Positions 1-64,000 of a stretch of DNA of 64,000 nucleotides are shown here, piece by piece. Origin of the DNA: an uncultured candidate division Zixibacteria bacterium (lineage in GTDB: Bacteria > Zixibacteria > MSB-5A5 > GN15 > FEB-12); contig CAWDXE010000007.1 of the NCBI GenBank assembly GCA_963806185.1, positions 1 through 64,000 of the forward strand. The letters are read 5' to 3'. The position numbers and the translations under genes are program-made. Below the pieces are notes generated by a model. It saw only the letters and a list, made by a program, of their open reading frames with translations. It made no database searches and had not been told where the DNA came from. Position 1 is the first letter of the stretch, and each line of letters starts with the position of its first letter.

Positions 1-176
1 GCGGGCTGAAGCCCACGGCAACGGCGGAGCGAGAGCGATCCGGCCAAAGCCCGAGGCCGGCTTCCGATTCGGAGTGGGATTCGCCTGCATCGCGTCTCTG
101 AGAGCGTCAGGGGCGAGCCCGCTGCGAGCTTCACGCGAGCCGATCCCTTCCGCCATTGCCGAGGGCTTCAGCCCGC
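1..176. repeat. REP/REPIN-like inverted repeat pair
   Basis: 1-28 gcgggctgaagcccacggcaacggcgga and 149-176 tccgccattgccgagggcttcagcccgc are reverse complements with 2 mismatches; each contains a gggc-tgaa/ttca-gccc palindrome. Confidence 0.6.
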
Positions 177-313
177 GGAATGCGGGCGGCCCCGCGCGAA
201 AGCCGTCGCGGAGGCCAGACCTGCGGTGCGCAACTCCCCGCCCAGGGAATCTCACCGTTCGTGGTGAGCGCAGCGGCGAGTCTGCGAGGCGCGGAGTCGA
301 TCCACACTCGGAT

Positions 314-800
314 CTACCCCACCGAGTCGCGAGCGGCCGCAACCAACCTCTCCACCCGTTCCCCCGAGCCACCCGCCCGGACCGTGCGCCTGAGCGCGCT
401 CACCCTCTCAATCTCGAGCCACAGTGCGTCGCGCGGCACGGCGTCCGCGAATCTGTCGGCCCACTCGGCGACGACGAGGCCCTGCGCGCCCTGGTCGAAC
501 ACGCCGACGTCGGCTACCTCGTCTACGGATCCCAATCGGTACAGATCGGCATGCACGAACGGGATGCGCGCGGCGTAGCTCTGTACGATTGTGAACGTCG
601 GCGATGCGACGCGCACGTTCCGCGGGCACACCGATTCCCTGGGCAATGGCCTGCGCGAGAAACGTCTTGCCGGCGCCGAGCCCACCGATGAGCGCGATCA
701 CATCGCCGGGTTGCGCCGCCGCCCCGAGTCGCTGGCCCAGTCTCCTCAGTGCGGCACGGGGGCCGGTCAGGAGGACCGTGTCGCGTGCGGGCGGGAGCAT
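314..800 (-). CDS. tsaE: tRNA threonylcarbamoyladenosine biosynthesis ATPase TsaE (frameshifted as read)
   Basis: P-loop GGLGAGKT in one frame; VASPTFTIVQSY..HADLYRL..VAEWADR in another; frame change near 600-625. Confidence 0.8.
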
Positions 801-903
801 GACGCGCTTGTACCGCCGCTGCGCCGGCGGCAGAAGGGCTTTCGCTCGGTGCGATGCGCGCCACGCGGGGCGCGTACGATCCGCGCGTGTTCGGCCGGCG
901 ACG

Positions 904-2770
904 ATGCTCGTGCTCGGTGCAGTGGCGGTGGCCAGTGGCTGCACGCGGCACGAGACAGTGACCTCGCCGCAGGATCTCCGCCTGCACACGATCGAGGCCC
1001 CGGCCGGGACCGACGTCGCCGAGTACACGATGGCCGCGCGGCTCGATGGCTCGCACCGGGTGATCGACGGCGACCGAGCACATCGTCTGGCGCAATCGCT
1101 CGCGATCGCCCGGCTGACGTGCTGTGGTGGCACTTGTACATGAACGCGTTCGACGCACCCGACACGCTGTTCATGCGAACGGGTGGCGCATCCGGTCATC
1201 GCGGTCACTCGCCACGGGATGCGCGGACGCATCGATGTGACGGCGCTTCGCTCGTCGAGCGGCGAGGATCTGCTCGCATCGAGTACCAACGACGAGAACG
1301 TCCCGCGCGACCGCACGCAGCTGCGCACGCCGTTTCCGCGCGCAGTGATGCCGGGCGAGACCATTGCGCTGGACGTACGTTTCGAACGACGCTCCCCGCG
1401 ACGTTCGCGCGCACTGGCTACTTCGATGACTTCACATTTGCCGGACAGTGGTTCCCCAAACTCGCCGTGCTCGAATCCGACGGCACCTGGTCGCACTTTC
1501 CGTTCCACGCGAACAGCGAGTTCTACGCGGACTTCGCGCGGTACGACGTCACGCTGACCGTGCCGCGGGGCGAGCGTGTCGGTGCGTGCGGCATCGAGAG
1601 TCGATCCCTCACGGCAAAGTGGCGATGGCGATCGACACCATTTCGTCGCCGAGCACACGCACGATTTCGCGTGGACCGCGTGGGCTTCGTTCCAGGAGAC
1701 GTGGCGCACGATCGATGGCATCGCGGTCCGCGTGCTCGCTCCGCCCGGCGAATCCGGTGTCGTGACACGATCGCTGGCATCGCTCGAGCGCGCGATTCCG
1801 GCATTCGCTGCACGCTACGGACGCTATCCGTACCCGCAGCTCACCGTGATCATTCCACCGCGCGGCGCCGGCGGTGTCGGCGGCATGGAATACCCGACGC
1901 TGATCACCACGGAGGGCTTGTGGTTCCTCCCGTCGAGCGTGCACGCCATCGAGTGGGTGACGATCCACGAGTTCGCACACCAGTACTTCTACGGTCTGTT
2001 CGCGAGCAACGAGTGGGCCTGGCCGTTTCTCGACGAAGGCCTGGCGGAATACACCACCGGGCGCGTCATGACCGACTGGTTCGGCTCCGGCTACGAACTG
2101 TTCGACGGGCTGGGGCTCGGGCTCGGCTACCACGCGTTCGAGGGCGGACTGGCGGGGAGCATCGACGACGCGCTGCCGGCCGCGGGCGGATCGTCGTCGT
2201 TTCCGTCGTATCGAGCGTACGGCGATCATGTGTATCGGCGCACGGCCGCTGCACTCGAGAGCGCGGAGCTGTTGTTCGGGCGCGATCGTCTCGACCGCGG
2301 ATTGCAGGCCTACGCGGTCGCCGCTCGCTTCGCGCACCCGACACCCGACGTGCTGTTCGATGCACTGCAATCGGCGGATCCGGCGATGAGCGGATTCGTG
2401 CGCCGCGCACTCGTCGGCCCTGGATCGCTCGACGACGCGATCACCTCGGTGCGCGTCGCGTCGCCCCGACGGCACCTGGACGACGTCGGTGCACACGCCA
2501 CACGACGGTCCTGGACGCGCTGCGACAGCTCGGGGTTGCCTTCGCGGACGGCAGTCGCCAGCGATCTCCGCTCGTCCCGGCGACCGAGCGCTGGACCTCG
2601 CCTCGGCGCTCCCGCTCGGTCCGCACCGCTCGATCCCGACGCTGCGTTCCGTGCGATCAGGACCCACTCGACGACGCACGCCTCGCGACCGGTGCGGCCC
2701 GCCCGCCCTCGAACTTCGTGTCCCGCACCTGCCTTCTGGCTCGAGGCGCTCCTCCGCCTGGTGGGCCCGT
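904..2770 (+). CDS. M1 family zinc aminopeptidase, multiply frameshifted
   Basis: Motifs split over three frames: WHLYMNAF, QWFPKLAV, EFYADF, HDFAW, GGMEYP, HEFAH-x18-E (DEGL); ends approximate. Confidence 0.75.
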
Positions 2771-2970
2771 CACGGGCGCTGCGTTCTGCTCTGCGCCGCG
2801 ACGCGCCGCTCGTCCTCGCGCTCGTCGTCGCCGAACTCGCGCTCGGGTGGTGCTCTCGCACGTCCTCGTGTCGGGGGTCGCCGAGCTCGTCGCCCCGCAC
2901 CCCGACGGCGTGCGTGCGCTGTTCGCGGACGGCTCGCGCGGGATCTTCGACGTCGTGTCGAACGGATCAC
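2770..2970 (+). pseudogene. 5' fragment of a membrane protein gene, truncated at the composition junction
   Basis: Hydrophobic LVLALVVAELALG..VLSHVLVSGVAELV..ALFADG peptide across two frames, cut off at ~2970. Confidence 0.35.
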
Positions 2971-2974
2971 CCAC

Positions 2975-4202
2975 ACCATGTCCGCGCGGAATCGTCTGCT
3001 GGCTCAAATTGTATAGACGGTCGATGACGATCACGAGAAAGCTGCCCAAAAAGAGCAGGGGGATACTTCCTCGTCCATACTTCTCCCAGATATAGAAAGC
3101 GCAAAACACACCGGCGAAAACGAGCACCATCTCGAATGAAAACTGCGGCCACTGCGTGGCAAGATTGAGATGTCGGGCCGCCAGCCAGGCATGCTGTGCC
3201 GACTCCGACCCGTATCGATAGATCGCGCGCAACAGCGGCAGCCAGTAGACGGCACTGACGATGGCGACACCACCGGCAATTATCAGTTTGTGTCGCAGGT
3301 CACGCCAGACGAACCGGAGAGACTTGGTCTGCACATACCTGGTGATCAAGATGAACGGCGTGACGATGAATCCAACGAAGAACCAGTAATAATAGGTAAT
3401 GAACAGAATTCCGCCAATCAGTGAACCGACAACGTAATCCTTCACCGAGAGCGGATGAGTGGTCGGCGTCCACCCTCGTTCCACGTAGTACAGCCACCAG
3501 GGGATGAACAGCCCCGCCACTACGGACTCGTAAAAGAGTGAGTCCATATATTTGTATGCGAAGAACAGCGTGACTACTACGATCGCCGCGCTCATCTTCG
3601 GCGAGACCAGCCGCCGCCACGAAAAGTACAACAGCCACGGGTAGACGAGGAAGATGAGGTAGTACCCCCACTTGACCGTCTGATATGCCTCGATGCCAAT
3701 CAGCTTCGCGTATAAGGCCGTGATGGCGAACCAGCCGGGAGGATAGAAGCTGGGCAAGTCTTTCAGATACCAGTCCTGGAAGAACGAACCGTAGGCCATC
3801 ATTTTGCAGACTTCGGCCAGCCGGTTGCCGTTGTCGCCCCAGATGCTGTTCATGCCATATTCGCTGGCTCGGAATAGGATCCCGTACAGAACGAGGAAGT
3901 AGGCCGAGACGCCGAACACCGCCCAGAATGGTGCCAGGCGCGTCTTTCGCACCGCATACAGTACTGTAACCGTGACCGCCAGCCAGCCCAATGACCAGAG
4001 CCGCGCTCTCACCATGTCCTGGAAGTGATCGTCCGAACCGAACCAGTACCCGACCGCCTGACGGTATAACTCAGCGCCGAAATAGGCGAGCAGCAGCTAC
4101 CGCCGGCGCAATGACCAGCCACTCCCAATACCGAATGCCGGTGCTGCGCAATACTTCGTTCTTGGCTCGCTCGGAAGACGGTTTTCGATTTGCTGTTGCC
4201 AT
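2975..4202 (-). CDS. AftA-like (arabinofuranosyltransferase N-terminal-type) GT-C membrane glycosyltransferase, 3'-truncated, one 5' frameshift
   Basis: IWGDNGNR...DWYLKDLPSFYPPGWF resembles the AftA 'D..R...LPPFYPPGWF' region; many TM helices; ATG at 4202, frame change near 4095-4100; C-terminus runs into the high-GC segment. Confidence 0.6.
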
Positions 4203-4508
4203 TGTTCGTTGGATGCCTATTAGTTCCGCCACTCCCATCGACCCACGGTGATCAACACGAGGTAGTGGCTGGATTCTGAGCAGGTCAATCTACTGCACTT
4301 CAATCTCCGGGACAACAGCCAAGATTTTTCCGCGAAGCTACGGCAAACCTGGCCAATAGTAGAACTTCACCTATGTCCGTCATCACCCCTGTACCGGTCA
4401 TCACCCCGCGGTTGCAGGAATCATACGCTCAACGAATGTATCCGTTCAGTCGATCCGGCTCTCGCGCCAACCGTCTGAAAGACAGATCGTTGGATTACGA
4501 CAAATCAA

Positions 4509-4537
4509 TTGACAGGGCCGATGGTTCTGTGCATCTT
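4509..4537 (+). promoter_or_regulatory. sigma70-like promoter for tRNA-Leu
   Basis: TTGACA-N17-CATCTT ending ~30 bp upstream of the tRNA. Confidence 0.55.
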
Positions 4538-4568
4538 AGGGCCCGCGTAAAGCGGACAGACAGCAGTT

Positions 4569-4652
4569 GCCGAAGTGGTGAAATTGGTAGACGCGCTGCG
4601 TTCAGGGCGCAGTACTCGCAAGGGTGTGGGGGTTCGAGTCCCCCCTTCGGCA
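4569..4652 (+). tRNA. tRNA-Leu(CAG), CCA not encoded at this copy
   Basis: GCCGAAG acceptor pairs with CTTCGGC-A; D-loop TGGTAGAC; anticodon arm CTGCG-TT-CAG-GG-CGCAG; long variable arm; GGTTCGAGTCC T-arm. Confidence 0.95.
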
Positions 4653-4899
4653 TTTTCCATGTAACCGATTACCCAACAACCACTTAACACATTATGTTCT
4701 GGTCCCATACTCGTTAGTCAATTTTGTAACCATGTGATTTTCAATAACATACAAATTCACGAAACGTAGAGTTCTAGTGTCCTTATTGTGAAAGTGTGCG
4801 ATCTGCTGGTGCCAGTACTCCCACATGATCGATCAACATCTCATCAATTTTGTGATGCCAGAATGTTAGCCCATGCAGTCGCACAAACTTGTGTCCTCG

Positions 4900-4928
4900 G
4901 TCGGGGGTTCGATTCCCCCCACCTCCAC
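4900..4928 (+). repeat. tmRNA (ssrA) 3'-end fragment, att-like, copy 1
   Basis: gtcgggggttcgattccccccacctccac = T-arm plus acceptor 3' strand typical of tmRNA; no 5' part seen upstream. Confidence 0.7.
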
Positions 4929-5067
4929 AATCGTGGGTCTAATATGCCTATATTAAGTGAAGTATTTCCTGCAGTGAGAGCTGTCAACAAACGAAAACCG
5001 GAACCGCTGGTTGATCTAAGCACGGCCCTTGGCCGAGGCAGTCAGATGCCGTTAACCTAGTTCTCTT

Positions 5068-7563
5068 CTATTTGTCAATGCTCGCCTTGAATTGAGGCGA
5101 TGGTATCACTGGCAAGAGCACGTGCGAAGGCCGGTCCTTGTCATGATAGATTGTCTGTCTTGCGCTGACAAACGCGGTCTCCGTTTCATTGTGCCCACCG
5201 GTGTTGAGATTCCTGGAGAACATCGGGAACGACGCTGATGCAACTTCGACTCTCAGTTTCTCACCCGCAGGAATGGTCACGCCTGTTTGCCACATATCAA
5301 GATGATACTCATAGACTGCGTCGGGCTCTAGGAGTTGCGGTTTTTCGAATGAAGTTCTGTACCTTGCGCGGATGACGCCGTGTACTAGTGGAAAGACTTG
5401 CCCCGTCGAATCGACTTTGGACAGGCGCATGAACCAATCAGTGTCTTTTGCGGATGAAGCTGCAAATAGGACCGCGGATACCGGGCCGGCGAGTGTCAAA
5501 GCTTCGGAGAAAGCAGGGGTTTCGTATACTAAGATGTCGTTCCTAGTCCTGTTTACAGTCGCATAGTTCGCGCGGATCTTAGCTCTCGACTCCTCGGAGG
5601 ATCGTATCTTAGTCGAATCAACGAGCGAATCATCGAGGAATTCTTCCGGGTCTATATAGTAAAGCGGATCGGGCGTCGGATCTCCGGGATCATAGGTAAA
5701 CGTATCGGTCGGAGCACCCGTGGAAAGGTCGGTTGAAAGCACACCATTCCCTTGAGAAGTATTCGCGCTGCCAGAACTACTGAGATAATACTTGGTGAAT
5801 CGTGTTGTCGATAACGGATAGACACTATCCTGCAGCCACTGATTTGTCCCCATCACGAACAGCGAAACAAGCGGTTCTTGGTCAAGGCCGTTGTCCATGC
5901 CCAGCAGCCAATGGTCAAGCCAGCGAGTATACTCAAGATCAAGATCAACAATGGCATTTGGTCCAAAGTCTACTCCGTTGGGGCCCGTCCTCGTTGCCTG
6001 AGCAGAGTGCCCCCACGGTCCGAGTATTAGCTTCTGATTGTCATGCCCGGCAGTTGACATCGCCAAGTAGTTCAATTTCGAACCGATACCGTCTCCATCA
6101 TACCAACCTGATTGATGGAACACCGGCATATCAACATCTTTCAGGTGCTCCAGAAAACTGGCCCTTTGCCAATAGTCATCGTTATCCGGGTGAGCAATCC
6201 AGTCGCGCCAGTACTTGTTCCTCTTACCCAAAACGACTGAATCAAGATCCGACACAGGCAGATGCATCAGAAGTTTTGCGTACTTCTTCTCATTGATATT
6301 TCGCATTGCCTCACCGGTTATGTCTCCCGTAGCATCCTCTTCAAGAATGTTGGCCCACCAGATGGATCCTAACAAGAAGAACGCCCCATATTCATACGGG
6401 ATATTGAAATAGGGATCGGGAGGAGAGACATTGGGGATGATCGTCACCAGGTGTGGAGGGCGTTCTCTCGCCGCCCACCACTGGACCCATCCGACGTATG
6501 ATGCACCTATCATCCCAACCTTGCCGTTTGACCAAGGTTGTGCAGCGAGCCATTCGATAGCGTCATATCCGTCCTTCGGTTCGTCAAAGAACGGCTCCCA
6601 ATTGCCCGGAGACGAAAACCTGCCTCTGCAGTCCTGTACCGCATACACATATCCTCGACGAGCGAAAAACTTTGCCTGAAGTTCGTTCAGCTCCTTCTTA
6701 TAGGGCGTTCGAACGAGGACTATCGGAAACTGCCCTTCGCCCTTGGGGCGATAGATGTCGGTGGCAAGCTTGATCCCATCACGCATCGGCACACCGATGC
6801 CACTATCAACTTCGAAATCGTAGGTCGGCAGCGACATGAGTGAGTCAGCTGCCGGCGGAATGCGCAGGGCCTCATAGCCGTTTCGCACATAAGCCCCACG
6901 CTGTGCTGGTACGTCTCCGTAGCATACTCTGTGCTTCTCGTCAACCCAGAGTGTAACATCCACTCCCGGCAATCCGAGTCTGTACAGAGTGAAGCTCTGG
7001 AATCGGCCCATGATATTCCTGTCCACTACCTGCAATCGCTCTACTGAGACATCTCGTACTGCCTGGGGAATGAGAAAGACCGGAAAGACCTGTTTCCCCC
7101 CTGCGGCCTGATCATAGGCCACCACAATCTGGCTCATTAGCATCGGGGTGAAATTCTCAAAGAGAAGAGTGCTCGGCCTAAGTACAATCGACTGGGTTTG
7201 ACCGAGCGCGGTTACCTTGACGAGAGTATCTTCTCTAACGACCTCAACTGCACCCTGAGGCGTGGTCATACTAATACCTGTCCACAGCCCTAAGGCGTCC
7301 ACACTTATCTGCATCGAAACCGCTACGGTCTGACCAGCGGTCGCCACGGTGTACGCCGATCCAACGGACCCATCCCTTTTCCACTCCGAGTGATTCTGAA
7401 CTAAGACTTCTTCGTTCAGATAAAAGGTATAGCTGGCACTGTCTTCGAAGACAGCCAGAGAGGGAACCGCCGATACAGACCGGGTAGGCGAAGCGAATAC
7501 CAGGGACTCCGGAATCACTGCAGCAACGATCAACATGGCGATTATCGATAAACGACTGTTCAT
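5068..7563 (-). CDS. CocE/NonD family (S15) serine hydrolase with signal peptide and N-terminal extension
   Basis: VPMRDGIKLATDIYRP, RTPY, QDCRGRFSS, nucleophile GASYVG, GWYD, GPWGH, C-terminal FSRNLNTG. Confidence 0.9.
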   Translation of the reverse strand: MNSRLSIIAMLIVAAVIPESLVFASPTRSVSAVPSLAVFEDSASYTFYLNEEVLVQNHSEWKRDGSVGSAYTVATAGQTVAVSMQISVDALGLWTGISMTTPQGAVEVVREDTLVKVTALGQTQSIVLRPSTLLFENFTPMLMSQIVVAYDQAAGGKQVFPVFLIPQAVRDVSVERLQVVDRNIMGRFQSFTLYRLGLPGVDVTLWVDEKHRVCYGDVPAQRGAYVRNGYEALRIPPAADSLMSLPTYDFEVDSGIGVPMRDGIKLATDIYRPKGEGQFPIVLVRTPYKKELNELQAKFFARRGYVYAVQDCRGRFSSPGNWEPFFDEPKDGYDAIEWLAAQPWSNGKVGMIGASYVGWVQWWAARERPPHLVTIIPNVSPPDPYFNIPYEYGAFFLLGSIWWANILEEDATGDITGEAMRNINEKKYAKLLMHLPVSDLDSVVLGKRNKYWRDWIAHPDNDDYWQRASFLEHLKDVDMPVFHQSGWYDGDGIGSKLNYLAMSTAGHDNQKLILGPWGHSAQATRTGPNGVDFGPNAIVDLDLEYTRWLDHWLLGMDNGLDQEPLVSLFVMGTNQWLQDSVYPLSTTRFTKYYLSSSGSANTSQGNGVLSTDLSTGAPTDTFTYDPGDPTPDPLYYIDPEEFLDDSLVDSTKIRSSEESRAKIRANYATVNRTRNDILVYETPAFSEALTLAGPVSAVLFAASSAKDTDWFMRLSKVDSTGQVFPLVHGVIRARYRTSFEKPQLLEPDAVYEYHLDMWQTGVTIPAGEKLRVEVASASFPMFSRNLNTGGHNETETAFVSARQTIYHDKDRPSHVLLPVIPSPQFKASIDK

Positions 7564-7950
7564 GACTTTTTCCCTCATGGTGCTTTTCGAACTTTCATCA
7601 CGATTGAATAGCGCACGAAAAGTTTCGAGCGATCGTCAGTGAAGCCTCTTTCCTAGTGCATTGAAAGAAGTGAAAAATGCCGTGACCAGATTATCAACGC
7701 ACCGTTGCCTGACACCTTCGAAAATAGAATATTCAAACTAATAGCCTCATGCAACAAGTGTCTTTATCGATTTGGTGTCCTCTGCACACGAATTGGCCAG
7801 AGGAGATTAAGCACACCTTCGGAGCGGCGGACCTCATCCCTTCGTCGCTACCGCGAAAAGACATTAGTTAGTCAGAGCAGGTCCCAATCAGAGCTACCTT
7901 CTATGACCGATAATTGTTCTGACATCACGCGAGAATGCACCGGATCGTAA

Positions 7951-8448
7951 CTACCGCAAGGTTGGCATCAACAGTCTCCGGCGTGTATAGGCGATCAGAC
8001 CGCCGGCATCTATAATTGCCTGTCGCGCCGGCGGCAACGGCTCCGTCATAAATCCCTTTCCGGTGGTGACGTTAATAATCTTGCCTGGGATAATCTCGAG
8101 CTCGTCTCCTTCACTCGCCTCTATGGTCGGACAGATTACGACGTTCAGACCAAGGTTAATCGCATTCTGCAGGAAGATGCGTGCTATGCTCTTGGCCACG
8201 ACTGTCAACTCGTGTCCACGAATTGTGCTTGCCGCCTGCTCGCGGCTGGAACCACAACCGAAATTCTCATCGGCCACGATCACGCTGCCGGCCGGAATCT
8301 CCTTTGCCTTCAGCCTGGCGTTGAATTCCGTACGATCGTTGAAGCAGAACTGTGGCGTTTCGGTCGGTAGGACGGTCGCCATGAACCGACCGGGGTAGAT
8401 ATCATCGGTGCTGACATCTTTACCGAGTTTCAGTACGGCTTTGGCCAT
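7951..8448 (-). CDS. LeuD-like (isopropylmalate/homoaconitate hydratase) small subunit
   Basis: STDDIYPG, NFGCGSSRE, ARIFLQNAINLG, AGGL. Confidence 0.9.
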   Translation of the reverse strand: MAKAVLKLGKDVSTDDIYPGRFMATVLPTETPQFCFNDRTEFNARLKAKEIPAGSVIVADENFGCGSSREQAASTIRGHELTVVAKSIARIFLQNAINLGLNVVICPTIEASEGDELEIIPGKIINVTTGKGFMTEPLPPARQAIIDAGGLIAYTRRRLLMPTLR

Positions 8449-8449
8449 G

Positions 8450-9742
8450 TTATCGTCCTCCTGCGCGTGGATCGGTGATGACGCCGGTAATGGCGCTGGC
8501 GGCCGCGACGGCCGGACTGCAGAGATAGACTTCGGACTTCGGATTTCCCATACGGCCTTTGAAATTGCGGTTGGTAGTCGCTAACGCTACCTCTTCATCG
8601 CCCAACGCCCCCTGGTGCACACCAAGACATGGCCCGCAGCCGGGATTCATCACCACCGCGCCGGCCTTGATCAGCTCTTCGATATATCCTGCCTGCAATG
8701 CCTGTGCGTAAACGCGGCTCGAAGCGGGGAAGACGATCATGCGTGTGCTATTCGCGACCTTCTTCCTCTTGATGATCTTGGTCGCGATCTCAAGATCATC
8801 GAGGCGGCCATTAGTGCAACTTCCGATAACGATCTGGTGAACTGGCTTGCCGGCAACTGCACCGACCGGTTTGACATTGTCAACCGTGTGTGGACAGGCG
8901 ATCTGCGGCTCTAACGCTGAGACATCGATCTTGACAACTCTTTCATAGACCGCATCCGGATCAGGAAGCACACGGTTAATCGGATCGGTTACGCCAGCTT
9001 CCTGCCTGAGATACCGTTCGGTTTCGTCGTCAGCCGGAACAATACCGCTCGTGGCTCCTGCTTCAACGCTCATATTGCAGATGACGAGGCGACCGCTTGT
9101 CGACATCGCCTTGATGGTTTCGCCGTGAAACTCCAGCACACGGAAGTTCGCGCCCTGAGCGGTCAGAACGCCGATCAGATGCAGGATCAGATCCTTGGGG
9201 CCGACATAGTCGGCGAACTTGCCGGTTACAATCACCTTGATCGTCGGTGGTACTTCAATATTCAGCGCCACGCCGAGCGTCCAGACTGAAGCCATTTCAG
9301 TAGCGCCAATTCCGAAAGAGAATGCTCCGAGCGCACCATGACTCGTCGTGTGGCTGTCAGTTCCAACGACCACTGAGCCCGGTTTGACATAGCCAAATTC
9401 CGGGAGTATCTGGTGGCAGATACCACCGCGGTCGCCACGAATATCATGAAACTTCGCAATCCCGTGATTGCCGACAAAGCCGCGCACGAGTTTCTGATTG
9501 GTCGCAGTCTTGGGGCTTTCTGCCGGCACGCGATGGTCAAAGATGACGGCAATACGTGAGGGATCCCATGGTTTTGGCTCGCGTCCGGTTCCCTGATAGA
9601 TCTCTTTGAACTGGTTTACGACCAGCGCGGCGTTTTCGTGGGACATCGCGAGGTCAACCTCTGGCTCCACGACATCCAACGCCCTGACAGACTTCGAACC
9701 TACTGCCCGGGCCAGGATCTTTTCGACAACAGTCATTCCCAT
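8450..9742 (-). CDS. LeuC-like aconitase family large subunit
   Basis: FDH, GICHQ, GTDSHT, GSCTNGR, GCGPCLG, TNRNFKGRMG. Confidence 0.92.
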   Translation of the reverse strand: MGMTVVEKILARAVGSKSVRALDVVEPEVDLAMSHENAALVVNQFKEIYQGTGREPKPWDPSRIAVIFDHRVPAESPKTATNQKLVRGFVGNHGIAKFHDIRGDRGGICHQILPEFGYVKPGSVVVGTDSHTTSHGALGAFSFGIGATEMASVWTLGVALNIEVPPTIKVIVTGKFADYVGPKDLILHLIGVLTAQGANFRVLEFHGETIKAMSTSGRLVICNMSVEAGATSGIVPADDETERYLRQEAGVTDPINRVLPDPDAVYERVVKIDVSALEPQIACPHTVDNVKPVGAVAGKPVHQIVIGSCTNGRLDDLEIATKIIKRKKVANSTRMIVFPASSRVYAQALQAGYIEELIKAGAVVMNPGCGPCLGVHQGALGDEEVALATTNRNFKGRMGNPKSEVYLCSPAVAAASAITGVITDPRAGGR

Positions 9743-9764
9743 ATGTATCCTCACACTCTGGTGA

Positions 9765-10970
9765 TCAGATCACCGCTTTCTGTTTCAACTCATCAAGCTG
9801 CACCTTGGTGTAGCCGAGCCGCCCCAGGATCTCGACATTGTGCTGTCCCAATGTCGGTGGCGGGGTTTCGACAGCGGCCTCCGACTGGTTAAAGAGCGCC
9901 GTCAGTCCAAACACCTCAATCTCGCCGATATCCGGCACGTTGATCTTCTGGAGCGTCCCGCGGTGCGCAATCTGGGGTTGACACAGCGCCTGGCGAAGAC
10001 TCAGAATCTCGCCACTTGGTACGTCACGTTGATTCAGCACTTCAACCCAATAGCTGGTCGGCTTGGTCGTCAACTGTGCTTCGAGTAGCGGGGTCAGCTC
10101 CTTGCGGTTTTTCTTTCGCGTGTCCCGCTCTTGGAAACGTGCGTCAGTTTTCAGTTCCGGCAGACCGACGACGTCGCAAACCGCCTCCCATTGCTCCTGC
10201 TTATTGGCCGCGATATTGATGTGACCATCGAGAGTCTTGAACGTGCCGCTCGGTGCAGCGGTGAAATTGTCATTCCCCATCACCGGTGGTTCCTGCCCAC
10301 CTATGAGAAAGTTAGCCGCGACCCAGCCCATAAGCGGCATGATCGAGTCAAGCAGTGCGACATCAATATGCTGCCCCTCACCTGTCCGCTGACAATGATA
10401 GAGTCCGGCCATCACGGCAAACGCAGCGTTGAGTCCGCCGACCGTGTCGCACACCGGAAAGCCAGCGCGCAGCGGTGTCAGTCGCTCGTCGCCGTTAATT
10501 GCCATCTCGCCGGACAGTCCCTGTATAATCTGGTCATATGCCGGCCGTTCAGCGTCCGGACCTGTTTGACCGAAACCCGAAATGCTGCAGTACACGATTC
10601 TGGGATTGATCTCGCGCAGAACGCCGTAGCCTAGCCCGAGGCGGTCCATGACGCCGGGTCGGAAATTCTCGATCACTACATCGGCGTCCTTTACCAGCCG
10701 CTTGAATATCTCCTTCCCTTCTGGGCTTTTGGTGTTGAGCGTGACCGATTTCTTATTGCAGTTCTGAGCCAAAAAGCTGGTTCCCATGAGGCGTTTGTTG
10801 TAATCGGGGACAATGCCAAGCTTGCGCGCCAAGTCACCGTCTTTGGGATTTTCAATTTTGATAACCTCGGCGCCTAACAGCGCCAAGTGGAGTGTGGCGA
10901 ACGGACCGGAAAGCACGTTGGTGAGGTCGAGAACCTTGATACCGTCGAGTATTCGCGTGTTGTTTCTCAT
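9765..10970 (-). CDS. CaiB/BaiF family III CoA transferase
   Basis: LDGIKVLDL, GAEVIKIE, ENFRPG, SISGFGQTGP, PVCD catalytic Asp region, PPPTLGQH. Confidence 0.92.
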   Translation of the reverse strand: MRNNTRILDGIKVLDLTNVLSGPFATLHLALLGAEVIKIENPKDGDLARKLGIVPDYNKRLMGTSFLAQNCNKKSVTLNTKSPEGKEIFKRLVKDADVVIENFRPGVMDRLGLGYGVLREINPRIVYCSISGFGQTGPDAERPAYDQIIQGLSGEMAINGDERLTPLRAGFPVCDTVGGLNAAFAVMAGLYHCQRTGEGQHIDVALLDSIMPLMGWVAANFLIGGQEPPVMGNDNFTAAPSGTFKTLDGHINIAANKQEQWEAVCDVVGLPELKTDARFQERDTRKKNRKELTPLLEAQLTTKPTSYWVEVLNQRDVPSGEILSLRQALCQPQIAHRGTLQKINVPDIGEIEVFGLTALFNQSEAAVETPPPTLGQHNVEILGRLGYTKVQLDELKQKAVI

Positions 10971-10982
10971 GCTACATCCACC

Positions 10983-11879
10983 TTAATAGGAAAGAAAGCC
11001 TGACTTGTGGACCCGGCCGGGCATCTCCCGTCCGAAGTAGACGGCGACATCTCGCGCAACAGCAACGAGTGCGGACAGATCGATTCCCTTGCGCAAGCCG
11101 GAGCGCCCCAGGGCATGCACAAGGTCTTCAGTGGCGACGTTACCCGCGGCCACTTTGGTGAACGGACATCCGCCTAAGCCCGCGAAGGAAGTTTCGAAAC
11201 TCACCACCCCCGATTCAAGCGCTGCAAAGACGTTGGCCATACCGAGACCGTACGTGTCGTGGAAGTGGCAGGTGCAGTAGATATCGGGCGCAAGGCGGCG
11301 GATATCGCCGAATAACTTCCGCACCTGATCAGGATGGGCATGACCGGCGGTATCGGCCAGACTAATGTTGGTGAGTCCTGCCTCAAGATAAGTGCGGACC
11401 ATGGTCAGGACGCGCTCGCGGGGGATCGGTCCTTCGAATCCACAGCCGAAAGCACTCTGTACCGAAACCTGGACAATGGTACCAGCGGTCATGGCTTCTT
11501 TCGCGATGGCTACAATCCGGCCCAGAGCTTCGTCGGTCCCCGTGCCAGTGTTCTTCCTGCTGTGCGTCTCGGATGCTGATACGCCAAGGCAAAACATTTG
11601 GACGCCGCAAGCCAAACCGCGCTCGAGTCCTTTTTCATTAAGGACGAGCCCAGAGAAGATCGCACGGTGTTTCTCGTTTCTGAGCGCCAGAAACAACTCA
11701 TCGGTGTCGGCCATTTGCGGCATTTTTTCTCTATGAACAAATGAGCCAACCTGGATGATATCAACGCCGGTAGCAGCAAGAGCACGAATCCACTCGAGTT
11801 TCTTATCGGTCGGGACCGTTTGCCTTTCGGCCTGCAGGCCATCCCGAGGGCCGACTTCATGAACGATAATCTTCGACAT
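10983..11879 (-). CDS. HMG-CoA lyase-like (DRE-TIM) acyl-CoA lyase
   Basis: EVGPRDGLQ, LADT, HFHDT, GLGGCPF, GNVATEDLV. Confidence 0.9.
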   Translation of the reverse strand: MSKIIVHEVGPRDGLQAERQTVPTDKKLEWIRALAATGVDIIQVGSFVHREKMPQMADTDELFLALRNEKHRAIFSGLVLNEKGLERGLACGVQMFCLGVSASETHSRKNTGTGTDEALGRIVAIAKEAMTAGTIVQVSVQSAFGCGFEGPIPRERVLTMVRTYLEAGLTNISLADTAGHAHPDQVRKLFGDIRRLAPDIYCTCHFHDTYGLGMANVFAALESGVVSFETSFAGLGGCPFTKVAAGNVATEDLVHALGRSGLRKGIDLSALVAVARDVAVYFGREMPGRVHKSGFLSY

Positions 11880-11896
11880 TGCCGGATCCTCGTGCA

Positions 11897-13015
11897 TTAT
11901 AATTTCCGAGCGATGGCTTCGCCCATCTCCAGGGTCGTCGCGCTGCCGCCCATGTCGTAGGTTCGCACCTTGCCTTCAGAGATGACTGCTGCAACAGCTT
12001 TTTCCAGTCTGACGGCCTTATCCGTTTCACACAGCCATGCGAGCATCATCTTGGCGGCCAGAATCGTAGCGATAGGATTCACTTTGTACTGGCCGGCGTA
12101 CTTGGGCGCACTTCCGTGTGTTGGTTCGAACACCGCAAGCTTGTCACCAATGTTGCCCGAGCAGCCGAAGCCAAGTCCGCCCACCATTTGAGCGGCGAGG
12201 TCACTGACTATGTCGCCAAACATATTCGTGGCCACGAGTACCCCGTAGTTTTTCGGGTTCTTGAGGAGCCACATGCAGATCGCATCAATGTTGGCATCAT
12301 CCATCTGGATGCCGGGGTAATCTCTCGCGACGCGCTTGCCCGTCTCAAGAAACATCCCTTCAGTGGCGCGCACTACGTTCGCCTTGTGAATCACCGTGAC
12401 TTTTGGATAGCCGAACTCTTTAGCGTACTGAAAAGCGGCACGGATGATCCTCTCGCAACCCATTTTGCTATTGATTTTGCACGTGATAGCATAATCGCTA
12501 TTGGGCATTTTCGCGAAATGGGCAAACGGCTTGCTAAGTTTCGACAATGTGGCAACTAGTTCGTCAGGAACCGTGGCAAACTCAACGCCTGCGTACAGAT
12601 CTTCGGTGTTCTCACGAAATACCACTAGGTCAATTCCCTCTTTGTAGTTGAGAGGATTGCCCGGATAGGCCCGGCAGGGGCGCAGGCAGGTATAGAGATC
12701 GAACATTTGGCGCATACGCACGATAGGGCTTCGGTACACCAGACCTTTGCCCTTCAGTTCAGAGTCAAGCTCACTCTCAGCCTCCTTGACGGGTTTCGAG
12801 GTGATGGCGCCGAACAGGGCAGCATCACTTTGCTTCAGTAGGCTGACGGTGCGATCGGGGAAAGCATCGCCTTCCTTGCACCAAAATTCCCAACCGATAT
12901 CGCCATGGGGGTAGGTGGCGTCGAACTTGAGGGCGTCGAGGCAGATCTTGGCCGCCTCGAGTACTTCGACTCCTACCCCATCACCAGGTAACCATGCGAT
13001 TCTGTGCGTACTCAT
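11897..13015 (-). CDS. isocitrate/isopropylmalate family decarboxylating dehydrogenase (homoisocitrate DH-like)
   Basis: PGDGVGVEV, RENTEDLY, HKANV, NMFGDIVSD, FEPTHGSAP; YRSPIVRMR resembles the HICDH-type segment. Confidence 0.88.
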   Translation of the reverse strand: MSTHRIAWLPGDGVGVEVLEAAKICLDALKFDATYPHGDIGWEFWCKEGDAFPDRTVSLLKQSDAALFGAITSKPVKEAESELDSELKGKGLVYRSPIVRMRQMFDLYTCLRPCRAYPGNPLNYKEGIDLVVFRENTEDLYAGVEFATVPDELVATLSKLSKPFAHFAKMPNSDYAITCKINSKMGCERIIRAAFQYAKEFGYPKVTVIHKANVVRATEGMFLETGKRVARDYPGIQMDDANIDAICMWLLKNPKNYGVLVATNMFGDIVSDLAAQMVGGLGFGCSGNIGDKLAVFEPTHGSAPKYAGQYKVNPIATILAAKMMLAWLCETDKAVRLEKAVAAVISEGKVRTYDMGGSATTLEMGEAIARKL

Positions 13016-13086
13016 CTATCCTCCTTCGTCTGATAGGTGTCGGATAAGCATTCGTAGGTTGGCAATGTCTATATTGGCGGCGCTAA

Positions 13087-13109
13087 GTTCATGCCATTTA
13101 GGAATGAAC
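13087..13109. promoter_or_regulatory. LysR recognition box (GTTCAT-N11-ATGAAC)
   Basis: Inverted repeat with T-N11-A core in the divergent intergenic region; second TCAT-N11-ATGA at 13223-13241. Confidence 0.6.
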
Positions 13110-13237
13110 CTGAGCCAACCGATAGAAACACTCAAAAACAACAACCATACTAATTTGCTATTGTCCTCGAGTAACATATACGATATCGTTAAGCTGATGC
13201 CAAACGATGATTACTCAGAGGTTCATTCTAAAAAGTC

Positions 13238-14149
13238 ATGACTTCTGGTCGAATTCTACCATCACTAATGTCGCTTCAGTGCTTTGATGCCGCTGTGCGT
13301 CACATGAGCTTTACCAGAGCGGCACGCGAGTTGAACGTCACTCAGAGCGCGGTGAGTCGGCAAGTTCGGCACTTAGAGGAATATGTTGGCCGGCCGTTGT
13401 TTCAGCGCCACAAACAACGGCTGGTCTTGACCGAGGCGGGAGAGGCATATGCACGTTCGATTCGTGAGCTTCTCGACAGAGCCGAAGCGGCAACCCTTCA
13501 GGTAATGGCCTACGGTAGTGGGGGGGGAACGCTAACCATTGCACTACTGCCTACCTTTGGATCGCGCTGGCTCGTCCCTCGTCTCGGCGACTTCACGGCT
13601 CGCTATCCGGACATACAGCTAAACTTAATGACGCAGGTGAAGCCGTTTGATTTTGCAGGAAGTGATATGGATGTAGCGATTCACTTTGGCATTGACAGCT
13701 GGCCGGGTGGGGACTGTCATAGGCTCATGGGCGAAACGATCGTCCCTGTGGCAGCACCGTCGCTCCTAGCAGGACGGCCGGAACTAGTCAGTCCCGAAGA
13801 CATTGGTCGTTTCACTCTCTTGCAGCATGTCACCCGACCACGGGCCTGGCAGGAATGGTTGTGCGATTGTGGAGTGACGAAAGTCGACGGGAGATTGGGA
13901 CCGCGATTTGAGCAGTTTCAGATGGTCATTCAAGCCGCGATTGCTGGCCTTGGATTGGCGGTATTGCCATTGTTCCTAATTCGCGAGGAACTCGCGAGTG
14001 GTCAGTTGATTGTAGCTATTGATCACCCGGTGACGAGTGAGCATGCGTACTACCTGGTTCACCCAGAATCTAAAGCAGATCTTCGGCGCGTTGTCGTGTT
14101 TCGTGATTGGTTGCTCGCCCAATGCGCATCGCAGAAAACGGACAAATAG
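13238..14149 (+). CDS. LysR family regulator, GcvA/GcdR-like
   Basis: SFTRAARELNVTQSAVSRQV HTH; LPTFGSRWLVPRL; LLQHVTRPRAW; GPRFE. Confidence 0.9.
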   Translation: MTSGRILPSLMSLQCFDAAVRHMSFTRAARELNVTQSAVSRQVRHLEEYVGRPLFQRHKQRLVLTEAGEAYARSIRELLDRAEAATLQVMAYGSGGGTLTIALLPTFGSRWLVPRLGDFTARYPDIQLNLMTQVKPFDFAGSDMDVAIHFGIDSWPGGDCHRLMGETIVPVAAPSLLAGRPELVSPEDIGRFTLLQHVTRPRAWQEWLCDCGVTKVDGRLGPRFEQFQMVIQAAIAGLGLAVLPLFLIREELASGQLIVAIDHPVTSEHAYYLVHPESKADLRRVVVFRDWLLAQCASQKTDK

Positions 14150-14452
14150 GAACAACTTCAAGCCCCCCTGTGCATCACCTCTCAAGAGCTATTGACCGAG
14201 TGCGCAGCGGCAACCTTGCGGCGGGCTCAATGTTGCCTCGTCGATTTGGCCAATGATTGGACGCCCGCGATTGTCCTGGATCAGATTCAATGAAACGCCT
14301 GCTCCTTCCAAGAGCTGAGAGTGTGGTGCATGCAGCCGGTATCACTGCTGTAAGAGCCAGGTCGTCGGGCTATGGGCTTCTCTGTTCGTCGGCCGTCGCA
14401 TCTTCGTTCCCCCATGACTATGATCCAGCTGCTTTTGCCAACTGAAGGAGTT

Positions 14453-15391
14453 CTACTTCGCAGTCCTGCCACCTCCTCTAGGCAACGGTTCTTTTCGAAA
14501 TATCAGCGTTCTGGCCGTGTTGCAGATCGCTACGACGGCAGGATGCTTGATGCGGCGATCGACGGTTACTGCGTACAGACGCTCCCGCACGTCCGTAATG
14601 GTGCCCACTGCGCGCACCTGGTATTGACGCTCTATCTCGGTTGCGATGACCGACATTGCCGGGAAGATGCCTACGCCGCGCATGCCGAACACTTTCAAGA
14701 GGGCGCTGTCATCGAATTCACCGACGATATTGGGACGGATTGCCCGGGCATCAAACCACTGCTCAAGCGACCGACGTAAGGAAGTGTTTTCGGCGGGAAG
14801 TAGCATAGGTGCGCCACTCAACGAATCCGGGAACTTCCTTCGGAGGTCCGCAGCGAGATCCTTCCGACCGAAGAAGGTGATGTCAGATTCTCCTAGCAAG
14901 TGATTGTACGCGTGTACCTTCACATGGGGGCTGGCAGGGGCATCCGACAGGATCACGTCTAACTCGTGCAGGGCAAGGTCAGCGAGCAGTCGTTCCGGTT
15001 TGTCGTCTCGACAGACCAACCGTACTGGCCCGCCAAGCTGAAAAGCCTGACTCAGAACACGTTCTGCTACCAGTTTTGGGATGACATCAGCAATGCCGAC
15101 ATTCACCCGCAGCGACCGTCCGGTTGGCCGATCCTTGAGGGTATCGAGCATCTCTCTACCGAGCCCGAAAATCTCGTCGGCGTATCGGTAGGCAATTCGC
15201 CCTTCTTCGGTAAGGACAAGATTTCGACCACATTTTTCAAAGAGCTGCTGGCCAAGGACCTCCTCCAACACATGTATCTGCTTGCTGACCGTGGATTGTG
15301 CTAATCGTAGTTCAACACAGGCGCGCGCGAGACTGCCCTCTCTCGCCACGAGCCAAAAGTATAGCAGGTGGTGATAATTGACCCATTCCAT
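14453..15391 (-). CDS. nhaR: LysR family transcriptional activator NhaR
   Basis: NYHHLLYFW, VGIADVIPK, EFDDSALLKVFG, RRIKHPAV. Confidence 0.85.
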   Translation of the reverse strand: MEWVNYHHLLYFWLVAREGSLARACVELRLAQSTVSKQIHVLEEVLGQQLFEKCGRNLVLTEEGRIAYRYADEIFGLGREMLDTLKDRPTGRSLRVNVGIADVIPKLVAERVLSQAFQLGGPVRLVCRDDKPERLLADLALHELDVILSDAPASPHVKVHAYNHLLGESDITFFGRKDLAADLRRKFPDSLSGAPMLLPAENTSLRRSLEQWFDARAIRPNIVGEFDDSALLKVFGMRGVGIFPAMSVIATEIERQYQVRAVGTITDVRERLYAVTVDRRIKHPAVVAICNTARTLIFRKEPLPRGGGRTAK

Positions 15392-15503
15392 GTCTTTATA
15401 AATACTTCGATTAGAGCGAAGAGTCAATGACAATTTATCTATGAATCTAAGTACCAGGGAGGACGTAAAATAGGCACGATCGGAATTGTAATGGAGGCAA
15501 GGG

Positions 15504-15926
15504 ATGAGGATTCATGTAGTAGGCCGAACAGTCGAGATCGATGACAACTTACACGGTTTTGTCGAACGCCGCATCCTCTTGGCGCTGGGGCGACTTTCTC
15601 CAGGCATTCACTGTGCCATCGTGCGCCTGCACGATCTAAACGGTCCGCGCGGCGGTATGGATAAGACGTGCCAAATTGAAGTGCGCTTGCGATCTCGTAA
15701 TGGTCTGGTTGTCGAGCATACGGACAGTAATTTGTATGCAGCGATCAGCCGAGCGGCCGACAGGGCCGGGCGAGCCGTTGTACAGACGAAAGAGCGCGCT
15801 CGGCGGCACCGAAGGGACAGGGTCCCGGCCGATACCCGCGAGCATGTAGAAGAAAGACGGGAGAATATGGAAGATTTATGGTACGAACGAGATGTGGAAC
15901 AATCAGGAAAGGAGTACCATCGATGA
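15504..15926 (+). CDS. HPF/RaiA family ribosome-associated protein
   Basis: VRLHDLNGPRGGMDKTC...LYAAISRAADR, typical of HPF-like genes next to nhaR. Confidence 0.8.
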   Translation: MRIHVVGRTVEIDDNLHGFVERRILLALGRLSPGIHCAIVRLHDLNGPRGGMDKTCQIEVRLRSRNGLVVEHTDSNLYAAISRAADRAGRAVVQTKERARRHRRDRVPADTREHVEERRENMEDLWYERDVEQSGKEYHR

Positions 15927-16237
15927 AATGCCCGCGCTGTGAGTCCTCTGTGCTCGCCGAACAGAATCGAGGAGGAATTGCCGTAGACGTCTGTTCGCAA
16001 TGCCGCGGCGTTTGGCTGGATCGGGGAGAGCTGGAAAAACTGATTTCCCAGGCGCAGGCAATCGATGAACAGGCTCAATACGATCGCCCAGATGACTTCG
16101 ATGATGATGACCACAGTCGAAACAAGGGACAGTATCGGCATCACGATGATCGTGAGTCCGGTGATCGTCCGTATGATGCCCAGGGTCGGCCGCGCAAGCG
16201 GCGGTGGTATGAGTCCTTCACTGATATGTTTGATTGA
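15923..16237 (+). CDS. zf-TFIIB zinc-ribbon protein
   Basis: MKCPRC...DVCSQCRGVWLDRGELEKL, acidic/basic tail ending FD; ATGA overlap with upstream gene. Confidence 0.85.
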   Translation: MKCPRCESSVLAEQNRGGIAVDVCSQCRGVWLDRGELEKLISQAQAIDEQAQYDRPDDFDDDDHSRNKGQYRHHDDRESGDRPYDAQGRPRKRRWYESFTDMFD

Positions 16238-16403
16238 CAGAGGTGCGTCCTTGTAGCTAGCTGCCAAACTGGCGTGGACGAGCATTCGCCTCTTGAGGCG
16301 CAGCCCACCATGGGCTGCGCCGCCCAGAACTGTCAGATGGTCAAAAAGGCGCCAACTACGTCTACCTAGAAAAGAGGCGCGGTGGGGCTATTCTCAGTGG
16401 AGG

Positions 16404-16772
16404 ATGATTGAAGTGAAGATAGTGATTCAGCGTCCAGGAGCACCTGTGCAGGACCGCCTTGATTGGTATGCAGAGAAGTTGTGTCTTGGCACCCTCCGGA
16501 CACCTGGGGTGGAATCGGTCACAGTACAATTGGATGTACTGCAAGACCCGGCTACGCTACTCGAGCAATGCGATAATCTCTGTCGCATCCGTGTAGAATT
16601 AGTAGACGGTTGCCACGTTGCGACCGAGGCCGTCGACTCGGATGAACTCATGGCTATGTGTCATGCTGTAGACAGAATAAAATGTGCCTTGATTGAGCGC
16701 CCATCCGGCCTTGTTGAGGTTGACCGAGTTGCTACAGGGTTCGATGAATCTCGAATCGCAGAACACTTATAG
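16404..16772 (+). CDS. divergent second HPF/RaiA-like protein
   Basis: GGAGG RBS; VESVTVQLD...CRIRVEL...AMCHAVDRIK parallels the HPF fold pattern. Confidence 0.45.
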   Translation: MIEVKIVIQRPGAPVQDRLDWYAEKLCLGTLRTPGVESVTVQLDVLQDPATLLEQCDNLCRIRVELVDGCHVATEAVDSDELMAMCHAVDRIKCALIERPSGLVEVDRVATGFDESRIAEHL

Positions 16773-16788
16773 CATCGGAGGCAGTACA

Positions 16789-17949
16789 ATGAAACTGGAA
16801 CAACTGCAACAACACATCCGTTTTCTCGCCTCATTAGAGGAGAGTGAGCAACCGATCGTTTCCTGCTATATCGATTTGACAGCGCCTAGAGATGAACGAC
16901 AGAAGTATCTTGTCAAGCGTATCGACAGCATAGTCCGAACGTGGCCCAACGGTGCGCAGCGTGGGCACATCGTGGATGCCCTAAATTCGGTAGTGCGTCA
17001 AGCAAGCCTGGCTAACGAACCCGAAACCAAAAGTCTGGCCGTGTTTGCTCGCGGGGGCGTCAGCTCATTCTGTCTTCCTATGCGTTTCCCGCTTCCTTTG
17101 CCTACCACCCTTACAGTGGATAGAGTTCCTCATCTGTCACACCTCGTCGTCATGAAGGACCGTTACTATCGTTACGTCGTGCTGGTAACTACCAGTAGGA
17201 GTGCGAAGATCCTTGAAGTAAGTCTGGGTGAGGTTAGCCAGCATATGTCGGTGGAACGACAGGAGCCAGAAGCAAAAGTCGGCCGAGAATGGACGCGCCT
17301 GCATTATCAGAACTATCGTAGCGAAAAGAAAAGGCAGTTTATCAAGGAGAAGATCGCCGTCCTGGAGCGACTCATGGCAGACGAAAGGTACGGTCACCTC
17401 ATTCTGGCAGGTGAATCTGACTATGTTCATGAAGTGCGAAGGGCACTTCCCAAGCACCTGTCGACAAAGCTAATTGACGTGTTATCGCTCTCCAACCCTG
17501 CCGACCGCGAGACAGTTCTCAAGGAAACGCTCGCGGCTTTCATGAAGGCTGAAGAGGACGAGTCGTTGCTAACGGTGGAACGGCTCTTCAACGCCTTTTA
17601 CCGAAACGATCTGGCTGCACTTGGGGCGGAGGATACTTTTAATGCGATGCTCCAGGAACGGGTCGATACACTGGTAATTGAGGCAGATTGCGATCTTGGA
17701 GCAGTGCAAATTTGTAAGCTCTGCCGGTGGGTGTCGATGGCTGAGCCACAGCCTGAGGTATGTGGCGTCTGTGGTTCGCCTGTTTTACACAAGTACGACA
17801 CCCGAGAGGAGCTTATCAGATTGGCGGAGAAGAGACGGTGTCGAATTGAAACCGTGGGCCGATCTGAACAGCTACATCGAGCCGGCGGTGTTGGGTGCTT
17901 CCTTCGCTATGCCCTGATACCGGACAATGTTATGTCGGGAGGCAAATAG
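16789..17949 (+). CDS. bacterial archaeo-eukaryotic release factor (baeRF/eRF1-like) family protein with Zn ribbon
   Basis: SCYIDL, LAVFARG, PHL, LILAGE, RVDTLVI, CKLC...CGVCG, GGVGCFLRY C-terminus. Confidence 0.75.
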   Translation: MKLEQLQQHIRFLASLEESEQPIVSCYIDLTAPRDERQKYLVKRIDSIVRTWPNGAQRGHIVDALNSVVRQASLANEPETKSLAVFARGGVSSFCLPMRFPLPLPTTLTVDRVPHLSHLVVMKDRYYRYVVLVTTSRSAKILEVSLGEVSQHMSVERQEPEAKVGREWTRLHYQNYRSEKKRQFIKEKIAVLERLMADERYGHLILAGESDYVHEVRRALPKHLSTKLIDVLSLSNPADRETVLKETLAAFMKAEEDESLLTVERLFNAFYRNDLAALGAEDTFNAMLQERVDTLVIEADCDLGAVQICKLCRWVSMAEPQPEVCGVCGSPVLHKYDTREELIRLAEKRRCRIETVGRSEQLHRAGGVGCFLRYALIPDNVMSGGK

Positions 17950-18099
17950 TGGAGCCGTAGCGTAGCGATGAACTTTCGCCTATCGTCGCAGGGTTTTGTG
18001 CCCTTGGAGTCGAAGCTGTGATCGATCAAGTGCGGATGGCAATTGAGCCGAGTTGGAATCAATAGTGAGAACGAGCAGAAATATGAAAGGAGACGAGCA

Positions 18100-18345
18100 A
18101 TGTCCGAGGTGAAATCTGCAAAGCGACGCGCTCATCAAGAATCGCGTAGAGCAGCACGGTGTAACGGGGGCGGCGAGATTTCCGCTGAAGAGCGCTATCG
18201 CATGATTGCGGAAGCAGCATACTATCGTGCTGTGAAGCGTGGTTTTGCCGGAGGCGACACAGTTAATGACTGGCTCGAGGCCCAAGCGGAAGTGGATGCC
18301 GAACTGGCCAGTATACAGCGTCAAGGGGAACAAGGCAGTAAGTGA
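18100..18345 (+). CDS. DUF2934 domain protein, copy 1
   Basis: IAEAAYYRAVKRGFAGG...DWLEAQAE. Confidence 0.85.
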   Translation: MSEVKSAKRRAHQESRRAARCNGGGEISAEERYRMIAEAAYYRAVKRGFAGGDTVNDWLEAQAEVDAELASIQRQGEQGSK

Positions 18346-18406
18346 CGATCCTTGAGCATATGCAGAATCTGGCCCTTTCAACGATGGAAGATTCAGCTGC
18401 TACCAT
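18143..18406 (+). repeat. ~260-bp direct repeat (second copy 19618-19881)
   Basis: Colinear similarity covers the DUF2934 CDS and ~60 bp of 3' non-coding DNA. Confidence 0.85.
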
Positions 18407-18434
18407 TTGGTAATGAATATTGGAGGTTAGCGCA

Positions 18435-19496
18435 ATGTCGCAGAATATGAAATGCTTCGTAATGCAGGGAATAGGCAAAGTTGGGTTTGCGGAAAAGCCC
18501 ATACCTAAGGCTGGGCCGAACGATGCCGTCATCAAAGCGACGCACGCACTTGTATGTACATCAGATATTCATACTGTGAACGGTGCAATCGGTGATCGCC
18601 GTAATCTCACGCTTGGGCACGAGGCGGTTGGAGTTGTACACGATGTAGGTGAGCAAGTGACGTCCTTCAAGAGGGGTGATAAGGTTGCAGTGAACGCCAT
18701 TACACCATGTTACAAATGTGAGAACTGCCTGCGCGGCTATACGTCTCAATGTACACAGATGCTCGGCGGCTGGAAATTCGCTAACATCAAGGACGGTACC
18801 TTCGCGGAGTATTTCCATGTAAATGATGCGGAGGCCAATCTAGCCCTCATCCCGCAGAAAGTGGGGCCCGAGGCAGCGGTTTATACCTGTGATATGATGT
18901 CTACCGGATTTATGGGGGCCGAGTTTGCCAATGTTCCGCTAGGAGGGAACGTAGCTGTATTTGCCCTCGGACCGGTTGGACTTATGGCGGCAGTGGGCGC
19001 GAAGCTCAAGGGTGCGGGTCTGATTATTGGCGTGGATGGTGTGACCGAGCGGCTAGAATTGGCCAAGAAATTGGGGGTCGATATCGCAGTGAACTTCAAG
19101 AAGGCCGATCCGATTAAGAGGATTCTCGAGTTGACCGATGGCCAGGGCGTGGACTCTGCCATCGAATGCCTCGGTGGGCAAGTGACATTCGAAGCCTGCA
19201 TAAAAGCCACTCGACCTGGCGGTACAATCTCGGTGACGGGTTACTTTGGCGAGGGCGAATATGTCAATATTCCGCGCATGGAATGGGGTGTGGGCATGAG
19301 TGACAAAGTCATACGAACCGGACTTTGTCCAGGTGGTAAAGAGAGGATGAAGAGACTCCTCAGACTAATCGAAATGGACAAAGTCGACCCGACACCTCTG
19401 ACTACGCATACCTTTCCCTTTGAACAGGTAGACAAGGCGTTCCATTTGATGGCAACCAAGGAAGACGGCATCATCAAACCACTCATTACATTTTGA
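18435..19496 (+). CDS. zinc-dependent NAD(P)-dependent alcohol dehydrogenase (secondary ADH-like)
   Basis: CTSDIHT, GHEAVG, CYKCENC..C, DMMSTGF, LCPGGKERM. Confidence 0.9.
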   Translation: MSQNMKCFVMQGIGKVGFAEKPIPKAGPNDAVIKATHALVCTSDIHTVNGAIGDRRNLTLGHEAVGVVHDVGEQVTSFKRGDKVAVNAITPCYKCENCLRGYTSQCTQMLGGWKFANIKDGTFAEYFHVNDAEANLALIPQKVGPEAAVYTCDMMSTGFMGAEFANVPLGGNVAVFALGPVGLMAAVGAKLKGAGLIIGVDGVTERLELAKKLGVDIAVNFKKADPIKRILELTDGQGVDSAIECLGGQVTFEACIKATRPGGTISVTGYFGEGEYVNIPRMEWGVGMSDKVIRTGLCPGGKERMKRLLRLIEMDKVDPTPLTTHTFPFEQVDKAFHLMATKEDGIIKPLITF

Positions 19497-19610
19497 TTGA
19501 CAAAAAGCGATGACTGTGAAATAGATAGCTGGATTAGCGGAGATGCTTTGAATATGTGTCGGCATCAATGGCTTGTCAAAACGAACACTGCTGTGACTTG
19601 TCCTCCATTT

Positions 19611-19820
19611 ATGGAAACGCGTAGAGCAGCACCGTCTGGCGCGGGCGACGAGATTTCCGCCGAAGAGCGTTATCGCATGATTGTGGAAGCAGCGTACTAT
19701 CGTGATGTGCAGCGTGGTTTTGCCGGAGGCGACACAATTAGTGACTGGCTCGAGGCCCAAGCGGAAGTGGATGCCGAACTGGCCGGTACACAGCGTCAAG
19801 CGGAACAACGCGGCAAGTGA
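19611..19820 (+). CDS. DUF2934 domain protein, copy 2 (N-terminally shorter)
   Basis: IVEAAYYRDVQRGFAGG...DWLEAQAE. Confidence 0.7.
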   Translation: METRRAAPSGAGDEISAEERYRMIVEAAYYRDVQRGFAGGDTISDWLEAQAEVDAELAGTQRQAEQRGK

Positions 19821-19905
19821 CGATTCTTGAGCATGTGCAGCATCTGGCCATGGCAACGATGGCAGATACGGTTGCTAACATACGGGACGTGAAGGATCGA
19901 GGAAA

Positions 19906-20739
19906 ATGGTCAAAAAGATACTCCTCGGCATAGGTGGTACACCTTATTCAAATGCTGCGATTCAGCGGGCGGTCGAACTTGCTTATCGGTTTGGCGCAGC
20001 GGTCACGGGCGTAACGGTGGTCGATCTCGACAAGATGGCACGAGTGGGACTAGTGCCAAAGGGGACACTACACGAAGCCAGAAGGCAGAGTGTGATTAGC
20101 ATCCGACTGACAAAAGACCATATCAAGAAGGCCATTGACACTTTCGAGTCCGCCTGTAAATCCGCTGGAATCAGGTACCAAGTGAGACAGGAACAGCACG
20201 GAGAGTCATTCGATCTGATGATAGATCTCGCCCGTTACCATGATCTCATGATCTTCGGTCTTCGAAGCATATTCGAATATGATATTTCAGAGGAGGAGCC
20301 CAGTAACACGTTAGCACGGCTAATATCGGCCGGAGTGAGACCGATCATTGCCGTGTCGGCAACGCACCTGCCGATTCGAAGGATTCTGATCGCCTACAGC
20401 GGTTCGATGGAGTCGGCCAAGACCATGAAGCGATTCATTCAGTTAGGTCTCTGGCCGGATGCAGACATACTGATTGTGACCGCTCATGACTCAGAGGACA
20501 CAGCACGGCACCTTCTGATCGACGCGGCGGGCTATTGCCGAGCGCACGGCCGGTGTGTGAGCTGTGAGTTAGCCTCGGGATCTCCAAAGGATTCTCTAAT
20601 GACCTTGGCGACCTCGAGGCAGGCGGACTTGATTGTCTTGGGCAACAGCGCACGGAGTCTCTTGCTGAGGCGCGTCATCGGAGAAACCGCATTGCATATT
20701 ATCAGGAATGCCGACCGGCCGTTGTTTCTATGCCAGTGA
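19906..20739 (+). CDS. tandem-domain universal stress protein
   Basis: KKILLG, RILIAYSGS, ADLIVLG..S....VIGET..HII....PL. Confidence 0.85.
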   Translation: MVKKILLGIGGTPYSNAAIQRAVELAYRFGAAVTGVTVVDLDKMARVGLVPKGTLHEARRQSVISIRLTKDHIKKAIDTFESACKSAGIRYQVRQEQHGESFDLMIDLARYHDLMIFGLRSIFEYDISEEEPSNTLARLISAGVRPIIAVSATHLPIRRILIAYSGSMESAKTMKRFIQLGLWPDADILIVTAHDSEDTARHLLIDAAGYCRAHGRCVSCELASGSPKDSLMTLATSRQADLIVLGNSARSLLLRRVIGETALHIIRNADRPLFLCQ

Positions 20740-20964
20740 TTTGAACCATGAGATCACGGACGCAGCATCGTAAATCGCTGCCAACCGACACTCTCGTGTT
20801 GCTGGCCATCTGTACTAGAAACAGGCAGTAGCAATACTACCTGATCCCGACATCAATGAGAGGTCCTGATGTCAAGTCCGTTCTGCTGGAGGATCTTATT
20901 GGCATAGTCATCCGAATGCCCTCATGCGTATTATCGACTGAGAGCAGAAAGCAAGAGTAGAGAC

Positions 20965-23643
20965 ATGCATGGTCGTTCCTCGATGTGGACTTCGCTTGAA
21001 GTCGAAGAACTGGTGAGGCAGCTGGGCACTAACACGCTGTACGGTCTGAGCAGTGCAGAGTCAACTCGTCGCTTAATTGAAGCTGGACCTAACGAACTGC
21101 AGGCTCCGCGCCGCATCTCACCGTGGGCGATATTTGTCGAGCAGTTTAAGAGCGTTATCGTCCTCATCTTGATCGTCGCTGTTGGTCTATCAGTCTTTCT
21201 TGGGCACGGCCTTGAAGCGATTGCCATAGGCGTAATCGTACTGTTTGCCACATTGCTGGGCTTCATACAGGAATACCGCGCTGAACGGGCACTTGAGGCG
21301 CTTCGCCAGATGGCCGCGCCGACGGCTACGGTTCTCCGTGATGGCAAGGAGATTGAAATCCTGTCGCGAGAGCTTGTGTCCGGCGATGTCATTATTCTTA
21401 GGACAGGGGACAAAATACCAGCTGATGCTCGACTGATCGAGGCCATCAACCTGCAGGCCGACGAAGCCACTCTCACGGGTGAGTCCATCCCCGTTGAAAA
21501 GCACACCAGCCCACTGCCCAACGATGAATTACCAATTGGCGACCGGAAGAACATGGTTTTTGCAGGTACCGCTGCGACGTACGGCCGAGGCCGCGCGGTC
21601 GTGGTTGCTACGGGCATGCAAACAGAGTTTGGACGGATCGCCAGGTTGCTTGCCACCGTTGAAATTGGCCAGACTCCACTGCAGAACAATTTGAAGAGAG
21701 TTGGGCATGCACTTGCGTATGTCGCTCTGGCGGTCGTCATACTTATTGTCGGACTCGGATTCTTTCGTGGTCAGCCGCTGCTGGAGATGCTCGTATTTGG
21801 CATTGCCTTAGCAGTCGCGGTAGTTCCGGAGGCCTTGCCGGCCGTTGTCACAATCTCGCTTGCAATTGGCGTGCAGCGGATGGTGAAGCGTAACGCTCTT
21901 ATCCGCCGCTTGCCGGCTGTGGAAACTCTCGGCAGTACATCGGTCATTTGCTCTGATAAGACCGGCACACTGACCAAAGACGAAATGACAGTCAGGAAGA
22001 TTGTGTTGCCCGGTCAGAGTATAGAGGTCTCAGGCGCAGGATACGAACCGCAGGGTGCGTTTTCGTGCAACGGTAATGCCGTCGATCTTTCCGGGCCAAT
22101 CGCGGAACTGCTGAGGGCCGCCGTACTCGCGTCTGACGCTCAGCTCACCCGAAGCGACGAGCGGTGGGATATTAAAGGCGATCCGACTGAAGGGGCGCTG
22201 GTAGTCGTTGCAGCCAAAGCCGGACTACACAAATCTGATCTCGACGTCCAGTTTCCACGATTGAGCGAGATCCCATTCACCTCCGAAAGTAAGCGCATGA
22301 CCACGCTCCATGCGTTACCAGTTGGCTCGGTAGCCTATGCCAAAGGCGCTCCCGAGGTGATTCTCAATGCCTGTACTCGGCAACTTACCAATGCTGGCGA
22401 GAACGTGCTTGACGACGCTAGAAGGGCAGAACTCTTGGCCGAGGCGCAACGGATGGCGAGTGAAGCACTACGAGTACTTGCCGTGGCGACCAAAACGGAG
22501 ACGACACTTACCGACGCGGAATGTGGGATGACATTCCTCGGTCTAATGGGGATGATTGACCCTCCCCGACCTGAGGCTCAGGCCGCGATCCAAACGTGCC
22601 GGCAGGCGGGTATTCACGTGGTCATGATCACCGGAGACCATCCCCTCACAGCACAAGCCGTCGCGAAGGAACTGGGTCTGTTCGTTACTGGCCGCGTAGT
22701 CACTGGTGCTGAACTAGAGGGGATGAGCGACGCCGAGCTCGAGGCTCGTATGGGAGACATCGATATCTTCGCCAGAGTTTCACCAGCACACAAGCTCCGC
22801 GTGGTAACCGCGCTACAAGGGAAAGGCCACGTTGTGGCGATGACGGGCGACGGGGTAAACGACGCGCCAGCGCTCAAGAAAGCTGACATCGGCATCGCGA
22901 TGGGCGTCACCGGGACGGATGTGTCCAAAGAGGCTGCGGTCATGACACTCATTGACGACAACTTCGCTTCTATCGTCGCCGCAGTGGAGGAGGGACGAGG
23001 CATCTTTGGGAACATCAAGAAGTACCTGACATATTTGCTCTCCTCCAATATTGGCGAAATCACCCTGATAGCCGGCGCCAGTGTATTGGAGATGCCCATG
23101 CCATTGACGGCGGTGCAGATTCTGTATATCAACCTTGCGACCGACGGCTTGCCGGCCCTCGCCCTGGCCGTGGACCCATATGAACCGGACTTAATGCGGC
23201 GACCACCACGGAGTTCTGGTACTGGCATGTTCACACGACCGGTAGTTTCCCTGATGGTAGTCGGTGGGTTGTGGTCGGCATTGGCGAATCTGTCGCTTTT
23301 CACCTGGGCGCTGCAGTCCGGCCGCAGTCTTGAAGAGTCAATCACGATGACCTTCATTTCGCTCGCGCTCATTCAGTTTTTCAAGGCCTACAATTTCCGC
23401 TCCGATCGGCACTCGGTTCTGGATCGGCCCTTTTCAAACAAATGGCTGAACCTTGCAGTCGTGTGGGAAGGGGTGTTGCTGATTTTGATCGTCTATGTGC
23501 CTTTTCTGCAAGGGCCGCTCGGCACTTTCGGTCTATCACTAATGGATTGGACAATAGTCATCACCGTTGCCTTTACAATCACGCCGGTGTTGGAGTTGGC
23601 AAAATGGATGGAGCGACGAGGTTGGTTTGGAAAATTAACCTGA
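20965..23643 (+). CDS. P2A-type (Ca2+-like) cation-transporting P-type ATPase
   Basis: [38 protein letters not shown]. Confidence 0.95.
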
Positions 23644-23946
23644 AACGATTTGTCGCCGTTAAGCCTGTCATGGATGAAGACGGTCTGCTTCCCATCCACC
23701 GCTACCTGCGCTTTCTGGATGCTGCTATGATATAGGGTGCGGCCCTACATCCGTACGCTTACCGGGTCGAGAGAGTTGAAACAAGAAACTGAATCCTCTT
23801 TCCATGAGGAATCGTTAAGAGCGTCACCTATGAAAGGGCTGGTGTGAAGAGCTTTTTTCTTTCTTTCCGGTCTTTCTGCGACCTGCCCGTTCTGGCGGAT
23901 TGCGCCCACTTGAATAGTCCACGTGAGCGGTTCCTAAGTTCAAAAA

Positions 23947-24030
23947 AGCGTCACAATTTGGTCACGATGACCCGTAAGTTATTGTCCCACATGGCGAGCC
24001 GGGTGTACAATGCCCCCGGCCCGTCAGTTC
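23947..24030 (+). repeat. module-boundary att-flank motif with decayed tmRNA-like core
   Basis: 23947-24000 is 49/54 identical to 33097-33150; followed by gggtgtacaatgcccccgg, a degenerate version of the T-arm. Confidence 0.75.
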
Positions 24031-24142
24031 ATGTTCTTAATTCACAATCTGTTATAAGGACTCAGTTCACTTCTGTTGAGGCACAATTCAGAACGGTTCA
24101 GTTCGGGGCAGGCATGAAAGCGTCGACGCGACAGTTCTTATG

Positions 24143-25342
24143 TCATTCGTAGCGCAAGGCGTCAATAATATTGAATCGCGCGGCCCGTAACGCTGGATAG
24201 AACCCCGCCGCAGCGCCGACTCCCACGCAGATCAGGATGCTATTACCAATCCACAGCCACGGAATAACCATAGTGCCGTCGATCAGCATCCGATTCATCA
24301 AGAGTCCGCCAAGGATGCCAAGGCAACCGCCGCACACTCCCAGAACTACCGACTCGATCAAGAACTGCAAAATAATCACTGATCGGGTTGCTCCTACGGC
24401 GCGACGAATGCCGATTTCGCGCGTTCGCTCAGTCACCGACACGAGCATCACGTTGGCGATACCGATCCCTCCGACCACCAATGAAACCAGCGCGATGATA
24501 ATGATGAAGTTGGCCAACTCGACGTTGGTCTCCTGAATCGTGCTCAAAAAGAAGTCCTGGCGGCGGACGCGGAAATCGTTCGGTTGATCCGCGCGGAGGC
24601 GGTGATTCTGACGAAGCAATGACTCGATATCATAAAGCGCCTCATCGTAGGCATCCGCCGAGCGCATCTGCGCCATTACGGTGTTCAGGTAATCGACGCC
24701 GAACATCCGTTCTTGGGCCGTAGTGAGCGGCACAAATATCTGGTCATCGGGACTCGACCACGATTCTCCTTTTGCCGGAAGGACCCCGGTGACCGTGAAA
24801 CTGTTCGATTTCAGGAAGATAGTCTTGCCGACGGGGGACTCATCGCCGAATAGGTCCTTGCGGACGGTTGCGCCGATCACGCAGACACGCGCTCGCTCGA
24901 GCAGTTCCTGAGGCGAAAATACCCGTCCTTCAGAGGGCTGGGCATTGTTAACCGGGAACCAAGCCGACGTGGTCCCGGACACTCGCGTACTGCGATTTTT
25001 GTCGCGGTACTCCGCGGATGCATTTCCCGAGAAAATCGGCACAGCCTCAGAGATGACTTTTGACGTAGCGGCAAGTTGTCGAGTATCATCCCAGGTCAGG
25101 CTAACGACGTCAACATCCACATGTACGCCTTGTCCGTGGGCAAACTCGGGACGGATGATGAGAATGTTCGGACCCATTGCCTCGAGGCGCTGAGCAATGC
25201 GCTGCTTGGTCATCTCGCCCAGTGTGACGACATATAATACTGCGCCGATCCCAACGGCAATCCCGATCAGGGTCAATGTCGACCGCAGAGGATTGGCTTT
25301 GATGCTGTGCAGACCTTCGGTGATATTTTCTAAGAGTATCAT
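24143..25342 (-). CDS. MacB/FtsX-like ABC transporter permease
   Basis: RSTLTLIGIAVGIG, GGIGIANVMLVSVTERTREIGIRRAVGA, ALRYE. Confidence 0.92.
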   Translation of the reverse strand: MILLENITEGLHSIKANPLRSTLTLIGIAVGIGAVLYVVTLGEMTKQRIAQRLEAMGPNILIIRPEFAHGQGVHVDVDVVSLTWDDTRQLAATSKVISEAVPIFSGNASAEYRDKNRSTRVSGTTSAWFPVNNAQPSEGRVFSPQELLERARVCVIGATVRKDLFGDESPVGKTIFLKSNSFTVTGVLPAKGESWSSPDDQIFVPLTTAQERMFGVDYLNTVMAQMRSADAYDEALYDIESLLRQNHRLRADQPNDFRVRRQDFFLSTIQETNVELANFIIIIALVSLVVGGIGIANVMLVSVTERTREIGIRRAVGATRSVIILQFLIESVVLGVCGGCLGILGGLLMNRMLIDGTMVIPWLWIGNSILICVGVGAAAGFYPALRAARFNIIDALRYE

Positions 25343-25364
25343 CGCGTGTCCCAGCTATTGCGTA

Positions 25365-26555
25365 TTAGTGCCCACCGCCACCGCGAGGTTGACTGCTACT
25401 CGATGAGCCGAAGCCACGCGAACTCTTGATTTCCTGCTGCATCCGGTCGTTCTCTTCTTTTAAGCGAGAAACCATAGGAACGCCAACTGTGTCGCGGTCG
25501 GTCAGTCCGGAGAGGACAACCGCCTCCTGAGCATTCATAAGTCCGAGTTCGACCGCGCGAGGGGCAAAAGTATTCCCCTGTTTCACCAAGACTTCTCGCG
25601 ATGACATACCGGGATCGGCATTGTCCGATTCTCGCAAGGCAAGCATAGGAATCAACACGGCGTCTTCGGCGCGGGCCACGGTTACCTCGGCGTTGACATT
25701 CATACCGGATTTCAATAAGCCGTCAATGTTTTCCACCTTGATGACGATGTCAAAAAGAGTAACATTCTGCAAAACACGGGCCTCGGGAGCAACGCGTACG
25801 ATGGTACCAGTGAATGTACTTGACGGATACGCGTCGGCGACGATCGTCGCGATTTGACCGACACTGATCTTCCCGACATCGATTTCGTCGATTCCGGCCT
25901 CCACATACACTTGGCGCATATCGGCGATATCGGCTATCTTGGTACCACCGCCGACGTTGCTGATGCCGGATGCAATAATCTGGCCAATTTCAACGTACTT
26001 CTGAAGTACGACGCCATCTATGGGTGCCGGCACCAGCGTTTCAGCAAAACGGATTCTGGATCGCTCCAGTGACGTTAGGGCGCGGACGAGTTTGCCCTTC
26101 GCCTGGGCCAAAGTCAGCGCAACCTGGTCGTACTCTTCTTGGGAAATGAGGTTCTTCTCAAGCAATTGCCGTCGACGTTCTTCGGTATTCTGTGCCTGTT
26201 TGATCTCTGCTTGCGCGATCTCCAGGTCCGCCTGGGCCTGATCAAGATCTGCCTTAACGTCGGTTTGGTCCAGACGACAGATTAATTGACCGCGGGAAAC
26301 GGACTGACCGGCTTCGACCGGCAGCTCTTCGACGCGGCCGCTGGCCTTCGACTTTATCTCCACCCGGTAAATCGGTCTCACGACGCCGTCGGCGGAAACG
26401 ACGGTTGTCAGCGTGCCCCGCCGCAACGGGTACGCCTTATAGCGCGGTTGCTCATCGGATGCGATAGTATCGCCTCGTGTCCACATGATACCAATACCAA
26501 CGCAGACAATCGTCAGCGTCAGCGATACTGTGATTAACCAGGGACGTCGTTTCAT
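25365..26555 (-). CDS. MacA-like efflux periplasmic adaptor subunit
   Basis: N-terminal TM, EIKSKASGRV, coiled hairpin, APIDGVV, IDEID, LKSGM. Confidence 0.9.
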   Translation of the reverse strand: MKRRPWLITVSLTLTIVCVGIGIMWTRGDTIASDEQPRYKAYPLRRGTLTTVVSADGVVRPIYRVEIKSKASGRVEELPVEAGQSVSRGQLICRLDQTDVKADLDQAQADLEIAQAEIKQAQNTEERRRQLLEKNLISQEEYDQVALTLAQAKGKLVRALTSLERSRIRFAETLVPAPIDGVVLQKYVEIGQIIASGISNVGGGTKIADIADMRQVYVEAGIDEIDVGKISVGQIATIVADAYPSSTFTGTIVRVAPEARVLQNVTLFDIVIKVENIDGLLKSGMNVNAEVTVARAEDAVLIPMLALRESDNADPGMSSREVLVKQGNTFAPRAVELGLMNAQEAVVLSGLTDRDTVGVPMVSRLKEENDRMQQEIKSSRGFGSSSSSQPRGGGGH

Positions 26556-26561
26556 GCTGCG

Positions 26562-27392
26562 TCACTTTTCCTGGGGTGTTAAGTCTTGCGACATTGTTGT
26601 GGTCATTGCGTTAGCCCCTATTGCGGCACGCTCTTCGACGATCTGCTGCTGAAGGCGCTCGATCGGATAGAGCGAGACATTTTCCGCAGAGGACCTTTCC
26701 TCGAAAGCAAAGGGATCATCAAGATCCCGAATCAGCAAGAGCAAGAAGATCATCAGGAAGGAAATCACGCCAACAAAGAAGAGCGATTCGGTGAAGGGCT
26801 CGATTTTCGAGAGAATCAACCCTATACAAAGTAGACCAGTGACCGAGCTGGCAATGAGATAACCAGAAGATATGAAGCTGGTATCCCGGATCGTGTCTGT
26901 ACGGACGATCAGTCTACGCAGGCCAGTTAGCTCCGATTTCAGGCGAACCACATGGTTAGCCGGGACAGTCGGTTCCAGATCACTTAGCAGAATGTTGCAG
27001 CGGCGCGTGAGGTCCAGCAACTCTCGAGTTCGAATTCGGCGATGAAACCAGCGGCCAGTCTGGTCGACCAGGCCGGCGACTATGTCCACGCCCTGCTGGG
27101 CCGCCTGATTGTTCTTGGCGGTGGCGATGTATACGCATTCCTCGTAGAGAGTTGCCAAAGCATTAGCCATTTCGCCGGGGATCCGCTCGGCCTCTTTATA
27201 GTCGGAAAGGACACCGGAGAGCAAAAAGCCCATCAGGAAGACATTACCGGCAATAATACCGGAGAACAAATTGTTGAGCGACAACAGTTCAAGGCCGAAG
27301 GAATGGACTGCCAGTTTGGATCCGACCACAATTCCCACAAGAAGCAGCGCCTGAAGGAAGAGTACCCAGTTCTTACTACGAAGATGAATCAT
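26562..27392 (-). CDS. bestrophin-like membrane protein
   Basis: 4 TM helices, FLMGFLL..V..DY.EA, LLIRDLDDPF. Confidence 0.55.
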   Translation of the reverse strand: MIHLRSKNWVLFLQALLLVGIVVGSKLAVHSFGLELLSLNNLFSGIIAGNVFLMGFLLSGVLSDYKEAERIPGEMANALATLYEECVYIATAKNNQAAQQGVDIVAGLVDQTGRWFHRRIRTRELLDLTRRCNILLSDLEPTVPANHVVRLKSELTGLRRLIVRTDTIRDTSFISSGYLIASSVTGLLCIGLILSKIEPFTESLFFVGVISFLMIFLLLLIRDLDDPFAFEERSSAENVSLYPIERLQQQIVEERAAIGANAMTTTMSQDLTPQEK

Positions 27393-28303
27393 TGGCGTTG
27401 GTCCGGATATTCTTTGCCGACGTCACGAGATGTGACGAGGTCTGGTTCCTGATGCACCTGCATGAAACAGCGTGGGATGGTGCTGCAGACTATGGCTTCA
27501 AACCGATCGGCGATAGCGTGAGCATCATTGAGTGGCAGAGAGCCGTCGACAGTAATCTGTATGTCGATGAAGACATCGGCGCCCGATGTACGAACGCGAA
27601 CATTGCCTACCGACGAAATCTCAGGAATCTGTGTAGCCGCCTCATAGACTAGCGTTACAACCCCTTGTGGAGCACGATCTAGGAGGACGTCGATTGCGCG
27701 CTTGCCCAGGCGGTAGCAAACGGAAATAACAATCGCCGCCACGATGAGCGCTGCAATAGAATCTGCCGTATAGACTCCAAAATTGGCGCAGATCAGTCCC
27801 AGCAGAACTACCGATGAACTCCAGATGTCGGTTGAGAAATGCAGGGCATCGGCTTCAAGAGCCTGACTATTGTATTTCCTAGCCGCTTTCATCAGTGCCC
27901 GGGAACGACCATAATCAATGACGATCGAAGCGATGACAACCGCGTAGCTCCACGGTGTCACTTCTATATGAACCCGACCAGTGAGAAGTCGCGAGACTGC
28001 TTCGTAGATAATCCAGGCACAGGTAATGAGCAGAAGCACTGTTTCCACCAGCGCCGAGAGGTTCTCTATCTTTCCGTGTCCAAAGTGGTGTTCTTGATCT
28101 GCCGGTTTGTCGGAAACGCGCACGGAAAAGTAGGTAATTGCGGCCGCGACCAAATCCAGCCCGGAATGCAAGGCTTCTGCCAGAATGCCTAAACTGCCAG
28201 TCAATAGGCCAACGGTGGTCTTGCCACCGGTCAATGCAATCGCTGCAAAGACCGAGAGCAGCGCAACCGATTTCTTCTCCGCTATGGCTGACTGATTACT
28301 CAA
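27389..28303 (-). CDS. cation diffusion facilitator (FieF-like)
   Basis: AEALHSGLD, DQEHHFGHGKIE, ADALHFSTD, HQEP. Confidence 0.93.
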   Translation of the reverse strand: MSNQSAIAEKKSVALLSVFAAIALTGGKTTVGLLTGSLGILAEALHSGLDLVAAAITYFSVRVSDKPADQEHHFGHGKIENLSALVETVLLLITCAWIIYEAVSRLLTGRVHIEVTPWSYAVVIASIVIDYGRSRALMKAARKYNSQALEADALHFSTDIWSSSVVLLGLICANFGVYTADSIAALIVAAIVISVCYRLGKRAIDVLLDRAPQGVVTLVYEAATQIPEISSVGNVRVRTSGADVFIDIQITVDGSLPLNDAHAIADRFEAIVCSTIPRCFMQVHQEPDLVTSRDVGKEYPDQRQ

Positions 28304-28339
28304 AGGATTACCTGTAACTCGCCGACAATGCGATCGCGG

Positions 28340-28702
28340 CTACTCAATGGATCTGCACGTAAATACCTGACCGGTTGTGCCGTCATCAAATGTCATGGTC
28401 TGCTCCATAATCGCCTTGATACTGTCTCGAGTAATGAGGTCGGGGTCGTATGTTATGACGGCCTTGTGCTCTGAGGCAAACGTTTCGATGCTGATAACAC
28501 CGTTTGTTCTGTCGTACAGGCTGGAAAAATAAGCAGCCGTTCCCTTGCACTTCAGCCCGTCGACAATTGCGGTACAGGTTGCCCCGTCAATTCCCTGGAA
28601 CCCGGTCAGAGTCGTGGGCTGAGTAAACGCAGTGCGAAGACAGTAACCTCCGACCAAAGCTATCAACACGAGCAGGGGAAGTATCCATGGGGAAAGTCGC
28701 AT
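28340..28702 (-). CDS. membrane-anchored HMA-like domain protein
   Basis: N-terminal TM; VDGLKCKGT...GV...AVITYDP HMA-like pattern. Confidence 0.6.
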   Translation of the reverse strand: MRLSPWILPLLVLIALVGGYCLRTAFTQPTTLTGFQGIDGATCTAIVDGLKCKGTAAYFSSLYDRTNGVISIETFASEHKAVITYDPDLITRDSIKAIMEQTMTFDDGTTGQVFTCRSIE

Positions 28703-28709
28703 ATTACCT

Positions 28710-29489
28710 CTACAGTTTGGTGCGCAGTTCAAGGACCCGCGGCTCCGGACAACTGGTCAGACACTCAAGACAGTTGGTGCAGTCACGATGACGAATTACT
28801 GGAAGGGTGTGCACTGGAATGTCGTGTGGACAGGCGCGCGAACAATTACCGCAGGCTGTACAGGCCGAAACATTGCGTACGACCTTCACGAGTCCAAGCC
28901 GACTGAACGGATCAAGAGTTGCCGTCAGGGGACACAAGTACCGACAGAAGAACATTGGGATGATCAGCGCACCGGCAACCAGGAGAACCAAGACGCCGAT
29001 CGAAATCACCCCGGCCGTTCCATGCCCAATACCCGAGAAGATCAAGTAAAAGGGATCATAACCACGCAGCACCAGTTCACCAGTCTTATAGGTGAAAAAG
29101 AGCACCACGATGAGCACGACATAGCGGACAAGCTTGGCCCAGGTATTGGCTGCCGGGTGTATGACCGGCCGCTTCTTCCAGATGACACCACCCAGGCGTC
29201 CGCCCAATTCACCAAGAAATCCAATGGGGCAGGCCCAACCGCAGAATGACTTCTTTGACAGTATAGCGAGGCCGATGACAGCCAGGAACATCGACAGATT
29301 CAGAGGTCCGAGGGCGCACGAGAACTCTCCGGCCGTAAACAGCCCCCACAGGCTCTCGGGGCCGCCGAACGGACAGTAGGCTTCAAAGGAACGAGTTCCG
29401 TAGCCGAACGCCAATGCCGTTACAGCGATGAGAATCAACGATAGAAGCAGATACCGGGCGAAGTGAAGTCTGCTTTGTGGTAAGATCAC
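28710..29489 (-). CDS. membrane 4Fe-4S binding protein (NapH/MauN/YccM-like)
   Basis: YCPFG, FCGWACPIG, FCRYLCP, CTACGNCSRACP, CTNCLECLTSCP. Confidence 0.88.
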   Translation of the reverse strand: MILPQSRLHFARYLLLSLILIAVTALAFGYGTRSFEAYCPFGGPESLWGLFTAGEFSCALGPLNLSMFLAVIGLAILSKKSFCGWACPIGFLGELGGRLGGVIWKKRPVIHPAANTWAKLVRYVVLIVVLFFTYKTGELVLRGYDPFYLIFSGIGHGTAGVISIGVLVLLVAGALIIPMFFCRYLCPLTATLDPFSRLGLVKVVRNVSACTACGNCSRACPHDIPVHTLPVIRHRDCTNCLECLTSCPEPRVLELRTKL

Positions 29490-29665
29490 GATCACTCCTC
29501 TACAATTCGTCAGTCCATTACATATATACCAAACCAGAGGCAAGCCGCAACGGCTGTTGGACCGAGCAGACCATTTTTAAGCCAATTTTAGGAATCCTTA
29601 TAGGCTCTCTTTAGACCCGCGTCGTTTACTGAAGTAATTGACAATGCACAAACAAGGAGACTCTC

Positions 29666-30181
29666 ATGATTGACCAAAGCCACTTGCATCCGATGATCGT
29701 CCATTTCCCGATAGCCCTGATCATCATCGGGTTTTTGTCTGATCTCGCAGGTGCGGTAACCAAGAAACAGTTCTTCACGAACGCGGGACTGTACCTGATT
29801 ACGCTGGGCAGTTTGGGCTCAATCGCGGCCTATCTGTCCGGCGATATGGCAGGTGACGGCGTAACGGAGGCCGGCGCCCTGGGTACGGCACTGGAGATTC
29901 ACGAAGGAGCTGCCACGCTGGCCCTTTGGACAATGATCGTTCTGGCAAGCCTGCGCATCACGCTGGCGCTGACCAGGAAAATGACGGGTTGGAGACAATG
30001 GGCTATGGTGGCGCTGTTGGCGGTCGGAGTCGGAACGATTGCCCGCACGGGGTACTACGGCGGCGAACTAGTATACAAGCACGCAGCGGGCGTACAGCTT
30101 ACCTTTGGCGCCGCCGATCCGGCGACTGCAACACCGTCCGCGCAAAGCCCGGAACCAAATGGATCTGAAGACAATGACTAA
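29666..30181 (+). CDS. DUF2231 membrane protein
   Basis: LHPMIVHFPIAL, H in TM3, TGYYGGELVY. Confidence 0.85.
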   Translation: MIDQSHLHPMIVHFPIALIIIGFLSDLAGAVTKKQFFTNAGLYLITLGSLGSIAAYLSGDMAGDGVTEAGALGTALEIHEGAATLALWTMIVLASLRITLALTRKMTGWRQWAMVALLAVGVGTIARTGYYGGELVYKHAAGVQLTFGAADPATATPSAQSPEPNGSEDND

Positions 30182-30241
30182 CATAACCCCTATAGAGAGT
30201 CATAAGGACACTCACGCAACGCAATTTGGAGGATGGTTTCA

Positions 30242-30862
30242 ATGAAGAAAGCACTGATTCTCATGTCAGCTCTCATGCTGATCGCGACCGTAGCGTTTGG
30301 CGAAGACAATCCGGCTCGCACCCAGACGATCGATGATCTCAAGGCGGCGTTTACCGGCGAATCGACGGCTAGCGCCAAGTACGCGGCGTATGCCAAGAAA
30401 GCCGCCGACGAGGGCTTTACTAAGGTAAGTAAGCTGTTCGAGGCCGCTTCAAAAGCCGAGGCGTTTCATGCCGCCAATCACAAGGCGGTTCTCGAGCAAC
30501 TCGGCGCGGCCGCGCCCGAAGTGTCTCCCAAGTTTGAGGTGAAGACGACAGCAGAAAACCTGCAGGATGCAATCGGCGGCGAATCGTATGAAGTCGCGAC
30601 CATGTATCCGGAGATGCTCAAGAACGTCAATGCGTCAAAGGTGACGATCGCCGGAATTTCGTTCAACTATGCGTTCGAAACCGAAAAGACTCACAAGATT
30701 CTCTACACCAAAGCGCTCGAGGCGCTTAAGGCGGGTAAAGAGAGTTCATTATCGGGCCAGTACGCCGTGTGCAGCACCTGCGGTAACACCTACGATGCCA
30801 GCGTACCGAACCGCTGCGGTCTTTGCATGACCAGCAAGGATCGGTTTATCATGATTGCCTAG
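30242..30862 (+). CDS. rubrerythrin family protein with N-terminal signal peptide
   Basis: AFTGES, EAFHA, GESYE...MYP, EKTH, CSTCG...CGLC; MKKALIL..AFG signal. Confidence 0.88.
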   Translation: MKKALILMSALMLIATVAFGEDNPARTQTIDDLKAAFTGESTASAKYAAYAKKAADEGFTKVSKLFEAASKAEAFHAANHKAVLEQLGAAAPEVSPKFEVKTTAENLQDAIGGESYEVATMYPEMLKNVNASKVTIAGISFNYAFETEKTHKILYTKALEALKAGKESSLSGQYAVCSTCGNTYDASVPNRCGLCMTSKDRFIMIA

Positions 30863-31003
30863 GGTGGGGCGTGGCTGCGTTGTCCCTCTGTGATATCGGT
30901 CGGTCTGAGCTAAACTCCCACGGGCCTGACCGGCCGATCCCACCTGACAAGAAAAACCGTTCGTCGATGCACCGATTCAGCCGTATATTTTGATCCAAAG
31001 ACC

Positions 31004-31672
31004 ATGCGTATACTGATTGTAGAAGATGAACAGGGGATTGCCAACTTCCTTCAAGAAGGCCTGAAGGAGGAAGGGTATGCTGTGGATGTAGCAGTCAACG
31101 GAAACGATGGGCTGCAGGCGATCCATGCCAATGAGTATGACCTATTGCTGATCGACTGGATGTTGCCTGGGGTGAGTGGCATCGAACTCTGCCGCCACTT
31201 TCGCAAGCACAATACCACAACGCCGATCATTCTTCTGAGTGCTCGCGATTCGACTGATGACGTCGTTTTCGGTTTGGACTCCGGGGTGAACGATTATGTG
31301 CGCAAACCCTTCAGTTTCGATGAATTGCTGGCCCGCGTCCGTGCCCAGCTGCGCCACAAAGACCCGCAAAGTACAATCATCACTTTGAACGATTTGCGGA
31401 TGGATATCTCGGCACGGCAGGTGTTTCGCGGTGAGCGCTTGATCGAGCTCACAGCCAAAGAATTCAGTCTCCTGCAGTACCTTTTGCGCAGCCGGGGCAA
31501 GGTCTGCTCGCGCACCCGCATAATCGAAAACGTCTGGGATATTCATTACGAGACGGACACCTCAGTGATTGACGTCTACATTAATTTCCTTCGCAAGAAG
31601 CTCTGCGCGGCCGGCGAATCGGATATCATTGAGACGGTCCGCGGCGCCGGATACGTCATTCGGGAAGTATAG
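31004..31672 (+). CDS. OmpR family response regulator (CusR/ArlR-like)
   Basis: ILIVEDE, DWMLP, KPF, VIDVYI, ETVRGAGY. Confidence 0.93.
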   Translation: MRILIVEDEQGIANFLQEGLKEEGYAVDVAVNGNDGLQAIHANEYDLLLIDWMLPGVSGIELCRHFRKHNTTTPIILLSARDSTDDVVFGLDSGVNDYVRKPFSFDELLARVRAQLRHKDPQSTIITLNDLRMDISARQVFRGERLIELTAKEFSLLQYLLRSRGKVCSRTRIIENVWDIHYETDTSVIDVYINFLRKKLCAAGESDIIETVRGAGYVIREV

Positions 31673-31674
31673 TC

Positions 31675-33063
31675 GTGCCAACTCTCAAGAATCGCATCGC
31701 GCTTGTCTACCTCGTGACCACTGGCGTGCTAGTAGGTGCGATGTACCTGATTATCTACCTAAGCACTGCGAAAATCCTGTACTCCCACTATGACGAGGAT
31801 TTGCTGACTGAGTTCGGCGAGGTGAGCACAAGTATGTCGATTCAGGATGGTCGCGTCTATGTGCTGGCCCAGCCTGAATGGACAGAGCGCGAGCACGGCG
31901 AAGCTACGGTGTCACCGATTTTCCTGCAGGCTACCGATACAACCGGAAATGTGCTTCGCACGTCGCCTAACCTTCGCGATACGCGGCTTTACTTCGAGGC
32001 GAGAAGGACTGACACGTTCGTTGTATCGCGGCAGCTGGGAACGACCTGGGTTCGACAGGTGCAGGGACCAATCGTCAGCCGTCAAGGTGAACTGGAGGGG
32101 TATCTTCTGATCGGCATGGGGATCGCTGAGGCAAAGCTGCTCCTTGATTATCTGCAGTGGATCATGCTGCTTTCGTTCCCGATTTTGGTCGGGGTCATCA
32201 TTGTTATCAGTCGCTGGTTTGGCGCCAGCATCGTGCAACCTATCTTGACATTGATAACTACCGCCGACCGCATCTCTCGAGAGAACCTGGACGAACGCGT
32301 TCCATTGCCTAAAAGTCCTGACGAGCTGCGACATTTGTCGGAAACGGTTAATGATCTGCTTGATCGTTTGCAGGAACTGATCTTGCGCGAGCAGACATTC
32401 GCGGCGGACGCCGCCCACGAACTGCGCACTCCACTGGCCGTGATTAAGGGAACACTGGAAGTGCTAATCCGTCAGCCTCGCGATCCCAAACACTATGAGG
32501 AGAAACTTAAGTACTGCATCGCGGAAATTGATCGAATGAGTGGGCTGGTCGACCAGTTACTGCTCGATGGCAAAATATGAGGCCGGAGAAGAGCGACTGC
32601 GGCTCGTCGAGATCAATGTAGCGGAATGCATGGCCAGCGTGCTGGAGCGGCTAGAGGTGTACTCTCGAGCCAAGCGGATTGCCCATCAACTTGATTTTGC
32701 CCAGGGAGCCGCGGTGGAGCCGATCAGTTTCTGCTTACGACGGTGTTTGAGAATGTCGTGTCCAATGCTATCAAGTTCTCGCCTGAGGGTGCGGCAATCG
32801 TGATCAGTGTGTGCGAACAGCCGGAGGCAGTCACCGTGTCAGTTCAGGATCACGGTCCTGGTATGACTGAACACCAGGTAGCGAAGGTGTTCGACCGATT
32901 CTATCGAGTCGAGAATGATGGCGCCGTACATACGAAGGGGTTTGGACTTGGACTCGCTTTAGTTCGTCGCTTGGCGGATCTTCTCAACGTTCGGGTAGCT
33001 GTCAAAACCGCTCCAGATCAGGGGACGCTTTTCACACTGACGATTCCTAAACATTTGACCTAA
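31675..33063 (+). CDS. HAMP sensor histidine kinase, two frameshifts as read
   Basis: HAMP and AHELRTPL in 31675-32580; NAIKFS, DHGPG, FDRFYR, GLGL in 32743-33063; linker in a third frame. Confidence 0.8.
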
Positions 33064-33096
33064 TCGCGACCAGAGGTCTGGGCCTATCGTAAAAAT

Positions 33097-33176
33097 AGCG
33101 TCACAATTTGGTCACAATGACCCGTAAGTTCTTGTGCCACATAGCGAGTCGGGGGGTTCGATCCCCCCACCTCCAC
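33097..33176 (+). repeat. att-flank motif plus tmRNA 3'-end fragment, copy 2
   Basis: agcgtcacaatttggtcacaatgacccgtaag... then gtcggggggttcgatccccccacctccac (33148-33176), matching 4900-4928 apart from homopolymer shifts. Confidence 0.8.
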
Positions 33177-33229
33177 TATATTAGGTCCACGTTTCCTAGT
33201 ATGACCGTTGCGGTCGAGATGACGAGAGC

Positions 33230-34159
33230 CTACAAGTTAATGTTCACGCCGGTTATCAATACGGACTTTTCATTTTGCTCGCCATACAGATCCTGCCAAA
33301 CAGGAATCTGAACCGATACTGAAAGACTGGTGACGGTCCCAAGCCCAAATCTTACTCCTGGGGTCAAATAGGCGACTGAGCCACCAGTATTGTCAACAAT
33401 TTCGCCGCTGTCAAAGTCGCGACGAGCGTGGCGACCATTCAACTGTAAGCTCCCTGTGACACTGGACGAAATGGAGCGTTGCGCACCGATATTAAAAAGG
33501 GCAGCGTTGCCGTAGTGGTAATCAAAGCTGTTAGTGCCGTTGCTCCGAAAATAGGCACTCGCAAAGATGCGATTTGTGCGGGTGGCAAGCGAGAAGGCAC
33601 CGCCGACCACTATATCATAGCTTCCGGTTCCGCTTTGGAGGTGCTCATCGGCTCGCACTCCTCCACTTTGGGCATTGTTATGCCCGGTGGGGAGCTTGAA
33701 GGAGGCGGATAAACCGACTGTCAAGTGCCGATCAGCTTTGTAAGCGAAATTCGTCATCCACAAAGCGGTCATTTCGGCGTCACCGACGCCAGAAGACTTG
33801 TCCCGCTCCACACCGTCAGCAGTGGTCACCTCTAAGCGACGAAATGACATCGGGAGTTCGCCTGAGAAGGCGAAGTGATCTGATAGTTGATACACGGCCT
33901 TTATTGACGGTCGCAATTCGTGCTGCTGCTCTGTCCCGGTCCCTTCATCTGGAGACAAAGCGTTCGATTTGGTCGAATAAGAATTAGCCAGGCTCAGCCG
34001 CAGGCGACGTGCATCGGCCTGCCGGGAAAGGGAAAGATCTTGATCGGAGAACTGAAACGCGTTGTCACCACACCTGCAGACCGAGCAGGCCGTCGCAGTC
34101 GAGAAAGATCCCAGTGCAACCGCCAGGATAGGTATCAATACAGTCATCTTCTGTTTCAC
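33230..34159 (-). CDS. putative outer-membrane beta-barrel transporter (MetA/SphA-like) with CxxCxC
   Basis: Signal peptide then CSVCRCG; SGVGD, KLPTG, QSGTGS, YLTPG; amphipathic strands and terminal strand VNINL. Confidence 0.65.
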   Translation of the reverse strand: MKQKMTVLIPILAVALGSFSTATACSVCRCGDNAFQFSDQDLSLSRQADARRLRLSLANSYSTKSNALSPDEGTGTEQQHELRPSIKAVYQLSDHFAFSGELPMSFRRLEVTTADGVERDKSSGVGDAEMTALWMTNFAYKADRHLTVGLSASFKLPTGHNNAQSGGVRADEHLQSGTGSYDIVVGGAFSLATRTNRIFASAYFRSNGTNSFDYHYGNAALFNIGAQRSISSSVTGSLQLNGRHARRDFDSGEIVDNTGGSVAYLTPGVRFGLGTVTSLSVSVQIPVWQDLYGEQNEKSVLITGVNINL

Positions 34160-34321
34160 TCTGACTCCCGATAGTTTAGCGTGTAGGTCCACAATATGCT
34201 CTTTAACCACGAAACAAGGCAAGTAGTTTCCGTGTGACCGAAATTGGAATGCCTTGTAGTCACTTCAAGGCGGTCCAGCGGGCCGCCGTAGTTTTTGAGG
34301 GCAATTTCATTGTGGAATCCG

Positions 34322-34368
34322 TTGACTGCAATGTACATATGTGCTACCTTTGTGATGAAAGGTGCTAT
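34322..34368 (+). promoter_or_regulatory. nikR promoter with candidate NikR operator
   Basis: TTGACT-N17-TACCTT overlapped by the direct repeat GTGCTAC-N14-GTGCTAT. Confidence 0.45.
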
Positions 34369-34369
34369 C

Positions 34370-34795
34370 ATGAAGAAGGACTTGAATAGGTTTGGAGTGT
34401 CAATGTCAGCGGACCTGCTGACCCAGCTCGATGATCTGGTTAAGGCCAAGGGATATACCAATCGCTCCCAGGCTATTGCTGATATGGTGCGCGATCAACT
34501 TGTAGAACATCGAGGCAAGGAGGGTAATCGTAAAATTGCCGGTACAATTACCCTGGTCTATGATCACCACAAACGCAATATCCAGTCGCTCTTGACCTCG
34601 ATTCAGCATGATTTTGGCGAGCATATTATTTCCACCATGCATGTTCACCTGGATCATCACAATTGCCTCGAAATACTCGCCGTGCGGGGCCGTGCCAGCC
34701 TAATCAGACAGCTGGCCGATAAGCTGATCGCAGCCAAGGGAGTCAAGCACGGAAAATTGACGATGACTACCACTGGCGAAGAATTCACCAAGTGA
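34370..34795 (+). CDS. nikR: nickel-responsive regulator NikR
   Basis: RFGVSM ribbon, NRSQAI, YDHH, HVHLDHHNCLE, GVKHG. Confidence 0.95.
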   Translation: MKKDLNRFGVSMSADLLTQLDDLVKAKGYTNRSQAIADMVRDQLVEHRGKEGNRKIAGTITLVYDHHKRNIQSLLTSIQHDFGEHIISTMHVHLDHHNCLEILAVRGRASLIRQLADKLIAAKGVKHGKLTMTTTGEEFTK

Positions 34796-34830
34796 AGGAA
34801 TCAATGGGCCGATAGATAAGAGAAAGATGC

Positions 34831-35790
34831 ATGCACATACCTGATGGATTCTTAGACCCAAAGACGGCGGTAACCAGTGGAGTGGCCGCAGCAACTGGAC
34901 TTGGCATAGCAATCCGACACGTTAAGCGGACATTTCCTTCCTCTCGCATACCTCAAATGGGGTTGGCTTCGGCCTTCGTGTTTGCCGCCCAAATGCTCAA
35001 TTTTCCGGTTCTTGGCGGTACCTCCGGCCATCTGATTGGCGCTGTTCTGGTCTCAGTCTTACTTGGCCCAAGTGCAGCGGTGATAGTGATGTCATCGGTG
35101 CTGATTCTACAGTGTCTGATGTTTGCAGATGGTGGCATTACTGCTCTGGGGGCGAACATATTCAATATGGCGATTGTAGCCCCGTTTGTTGGGTATGCCG
35201 TTTACAAGCTGCTATATCGAATCCTGGGAACGACTGAACGGGCTCGCTTCACCGCGATAGCGTTTGCCTCCTGGCTTTCCACCGTAGCCGCATCCATTGC
35301 GTGTGCGGGACAATTGGCGGTATCTGGAACCGCCCAATGGAGTGTTGTTTTTCCGGCAATGGCTGGTATACATATGCTGATCGGTATAGGGGAAGCAGTC
35401 ATTACGACCTTCGTTGTGGCGGCAATCTTGCGACTCTCCCCAGACATGACTTTGGCTTCTGGTGGCGAGCAATCACACACCAGTTTCCGGCCTCTGCTTG
35501 GATATGGGCTTGTGGTCTCACTTGGGCTTGTCCTGTTCATATCCCCCTTTGCATCAAGCTGGCCCGATGGCCTTGAAAAGGTGGCCGAGGCAATCGGCTT
35601 TACCAACGCCGCTCATTCTGCGTCTCTGATTCCATCTCCCCTCGCCGACTATGGTGTTCCGGGGATTGCGTCATCAAGCGTTTCGACCATCCTGGCCGGC
35701 ACAATCGGAACGCTTTTCGCATTCGCGCTATCACTTGCCCTGGCCCACATAGTGACGTCCGGCAAGAAAGAAATCGGAAGCCAGTCCTAG
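34831..35790 (+). CDS. nikMN: ECF Ni/Co transporter S component NikM/CbiM fused to PDGLE (NikN) domain
   Basis: MHIPDGFL N-terminus, GTSGHLIG, ADGG, PDGLE. Confidence 0.9.
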   Translation: MHIPDGFLDPKTAVTSGVAAATGLGIAIRHVKRTFPSSRIPQMGLASAFVFAAQMLNFPVLGGTSGHLIGAVLVSVLLGPSAAVIVMSSVLILQCLMFADGGITALGANIFNMAIVAPFVGYAVYKLLYRILGTTERARFTAIAFASWLSTVAASIACAGQLAVSGTAQWSVVFPAMAGIHMLIGIGEAVITTFVVAAILRLSPDMTLASGGEQSHTSFRPLLGYGLVVSLGLVLFISPFASSWPDGLEKVAEAIGFTNAAHSASLIPSPLADYGVPGIASSSVSTILAGTIGTLFAFALSLALAHIVTSGKKEIGSQS

Positions 35791-35806
35791 AGATTAGAGT
35801 TCGATT

Positions 35807-36415
35807 TTGCATGTTTCAGACCCATACATAGACGGCCAGGGTCTTCTAAACAGGCTTTCGGCCTCGATCAAATTCACATTTGTGATAACCACTATTGTTG
35901 TGGCCGTCGCCCTGCCGCGATCCTGCTGGCAGGGATATGCGATCATCGCCACGCTGCTAGTTGGCATTCTCCCTTCATCAAGACTTCCGATCGGAGTGGT
36001 CACAAAGCGCCTGTTGTTATTTGAACCTTTTGTCCTCGTGGCAGCAATGTTGTCCATCGTGCAACCTAACGGATGGATCGTGTTCTTGTCCCTGGTCTTC
36101 AAGGGCACCATAAGCCTCCTTGCCATGGTCCTATTGGTTGCCTCTACAAGGTTTCTGGATCTGTTAACTCTGCTCAAGCGATTACGTTTGCCTGGCATTC
36201 TTGTAACCAACATCTCGCTGATGTACAGGTATCTGTTCCTATTGCTCTTCGAGGCCGAGCGCATGAGCCGAGCCCGTTCCAGCAGGGTGTTCAAGCGTGA
36301 ACAGTGGCGTATCTGGCACTCCAACGCTACTGTAATCGGACACCTCTTTGTACGAACCTCAAAGCGGGCCGAGAGGATTTATGCGGCTATGTGTGCCCGC
36401 GGGTGGAGAGTATGA
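35807..36415 (+). CDS. nikQ: ECF transporter T component NikQ/CbiQ
   Basis: YRYLF, ARSSR, RAERIYAAMCARG. Confidence 0.88.
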   Translation: MHVSDPYIDGQGLLNRLSASIKFTFVITTIVVAVALPRSCWQGYAIIATLLVGILPSSRLPIGVVTKRLLLFEPFVLVAAMLSIVQPNGWIVFLSLVFKGTISLLAMVLLVASTRFLDLLTLLKRLRLPGILVTNISLMYRYLFLLLFEAERMSRARSSRVFKREQWRIWHSNATVIGHLFVRTSKRAERIYAAMCARGWRV

Positions 36416-37158
36416 AAGCAGTTGGCATCAGAAACCTGTCCTATAGATATCCCAATGGCATAGAGGCGTTGAAGGGAATCTCCTTTGCAATCGACGAAGG
36501 CGAGAAGGTTGGACTGATCGGTCCCAACGGAGCTGGAAAATCCACTCTGTTGTGGCATCTCAACGGTCTGCTGCCGGAAAAACCGGCGCGAAATGCCTTC
36601 ATTCACATCATGGAAATCCCAGTGACAGAGGATAATTTCCCGCTGGTTCGCTCGATGACAGGCATCTTGTTTCAAGATCCCGACGATCAGCTCTTTATGC
36701 CAACTGTTCATGAGGATATTGCCTTCGGCCCGCAACAATTGGGCAAGAGCAACTCTGACATAGATGCGATAGAAAAGGGAGTTTTGACAAAGGTCGGCTT
36801 GCCCGGTTTTGAAAAGCGCCATACCAATCAACTTAGTCAGGGTGAAAAGCGAAGAATCTGCTTGGCTGGGCTACTCGCCTGCGATGCCAAGGTGTTAGTT
36901 CTGGATGAGCCGACAAGCGGGCTTGATCCCAAAGGGCGGAGAGAACTCAAGACTCTCTTGTTGACGATGCCGGAGACGATGTTGATCGCAACTCATGACC
37001 TCGAATTTGTTGTGGAGGTCTGTACTCGGGCTATTGTCATCGATAACGGACAACTGATTGCCGATGGCGCCACGGTAGATATCCTGAATGATGAGGATTT
37101 GATGCTGGCCCACGGTCTTGAACGACCCCATATCCTTAGGCACATGCATCCGCACTAG
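36412..37158 (+). CDS. nikO: ECF transporter ATPase NikO/CbiO
   Basis: GPNGAGKST, FQDPDDQLF, LSQGEK, LDEPT; His-rich tail. Confidence 0.92.
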   Translation: MKAVGIRNLSYRYPNGIEALKGISFAIDEGEKVGLIGPNGAGKSTLLWHLNGLLPEKPARNAFIHIMEIPVTEDNFPLVRSMTGILFQDPDDQLFMPTVHEDIAFGPQQLGKSNSDIDAIEKGVLTKVGLPGFEKRHTNQLSQGEKRRICLAGLLACDAKVLVLDEPTSGLDPKGRRELKTLLLTMPETMLIATHDLEFVVEVCTRAIVIDNGQLIADGATVDILNDEDLMLAHGLERPHILRHMHPH

Positions 37159-37182
37159 CTACACTGGTGTAAGGGCGAAAGA

Positions 37183-37288
37183 AGCGTCACAATATGGTCA
37201 TCTATGAAAGGGCCGCGGTCGAAAAAGACGTACCATGGAACGCGGAGTCCATGATACTTTCTCGAAGCTTGGGACCAATTTGGGACCA
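37183..37288 (+). repeat. arm-type-like repeats near attR
   Basis: agcgtcacaatatggtca (17/18 to the boundary motif); TGGGACCA twice at 37270 and 37281, inverted copy at 4700-4707. Confidence 0.55.
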
Positions 37289-37415
37289 CGAGACTCCAAA
37301 ACGGTTCAAAAGGACTAGAAACGACTCCAAGTGGTTGAAACTCGCAAGATCATGATATTGGGATAGTTACGACGCAAGTCGCGGGCCGTCAACGAGTTGT
37401 AAAATGGACCACAGG

Positions 37416-37436
37416 CGAGTCCCCCCTTCGGCACCA
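37416..37436 (+). repeat. attR: displaced tRNA-Leu 3' end with CCA
   Basis: cgagtccccccttcggca + cca. Confidence 0.9.
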
Positions 37437-37442
37437 AAATTT

Positions 37443-37475
37443 GAGCCCGTAAATCTCACCGGTTTTCGGGCTTTT
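37443..37475 (+). terminator. intrinsic terminator (likely the original tRNA terminator)
   Basis: agcccg...cgggct stem followed by T run, just after attR. Confidence 0.6.
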
Positions 37476-37545
37476 CCATTGGCCAAGCCATCGAACCGGC
37501 TGTGTTCCAACGGCTGCCCGCCCTCAAGGCTATGAGCGTATTGCA

Positions 37546-37573
37546 TTGACAACCGGAGCCATTATACTATCTT
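37546..37573 (+). promoter_or_regulatory. promoter-like element shared with 39951-39980
   Basis: TTGACA-accggagccattatac-TATCTT versus TTGACA-cccggagccatttatcca-TATCTT. Confidence 0.55.
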
Positions 37574-37869
37574 AAAATCAGCACACCGAATTTCACCTGA
37601 GCACACCTGAATCAGCCAATCGAATCTTGACATAGTCGCAAGAGAATGTACAGGCTGACAAGTACAGCCACATCATTGTCTATCGTGACGTCGTGTGGAC
37701 ACGTCCGATCGGGAGCCTCGCGGCGGCTAACGGTACTGGTTCAACTTCACATGTAGATGCTGGCAGCGGCAGGTAGGACATGATTTCTAAGTTGTATCTG
37801 ACTCTTATCAAACGCGAATCGCACATCCTCAAGTCTGAAATGAAACCATTCTATCAATAGGAGGTCACA

Positions 37870-39246
37870 ATGCGCCCGGGTTTCTTCATTGCTTGTGTAT
37901 TGTTGGTAGGGATGATCCCTGCGATCACCTCGGCCGCTACGCCTACTCTGATCAATTATCAAGGTAAACTTACCGACGGTACTGGGTTGCCGTTTCCTGA
38001 CGGCGTGCCCTGTACAGTAGTCTTCACCATTTATGATGCCGCGACAGGAGGTACCGTCATCTGGACAGAGTCCCAGTCGGTAACCACATCGGGCGGCATT
38101 TTTGCGGTGCTATTGGGATCGACGACGCCGATAACGGATGCCGTCTTTACCGCGACCACGCGCTATTTGGGCATTAAGGTGGGTGCGGATCCTGAAATGA
38201 CCCCACGGGTTGCACTGGTAACTGTGCCTTATGCCTTCCGGATAAGCACTGTTGATGGTTCAACAGGTGGATCGATCAGTGGGGATATCCTTCTGGAGAA
38301 TTCCACTGCGACGACGGGGAACATCTGGAAGGGCGGTTCTCCGTTTATTCACGCAATCGGTTCTGATAATACTAGCATTGGCAAAAATGCAGGCAATATC
38401 AATATGACGGGTAGCCGGAACACAGCTTGCGGGTCAGGCGCACTTGCGAGCAACAGCACTGGTAACCGCAACACTGCCGCTGGAAATGGTGCGCTCGTTG
38501 CCAACACTACCGGCAGCTACAACACCGCCATCGGGCTTAGTGCACTCGTGAGCAACATTGGTGGTTCCGAGAATACCGCCAGCGGGGCTCATGCACTCTT
38601 ACTCAACAGTACCGGCACCTTTAATACCGCCAGCGGATTCTCTGCGCTCTCCGGTAACACGACCGGCGGCGGCAACACTGCCAGCGGGCTTTCTGCGCTC
38701 TCCAGTAACACTACCGGTGACGAAAACACTGCGATTGGCGCAGGGGCAGACGTCGCCAGCGGTGACTTGAATAATGCTACGGCAGTCGGTGCCGGCGCTA
38801 TTGTCGACGCCAGTAACAAGATTCGGTTGGGCAACAGCGCCGTCACGGTGATCGAAGGGCAGGTGGCATACACCTATACCTCTGATAAGAGCCAAAAAGA
38901 AAACTTCAACCCGGTTGACGGAGAAGATGTTCTTCGCAAGATTCGCCAACTTAATCTGACCAGCTGGAACTACAAGAATCAGGATCCGCGCCATTTTCGT
39001 CACTACGGTCCCGTGGCACAGGAGTTCTTTGCGGCGTTTGGGCGTGACAGCGTCGGCCAATCGGGGACGGAGACCACGATCAATTCTGGCGATCTGGCGG
39101 GAATCACCATGATCGCGGTGCAGGCGCTGGAGAAGCGCACAGCCGAGCTGGATGAAATCAAGTCAGACAATTCCAAACTCAAAGCAGAAATTCAAGAACT
39201 GCGAGCGCTGATTCAGCAGTTAGCCGCCGAAAGAAGGGGGAAGTGA
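37870..39246 (+). CDS. secreted tail-fibre-like protein with beta-solenoid repeats and C-terminal S74 intramolecular chaperone
   Basis: Signal peptide; INYQGKL...VPYA domain; 14-aa NTAxGxxAL repeats; SDKSQKEN..WNYK..HYGPVAQEF plus coiled coil. Confidence 0.85.
   Translation: MRPGFFIACVLLVGMIPAITSAATPTLINYQGKLTDGTGLPFPDGVPCTVVFTIYDAATGGTVIWTESQSVTTSGGIFAVLLGSTTPITDAVFTATTRYLGIKVGADPEMTPRVALVTVPYAFRISTVDGSTGGSISGDILLENSTATTGNIWKGGSPFIHAIGSDNTSIGKNAGNINMTGSRNTACGSGALASNSTGNRNTAAGNGALVANTTGSYNTAIGLSALVSNIGGSENTASGAHALLLNSTGTFNTASGFSALSGNTTGGGNTASGLSALSSNTTGDENTAIGAGADVASGDLNNATAVGAGAIVDASNKIRLGNSAVTVIEGQVAYTYTSDKSQKENFNPVDGEDVLRKIRQLNLTSWNYKNQDPRHFRHYGPVAQEFFAAFGRDSVGQSGTETTINSGDLAGITMIAVQALEKRTAELDEIKSDNSKLKAEIQELRALIQQLAAERRGK
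38368..38800 (+). repeat. coding tandem repeats (~42 bp / 14 aa)
   Basis: NTACGSGALASNSTG, NTAAGNGALVANTTG, NTAIGLSALVSN, NTASG.SAL.. units. Confidence 0.8.
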
Positions 39247-39839
39247 TGAATGTCGCGATAAGAACCAGGCTGCTCGCAGGTCTGCTGGCATTGATTCTGA
39301 GTTCAGCAGCGACGTCCGCCGATCAGAAAGGCGCTGCAGCTGAGGCGTCCAAACCCATTACGAGCGCCATGGCTGCGAGAGCCTCAGCAGTTCAGCCGTC
39401 AAGTTCGGTTCAATCCACGGCCGGTTTTGCGGCGCCAACCGCCCGGCCTGCCGCCGGAGAACAGATCAAATGGCAGGTAATCTCAAGCGGAGGTAGTAGA
39501 AGCGGTTCGACGAATTTCAGGATGTCGGCCACAGTCGGTCAGACGGCTGCTGGTCCTGCTTCTTCATTCAACTACAAAGTCAATCAGGGATTCTGGCAGA
39601 ATTTCTCCGGGGGAAGCTGCTGTGTGAACCTGACTGGCAACGTTGACTGCGACCCCCTTGACGGCGTCGACATCGGTGATCTGACGACCCTGATCGACAA
39701 TCTTTTCATCTCATTCACACCGTTGTGTTGCGAAGCCGAGGCTAACTGCGATGGGTTAGGCGGGATCGATATTGGTGACCTGACAGCGTTGATCGATAAC
39801 CTGTTCATCACCTTCACGCCGCTAGCGGGGTGTCAGTGA
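39243..39839 (+). CDS. small secreted protein with C-terminal Cys-rich dockerin-like domain
   Basis: Signal peptide; EQIKWQVISSGG..TVGQ..GFWQ; CC..GNVDC..DIGDLT x2; start overlaps the fibre gene stop. Confidence 0.8.
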   Translation: MMNVAIRTRLLAGLLALILSSAATSADQKGAAAEASKPITSAMAARASAVQPSSSVQSTAGFAAPTARPAAGEQIKWQVISSGGSRSGSTNFRMSATVGQTAAGPASSFNYKVNQGFWQNFSGGSCCVNLTGNVDCDPLDGVDIGDLTTLIDNLFISFTPLCCEAEANCDGLGGIDIGDLTALIDNLFITFTPLAGCQ

Positions 39840-40341
39840 TGTTGCCGCCAGCAACGTGTCCTCGGCTTATTCAATTGGCCAACTTCGATAGCCCGGTGCT
39901 GGATGTGTGCTAACAGCGCCGGGCTTATGTTTGCCTCCCCGCCTTTCTCATTGACACCCGGAGCCATTTATCCATATCTTTGCAGTAAGCACACGACAAG
40001 GTAATCATACGGTCCAAACCGATTGCACTTGAGGACGATATGACCGCGAGCGCCCGCGAGTTTGACTGTGTCGTTGCTGCTCTGGGGGCAACGAGTCTTC
40101 TCTTCGCCGACCCCTTGGCTGATGACTTGTTCTCTGCTCGCTCAAACACGTCAGGCCGATGGGGTCTCGTGTCTATCGCACCCCGTGCACCAGAGGCCAT
40201 CCAGCCCTCAGACTCATTGACCATGGCTATCGCATGACCAACATTCAAGGTGGAACAACATACGGGGCAGGTCAAGGGAAGCGAAACACTTTCGGAAGTC
40301 AATTATGATCCTCACGTCATCAATTCATAGGAGAGATTACC

Positions 40342-41358
40342 ATGAAGCGCAGACATCTGGTTTTGTTGGTCACACTCGCCAGCTTCGTACTAGTGACCAT
40401 TGCGGTGGCAGAAGCGCCAAGTTCTATTTCCTATCAGGGAAGACTGACGACAATCGCAGGATCACCAATACCTGACGGAAGCTACACGGTTCTCTTCACC
40501 ATCTATGATGCCGCTACTGGTGGGATCAGCAAGTGGATTGAAACGCAGTCGGTCACAACTTCAGGAGGCCTCTTCTCGGTGTTGCTGGGATCAGTCTCCC
40601 CAATCAGCGATACGGTTTTCGGCGGAACGACGCGCAGCCTCGGAATCAAGGTAGGAGCAGATCCAGAAATGACCCCTCGTATCACTCTGGTTTCGGTTCC
40701 CTACGCTCACCGAGTGAAAACGATCGACGGAGCCACGGGTGGCACCATCTCCGGTTATACGCTCGTTTCCAGACCCGAGGCGGGCTTTGCAAACGTGTTG
40801 ACGCTGGCAAGCAATGCCAACACGGCAAATCTGGATATCATTCCGGAGGCCGCTGGAACAGGTGTCATAAACGTTAATAGTAGCGATGCCTCTCTTGCTC
40901 TTGCCATCGGCAACAACCGACATCTGACGATCTCGAACGGTGGAAATGTCGGCATTGGGACGACAAGTCCATCGTCCAAACTTGAAGTGGTTGGTGATCT
41001 GACAGTAAGCGGCAACATAATCGGCTCGACGCCCTGGACTGCTTTTCCCTTTGCATCTGGCTATGACAACTACGAAGACGCACACGGCGGAGGTACCCAG
41101 CGAGTTGAGTATCGAAAAATCGGCGACATCGTTTATATTAGAGGGACCGTGCATAAAGCAGACCATTCGTTAATTCCGGCTTTAGGCCTATGCGGGACTC
41201 TTCCTGTTGGGTTTAGACCACCTGCGATAGTCGTCTTCTTAAATGCTCCAACTCCAGGCGGTGTTTACATCTACCCCACGGGTGAGATCAAGTTTGTTTA
41301 CAACGGGCCCAATGAATTGCAGTATCTGGATGGCATCTTCTTCTCTACGACCCCATAA
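40342..41358 (+). CDS. second secreted tail-fibre-like protein with a different tip domain
   Basis: Same SYQGRL...GIKVGADPEMTPR..VPYA N-domain; GNVGIGTTSP..KLEV; YRKIGDIVYIRG..LPVGFRP fibre-tip-like C-terminus. Confidence 0.8.
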   Translation: MKRRHLVLLVTLASFVLVTIAVAEAPSSISYQGRLTTIAGSPIPDGSYTVLFTIYDAATGGISKWIETQSVTTSGGLFSVLLGSVSPISDTVFGGTTRSLGIKVGADPEMTPRITLVSVPYAHRVKTIDGATGGTISGYTLVSRPEAGFANVLTLASNANTANLDIIPEAAGTGVINVNSSDASLALAIGNNRHLTISNGGNVGIGTTSPSSKLEVVGDLTVSGNIIGSTPWTAFPFASGYDNYEDAHGGGTQRVEYRKIGDIVYIRGTVHKADHSLIPALGLCGTLPVGFRPPAIVVFLNAPTPGGVYIYPTGEIKFVYNGPNELQYLDGIFFSTTP

Positions 41359-41485
41359 TCACCTGTGAATGGGCGGATATTGAGAGATTTGCCCCCCGCG
41401 CTGGCTCGCGCTTCCGAGGCCCGCCGGGGGAGGAGCAGTTGAATTGAAAAACGACTCCTGCCAACGACAGGAAGTAAAGGACGTT

Positions 41486-41983
41486 ATGAAAAGGCAATTA
41501 TCCACTTTAGAGGTCGCGCTTACTGTGACTGCATGCTGGTTTATCGCTGTCACTGAGCCAACAGCAAAACAAGGTAGCGCCATCGCGAACAGCACCTCTG
41601 GCGAGCAGATAAAGTGGCATGTGGTGTCCAGCGGAGGAACTCAGAGCGCATCGACCAGTTACATTATGACCGGCACAGTCGGACAGACCGCTACAGGGTT
41701 GAGCCAATCGACCAGTTTCAAAGTCAATTCCGGGTACTGGCAGACATTTGGTCCGGCCTCGTGTTGTATCGGTACGACCGGCAACGTCGATTGCGATCCT
41801 CTTGACGGCGTCGACATCGGCGACTTGACCACACTGATCGACAATCTGTTCATTACCTTCACGCCGCTCTGTTGCGAAGCTGAAGCCAATTGCGACGGTG
41901 CTGGCGGTGTGGATATCGGCGACCTGACGGCGTTGATTGACAACCTCTTCATCACCTTCACGCCGCTGGCGGCCTGCCAATAG
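41486..41983 (+). CDS. paralogous small protein with dockerin-like domain
   Basis: EQIKWHVVSSGG..TVGQ..GYWQ; C-terminal domain almost identical to 39243-39839. Confidence 0.8.
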   Translation: MKRQLSTLEVALTVTACWFIAVTEPTAKQGSAIANSTSGEQIKWHVVSSGGTQSASTSYIMTGTVGQTATGLSQSTSFKVNSGYWQTFGPASCCIGTTGNVDCDPLDGVDIGDLTTLIDNLFITFTPLCCEAEANCDGAGGVDIGDLTALIDNLFITFTPLAACQ

Positions 41984-42245
41984 AGGTGCACTGATCATCG
42001 TTGATCCATAGCCCCCGAGGTTGGGAATATCCTGACCTCGGGGCAAGAACTGCCTCCCAGCCTCCAAAATGTCCATATTGGGATGCCACTCATCGCAACC
42101 CTCCCGGGCATCCTGACTCTCAATGTACCTCGAAGTGGACCAACGAGTTCCGGTAAATCGCGGGTTGACAAATGAGCATTGTGGTAATATGTTACCATTA
42201 TACCACGATTATCGACGGTCCACGGTACTCACAGAGGATGACACT

Positions 42246-43244
42246 ATGAAGATTTCAACCGGAATTATCGCCTCGTTTGGGTTGTGGCTTGGTCTGGCTG
42301 TCAACGCGCTCGCCGTTACCGCAGATCACACCAGCGTGTCCCATTTTCCCGAAATCCCGGATTCAGTGATTCAGCAAGTCCGGAGCAATGGTAGGATATT
42401 CTACGGCCATACGTCACACGGAAGTCAGATTGTAACCGGCATGGCCATGCTGCGGGCCGAAGATACCCTTTATCGCTATAACGAGGGGGCCGGCTCACTC
42501 AGCTTGACAGAAGAAGGAATAGATCTGGGTAATCCTGACTACGTGACCTGGGAAGCTGTGACAAGAAACCATCTAAACCAGCCCGGAACTACGACAAATC
42601 TAGTGGTGTGGTCATGGTGCGGGCAGGTTTCAACCAATACGGAAGAAGGGATAAATACGTATCTCAGTCTGATGAATCAGCTGGAGATTGATTTTCCAGA
42701 CGTGAAGTTCATTTACATGACGGGGCATTTGGACGGCACGGGGCCGACGGAAAATCTGTACGTACGCAACAATCAGATCCGGGCGTACTGTTCGGCTCAC
42801 AACAAGGCGCTGTTTGATTTTGCCGATATCGAGAGCTACGATCCCGGCGGTACGTGGTATCCGGATGGCGCGGATGATTGCGCCTGGTGTCAGACCTGGT
42901 GCGAGACGCACTCGTGTCCCGATTGCGACGCCTGCGCCCATTCCCACTGTTTCAACTGCTACCGCAAGGGACAGGCCTTCTGGTGGCTGCTGGCCCGTCT
43001 GGCCGGCTGGCAAGAGGGGCCGTGTTGTGCCGGCGACCGGGGTAATGTGGACTGCGACCCCTCCGGAGGTGTGGACATCGGCGATCTCACGGCTCTTATC
43101 AATAACTTGTACATTTCGTTCGATCCGCTCTGTTGCGAAGCCGAGGCCAACTGCGACGGCATCGGCGGGATTGATATCGGCGACCTTACCGCGCTGATCA
43201 ATAATCTGTTCATCACCTTCGCTCCGTTGCCGGTGTGCCCGTAG
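42246..43244 (+). CDS. secreted alpha/beta (SGNH-like?) protein with Cys-rich segment and dockerin-like C-terminus
   Basis: Signal peptide; YGHTSHGSQI, WSWCGQ, YMTGH, NNQIR, FDFADIES; dockerin-like tail. Confidence 0.7.
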   Translation: MKISTGIIASFGLWLGLAVNALAVTADHTSVSHFPEIPDSVIQQVRSNGRIFYGHTSHGSQIVTGMAMLRAEDTLYRYNEGAGSLSLTEEGIDLGNPDYVTWEAVTRNHLNQPGTTTNLVVWSWCGQVSTNTEEGINTYLSLMNQLEIDFPDVKFIYMTGHLDGTGPTENLYVRNNQIRAYCSAHNKALFDFADIESYDPGGTWYPDGADDCAWCQTWCETHSCPDCDACAHSHCFNCYRKGQAFWWLLARLAGWQEGPCCAGDRGNVDCDPSGGVDIGDLTALINNLYISFDPLCCEAEANCDGIGGIDIGDLTALINNLFITFAPLPVCP

Positions 43245-43443
43245 CATTGCCCTCGGTACTGTCTCGCGGGATCGGCTGCCTGACCCTGGCAGGCCAGGTG
43301 GGCCGGGCGGTTACTGTCGTACCCACGGAAACCGGGCAGGCGCGTCCACTATTAATTGTTGCGTCAACTGACCATAAATGGTATCCTAAGTTCAGCATTT
43401 GACAACGGGCGGATTCACGACCGCCAAAACCGGGATATTGTCG

Positions 43444-46056
43444 ATGGCGTCAGACGGCGACTCAAACGACATAACCCGATCATATGTTCAACTCGCACAC
43501 GACATTATAATCGGGCACTACCGGATCATCGAGAAGATCGGCGCCGGTGGCATGGGTGAGGTGTATCTTGCGGAAGACACCGAACTCAATCGGAACGTTG
43601 CGCTCAAATTCCTGTCCGCCCATCTGTGTCAGCTGGCCGACTGCCGGGCCCGCTTCAAGCGTGAGGCGCAGGCGGCGGCGAAACTGAATCATCCCAACGT
43701 CGTGACCATCTATGAGGTCGGCGAGCACAATGGGCGCCCCTTCTTTGCCATGGAGCAGCTCGAGGGTCGATCACTGCGGGACGTTATCAAGCAAAAGGAA
43801 ACTTCTCCACCTCAGATAATTCAAATCGCCGTACAGTTGTGCGAAGGTCTCAAGGAGGCACATGCGCACGGTGTAGTTCATCGCGATATCAAACCATCCA
43901 ACATCACGTGTGACGGCAAGGGACACTGCAAGATTCTGGATTTCGGACTCGCAGCGGTGTGCGGGGGCGAAGGCCTGACCAAACCAGGCGCCACGCTCGG
44001 CACGGTCGGATACATGTCGCCCGAGCAAATTCGAGGGGAACCGGTCGATCATCGCACCGACATCTTCTCGCTGGGTGTGGTCCTGTACGAGCTCATTGCC
44101 GGCCGGTCACCGTTTCAAGCCGATTCCGACCCGGCGACAATGCATAACATCCTTGAGGCTGTCCCCGAGCCGCTCGCGCGGTACAAAGCTGGGGTGCCTG
44201 AAGATCTGCAACATGTCGTTTCACGGGCGTTGGAAAAGGATGTCGCGATCCGCTACCAGTCGGCTGCTGACATGATGGCCGATTTGATCCGGCTGCGTCG
44301 ACGAGGGTCAGATACGGGGAAGGTGGCGCAGGTCAACCGGTCGAAGGTTTCAGTGGGGTGGAGGGAGCTTGGCTATGTCCTCTCAGCTGCGATCGTCATT
44401 GTCATGGCGATCGTCGTGTGGGGTATGCTCCGGTCACCGGCGGCAAGAAACGGCTCCGTCAATAATCATCTGGCCATCATTCCATTTACCAATTTGGGAG
44501 CACCAGCCACCAGTCAGGCGTTCTGCGACGGGTTGGTTGAGACCCTCACCAGCAAGCTGACTCAACTCACCCAGATCGAAGGATCGCTGCAGATTGTTCC
44601 GACTAGTGAAGTTCGAGAGAAGGATATTCGAAGTGCCGAGCAGGCCCGTCGGACCTTCGGCGTGAACCTGGTGATTACGGGAAGTATTCAACAACATGGT
44701 GAAGGCATACGCGCGACCCTGAATCTTGTTGATGCAGTGAGCGAACGACAGCTTCGCTCCACGGTCGTCGACGAGAATCGCGAAGACGTGTCACAGTTGC
44801 AGGACTCCAGCGTCTACGAGGTTGCCGAGATGCTCGATATTCAGCTGCGACCGGAATCCCGCCGGATTCTGGACGCCGGGAATACTCGACTTTCAGAAGC
44901 ATACAGCGCCTATCTCGAAGGGCGGGGCTACCTGCAGAACTTCCAGAGTATGACCAGCCTGGACAGCGCCGCAGGCCGGTTTGAGTCGGCGATCAAACTC
45001 GACTCCAATTATGCTCTCGCTTATGCTGGGCTGGGCGAGGTCTGCTGGCGGAAGTACAGCCTGACCAATGATGTCGCCTGGGTAGAACCGGGCATGAGTT
45101 ACAGCAGCCGCGCTATGGAACTCAATGATCAACTGGCGCCGGTGTTAGTGACGATCGGGCTCGTTCACAGTCAGACGGGCCAGTATCAGGAGGCCGTAAG
45201 CTATCTCAAGCGCGCGTTGCTGATTGACTCATCGAACAGTGAAACTTTCGTTCAACTGGCGAATGCGTACGAGTTGTTGGGACGGGCCGCCGAGGCCGAA
45301 TCCACTTTCAATGGAGCCATCGAGCTGCAGCCAAAATTCTGGCGCAGCTATTATAATCTTGCCCGCTTCCTCGCGTTTCGGGGACGAAGCAACGACGCCC
45401 TCACTCAGGCGGCCAGAGCGGAATCGCTGGCGCCGGCCGGAGAACTTCCTTACGAGCTCCTGGGCAGCCTGCACGCCTTTCTCGGTGACTACGACAGAGC
45501 CAAGATTCTCCTCTCACGGTCACTGAGTTTCGCACCAAACTATGTCTCCTACTCCAATCTGGGGGCAATCTATCAGGCCGAACAACAGTACCGGCAGGCT
45601 GCTGACATGTATCGACATGCGCTTGAGCTCAACGACAAGGATTTTGCGGTTTGGGTTAACCTTGCGGCCGTGAGCAGAGAACTTCCGGGCGGCGAGAATG
45701 AAGCAACGCGGGCCTATAGCCGCGCCATCGACCTCGCCAGGCAGAATCTTGAAATCAATCCCAATGACGCCACCCTGATCTGCTACCTGGCCGACTGCTA
45801 CTGGCAAACCGGGCAGCGCGGCCAGTCACTCACCCTGGCCGAGCAGGCCGAGAAACTCGCCCCGGATGACGTTGAGGTCATGGTTCGAGTCGGGACAATC
45901 TTTGAGCGGGCGGGCAGACGTGACAGAGCGATGCGTCTCATCGGTACCGCCGTACGGCTTGGATTCTCAAGAGATCGGATCAACTCTACCGACGAATTGC
46001 GACAGTTGATCGCTGATCCTCGTTTCGATAGTCTCGTTTCGATCAAGCAACGGTAA
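43444..46056 (+). CDS. Hanks-type Ser/Thr kinase with TM, TolB_N-like and TPR domains
   Basis: [37 protein letters not shown]; many TPRs. Confidence 0.93.
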
Positions 46057-46162
46057 TCACGGCAGGGAATCTTGTCGTGAGTGCACCTGTTCGCCCGCGA
46101 CGGAACAATGGCCGATTCCGTCGCGGGTTCCACTATGCATCGGCCGGCAAAAGGAAGCTTTT

Positions 46163-46471
46163 ATGAGCAGTACCATCAACGTCCTCATTAAGAAGGTTGG
46201 CCAGCGTTGTGTCGTCGTCCCCGGAATCATCGTCGTCAAGCCCGGTGACGTCGTCAATCTTCGCAACACGACCCGTGAAATTGTCTACGCTCAGGCATAC
46301 GGCCTCTCGAAGACCTTCGAGATTCTCCCGCGCCAGACTTACGCGCTCAAAGTGCCTGTCATCCGGCCCGGTATCTATCCGGTTGCCGTCTTCTGTGCGG
46401 GCAGCAAGGTATTCGGTTGGACGCCGATTCCGATGACGGCGCCGATGCCGATCATAATCGTTCACAGGTGA
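46163..46471 (+). CDS. small hypothetical beta-rich (cupredoxin-like?) protein
   Basis: AAGGA RBS; P..IVVKPGDVVNLRN...PGIYPV..C..PIIIV pattern. Confidence 0.55.
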   Translation: MSSTINVLIKKVGQRCVVVPGIIVVKPGDVVNLRNTTREIVYAQAYGLSKTFEILPRQTYALKVPVIRPGIYPVAVFCAGSKVFGWTPIPMTAPMPIIIVHR

Positions 46472-46744
46472 AGACTAAAGGCGCCGATGTTTTCCGATCG
46501 GACCGACACGTGTCGGTCAGAGCCGTAGACGTGAACCGGACAATGAAAAATGACCAGGCGGTGATCCTGAATTATGCAGAGAATGCCGGCCGGTGGACGA
46601 AGTTGTCAGCTGGGTGATTGACCGGTGCGGGAATGAGGCTGTGCCTCTAGCAGTGATTCTGTCGGGGAAAAGCACTCCGCACGCAGCATGTACCCGTCGG
46701 CACACTCTCGCTTGAGAGAGAAGGCTCGGCCCGGAGCGCCTCCA

Positions 46745-47083
46745 CTATGACGCGACCGCCTTGGTGGCCTCGAGACGAGAATCGTACGTGTCAAACACCT
46801 TGACGAGCTGCGTGATGTTCAGCAGGTTCTGGACGTTGGTGATATTCGCCAGCGCGAATCGGCCGCCCCGGTTCAGGACTGAGGTGTATGTCTCGACCAG
46901 TGCTCCGAGACCGGCTGAGTTCATCCATTCCACGCGCTGAAGGTCGAGGACGAATGCTCGCTTGTGCAGGTCGAGGTAGTACTGTACGCGCCCGCGGAAC
47001 GAGTCCAACTCATCACTGGCCATGATCTTGCCGCTCAATTCAAAGGTGACGACGTCACCGATAAGATTATCCCTGGTTCGCAT
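46745..47083 (-). CDS. STAS domain anti-sigma factor antagonist
   Basis: VLDLQRVEWMNSAGLGAL, LLNITQL..VFD; AGGAG RBS. Confidence 0.9.
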   Translation of the reverse strand: MRTRDNLIGDVVTFELSGKIMASDELDSFRGRVQYYLDLHKRAFVLDLQRVEWMNSAGLGALVETYTSVLNRGGRFALANITNVQNLLNITQLVKVFDTYDSRLEATKAVAS

Positions 47084-47307
47084 ATTCAGTTCTCCTATAG
47101 CTAGCGTGATTTGGCCAGTCCTGGCGTCTGTGCTCAACTATACGTGAGTCATGGCCGATAGTTTCGGCCGTTCGGCGTTAAGAGTCGTTAACAAACTTGC
47201 CCAAGCGCACTGATCACGCTGACAGAGAATTGGCGGCTCGTGACAACAGCCTTGATGCAACCGCGGAAGGGGATTGGTCGACCGGATTGGTGTTCGAGGC
47301 TTCAAGG

Positions 47308-47448
47308 TCACACGTCGGCAGACCGATCTTCCCACTTGGTCACGTCACTGACTTCGATCTCCTTGCCGCCTTTGCGGGCAATCGACCAGGCGATCACGAG
47401 GAGAAGGATGGTGTTGAGGATAGTCACCGTCAGGATGGCCGCGGTCAT
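47308..47448 (-). CDS. 46-aa single-TM microprotein (absent from ORF track)
   Basis: MTAAILTVTILNTILLLVIAWSIARKGGKEIEVSDVTKWEDRSADV; GGAG RBS; ATGA overlap with upstream gene. Confidence 0.55.
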   Translation of the reverse strand: MTAAILTVTILNTILLLVIAWSIARKGGKEIEVSDVTKWEDRSADV

Positions 47449-47636
47449 ACGTCACGCTCCCCCCATCGCCCATCTGATTCGTCCGGCCATTGGTGCGGGT
47501 GCGCAAAATCCCGTTCCTCCTGAGGCATGCCCAGGAAGAGCCAGAGTGAGAAGATGAACGGCAATACGATAAGGCTCATAAGCACGATGAGTGCCATGTA
47601 GAAATGATCTCGCAAACTGCTGGTCAAACGGTCCAT
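47445..47636 (-). CDS. small single-TM protein
   Basis: AGGAG RBS; hydrophobic ALIVLMSLIVLPFIFSLWLFL followed by an acidic tail. Confidence 0.55.
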   Translation of the reverse strand: MDRLTSSLRDHFYMALIVLMSLIVLPFIFSLWLFLGMPQEERDFAHPHQWPDESDGRWGERDV

Positions 47637-47980
47637 GGTCAGCAAGCTCCTTTCGCACCAACCTAGGCCGGACCACTGACAGATACGGTCAGGGAAAATG
47701 ACAATTTCACGGTCCCGGCCGCCGCCAACGAAAATCCACCGTCAAACGTATAGATTATCAAGATGCTTAGACTCTTCTATCTGATCTTGATTCCCGTGAA
47801 CCCGAGAGGAGTCTTTCTGTGCGGTCGCCTTCTGCGGCTGCCCTGTTGACCGCTTCCTGTCACCGTCTTTGGCTTGGTTTAATCATCGAGTCCGTCGGTC
47901 CAATCTAGCCACAAACCGGGGAACGTCCTGCGCCCGCGGGCGTTATAGACCAGTACCCGTTGCACAAAAGGAGCCCGTCC

Positions 47981-48907
47981 ATGCGTTTTGATTCTGTTGT
48001 CGACGCCATCGGCCATACGCCGCTGGTCCGCCTGAACCGCCTTCCCGGAGAAGGCGCCGCGACCGTCTATGCCAAAATGGAAAGCTACAACCCGGCCGCA
48101 TCCATTAAGGATCGGATTGGCGCCGCCATGATCCTTGCCGCAGAGCGAGACGGCCGGCTCAAACCGGGCATGACCATCGTCGAACCGACCTCCGGCAATA
48201 CCGGTATCGCCCTGGCGATGGTGGCAGCTGCCCGGGGGTACAAGTGTATTCTGGTCATGCCGGACACAATGTCGATTGAGCGCCGCTCCCTGATGAAGAT
48301 GCTCGGAGCCAGCCTGATTCTGACCCCGGGAGCGGAAGGGGTGAAGGCGGCGATAGCCCGCGCGACAGAACTTAGTGCCCAGCCGGGCCATTTCATGCCT
48401 ATGCAATTCGATAACCCGGCCAACCCGGAGATACATCGTACGACCACAGGTCCGGAGATTATTGCCGATCTGGGCGACATCAAGCTTGACGCCTTTGTGG
48501 CAGCTGTCGGGACTGGTGGAAGCATCAGTGGCGCCGGAGCGGCACTTAAGCAGAAGTACGGCTGTCTGGTGGCGGCGGTAGAACCGGAGCTTTCGCCGGT
48601 ACTTTCCGGCGGGACACATTCGCCCCACCCAATTCAAGGGATCGGCACCGGTTTTGTACCGAAGAACTATCATCCGAACGTGGTCGACGAGATCATCCAG
48701 GTGAAGAGCGAAGACGCTTTTGCCACCGCGAGAGGGCTCGCCGGTCAGGAGGGCATCTTAGCCGGCATATCGGCCGGGGCAAACGTCTGGTCGGCCCTTC
48801 AAGTGGCCCGACGATTGGGCAAAGGGAAGACGGTAGTAACGATCATCTGCGATACAGGCGAACGGTATCTCAGCACAAAACTATACACCGAGTATATCGA
48901 GGCATGA
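47981..48907 (+). CDS. cysK: cysteine synthase A
   Basis: IGHTPLVRL, SIKDR PLP Lys, EPTSGNTG, GTGG, IQGIG, DTGERYLS. Confidence 0.95.
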   Translation: MRFDSVVDAIGHTPLVRLNRLPGEGAATVYAKMESYNPAASIKDRIGAAMILAAERDGRLKPGMTIVEPTSGNTGIALAMVAAARGYKCILVMPDTMSIERRSLMKMLGASLILTPGAEGVKAAIARATELSAQPGHFMPMQFDNPANPEIHRTTTGPEIIADLGDIKLDAFVAAVGTGGSISGAGAALKQKYGCLVAAVEPELSPVLSGGTHSPHPIQGIGTGFVPKNYHPNVVDEIIQVKSEDAFATARGLAGQEGILAGISAGANVWSALQVARRLGKGKTVVTIICDTGERYLSTKLYTEYIEA

Positions 48908-48920
48908 GGCGAGTTGACGC

Positions 48921-49484
48921 ATGATAGCCATTCTTGAAGATGTCAAAGCGATTTTCCGGAACGACCCGGCGGCCAGGAATGTCGAATTTCTGCTGTATCC
49001 CGGTTTTCAGGCTATTACGGCGCACCGGATCATTCACTTGCTCTGGCGGTGGAAGATTCCCTTCATTCCTCGGCTGTTCTCCCAAATCGTCCGCTTCCTC
49101 ACCGGGCTTGAAATCCACCCCGGCGCCGAAATCGGCAAGGGGTTCTTTGTCGATCACGGCATGGGTGTCGTCATCGGCGAGACAGCGGAAATCGGGCGCA
49201 ACTGTGTCCTGTTCCACAATGTCACGCTGGGAGGAACCGGCAAACATGTCGGCAAGCGACACCCGACGATTGGCGACAATGTCCTTATCGGCACCGGAGC
49301 GGTGCTCCTCGGACCGATTCGCGTGGGAGACAACGTCAATATCGGGGCCAACAGCTTTGTACTGATGCGTGACATACCGGCCAATTGCACCGTTGGTGGT
49401 ACGCCGGCCCGCATCACCAGGCGCAACGGGATGCCGGTGGACGAAGAACTGCCCAGGACGATCGTTGACCTCAATGCGGCTTGA
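48921..49484 (+). CDS. cysE: serine O-acetyltransferase
   Basis: DPAAR, EIHPGA, DHGMGVVIGETA, KRHPTIG. Confidence 0.93.
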   Translation: MIAILEDVKAIFRNDPAARNVEFLLYPGFQAITAHRIIHLLWRWKIPFIPRLFSQIVRFLTGLEIHPGAEIGKGFFVDHGMGVVIGETAEIGRNCVLFHNVTLGGTGKHVGKRHPTIGDNVLIGTGAVLLGPIRVGDNVNIGANSFVLMRDIPANCTVGGTPARITRRNGMPVDEELPRTIVDLNAA

Positions 49485-49561
49485 TGCTGAAGCGCGATGC
49501 GACTTCGAGGCTCTTTCCGCGGACTTCCAGCACCTCCGAAGCCTTTACGGCGGATGAAGAA

Positions 49562-49589
49562 TCTAATTCAATCTTAATGCTTTCCTAAC
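49562..49589 (+). promoter_or_regulatory. Pho-box-like repeats upstream of phoB
   Basis: TCTAAT/CTTAAT/CCTAAC at 11-bp spacing (49562, 49573, 49584). Confidence 0.55.
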
Positions 49590-49653
49590 ATAGCTGGGGT
49601 TTGTTATGCTCGTAGTAACCCAACACCGTGCGGGCACTGTGAAAGGGCCATAA

Positions 49654-50340
49654 ATGGCAAGAGAACATATCCTGGTGATCGAAGACGAAGTCGATATTCT
49701 GGAACTCATCCGTTACAATCTCAGTCGTGAAGGGTATCGGGTGGCGGTTCAGCCAACCGGGGAATCCGGTCTAAAGGCAGCGAAAGCTGAGATTCCGGAT
49801 CTGGTCGTGCTGGACCTGATGCTTCCCGAAATCGACGGCCTTGAAGTCTGCAAGGTACTGAAGGGCGACCCCAAGACCTCCCATGTACCGATCGTGATGC
49901 TGACGGCCAAGGGCGAGGAATCGGATATCGTGACCGGCCTGGAGGTTGGGGCGGACGATTACATTATCAAGCCATTCAGCCCCAAGGTGCTGATCGCGCG
50001 GGTGCGGGCCATTCTCCGGCGCAAGAGCAAAGCGCAGAACGGCGAACAGGCGGTTCTGAAGATTCATGAGTTGACTATCCATCCCGGCCGACACGAGGTG
50101 CTGGTCGGCGGCGAGCCGGTGTCGCTTACCCTGACGGAGTTTCAAATTCTCCATCTTCTGGCGCGCCGCCCCGGGTGGGTCTTCACGCGCGACCACATTC
50201 TAAATGAAATCCGCGGTGAGGATGTGTATATTACTGACCGCTCCATTGATGTCCAGATTGTCGGTCTGCGCAAGAAGCTGGGCACCAGCGGGGCGCTGAT
50301 CGAGACGGTCCGCGGGGTGGGGTACAAGTTTAAGGAGTAA
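49654..50340 (+). CDS. phoB: phosphate regulon response regulator
   Basis: OmpR receiver and winged helix; precedes phoR and pst operon. Confidence 0.88.
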   Translation: MAREHILVIEDEVDILELIRYNLSREGYRVAVQPTGESGLKAAKAEIPDLVVLDLMLPEIDGLEVCKVLKGDPKTSHVPIVMLTAKGEESDIVTGLEVGADDYIIKPFSPKVLIARVRAILRRKSKAQNGEQAVLKIHELTIHPGRHEVLVGGEPVSLTLTEFQILHLLARRPGWVFTRDHILNEIRGEDVYITDRSIDVQIVGLRKKLGTSGALIETVRGVGYKFKE

Positions 50341-50342
50341 GC

Positions 50343-52148
50343 ATGGCTCGTCGACGGATTCTCTGGCAACTCTATCCGTCATATCTGGTTATTACTATTG
50401 TTGCTATTCTCACCGTTTCCTGGCTGGCGTCCAATTCCTTTCGCAAACTCTATCTCAATCAGACCATCAGCGATCTGAGCGCCCGGTCGGCCTTTGTCCA
50501 GCCGCTGGCAGAGGACAGGATTTCTCCGCCGGATACGTCCTACCTGCAAGCACTCTGCCGCGAGTTGGGGCATCAAACGAACACCCAGATGGCATTCGCC
50601 GACCTTCGCGGTCGCATCCTGGCCGATTCGCGCAATGCGGTCAAATCGTCGGAGAACCTCCTTGGCTTGTCCGATTTCGGCGAGGCGCTGCAGGGACGAA
50701 TTGGCACGTCGGTCAGACTTGATCTGAGCGACAATGCCTCCCACCTGTTTGTCAGTGCCCCAATTAAACGGGGGACAGAGATAGTCGGCATCGTTCGGAT
50801 GTCCTATCCTATTGCGGCTATTGATGAAGCCTTGAGTTCGCTGCGCATCACGGTGGTCGTCTCGGTCGTCATGACGGCACTGTTGGCGGCCCTCGTTACT
50901 CTGCTCGTGGCGCGACGAATCGGCCGTCCGCTCGAAGAGGTGAAAAGAGGAGCGGAACGTTTCGCCGCCGGTGAATTGGACTACAAACTCCCCGTACCCG
51001 AATACGAAGAGATCGGCGGACTGGCGAGTGCGATGAACCGGATGGCTGAGCAATTGCACGAACGCATTCGCACCGTCGTCGCACAGCGAAACGAGCAGGA
51101 GGCCATTCTGGCGGGGATGACCGAGGGAATACTCGTGGTCGACCCCAACGACCGTCTGGTTATCGTCAACCAGGTGGCGGCCGACTTATTCGAAATCGAT
51201 ATCGCTGCCGCTCGGGGGCAACTCCTGCAGCAGGCGGTGCGCATTCCGGTCCTGCACAAGTTCGTAGGAGATATACTGACCCTGCGGCGCGCGCTCTCCG
51301 GCGAGGTGATTCTCTACCGCGGTACCGAGACGTTTCTGCAGACTCACGGCAACGTTTTGCGTGGTGAGAGAGGCGAAATCACGGGCGTGCTGGTGGTTTT
51401 ACACGATGTCACGCAACTGCGAAAGCTGGAGGGCATGCGGCGGGATTTTGTCGCCAACGTATCGCACGAACTCAAAACGCCGATCACATCGATCAAGGGA
51501 TACGTTGAAACACTCCTCGACGCGCCCGCCGGGCCGGAAGATACTCGGCGCTTTCTCGATGTCATCATGCGGCAGGCCGACCGACTGAACGCCATTATTG
51601 ATGACCTGCTCAGTCTGTCGCGTATCGAGCAAGGCGCGGAGCGCGCGGAGATCGCGCTTGAAGACGGGAATATCGAAGCCGTCATCCGAAACAGCGTAGT
51701 CGGTATCGAGAAGTTGGCCCAGGCAAAGCACATTCACGTGGCACTTTCCTGTGGGGCCGACATCCTCGCCCACATCAATGCACCCTTGCTTGAACAGGCG
51801 ATCGTGAATCTGATCGATAATGCCATCAAGTACAGCCCGGAAGGTAGCAAGGTGGCTGTGTCGTCAAGACAGACTGCTACCGAGACGACCATCTCCGTCA
51901 CCGACACGGGCCCCGGCATTGCAAAGGAACATCTGCCTCGTATCTTCGAGCGGTTCTTCCGGGTCGACAAATCGCGGTCGCGCGAGGCTGGCGGCACGGG
52001 ACTGGGCCTGGCCATCGTCAAACATATCGTCCTCGCTCACGGCGGGACGATCTCCGTAAAAAGCGAACTCGGCGCCGGGAGCACGTTCACTATCCATTTG
52101 CCGAGGTTGGCACAATCCGGCCGGAATGCCTCGCAGGTACCCGCCTAA
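50343..52148 (+). CDS. phoR: phosphate regulon sensor kinase
   Basis: HAMP, PAS, RRDFVANVSHELKTP, FFRVDKSRSR..GGTGLGL. Confidence 0.9.
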   Translation: MARRRILWQLYPSYLVITIVAILTVSWLASNSFRKLYLNQTISDLSARSAFVQPLAEDRISPPDTSYLQALCRELGHQTNTQMAFADLRGRILADSRNAVKSSENLLGLSDFGEALQGRIGTSVRLDLSDNASHLFVSAPIKRGTEIVGIVRMSYPIAAIDEALSSLRITVVVSVVMTALLAALVTLLVARRIGRPLEEVKRGAERFAAGELDYKLPVPEYEEIGGLASAMNRMAEQLHERIRTVVAQRNEQEAILAGMTEGILVVDPNDRLVIVNQVAADLFEIDIAAARGQLLQQAVRIPVLHKFVGDILTLRRALSGEVILYRGTETFLQTHGNVLRGERGEITGVLVVLHDVTQLRKLEGMRRDFVANVSHELKTPITSIKGYVETLLDAPAGPEDTRRFLDVIMRQADRLNAIIDDLLSLSRIEQGAERAEIALEDGNIEAVIRNSVVGIEKLAQAKHIHVALSCGADILAHINAPLLEQAIVNLIDNAIKYSPEGSKVAVSSRQTATETTISVTDTGPGIAKEHLPRIFERFFRVDKSRSREAGGTGLGLAIVKHIVLAHGGTISVKSELGAGSTFTIHLPRLAQSGRNASQVPA

Positions 52149-52217
52149 TCCGCTTGTCCTCGTAATCGTCTTATTGTCAAGCAATTGCGACTATCGCACG
52201 GTCTTCACTCGCCAATC

Positions 52218-52256
52218 TTTACCGAATATCTAACTGAGGTCTAACGCATTTCTAAC
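52218..52256 (+). promoter_or_regulatory. Pho box upstream of pstS
   Basis: TTTACC then TCTAAC x3 at exact 11-bp period (52218, 52229, 52240, 52251). Confidence 0.7.
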
Positions 52257-52358
52257 AATTCACGAGTTGTTTTCTAGTGAGTACAGAGGGTTGAGGAATT
52301 CACGGAGAGATTTTCGCTGTATTGTTAACTGGACCTGAGAGATAGGAATCCTACCCAT

Positions 52359-53210
52359 ATGAAAAAGCTCCTGCTGATAACTGTAGCCGTCGGTTTGACC
52401 GCCGCACTGGCTATGTCCACCGGAAATATTACCGTCAAAGGCTCTGACACGTTGGTGCGCTTGGGACAGCGCTGGGCCGAGGAGTATATGAAGGCCAAGC
52501 CGGGCGCCGTGATCCAGGTGTCGGGCGGTGGCAGCGGAACCGGCATTGCCGCGCTGCTCAACGGTTCAACCGACGTCTGCGAATCATCGCGCGACATGAA
52601 GCCGAAAGAATACGAACTTGCCAGGACGAACAGGATTGAGCCGTATCGGGTCTCAGTGGCGCTTGATGGGATCGGTGTCTATCTCCATAAGGCGAATCCG
52701 GTGGACACGCTGTCCCTGGACCAGCTCAAGAAGATATATACAGGCGTCATCACCAACTGGAAGGAAGTAGGCGGGCTGGACAAGCGAATCATACTCTACG
52801 GCCGGGAAAACAACAGCGGCACCTATGCGTTTTTTAAAGAGCACGTGCTGAATGGTGAAGACTTCGCTGACGTCACACAGACGCTTCCCGGAACGGCGGC
52901 GGTTGTGCATGCGATTGCCAATGATCCGAATGGAGTCGGGTACGGCGGCGTGGCCTGGGCGACCACGATAAAAGATGCCGCCGTGAAGCGAACGGCCGAC
53001 TCAGTGGGCGTCAAGCCGACCGTTGAGACGGTTACGTCAGGAGCATACCCAATTTCACGCGAACTGTACTGGTTCTTTCGGGGCAAGCCGGACGGCGACC
53101 TGAGAGCGCTGTTGAATTGGGTGTTGTCGCCGGACGGTCAGAAGATAGCGACGGAGGTTGGCTATATCCCGTTGCCGGAGGACCTGGCCAAGAGGGGGAT
53201 GATTCAGTAA
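52359..53210 (+). CDS. pstS: phosphate ABC transporter substrate-binding protein
   Basis: KGSDT, GGGSGTG, SSR, RENNSGT, YPISR. Confidence 0.93.
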   Translation: MKKLLLITVAVGLTAALAMSTGNITVKGSDTLVRLGQRWAEEYMKAKPGAVIQVSGGGSGTGIAALLNGSTDVCESSRDMKPKEYELARTNRIEPYRVSVALDGIGVYLHKANPVDTLSLDQLKKIYTGVITNWKEVGGLDKRIILYGRENNSGTYAFFKEHVLNGEDFADVTQTLPGTAAVVHAIANDPNGVGYGGVAWATTIKDAAVKRTADSVGVKPTVETVTSGAYPISRELYWFFRGKPDGDLRALLNWVLSPDGQKIATEVGYIPLPEDLAKRGMIQ

Positions 53211-53260
53211 TCCTGAACCGTTGAATCTGAGCGGCCGGCAGGAGCCTGAAGACAGAAGCA

Positions 53261-54220
53261 ATGACGCAATTTCAATTCAAGCCAAAGAACCGCCTGGTGG
53301 AGTTTCTCGGCGAGAAACTTCTGTCGTTAAACGCATGGGCGGCACTGCTGGCGATTCTGCTCATATTCATTTTCATCTTCAAGGAGACGATTCCCATCTT
53401 TACCGATGCCACGGTACAGGAAGAAGTGACCGTGGAGAAGATGGTGTTCAAGCAGGCGTGGAAAGAAGGGCAACAGCCCAAGTACAGTTGGCAGCCGAAT
53501 TCGGAAGTGCCGAAGTATTCGTTGCTCCCGTTGTTTGCAGGGACGATCAAAGTGGCGCTGATTGCCATGCTGTTTGCGGCCCCGCTCGGTGTGGGAGCGG
53601 CCATGTATTCGTCGGAGTTCGCCTCGCGGCGCATGCGCGAGATCATTAAGCCGGCGATTGAAATGCTGGCCGGGATTCCGTCGGTTGTCCTCGGCTTTTT
53701 TGCTCTGATCATTCTGGCCTCGGCCCTGCAGACTCTCTTTGGCTTCGAGTATCGACTCAATGCCGTCACGGCCGGCATTGCGCTCGGCATCGCGGTGATC
53801 CCGATTGTCTTCACGGTTACCGAGGATGCGCTCACGGCCGTGCCGCAGTCATTGCGCGACGCCGCGCTGGCGCTTGGGGCCAACCCGTGGCAGGTGTCTT
53901 TCACGATGGTTTTGCCGGCCGCACTGCCGGGCGTGGCCGCGAGTATCGTGCTCGGTTTTGGCCGCGCCATCGGTGAAACCATGATCGTACTCATGGCTTC
54001 CGGCAACGCGGCGATTCTCTCCTGGGCTTTATCGGACTCGATTCGAACTTTCTCGGCGACGGTCGCGGCGGAAATGGGCGAGGTGGTATTCGGCAGCGCC
54101 CACTACAATGTGTTGTTCCTGATAGGCACGCTGCTGTTTGTTTTCACCTTTATTGTCAACGTCGGCGCCCAGATCGTGCTGGATCGAGTCAAAGCACGAT
54201 TCCAAGGGAGGATGAAATGA
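53261..54220 (+). CDS. pstC: phosphate ABC transporter permease
   Basis: LAGIPSVV, GRAIGETMIV. Confidence 0.93.
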   Translation: MTQFQFKPKNRLVEFLGEKLLSLNAWAALLAILLIFIFIFKETIPIFTDATVQEEVTVEKMVFKQAWKEGQQPKYSWQPNSEVPKYSLLPLFAGTIKVALIAMLFAAPLGVGAAMYSSEFASRRMREIIKPAIEMLAGIPSVVLGFFALIILASALQTLFGFEYRLNAVTAGIALGIAVIPIVFTVTEDALTAVPQSLRDAALALGANPWQVSFTMVLPAALPGVAASIVLGFGRAIGETMIVLMASGNAAILSWALSDSIRTFSATVAAEMGEVVFGSAHYNVLFLIGTLLFVFTFIVNVGAQIVLDRVKARFQGRMK

Positions 54221-55191
54221 GCGCCCCAGTGGTTGACGTGGTTGGTACGACGGAAGCAAATTTCGAGCAGAAATACGGCCCGATCGCCAAGGGGAGCGGG
54301 GTGATTCCGCGCGGGCTGACGTTTGCCGCCGTGTTGATCATTCTTGCCATGCTGGGCGTGATTTTGGTCAACGTCATATACGGCGGACTCGGGACCGTTA
54401 CGTGGGAATTCCTGTCGAAGCCGCCGGAGCAGGGAATGGAAGCCGGTGGTATCTTTCCCGCCATTTTCGGCACCTGCTTCCTGGTTATTCTAATGACCAT
54501 TTCCGTAGTGCCGATCGGCGTACTGACGGCAGTGTACCTTTCCGAGTACACTCGTCCGGACGCGTTCGGAACGCGCATGATTCGACTGGCCATCGCCAAT
54601 CTGGCAGGTGTGCCATCGATCGTTTTCGGCCTGTTCGGACTGGGCTTTTTCATCGGTTTTGTCGGCGAGGGAATGGACAGCCTGTTTTTTGACGCTTCGT
54701 CGGGCCCGGTCTGGGGGCAACCCGCCATCCTCTGGGCGGCGCTCACGCTGGCACTTCTGACGCTTCCAGTGGTAATCGTGTCGACCGAGGAAGCCCTGCG
54801 CACGATCCCGCGTGAGTTGAAAGAAGCGAGCTATGCGCTGGGGGCGACGAAGCTGCAGACGATTCGCCGCATCATCCTGCCCCAGGCGATGCCCGGTATC
54901 TTTACCGGCGGAATCCTGGCGGTGAGCCGGGGAGCCGGAGAGGTCGCACCGATTCTATTCACCGGCGCCGCCTATTATTTGCCGTATCTACCCGGCAAAC
55001 TCAACGATCAATTCATGGAATTGGGGTATCACATTTACGTGATGGCCACGCAGTCGCCTGACATCGAAAAGACCAAGCCGATTCTCTACGGCACCGTCCT
55101 GGTTTTGCTTGCCCTGACATTCCTGTTGAATTTTGTGGCCGTGTTGATTCGATCAAAGATGAGAAGGAGCAGAGTTCGTGGACACTCCTAA
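54217..55191 (+). CDS. pstA: phosphate ABC transporter permease
   Basis: [29 protein letters not shown]. Confidence 0.93.
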
Positions 55192-56017
55192 CACACCCCT
55201 CGGGAAAGTTGCCTGGGAGAATGGCCCAAGCGGCGCCGATACGTCTCATGCTCTTCCCGCGAGGCCGTTCAAGATGATCGCCCGGGAACTGAATTTTCAT
55301 TACGGCGCCCACCAGGCGCTTTATGACATCTCGATGGACATCCGCGAACATCAGGTGACAGCCCTGATTGGGCCGTCCGGCTGCGGCAAGTCGACCTTTC
55401 TGCGCACGCTCAACCGGATGAATGAAACGATTCCGGGGACTCGCCTGCAGGGAACGGTGCTGCTGGACGACAAAGATATCTATCGGGATTTCAAGGACAC
55501 CTCAACCGTCCGGACAAGGGTCGGGATGGTGTTTCAGAAGTCCAATCCATTTCCGAAATCGATATTCGAGAATGTGGCCTACGGCCTGCGCGTGAACGGC
55601 ATTTCGGACCGAGGTCTGATTGCCGAGGCCGTTGAGGACAGCCTGAAGCGGGCGTTTCTTTTTGATGAAGTCAAAGACAAGCTCCACAACAGCGCATACA
55701 TGCTGTCGGGTGGCCAGCAGCAGCGGCTCTGTATCGCGCGCGCGCTGGCGGTGCGGCCGGAGGTTGTGCTGATGGACGAGCCGGCGTCGGCGCTCGACCC
55801 GTTGTCGACGTCGAAGATCGAAGACCTGATCGCCGAACTGAAGAAACATTACACCATCGTGATCGTGACGCATAACATGCAACAGGCGGCGCGTGTCTCG
55901 GATTACACGGCGTTTTTCTTTGAGGGGCGGCTCATCGAATTTGGTGAGACGACCCAGATGTTTACCAAGCCCACGATCAAGAAGACAGAGGATTACATTA
56001 CCGGCCGGTTTGGATGA
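55178..56017 (+). CDS. pstB: phosphate ABC transporter ATPase
   Basis: [27 protein letters not shown]. Confidence 0.95.
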
Positions 56018-56047
56018 TCGGCCCGCCGGCAGTGACAAAGGAATAGC

Positions 56048-56713
56048 ATGTCCCGTCATTTACAGCATGAAATCGACAAACTGAAGAAGAAGATTCTCTC
56101 ACTCAGTGCCCAGGTCGAAGAGAACGTGCATCTCGCCGTCCGAGCCATCGCTCAGCGCGATGGCAAACTGGCGCGGCAGGTGATCGATGCCGACACCCTC
56201 GTCGACCAGGCCGAGGTGGAAGTCGAAGAGGAATGTCTCAAAGTGCTCGCCCTGCACCAGCCGGTGGCGGTCGACCTTCGTTTCATCATTGCCCTCCTGA
56301 AGATCAACAATGACCTGGAGCGAATTGGTGATCTGGCGGTCAATATTGCAGAACGAGCGACCACTCTGGCCGCGCAAACGCCGGTTGACGCGCCGTTTGA
56401 TTTTACCGGTATGGCGGAGATCGTAAAGTCGATGTTGCGGAAGAGCCTCGATGCGTTAGTCGGACTTGATTCGGAGATCGCCCGTTCGGTGGGGGCGGCC
56501 GACGATCAGGTCGACGAGATCAACCGGGGGATGTACCGGAAAGTCAAAGAGGGCATCCTGCAACATCCGGAGCATATTGACGCGTACATTGCTTTACTGT
56601 CCGTGTCGCGCCATCTGGAGAGGATTGCCGACCACACAACCAATATTGCCGAGGACGTGCTCTATCTGACCGAAGGAGAAATCGTGCGCCACGTATATGA
56701 AGCTCGCTCCTGA
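56048..56713 (+). CDS. phoU: phosphate signalling protein PhoU
   Basis: QPVAVDLR, DLERIGD, HLERIADH..NIAE. Confidence 0.95.
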   Translation: MSRHLQHEIDKLKKKILSLSAQVEENVHLAVRAIAQRDGKLARQVIDADTLVDQAEVEVEEECLKVLALHQPVAVDLRFIIALLKINNDLERIGDLAVNIAERATTLAAQTPVDAPFDFTGMAEIVKSMLRKSLDALVGLDSEIARSVGAADDQVDEINRGMYRKVKEGILQHPEHIDAYIALLSVSRHLERIADHTTNIAEDVLYLTEGEIVRHVYEARS

Positions 56714-56745
56714 GTCGCCAAGGTTTTTGTAGAGTTTTTCCCACT

Positions 56746-56773
56746 CGCCCTCCATACTGGAGGGCGTTTGTTT
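56746..56773 (+). terminator. intrinsic terminator after phoU
   Basis: cgccctcca-tac-tggagggcg followed by tttgttt. Confidence 0.75.
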
Positions 56774-56787
56774 AAAGAAGCAGTTAC

Positions 56788-58323
56788 GTGAAGAAGATGA
56801 ACATCCATACCCTGATAACACTGGTTTCGGTCGGCGGAATGACTGCGATGGCCGCGACGCCCGGTCAGCAATATGTGGTCGACGTGACACCGGCCTATGT
56901 CGTACCGGCAGGCGAAGGAGCCGAGCGGGGGAGTGTCAGCCCGGATGGTTCCCGGCTGGCCGCATGGATCAGCGTGGGTGAACGAGGGTATATCTGGTGT
57001 GACGGAACGCGCAGTCGCATGTGGGATGCGGTGCTCCTTCCTAAATTCAGCAGCGACAGCCGGCACGTGGCGTTCATTGGACTTGAGGAGAGCGGAGCGG
57101 GAAGTTATCAGTCGTATATCGTTTTCGATTCGATAACTATGGGGCCATTCAGTTATCTGGCCTTCGACAGGTACGGCACCGATGAACTGGTGTTTTCAAA
57201 AGACGGGAAGCACTTTGCCTTCCGCGCCTGGGAGGGGAAAAGCGCATATGTCATCGTTGACGGTCGGCGCGACGGACCGTACGGCGGAGTCGTCGGCCCG
57301 CCGCCGGAATTCAGTCCGGATGGCAGGCGGTTAGCTTACTTCGTTACCGACAGTGCGGGTAGCCGAGCAATCATCGACGGGCAGGCCGGCCGAACGTTTG
57401 CACGGACAGCCGCTATCGCCGGCTTCTCCGATGATTCGAAATCGTACGCCTATGTCGGCATTGCCAATGACAGCGCGTATTGGGTGATCCGTGACTCGTC
57501 GATGTTCGGACCCTACTGGCGGATGCTGGCGGCGACTTACCGGCCGGGGACACGCGAGCTCTGGTATAGCGCCGCGCGTGATTCCAGCGGGGGCGATTCC
57601 TTATATCAGGATGGTCGGGCGGTGGTCGGGTATCGACGCATTCGTGAGATCACTTTCAGTGACGATGGCAGTCGGATCGGGTATGTGGCGGGGGGAGGCG
57701 ACGGGCGTTCAATCGTCGTCATCGATTCTTCAAAGCAGGTGATGGCGGAGCGGGTGGAAGATCTGCAATTTGCAGCCAACGGTCGGCACTGTTCTTACCG
57801 CGAAGTGAATACTAACGATTCGTTGCATGTTCCGGTGACTCTGCACGTGGATGAGTACGCCTTCGGTCCGTTCGCCGAGATTTCACCGGCCGCATATTCA
57901 CCCGATGGGCGACAATTCTTATTTGTCGCGGTGGACACGAGTCGGTCGTACTTCGCGGTCGTCGACAGCAATCGGTTTGGCCCTTTCGATTCAGCCGCAG
58001 TGGTCGGTTGGAGTCGTGATTCACGGCACTATGCGTTCACGACAGCAGTAGGTGATACGGCGAGGATGTACCTCGACGGCGTCGCCGGGCCATCGTTTCG
58101 CCACGTCATGCGCCAGGTATGGAATGACACGCTTCACGGCAACGCCGCCTATATTGCCGACCCGGAAGCGAAAGGGATAACGCTCGTGGTAAACGATTCG
58201 GCGCTGGTGCCGCTCGATTATTTCTTTGGCGCGGCTCGCGGTTTCGGTGATGACGGCAGCCTGAGCGGCTACGGTCAGCGCGGTGACACGATCGTACGGT
58301 TCATCGTTCGCCCGGCCAAATGA
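56788..58323 (+). CDS. secreted beta-propeller repeat protein (PD40/TolB-like repeats)
   Basis: Signal-like N-terminus; repeated FSxDGxxxAY...vvDG..GP units. Confidence 0.7.
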   Translation: MKKMNIHTLITLVSVGGMTAMAATPGQQYVVDVTPAYVVPAGEGAERGSVSPDGSRLAAWISVGERGYIWCDGTRSRMWDAVLLPKFSSDSRHVAFIGLEESGAGSYQSYIVFDSITMGPFSYLAFDRYGTDELVFSKDGKHFAFRAWEGKSAYVIVDGRRDGPYGGVVGPPPEFSPDGRRLAYFVTDSAGSRAIIDGQAGRTFARTAAIAGFSDDSKSYAYVGIANDSAYWVIRDSSMFGPYWRMLAATYRPGTRELWYSAARDSSGGDSLYQDGRAVVGYRRIREITFSDDGSRIGYVAGGGDGRSIVVIDSSKQVMAERVEDLQFAANGRHCSYREVNTNDSLHVPVTLHVDEYAFGPFAEISPAAYSPDGRQFLFVAVDTSRSYFAVVDSNRFGPFDSAAVVGWSRDSRHYAFTTAVGDTARMYLDGVAGPSFRHVMRQVWNDTLHGNAAYIADPEAKGITLVVNDSALVPLDYFFGAARGFGDDGSLSGYGQRGDTIVRFIVRPAK

Positions 58324-58398
58324 CCGCTTCGACTAGCCTCGGATAATCTCTGTAATCATCTTTGAGCGGAAGTGGATCTCGCCTGCCGGCCCTGTTGC

Positions 58399-59283
58399 CT
58401 ACCTGCTGTGGGCTACCAGATCAACCAGGCGGCGAATATGCTGTGGTGTCGTGCCGCAGCAACCGCCGATGAGGCGTACGCCAAGGGCCAGAAACTGTCG
58501 GGCGGCCAGAGCGAATTCGTCGGGTGAGTTGGCGTAGACAAGCCGACCCTCAACCAATGTTGGCAGCGACGCACTGGGCAGCGCCGATAGCGGCAATTTC
58601 GTTTTCGCCACCATCCGCTCGATGACCGGGATCATTAGGTGCGGACCGACAGAGCAATTGGCGCCGATCACCTCCACCGGTTGGGCGGAGAGGTACTCGA
58701 GGCAATGCTCGGGAGTGGTACCGAAGCTAGTGGTGAGTTCGGCGGTAAAGGTCATCTGCGCAACAATCGGCAGTGCCGATTGTCTGCGAATCGACTCGAT
58801 AGCCATGCCGATTTCAATCAGATCCGAAAAAGTCTCGACCATAAACAGGTCAACGCCTCCCTCGAGCAGGCCTTCGACCTGATGAGCATAAGCGTCGCGG
58901 ATCTGGTCGTGCCTGACAGGATCAAGGGGTGCGAGCGAGTTGCCGGTCGGGCCGATTGCGCCGGCGACGAAGATGTTGCGCCCGATCTCCTCACGGGCCT
59001 CGTGGACAAGGGAAGCTGCTGTTCGATTGATGATTTTCGTGCGGTCGGCCAGGCCGTGGACCTCGAGGCGGATCGTGTTGGCGCCGAAACTGTTTGTCTC
59101 GATCACGTCGGCGCCTGCCGCAATGTATTCGCGATGAATTGATCTGACCAGTTCGGGGGAGGTCAGACAGATCGAATCAATGGAAACATCAAAGCCAACC
59201 CCTCGGTCATACAACATCGTCCCCATGGCGCCGTCACAGACCAAGACCCGGCGCGCCAGCTCTTCGAGAAAGGTGCTTTTCAT
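58399..59283 (-). CDS. homocysteine S-methyltransferase family protein
   Basis: DGAMGT, ETNSFGAN, GANC, IGGCCGTTP. Confidence 0.9.
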   Translation of the reverse strand: MKSTFLEELARRVLVCDGAMGTMLYDRGVGFDVSIDSICLTSPELVRSIHREYIAAGADVIETNSFGANTIRLEVHGLADRTKIINRTAASLVHEAREEIGRNIFVAGAIGPTGNSLAPLDPVRHDQIRDAYAHQVEGLLEGGVDLFMVETFSDLIEIGMAIESIRRQSALPIVAQMTFTAELTTSFGTTPEHCLEYLSAQPVEVIGANCSVGPHLMIPVIERMVAKTKLPLSALPSASLPTLVEGRLVYANSPDEFALAARQFLALGVRLIGGCCGTTPQHIRRLVDLVAHSR

Positions 59284-59373
59284 TTACGGCTCACTAAGTG
59301 CGCGACGGAACGCTCTTGAAATGGCATCTCGCCGAATATCGAATCCGGCGATTCCCAGCCTCGGTTCCGGCTT

Positions 59374-61275
59374 TTACGGGCAACCGCAGGCGGATAGCGG
59401 GGCGAAGGTAATAAAGAGCGTATTGATCAGGGCGGTCAAGTCGCCGACATCCACACCGCCGACACCGTCAATGTTAGCCTCCTGCGGACAGCAAAGCGGC
59501 GTAAAAGTGATAAACAGGTTGTTGATGAGCGTGGTTAGGTCACCGATATCCACCGTCTGCGTAGCGTCGCAATCGGCATTGCCGACGTCGCCGATACAAC
59601 AGCATCCCGATTCACACTCGTCAGGAATGCCGTTAGCGTTGACGTCGAGCGAAGTACCGAAGGCAACGTCAGCGTCGTCGCGAATGCCGTTATCATTGCA
59701 GTCAGCCAGCACATTCCAGCTATAGGTCTCCTGTGGGGAAGCCAGGCGGATGAGCGGCGACGGATAGGTCACTTTCAGAGTCAGCACGCCGCTGGTTTTT
59801 CCCCGAGCCGCCATCATGTCGCCGGTAAACTGCAGGGTTGCCGCATGGGCGCCGGTTACCGCGGAGTCGCCAATAGTCCAGGAGTAAGCGGCCCCGGTGA
59901 TGGGCGACGGAATGATGCCGAACAACTTGCCGGTTGAGTTGACCAGATACGTGCCGGGGCCGCCGGAAAGCAGTACGGAGTCCGCGAAGCTGGTCAGGGC
60001 GAGATATTCCAGGACATGCTGCTCCTTGCAGATTGTGCAGAGAGGAACACTGAGCGTCTTCATGAGGCAGGTCCGCATCGGGCGGTAGATGCCGGTGGTG
60101 AGATAACGGGCTCCCTGGAAGGCGCCGACGACATTGTTGTAGGTCGAGTTGTCGGGGGTCGGCAATGGAGTCCCGGGTGCCACCCAGGCGTTCCACTTGA
60201 GCGAAGGACCGGAGAAATCGTAATCGACATTGGGCTCGCCGTCGCCCGGTGGAAATCCGGGGTAAGCGTCGGTGTATTCGTCGGCCAGGCCGCAGAATGT
60301 GTGTCCGGTCTCATGGAGGACAATCTCCGGTGCCAGCGAGTGTACCGAGGAGACGGCGATCGACCCGCCCGAGCCGCCGTAGGTGGTCGAGTTGACCATA
60401 ACGATGATGTAATCCCAGACTCCCGCACCAACGAGCGTATTGGCGGCACTGTACGCCCGGTTGTATCCTGTGCCATCGAGCGCGAGAAGGCGGGCAATGT
60501 TGTTGGTGTAGAACGATGAGTTGAGATAAGTGTCCTTGAACGTCCCCTGGGGATCGTTGTCCGACCCCTGCTGATTGCTTTCAACGTCGACGCGATAGAC
60601 GTTGGTACCGGCGAAGAGAATATCCCACGGCACCTTGCCGACGAAGGCATTGACCATTGTATTGGCTGCGGTGGTAAAGGACCCGGCGGTGAGGTTGGCC
60701 GCCGTATACCCGTCGCCCATGATCACGATTACCAAACGGTTGCCGTCGGGACCGGTGTTGCGAATTTTGGTGACGCCGACCGGTCCGGCGAGCGCGGCCG
60801 CGGCGGTAGAAATCCGTGATATCGGCAATGACTGCACCGACGGCTGAAACGCCGTGGGGAGTACCTGAGATGGCATGCCATGGTAGGCGATATCGCGACG
60901 TTCGAGTTTGAGGGTGGCGGGCTGTGCAGAGCGGTCATCCGGCCCCGCGACGCGAACGACAAAGACGCCGGATTCCGGGACGCTGGCGACGCAAGGGGTG
61001 TTGGTCTCAAATACCTGGCGGACGCCGATGGGGAGCTTGATATCTGATTGATAGAGCAGCTGACTTGCGGCATCCTGCCACTGGGCCGAGTAGGTGATTA
61101 CCGCCGGGGCTCCGGCGAGGCCGGGCGTAGACGGGGTTTTCTGCATGGGTGCAATCGGGGTGATCTCGTCGACGCGGAGGCCGGTCGGATCATAGGAGAA
61201 GGTCACCTGCCAGTAGGTTGTGGCAGAGAGGGACGACGCGAGGATAAACAGGCAAAGGAGAATTCGGACGAACAT
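59374..61275 (-). CDS. secreted M64 (IgA peptidase-like) metallopeptidase with dockerin-like C-terminus
   Basis: GDGYT, YGGSG, HETGHTFCGLADEY, GIYRP..CLM...C..C; DCN.NGI.D repeats; dockerin-like tail. Confidence 0.88.
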   Translation of the reverse strand: MFVRILLCLFILASSLSATTYWQVTFSYDPTGLRVDEITPIAPMQKTPSTPGLAGAPAVITYSAQWQDAASQLLYQSDIKLPIGVRQVFETNTPCVASVPESGVFVVRVAGPDDRSAQPATLKLERRDIAYHGMPSQVLPTAFQPSVQSLPISRISTAAAALAGPVGVTKIRNTGPDGNRLVIVIMGDGYTAANLTAGSFTTAANTMVNAFVGKVPWDILFAGTNVYRVDVESNQQGSDNDPQGTFKDTYLNSSFYTNNIARLLALDGTGYNRAYSAANTLVGAGVWDYIIVMVNSTTYGGSGGSIAVSSVHSLAPEIVLHETGHTFCGLADEYTDAYPGFPPGDGEPNVDYDFSGPSLKWNAWVAPGTPLPTPDNSTYNNVVGAFQGARYLTTGIYRPMRTCLMKTLSVPLCTICKEQHVLEYLALTSFADSVLLSGGPGTYLVNSTGKLFGIIPSPITGAAYSWTIGDSAVTGAHAATLQFTGDMMAARGKTSGVLTLKVTYPSPLIRLASPQETYSWNVLADCNDNGIRDDADVAFGTSLDVNANGIPDECESGCCCIGDVGNADCDATQTVDIGDLTTLINNLFITFTPLCCPQEANIDGVGGVDVGDLTALINTLFITFAPLSACGCP

Positions 61276-61424
61276 GTCAACCACCCCAGTTACAAGAGAC
61301 GCATATCAGGTACGCTCGGCGAGTATTGAAGGTAATATACGACAAATCCCGAATTGGTCAAGGCGGGGGATGGTGCGTCATGAGGGGCCGGTTGGCCCGT
61401 TGTCGTATCGTTTTATCGAGGCTG

Positions 61425-63083
61425 TCAGCATCCTCCGCAAATCGGCAAGGGAGTGAAGGTCATGAAAAGGTGCTCGATGAGGGCTGTTAAGTCGCCGATA
61501 TCGATGTTGCCTTGAAGGTCGCCATCGCAGTTTGCCTCACTAGGACAGGGAATAGGCTCGAAGGTGACAAACAAGTTGTTGATCAGCGCTGTGAGATCGC
61601 CGATATCGACGCCGTCATCAAAAGAGTTGTCGACGTTCCCCACGTCGCCGATGCAGCAGCCGCATGGGAACGGACGCAGATACGTGTAAAACCAGCTCGT
61701 TGCCGCAGAGAGGTTCTCTTCCAGATCTGTAAGAGTGCCGCTTCTTACGGTCGTCAACACCGACCAGCAGGTGAGTGTGTCGTCGCTTGAGAGCGTGTTG
61801 TTGAAAACGAAACTGGACACGGAAGAGAAGTCATGGATACCCGACTGGGATTGTAAACCAGGATTAGCCATCTCATTCCAATACCATGCCGCCTCGGCAT
61901 TTTCCGAGAGGGTATCGTACTTCATCACGCTGTCGGTAAACTGAATATAAGACCCGACTCCTTCATGCCGCACGACCCCTGAGCTTAAGAGACTATCAGA
62001 TACCGTATAGTAGCCGAGCATAACCTGTGCGCCGAAGCGGCCTGAATCGGGATTGCAGCCGGACACACTGCCGGAATCCAGTCCGTGCTGGTAGACGAAG
62101 CCGTCCAAGGAGACGCCGGTACGATTCAAGTTGTGGTTCGCTCCAAGATCGGACCAGATATCCCAGTCTATCGCCTGACCAATCGTCACGCCAGTAAAGG
62201 TACCGGGAGTCATTTTGAATACCTTCATCTGTTGGAATATGAAGTCGCAACTGTCGCCCCCGCCCGTTGGCGCGTAATAGTGAATATTGATCCCGATAGA
62301 GGTGTCTCTGTTGACCATTGTGCCAGTAAAGAAACTGTTGTAATACAATCCCGCAGAACTTCCAGCCGAGGTTCCGGCAATCGGTTTCCAAGCCTGGTCG
62401 GCTTCGAAGCCGTCCTGATAGAGGCCATTGGCGTATACGTAGTCGGAGCCATTCTTACGAATCACAATCGGCCCACCGTCAAACAGGTAGACGTCGGCTT
62501 CCGGATTGCACTCGCCAACCCCGGTAAAATCCATATTGACGCCCCCCTTGCCCATGCCGCCCAAATTGCCATGATTGTCGACCACGAGGCTCACTCCGCA
62601 AGTGACCAGTGTATCAAAGAACAAGCCGACTACGGTATCGGTGACCACATAGTCGATTATGTTGACATATGTCGATTCCACGGTGTTCCCGGGTGTATGC
62701 AACAGCACCCGCCCATTGAGCCACCAATTTGAGCCCGCTGTAAAATACGGTGTGGCCGTGATAGTCAGGGAGAACGAGTCTGAAGAGGTCGGCGGGATAG
62801 AGAGGGCGGTCGGCGATACCGACAGCCAGGACTCGGAAGAGTAATTGGTTTCGAGAGGCGTGATTGAGACAATCTCGAGTGCGATCGGCTCGGGGTTGGA
62901 TAGGCGTATCCAATGGGTGTTAGCGGAGCCGTAGTTTACGAATTGCGGATAGCCGAGAGTGGGGATAGGGCTGGGCCAATTTGAAGTCACGACTTCGTCG
63001 GTGGCGGTAGTGGCGGTCACGGGCCAGAGAAACAGACACAGAGCAGTCAGGAGAATTCTGGTGAATCGGTTTGTTGTTATCAT
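61425..63083 (-). CDS. secreted beta-rich protein with dockerin-like C-terminus
   Basis: Signal peptide; Ig-like segment (WLSVSP); CC..GNVD..DIGDLT x2. Confidence 0.75.
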   Translation of the reverse strand: MITTNRFTRILLTALCLFLWPVTATTATDEVVTSNWPSPIPTLGYPQFVNYGSANTHWIRLSNPEPIALEIVSITPLETNYSSESWLSVSPTALSIPPTSSDSFSLTITATPYFTAGSNWWLNGRVLLHTPGNTVESTYVNIIDYVVTDTVVGLFFDTLVTCGVSLVVDNHGNLGGMGKGGVNMDFTGVGECNPEADVYLFDGGPIVIRKNGSDYVYANGLYQDGFEADQAWKPIAGTSAGSSAGLYYNSFFTGTMVNRDTSIGINIHYYAPTGGGDSCDFIFQQMKVFKMTPGTFTGVTIGQAIDWDIWSDLGANHNLNRTGVSLDGFVYQHGLDSGSVSGCNPDSGRFGAQVMLGYYTVSDSLLSSGVVRHEGVGSYIQFTDSVMKYDTLSENAEAAWYWNEMANPGLQSQSGIHDFSSVSSFVFNNTLSSDDTLTCWSVLTTVRSGTLTDLEENLSAATSWFYTYLRPFPCGCCIGDVGNVDNSFDDGVDIGDLTALINNLFVTFEPIPCPSEANCDGDLQGNIDIGDLTALIEHLFMTFTPLPICGGC

Positions 63084-63207
63084 GACGCGCTCCGCATGCA
63101 TCGAGTTACTACAGCAATCTCATTGATAATCTACGTTCTGACCCACAATCATGCAAGACTTTCCCGGACTGTCGGGTAACGGGGATGAATTTCCTCGCCG
63201 AACGGTC

Positions 63208-63236
63208 TTGACACCCACGGAGGTCGGGGATATACT
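63208..63236 (+). promoter_or_regulatory. sigma70 promoter for bfr
   Basis: TTGACA-N17-TATACT. Confidence 0.7.
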
Positions 63237-63305
63237 GATCGTACACGGGCAGCGCGCTCCATGTTGCGCACATAGTCCGGAACTGCGAGATAAAGGAGAT
63301 GACGT

Positions 63306-63773
63306 ATGAAGGGAAACGATCACATCATAGCCACCCTCAATATTCTGCTCGCCGAAGAACTGACGGCGATCAATCAGTATATGGTTCATTCGGAGATGTG
63401 TGCCAACTGGGGGTACGAGAAACTGCACAAGAACATCGAGAAACAGGCGATCGACGAAATGAAACATGCCGAAAAGCTGATCGGGCGGATAATCTTCCTG
63501 GAGGGGATGCCGATTGTCAGCAAGCTCAATCAGATCAAGATTGCGCCGGAGATTCCGCACCAGATGGAAGACAACCGGGCCGACGAGACCGGGGCGGTGA
63601 AATCGTACAACGCGGCAATCAAGCAGGCCATGGACCTCGGTGACAATGGAACGCGCGAGATGCTGGAGTCGATTCTGAAGGATGAGGAGCGGCATCTGGA
63701 CTGGCTGGAGGCGCAGGTTGATCAGATCAAGCAGATGGGATTGCAGAATTATCTGGTCGAGCAGTTGGGGTGA
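63306..63773 (+). CDS. bfr: bacterioferritin
   Basis: MKG, ELTAINQY..H, IDEMKHA, RIIFLEG, EERH, GLQNYL. Confidence 0.95.
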   Translation: MKGNDHIIATLNILLAEELTAINQYMVHSEMCANWGYEKLHKNIEKQAIDEMKHAEKLIGRIIFLEGMPIVSKLNQIKIAPEIPHQMEDNRADETGAVKSYNAAIKQAMDLGDNGTREMLESILKDEERHLDWLEAQVDQIKQMGLQNYLVEQLG

Positions 63774-63830
63774 TGCGCACTTGCCATACCTGCGCACGCG
63801 GGTAGGTGATGGGTGATTGGACTGATCGAC

Positions 63831-64000
63831 GCACTTCGACTTCGCTCAGTGCGACGGGATGTTAGGCTCCGTGCGACGGCTGGGCGATGAGCGTCTACGG
63901 TGACTCCAAGTCATACGAAAAAAGAGCGTCAGGATCACCCGCTCAGAAGCGGGGATCCTGACCTACGAGAGGAGTTGTGTCAGGCATGGGGGCCTGACAC
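63831..64000. repeat. cluster of REP-like palindromes
   Basis: gcact..agtgc (63831-63852); gtcaggatc...gatcctgac-CTAC (63928-63966, GTAG on minus strand); gtgtcaggc..gcctgacac (63977-64000). Confidence 0.5.

Follow-up and report, generated by a model that had tools for sequence, protein, structure and literature searches.

In fungi, Thermus and methanogens, the front half of the alpha-aminoadipate pathway (homocitrate synthase, aconitase plus homoaconitase or HacAB, and homoisocitrate dehydrogenase) has its dehydrogenase and isomerase families, and predicted intermediates, in common with the five-gene cassette described here, whose interchangeable partner in related genomes is likewise a fungal-type homoaconitase. 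The cassette differs in carrying a CoA-transferase and an acyl-CoA lyase instead of the synthase, in an NADP-type rather than NAD-type cofactor motif and in its links to lysine-catabolic genes, LysX being absent from most carriers searched. By model cut-offs, it also lacks the LeuA/CimA synthase and the LeuB of leucine and citramalate elongation (LeuABCD, CimA). In the reductive TCA cycle, citrate is cleaved by citryl-CoA synthetase plus citryl-CoA lyase or by ATP-citrate lyase, with the same logic of reductive carboxylation, isomerisation, CoA activation and retro-Claisen cleavage; these ligase and lyase folds recur in a sister kit of the cassette. Here, however, the predicted substrate is one carbon longer, activation would be due to a family III transferase and cleavage to a DRE-TIM lyase, the hosts look like heterotrophs and the proposed route is linear. 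Chloroflexus aurantiacus uses a succinyl-CoA:(R)-citramalate CoA-transferase and an (R)-citramalyl-CoA lyase in its 3-hydroxypropionate bi-cycle; likened by description rather than by sequence, this pair belongs to the families of the cassette's transferase and lyase and cleaves on the same face, but it is not joined there to LeuCD and a dehydrogenase. Known fates of 2-oxoadipate, the entry metabolite of our proposed route, are conversion by HglS (hydroxyglutarate synthase), which requires O2 and releases CO2, and oxidation by 2-oxoadipate dehydrogenase to glutaryl-CoA, whereas the cassette route would fix CO2, use NADPH and retain two carbons as acetyl-CoA. According to a passage of bioRxiv 2020.01.30.927905, the HglS route also yields 2-oxoglutarate. 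No description of the cassette or of the route was found in the literature searched; if true, it would represent a new oxygen-free route of lysine degradation.

A five-gene cassette and its conservation

Features of the locus within the window, the whole 64,000-nucleotide stretch of DNA analysed, are collected in Table 1. The preliminary description had reported five tightly packed co-oriented genes, and all five open reading frames are present on the minus strand, in the order dehydrogenase, lyase, CoA-transferase, LeuC, LeuD, with gaps of -1, 12, 10 and 1 nt between the longest frames. The true start of the lyase is likely the ATG at 11879, which has a GAGGA site ahead of it, and that of LeuC likely the ATG at 9742. 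In an alignment of 14 intergenic regions upstream of the dehydrogenase, each half-site of the candidate operator is kept in 13 or more. LysR homologs stand beside the dehydrogenase in L013-L017, L021, L023, L053, L075, L119, L121, L123 and L190, and the regulator accompanies this cassette branch.

Table 1. Features of the cassette locus, with predicted functions
Feature	Coordinates	Strand	Assignment
Dehydrogenase	11897-13015	-	372 aa, Iso_dh (PF00180); predicted NADP(H)-dependent homoisocitrate dehydrogenase = 2-oxoadipate carboxylase
HMG-CoA-lyase-family (DRE-TIM) lyase	10983-11897	-	HMGL-like; predicted (R)-homocitryl-CoA lyase
Family III CoA-transferase	9765-10970	-	CoA_transf_3 (PF02515); predicted succinyl-CoA:(R)-homocitrate CoA-transferase
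LeuC/HacA-type large subunit	8450-9754	-	hacA_fam; predicted homoisocitrate/homocitrate isomerase
LeuD/HacB-type small subunit	7951-8448	-	LEUD_arch over cut-off
GcvA-type LysR regulator	13238-14149	+	divergent from cassette; PRK11139 over cut-off
Candidate LysR operator	13089-13107	-	T-N11-A box with TCAT/ATGA arms, upstream of dehydrogenase

Of the 80 genome loci centred on the dehydrogenase, 51 show the complete order (49 scored by script, L016 and L017 by inspection), as do 40 of the 80 metagenome loci centred on the transferase; many of the remaining loci stop at a contig end. Carriers are bacteria of many phyla, and the cassette is both conserved and horizontally mobile; the proposal in the preliminary description presupposed conservation of the cluster as a unit, which these many loci bear out. 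Lyase and transferase are fused into one in two loci (L018, L046); in L163, L168 and L184 they are the only cassette genes present. In L050 and L081 an isocitrate-lyase-family enzyme stands in their place, and the dehydrogenase tree indicates that these two swaps are independent of each other.

Enzyme families and proposed reactions

The best NCBIfam match of the dehydrogenase is AksF2, at 325 bits under the cut-off of 540, and no equivalog cut-off was passed, including those of leuB (196 bits, cut-off 353) and LEU3_arch (312, cut-off 410). Its best PDB sequence match is the homoisocitrate dehydrogenase (HICDH) of T. thermophilus, while ICDH, HICDH and IPMDH were near-tied in a fold search (Z 40.5, 40.0 and 39.0). 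Residues S96-P-I-V-R-x-R102, R112, R134, Y141, D244 and K305 are invariant in all 128 dehydrogenases compared, and K211 and Y306 are kept in 127. The cofactor motif HGSAPKY, also present in 127 of the 128, is with K305 of the NADP type, as in E. coli ICDH, and differs from the NAD-type HGSAPDI. From this motif the reductant is predicted to be NADPH, which narrows the NAD(P)H first suggested. An NADP preference is compatible with either reaction direction.

HMG-CoA lyase (LiuE/HMGCL) and human succinate-hydroxymethylglutarate CoA-transferase (SUGCT) are the nearest solved structures of the lyase and transferase. The lyase scores 277.3 bits on the HMG-CoA-lyase subfamily PRK05692 (cut-off 246), and its R18-D19, H211-x-H213 and GGC244PF align with the catalytic R-D, H-x-H and GGCP set. 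The transferase (414.6 bits on PF02515) keeps D175, conserved and aligned to the catalytic Asp of SUGCT. In contrast to these enzymes, the cassette lies outside leucine or glutarate gene context, and its transferase falls under the succinate-glutarate equivalog cut-off (307 against 750). The absence of a synthase, noted at the outset, holds: the lyase reaches 82 and 77 bits on two homocitrate synthase models (cut-offs 462.9 and 413.55), the cassette proteins 68 bits on leuA (cut-off 599), and in the 82%-complete genome a PF00682 search returned only the cassette lyase over cut-off.

LeuC passes hacA_fam (509.8, cut-off 385.7), a subfamily that also includes isopropylmalate isomerases, as well as IPMI_arch, and falls under HacA_Meth (480, cut-off 550); its Fe-S cysteines C313, C373 and C376 are all conserved. 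LeuD passes LEUD_arch (112.6, cut-off 108.95) and matches best in the PDB 3vba, an isopropylmalate/citramalate isomerase (E 2.4e-28), followed by 2pkp, a homoaconitase (E 1.8e-26). The motifs YRSPIVRMR in the dehydrogenase and TDDIYPG in LeuD are both present as described, but the homoaconitase-like reading of the latter was not supported: the loop, which is without homoaconitase's Arg, is rather closer to that of the M. jannaschii isopropylmalate/citramalate isomerase.

We consider it likely that the cassette degrades lysine-derived 2-oxoadipate without oxygen, by reversing the front half of fungal lysine biosynthesis. The dehydrogenase would convert 2-oxoadipate, CO2 and NADPH to homoisocitrate, LeuCD would isomerise this to (R)-homocitrate, the transferase would move CoA onto (R)-homocitrate, and the lyase would cleave homocitryl-CoA to 2-oxoglutarate and acetyl-CoA. 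This chain, already put forward in the preliminary description, is the best reading of the genome context. The CoA donor might be succinyl-CoA, in which case the net reaction would be 2-oxoadipate + CO2 + NADPH + succinyl-CoA -> 2-oxoglutarate + acetyl-CoA + succinate + NADP+. If a 2-oxoacid:ferredoxin oxidoreductase remade succinyl-CoA from 2-oxoglutarate, CO2 would merely be cycled, giving 2-oxoadipate + NADPH + CoA + oxidised ferredoxin -> acetyl-CoA + succinate + reduced ferredoxin.

Gene context and the substrate

Several loci place lysine-catabolic genes at the cassette. L043 has a piperideine-6-carboxylate dehydrogenase (Pcd) over cut-off within the cluster and L051 has one immediately upstream, L044 and L053 have a lysine 6-transaminase (Lat) over cut-off upstream, and a saccharopine-dehydrogenase family gene adjoins the cluster in L026 and L039; in L155 and L187, genes for an LKR-like protein, saccharopine dehydrogenase and an aldehyde oxidoreductase directly follow LeuD. 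Only 8 of the 160 loci have such firm neighbours, and these are spread over three separate clades of the tree. Among 50 cassette genomes, Pcd was over cut-off in 18, and another 18 gave no match at E 1e-100. In the genome of the window itself, neither Pcd nor Lat was over cut-off; what it does have are a gene resembling saccharopine dehydrogenase and an aldehyde dehydrogenase gene of lower score, each interrupted by frameshifts, the latter of the class found beside Lat in G240 and G244. An LKR-SDH-Pcd operon is present in G201, the nearest relative with the cassette.

Gene co-occurrence was counted over 41 related genomes, 32 with the dehydrogenase family and 9 without. A fungal-type homoaconitase accompanies the dehydrogenase in 30 of the 32, a citryl-CoA-lyase-like enzyme in 29, a second succinyl-CoA-ligase-like enzyme in 27 and a PrpD-like enzyme in 26, against none of the 9 in each case; these genomes are kin and not independent, and Fisher values are therefore overstated. 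The own-genome homoaconitase scores 891.6 bits on TIGR00139 (cut-off 529.9). In G030 and G031, which have the dehydrogenase, none of the four genes was found, and lyase, transferase and LeuCD are present in their place. Four of the 6 genomes with the cassette lack the PrpD-like gene, compared with 2 of the 26 others, and the native dehydrogenases of the relatives nest among those of cassettes in one tree. Lyase, transferase and LeuCD thus replace the homoaconitase/PrpD/citryl-CoA-lyase/ligase kit in some genomes. These results strongly suggest substrates of the 2-oxoadipate/homocitrate series. The window's genome holds the cassette and the alternative kit together; the cassette there could be redundant or act on another substrate.

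A lyase of the citrate-synthase fold would need the other epimer of homocitrate, and hence PrpD, whereas DRE-TIM enzymes work with the same (R)-homocitrate geometry as LeuCD. The PrpD-like partner is also explained by the fungal homoaconitase, which catalyses the homoaconitate/homoisocitrate step only, according to a passage of PMC3556520. More tentatively, three unrelated, interchangeable homocitrate lyase kits may close a widespread anaerobic lysine pathway begun by NADPH-driven carboxylation: transferase plus DRE-TIM lyase; ATP ligase, citrate-synthase-fold lyase and PrpD as epimer switch; and a CoA-free enzyme of the isocitrate-lyase type. Coupled to a neighbouring 2-oxoacid:ferredoxin oxidoreductase, the pathway could act as a CO2-cycling pump from NADPH to reduced ferredoxin while yielding acetyl-CoA, and R and S epimers would separate lysine synthesis from breakdown within one cell.

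The best match of LeuD would also suit a shorter chain, in which 2-oxobutyrate (from methionine or threonine) and CO2 give 3-methylmalate, (R)-citramalate, citramalyl-CoA and finally pyruvate plus acetyl-CoA, or isopropylmalate is handled by reverse leucine chemistry. A link to 2-oxobutyrate is offered by L083 and L089, where genes for a methionine-gamma-lyase-like protein and VorB lie upstream in the same orientation; about 14 loci have Vor-type oxidoreductase genes next to them, and the Chloroflexus (R)-citramalate pair is a precedent. We nevertheless regard this as unlikely, because the partner found in exchange is a fungal-type homoaconitase that passes its equivalog cut-off and the citryl-CoA-lyase/ligase kit fits a tricarboxylate. 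Moreover, the genomes of L083 and L089 have Lat over cut-off beside an aldehyde dehydrogenase, and the gamma-lyase-like gene has close orthologs in 2 of 5 genomes tested and none in the window's genome (best 35%).

Direction of the pathway and further alternatives

Every step of the 2-oxoadipate route is reversible in principle, and the lyase might instead condense acetyl-CoA with 2-oxoglutarate, the transferase saving CoA as succinyl-CoA, to make 2-oxoadipate for lysine or some other C6 compound. Reversibility also applies to LKR, saccharopine dehydrogenase and aldehyde oxidoreductase, and the set after LeuD in L155 and L187 could run toward lysine. According to a passage of PMC3556520, the equilibrium of the isomerase lies far on the homocitrate side, which would favour breakdown. 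Four of the 50 full-cassette genomes had a LysX over cut-off (9 of 56 searched), as did none of the five comprising the window's genome and four relatives; the other 46 full-cassette genomes had no LysX match. A separate synthase stands beside LysX in all five LysX loci where the region is visible. The isocitrate-lyase-family enzyme, used forward, would have to condense free acetate, and Pcd, inside the L043 cluster, is essentially irreversible and catabolic. Since the isocitrate-lyase-family enzyme twice replaces lyase and transferase and lysine-making genomes keep their own synthase, cleavage is favoured with moderate confidence, and synthesis has little probability. In G046 and G220, however, synthase-plus-LysX operons have no dehydrogenase of their own, and the Iso_dh inventory comprises only LeuB (separate, in leu context), isocitrate dehydrogenase and the cassette-type family, which leaves the last as the one enzyme available for this step of lysine synthesis, a further point in favour of the proposed substrate. 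Where a genome has a separate homocitrate synthase, the dehydrogenase and LeuCD probably work both ways.

The genes might also not form one linear route at all. The lyase score on PRK05692 and the resemblance of the transferase to SUGCT would suit a true HMG-CoA lyase for leucine breakdown, and in the window's genome, genes of leucine degradation lie at C7:232-244 kb and the sole HMGL protein is that of the cassette. Alkylmaleate pathways with a similar gene layout are known from Pseudomonas work, which would suit a branched catabolism of maleate/citraconate-type acids by a hydratase, a D-malate-type dehydrogenase and an alkylmalate transferase plus lyase. Both versions appear very unlikely: the dehydrogenase, at 211 bits, stays under the cut-off of 470 for the tartrate/D-malate-type model, neither transporter nor aromatic-ring gene families turn up repeatedly around the cluster, a strong lyase match is absent in 35 of 40 relatives, and the leucine genes adjoin an HMG-CoA-synthase/thiolase/DUF35 set (named by sequence reading), an outlet needing no lyase. 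The fixed five-gene order, with lyase and transferase fused in some loci, argues for a single pathway.

Reductive carboxylation of 2-oxoglutarate with cleavage of citrate to oxaloacetate and acetyl-CoA, as in the reductive TCA cycle, is most improbable despite the citryl-CoA-lyase-like (over PRK06224 subfamily cut-offs) and succinyl-CoA-ligase-like swapped partners, the citrate lyase genes 2 kb from the dehydrogenase in L058 and the E. coli ICDH-like NADP-type motif, because citrate needs neither homoaconitase nor PrpD, isocitrate dehydrogenases, AcnA and citrate synthase are encoded separately in the window's genome, and 128 of 128 cassette-type dehydrogenases have S-P-I for the S-x-N motif, with Ile in the position of the Asn that binds isocitrate, whereas the true ICDHs of the same genomes retain S-x-N.

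Gene content, conservation and movement of the cassette

The five tightly packed, co-oriented genes of the preliminary description proved to be real open reading frames. All five lie on the minus strand, and the spacing between neighbours runs from -1 to 12 nt. Catalytic residues are intact in the dehydrogenase DH (R102, R112, R134, Y141, K211, D244), the lyase LY (R18-D19, H211, H213, C244), the CoA-transferase CT (D175) and LeuC (C313, C373, C376). The reported lack of a synthase was also borne out, LY being the sole PF00682 protein over the cut-off in this genome (82% complete).

Features of the cassette, its surroundings and the alternative kit of the same genome
Feature	Position	Strand	Description
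DH	within 7951-13015	-	isocitrate/isopropylmalate-family dehydrogenase
LY	within 7951-13015	-	HMG-CoA-lyase-family enzyme
CT	within 7951-13015	-	family III CoA-transferase
LeuC and LeuD	within 7951-13015	-	last two cassette ORFs
GcvA-type LysR	13238-14149		divergent from cassette
tRNA-Leu(CAG)	4568-4653		
Own-genome kit and stand-alone DH	C7:877592-880960, C4:209173-209937, C3:45589-47357, C4:80744-81862		homoaconitase, PrpD-like, citryl-CoA-lyase-like, second ligase

A conserved T-N11-A box at 13089-13107 lies in the gap between the LysR gene and the cassette. The regulator was set aside as a clue to the effector since its plasmid homologs are generic GcvA proteins with less than 50% identity, and the GcdR site described in PMC6667623 was rejected as a match to the box because it differs from this motif. 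Promoter and terminator scans gave chance level only.

The cluster is conserved as a unit: among the best 80 of 592 confirmed close DH relatives in genomes, 51 loci keep all five genes in the same order (49 identified by script, L016 and L017 found complete on inspection). These genome loci span Latescibacterota, Fibrobacterota, Gemmatimonadota, Ignavibacteria/Bacteroidota, Chloroflexota, Acidobacteriota, Eisenbacteria and Clostridia. When metagenome loci were anchored on CT, 40 of 80 were complete and many of the others stopped at contig ends; LY and CT stand alone in three of them (L163, L168, L184). The two genes are fused in L018 and L046. L037 (9001-11928) holds DH-LeuC-LeuD with neither lyase nor transferase between them. 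DHs from other phyla share 84-87% identity with the window DH, compared with 64% for the stand-alone paralog of its own genome, and in a cultured Geothrix isolate the dehydrogenase occurs at 81%. In a FastTree phylogeny, rooted on the own isocitrate dehydrogenase (ICDH) and built without characterised reference enzymes, the window DH clusters with LysR-linked cassettes from other phyla. From this closeness and grouping we infer that the cassette moves horizontally. Next after the cassette comes a CocE/NonD hydrolase gene with a long N-terminal extension (5068-7578); the same order at L016 (15215) indicates that the arrangement exists in a second genome.

Substrate of the dehydrogenase

None of the equivalog cut-offs was passed by DH, CT or LeuC. 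The ICDH motif S-x-N reads S-P-I in 128/128 DH sequences, and Val occupies the position of Arg85 in the Thermus thermophilus homoisocitrate dehydrogenase (HICDH), a pattern that, by the Arg85 rule and the fungal SPIV motif, we take to be the mark of fungal HICDH and to exclude isocitrate. The cofactor loop, HGSAPKY, is presumably of the NADP type. A structure model of DH (pLDDT 82) retrieved only the family fold, with ICDH and HICDH tied, and a 25-residue motif search against the PDB gave no match. The homoaconitase-like motif claimed for LeuD did not hold up, as homoaconitase is a slightly more distant match to LeuD than the isopropylmalate/citramalate isomerase of M. jannaschii.

Modules around DH are exchanged between loci. 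In L050 and L081, which sit on separate tree branches, a PrpB/isocitrate-lyase-family enzyme lies between DH and LeuC and replaces LY and CT. In six Thermoanaerobaculia-type loci, DH comes after the beta and alpha genes of a succinyl-CoA-ligase-like enzyme plus a gene resembling citryl-CoA lyase; in 5/5 searched genomes of this set a PrpD-like gene adjoins a fused aconitase-family gene, and the latter exceeds the cut-off for fungal homoaconitase (L109, 572.7 bits for a partial sequence). The same kit is scattered in the Zixibacteria genome, its homoaconitase scoring 891.6 bits against a cut-off of 529.9. An HD-domain gene adjoins the PrpD/homoaconitase pair in this genome and in L109-L113. In a planctomycete locus (L058:4176-11529), a CitD-CitE fusion and CitF lie near DH and a PrpD-like gene; this may be a fourth cleavage kit, built around classical citrate lyase.

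We then profiled 41 relatives, own genome counted, several of them incomplete. The DH family is present in 32, and the kit follows it: homoaconitase in 30/32 DH genomes, the citryl-CoA-lyase-like gene in 29/32, the second ligase in 27/32 (one diverged) and the PrpD-like gene in 26/32, each in 0/9 of the others; Fisher values for this profile are overstated, the genomes being akin rather than independent and some incomplete. Five relatives have an LY-CT-LeuC-LeuD set that lacks its own DH, and kit genes are missing to varying extents (all four in G030 and G031, two in G012, one in G027, none in G026). Because kit-less genomes carry these four genes, the cassette is read as a substitute for the homoaconitase kit, acting after the same DH. 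Native DHs nest inside the cassette DHs in the tree.

The (R)-homocitrate geometry is common to DRE-TIM enzymes and LeuCD. A lyase of the citrate-synthase fold acts on the opposite epimer, the one that PrpD deals with in the methylcitrate cycle. The ligase/lyase kit is predicted to make and split (S)-homocitrate and to depend on the PrpD-like enzyme, and the lyase of L050 and L081 would convert (R)-homocitrate to acetate and 2-oxoglutarate. Were citrate the substrate, neither homoaconitase nor PrpD would be needed. According to PMC3556520, the only step that fungal homoaconitases catalyse is the one between homoaconitate and homoisocitrate. This specificity, together with the co-occurrence of kit or cassette with DH, is the strongest argument that DH probably acts on homoisocitrate. 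In two genomes, G046 and G220, synthase and LysX operons lack a dehydrogenase, and the Iso_dh proteins are LeuB, ICDH and the cassette DH family only; with no other candidate, the latter is likely their homoisocitrate dehydrogenase. A table across the class of G046 was abandoned because LY is too rare there, matching in 2/151 genomes (G046 itself and one at 45%).

A shorter-chain substrate, 2-oxobutyrate or isopropylmalate, seems improbable. A methionine-gamma-lyase-like gene and VorB, upstream in L083 and L089, favour 2-oxobutyrate, although these genomes also possess lysine entry genes.

Direction of the proposed route and links to lysine breakdown

The preliminary description had proposed that 2-oxoadipate and CO2 are converted through homoisocitrate, homocitrate and homocitryl-CoA to 2-oxoglutarate and acetyl-CoA. 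Cluster conservation, the kit swaps, lysine neighbours and the scarcity of LysX all fit, and a homocitrate route reversed for lysine breakdown is, substrate and direction taken together, the most likely reading of these sequences.

To find neighbours, every called gene was compared with chosen queries by BLAST, and selected genes were scanned with HMMs. A gene for piperideine-6-carboxylate dehydrogenase (Pcd), scoring over the cut-off, interrupts the L043 cluster between CT and LeuC and stands directly upstream of that of L051. L044 and L053 (the latter also with an Lrp gene) have lysine 6-transaminase, likewise over the cut-off, on the upstream side, saccharopine-dehydrogenase-family genes flank L026 and L039, and LKR-like, saccharopine dehydrogenase and aldehyde oxidoreductase genes follow LeuD in L155 and L187. 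Lysine-gene neighbours thus total 8/160 loci, in three clades of the tree; unassigned class III aminotransferases or aldehyde oxidoreductase adjoin five further loci (L029, L030, L034, L175, L177). Genome-wide, Pcd exceeded the cut-off in 18/50 cassette genomes and 5/5 ligase-kit genomes, matched more weakly in 14/50 cassette genomes (mostly an aldehyde dehydrogenase, adjoining lysine 6-transaminase in G240 and G244) and gave no match at E 1e-100 in 18/50. An LKR-SDH-Pcd operon is present in G201, a close relative with the cassette. The saccharopine-dehydrogenase-like gene, found in 39/41 relatives, was discarded as a profile marker for want of discrimination, and lysine 5,6-aminomutase scored 0/41 in a search that gave no positive-control signal. 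Counting against the lysine reading, neither lysine 6-transaminase nor Pcd exceeded the cut-off in the Zixibacteria genome, and its candidate lysine-entry genes are frameshifted, like many genes of this assembly. A 538-aa protein (C5:13743-15359, L105:4743-6359), extended at its N terminus by about 120 residues and bearing a diverged LeuC-like domain that scores under every cut-off, lies 1.7 kb from the saccharopine-dehydrogenase-like gene; it may be a regulator or another isomerase.

Given homoisocitrate as substrate, cleavage is very probably the direction. It is favoured by the replacement of LY and CT by a CoA-free, isocitrate-lyase-family enzyme, by Pcd inside the L043 cluster and by the scarcity of LysX (4/50 cassette genomes, 0/5 own-lineage genomes). 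LysX loci moreover carry their own separate synthase (L204-L207 and L209, five loci), none being found beside LysX within the 20 kb examined at L208. The overall reaction would lie near equilibrium, and removal of 2-oxoglutarate would pull it. Vor-type oxidoreductase genes lie beside about 14 loci and Nfn-like genes beside four, and a Kor-like oxidoreductase, succinyl-CoA ligase and glutamate dehydrogenase were named from sequence reading in the own genome. The isomerase equilibrium, far on the homocitrate side (PMC3556520), likewise favours cleavage. Operation towards synthesis, for which the reversibility of LKR, SDH and aldehyde oxidoreductase and a double duty of DH in G046 and G220 can be invoked, is unlikely in the face of these observations. 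An autotrophic homocitrate cycle was dropped, as no recurrent neighbour suggests 2-oxoadipate regeneration. In two loci of the Elusimicrobia clade (L177:6393-6791, L082:8443-8841), the position directly upstream of DH is taken by a small gene resembling carbonic anhydrase (weak PF00484, E 6e-05), which would suit a CO2-consuming step.

Against a lysine role, the own genome holds both cassette and alternative kit; it also has leucine-degradation genes and, besides LY, no other HMG-CoA lyase. HMG-CoA-synthase/thiolase/DUF35-like genes, named from sequence reading, adjoin the leucine-degradation genes (C7:226443-244325), and leucine may feed a mevalonate route there.

Relation to known pathways and surroundings

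The cassette is no member of the leu or reductive TCA (rTCA) systems. It is predicted to work like rTCA citrate cleavage, but one carbon longer. Although built from alpha-aminoadipate-pathway components, it does not belong to alpha-aminoadipate biosynthesis, having no synthase, an NADP motif and no LysX in own-lineage genomes. Known fates of 2-oxoadipate are O2-dependent HglS and oxidation to glutaryl-CoA (bioRxiv 2020.01.30.927905). Our literature search, mostly outside subscription journals, found no description of the route, and the term 'homocitryl-CoA' was absent from the matches listed. If correct, the proposal would add a third, oxygen-free and CO2-fixing fate, present in bacteria that degrade protein and belong to many lineages from sediment, soil and digesters, with at least three new activities (an NADPH-using 2-oxoadipate carboxylase, a homocitrate CoA-transferase and a homocitryl-CoA lyase). 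It would also mean that 2-oxoacid chain elongation was made reversible several times, and would give fungal-type homoaconitase a bacterial role. Automatic annotation currently names such genes leuBCD, isocitrate dehydrogenase, HMG-CoA lyase or citryl-CoA lyase, so that metagenomes can be wrongly credited with leucine synthesis or a reductive TCA cycle.

The first 3.1 kb (1-3100), which contain an M1 peptidase fragment, have 62-74% GC versus 48-58% beyond and run into a truncated membrane glycosyltransferase-like ORF (2657-4015); these features suggest that the contig begins with chimeric or foreign sequence. Following the tRNA-Leu gene, about 4790-4900 resembles a tmRNA 5' end, where ARAGORN makes no call; the two could mark an integration area near the mobile cassette. 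Genes for an NhaR-like LysR, HPF/RaiA-like, baeRF10, zinc alcohol dehydrogenase, Usp and P-type ATPase proteins occupy 14453-24000, and a 268-bp duplication (88%) is found at 18139-18406 and 19614-19881.
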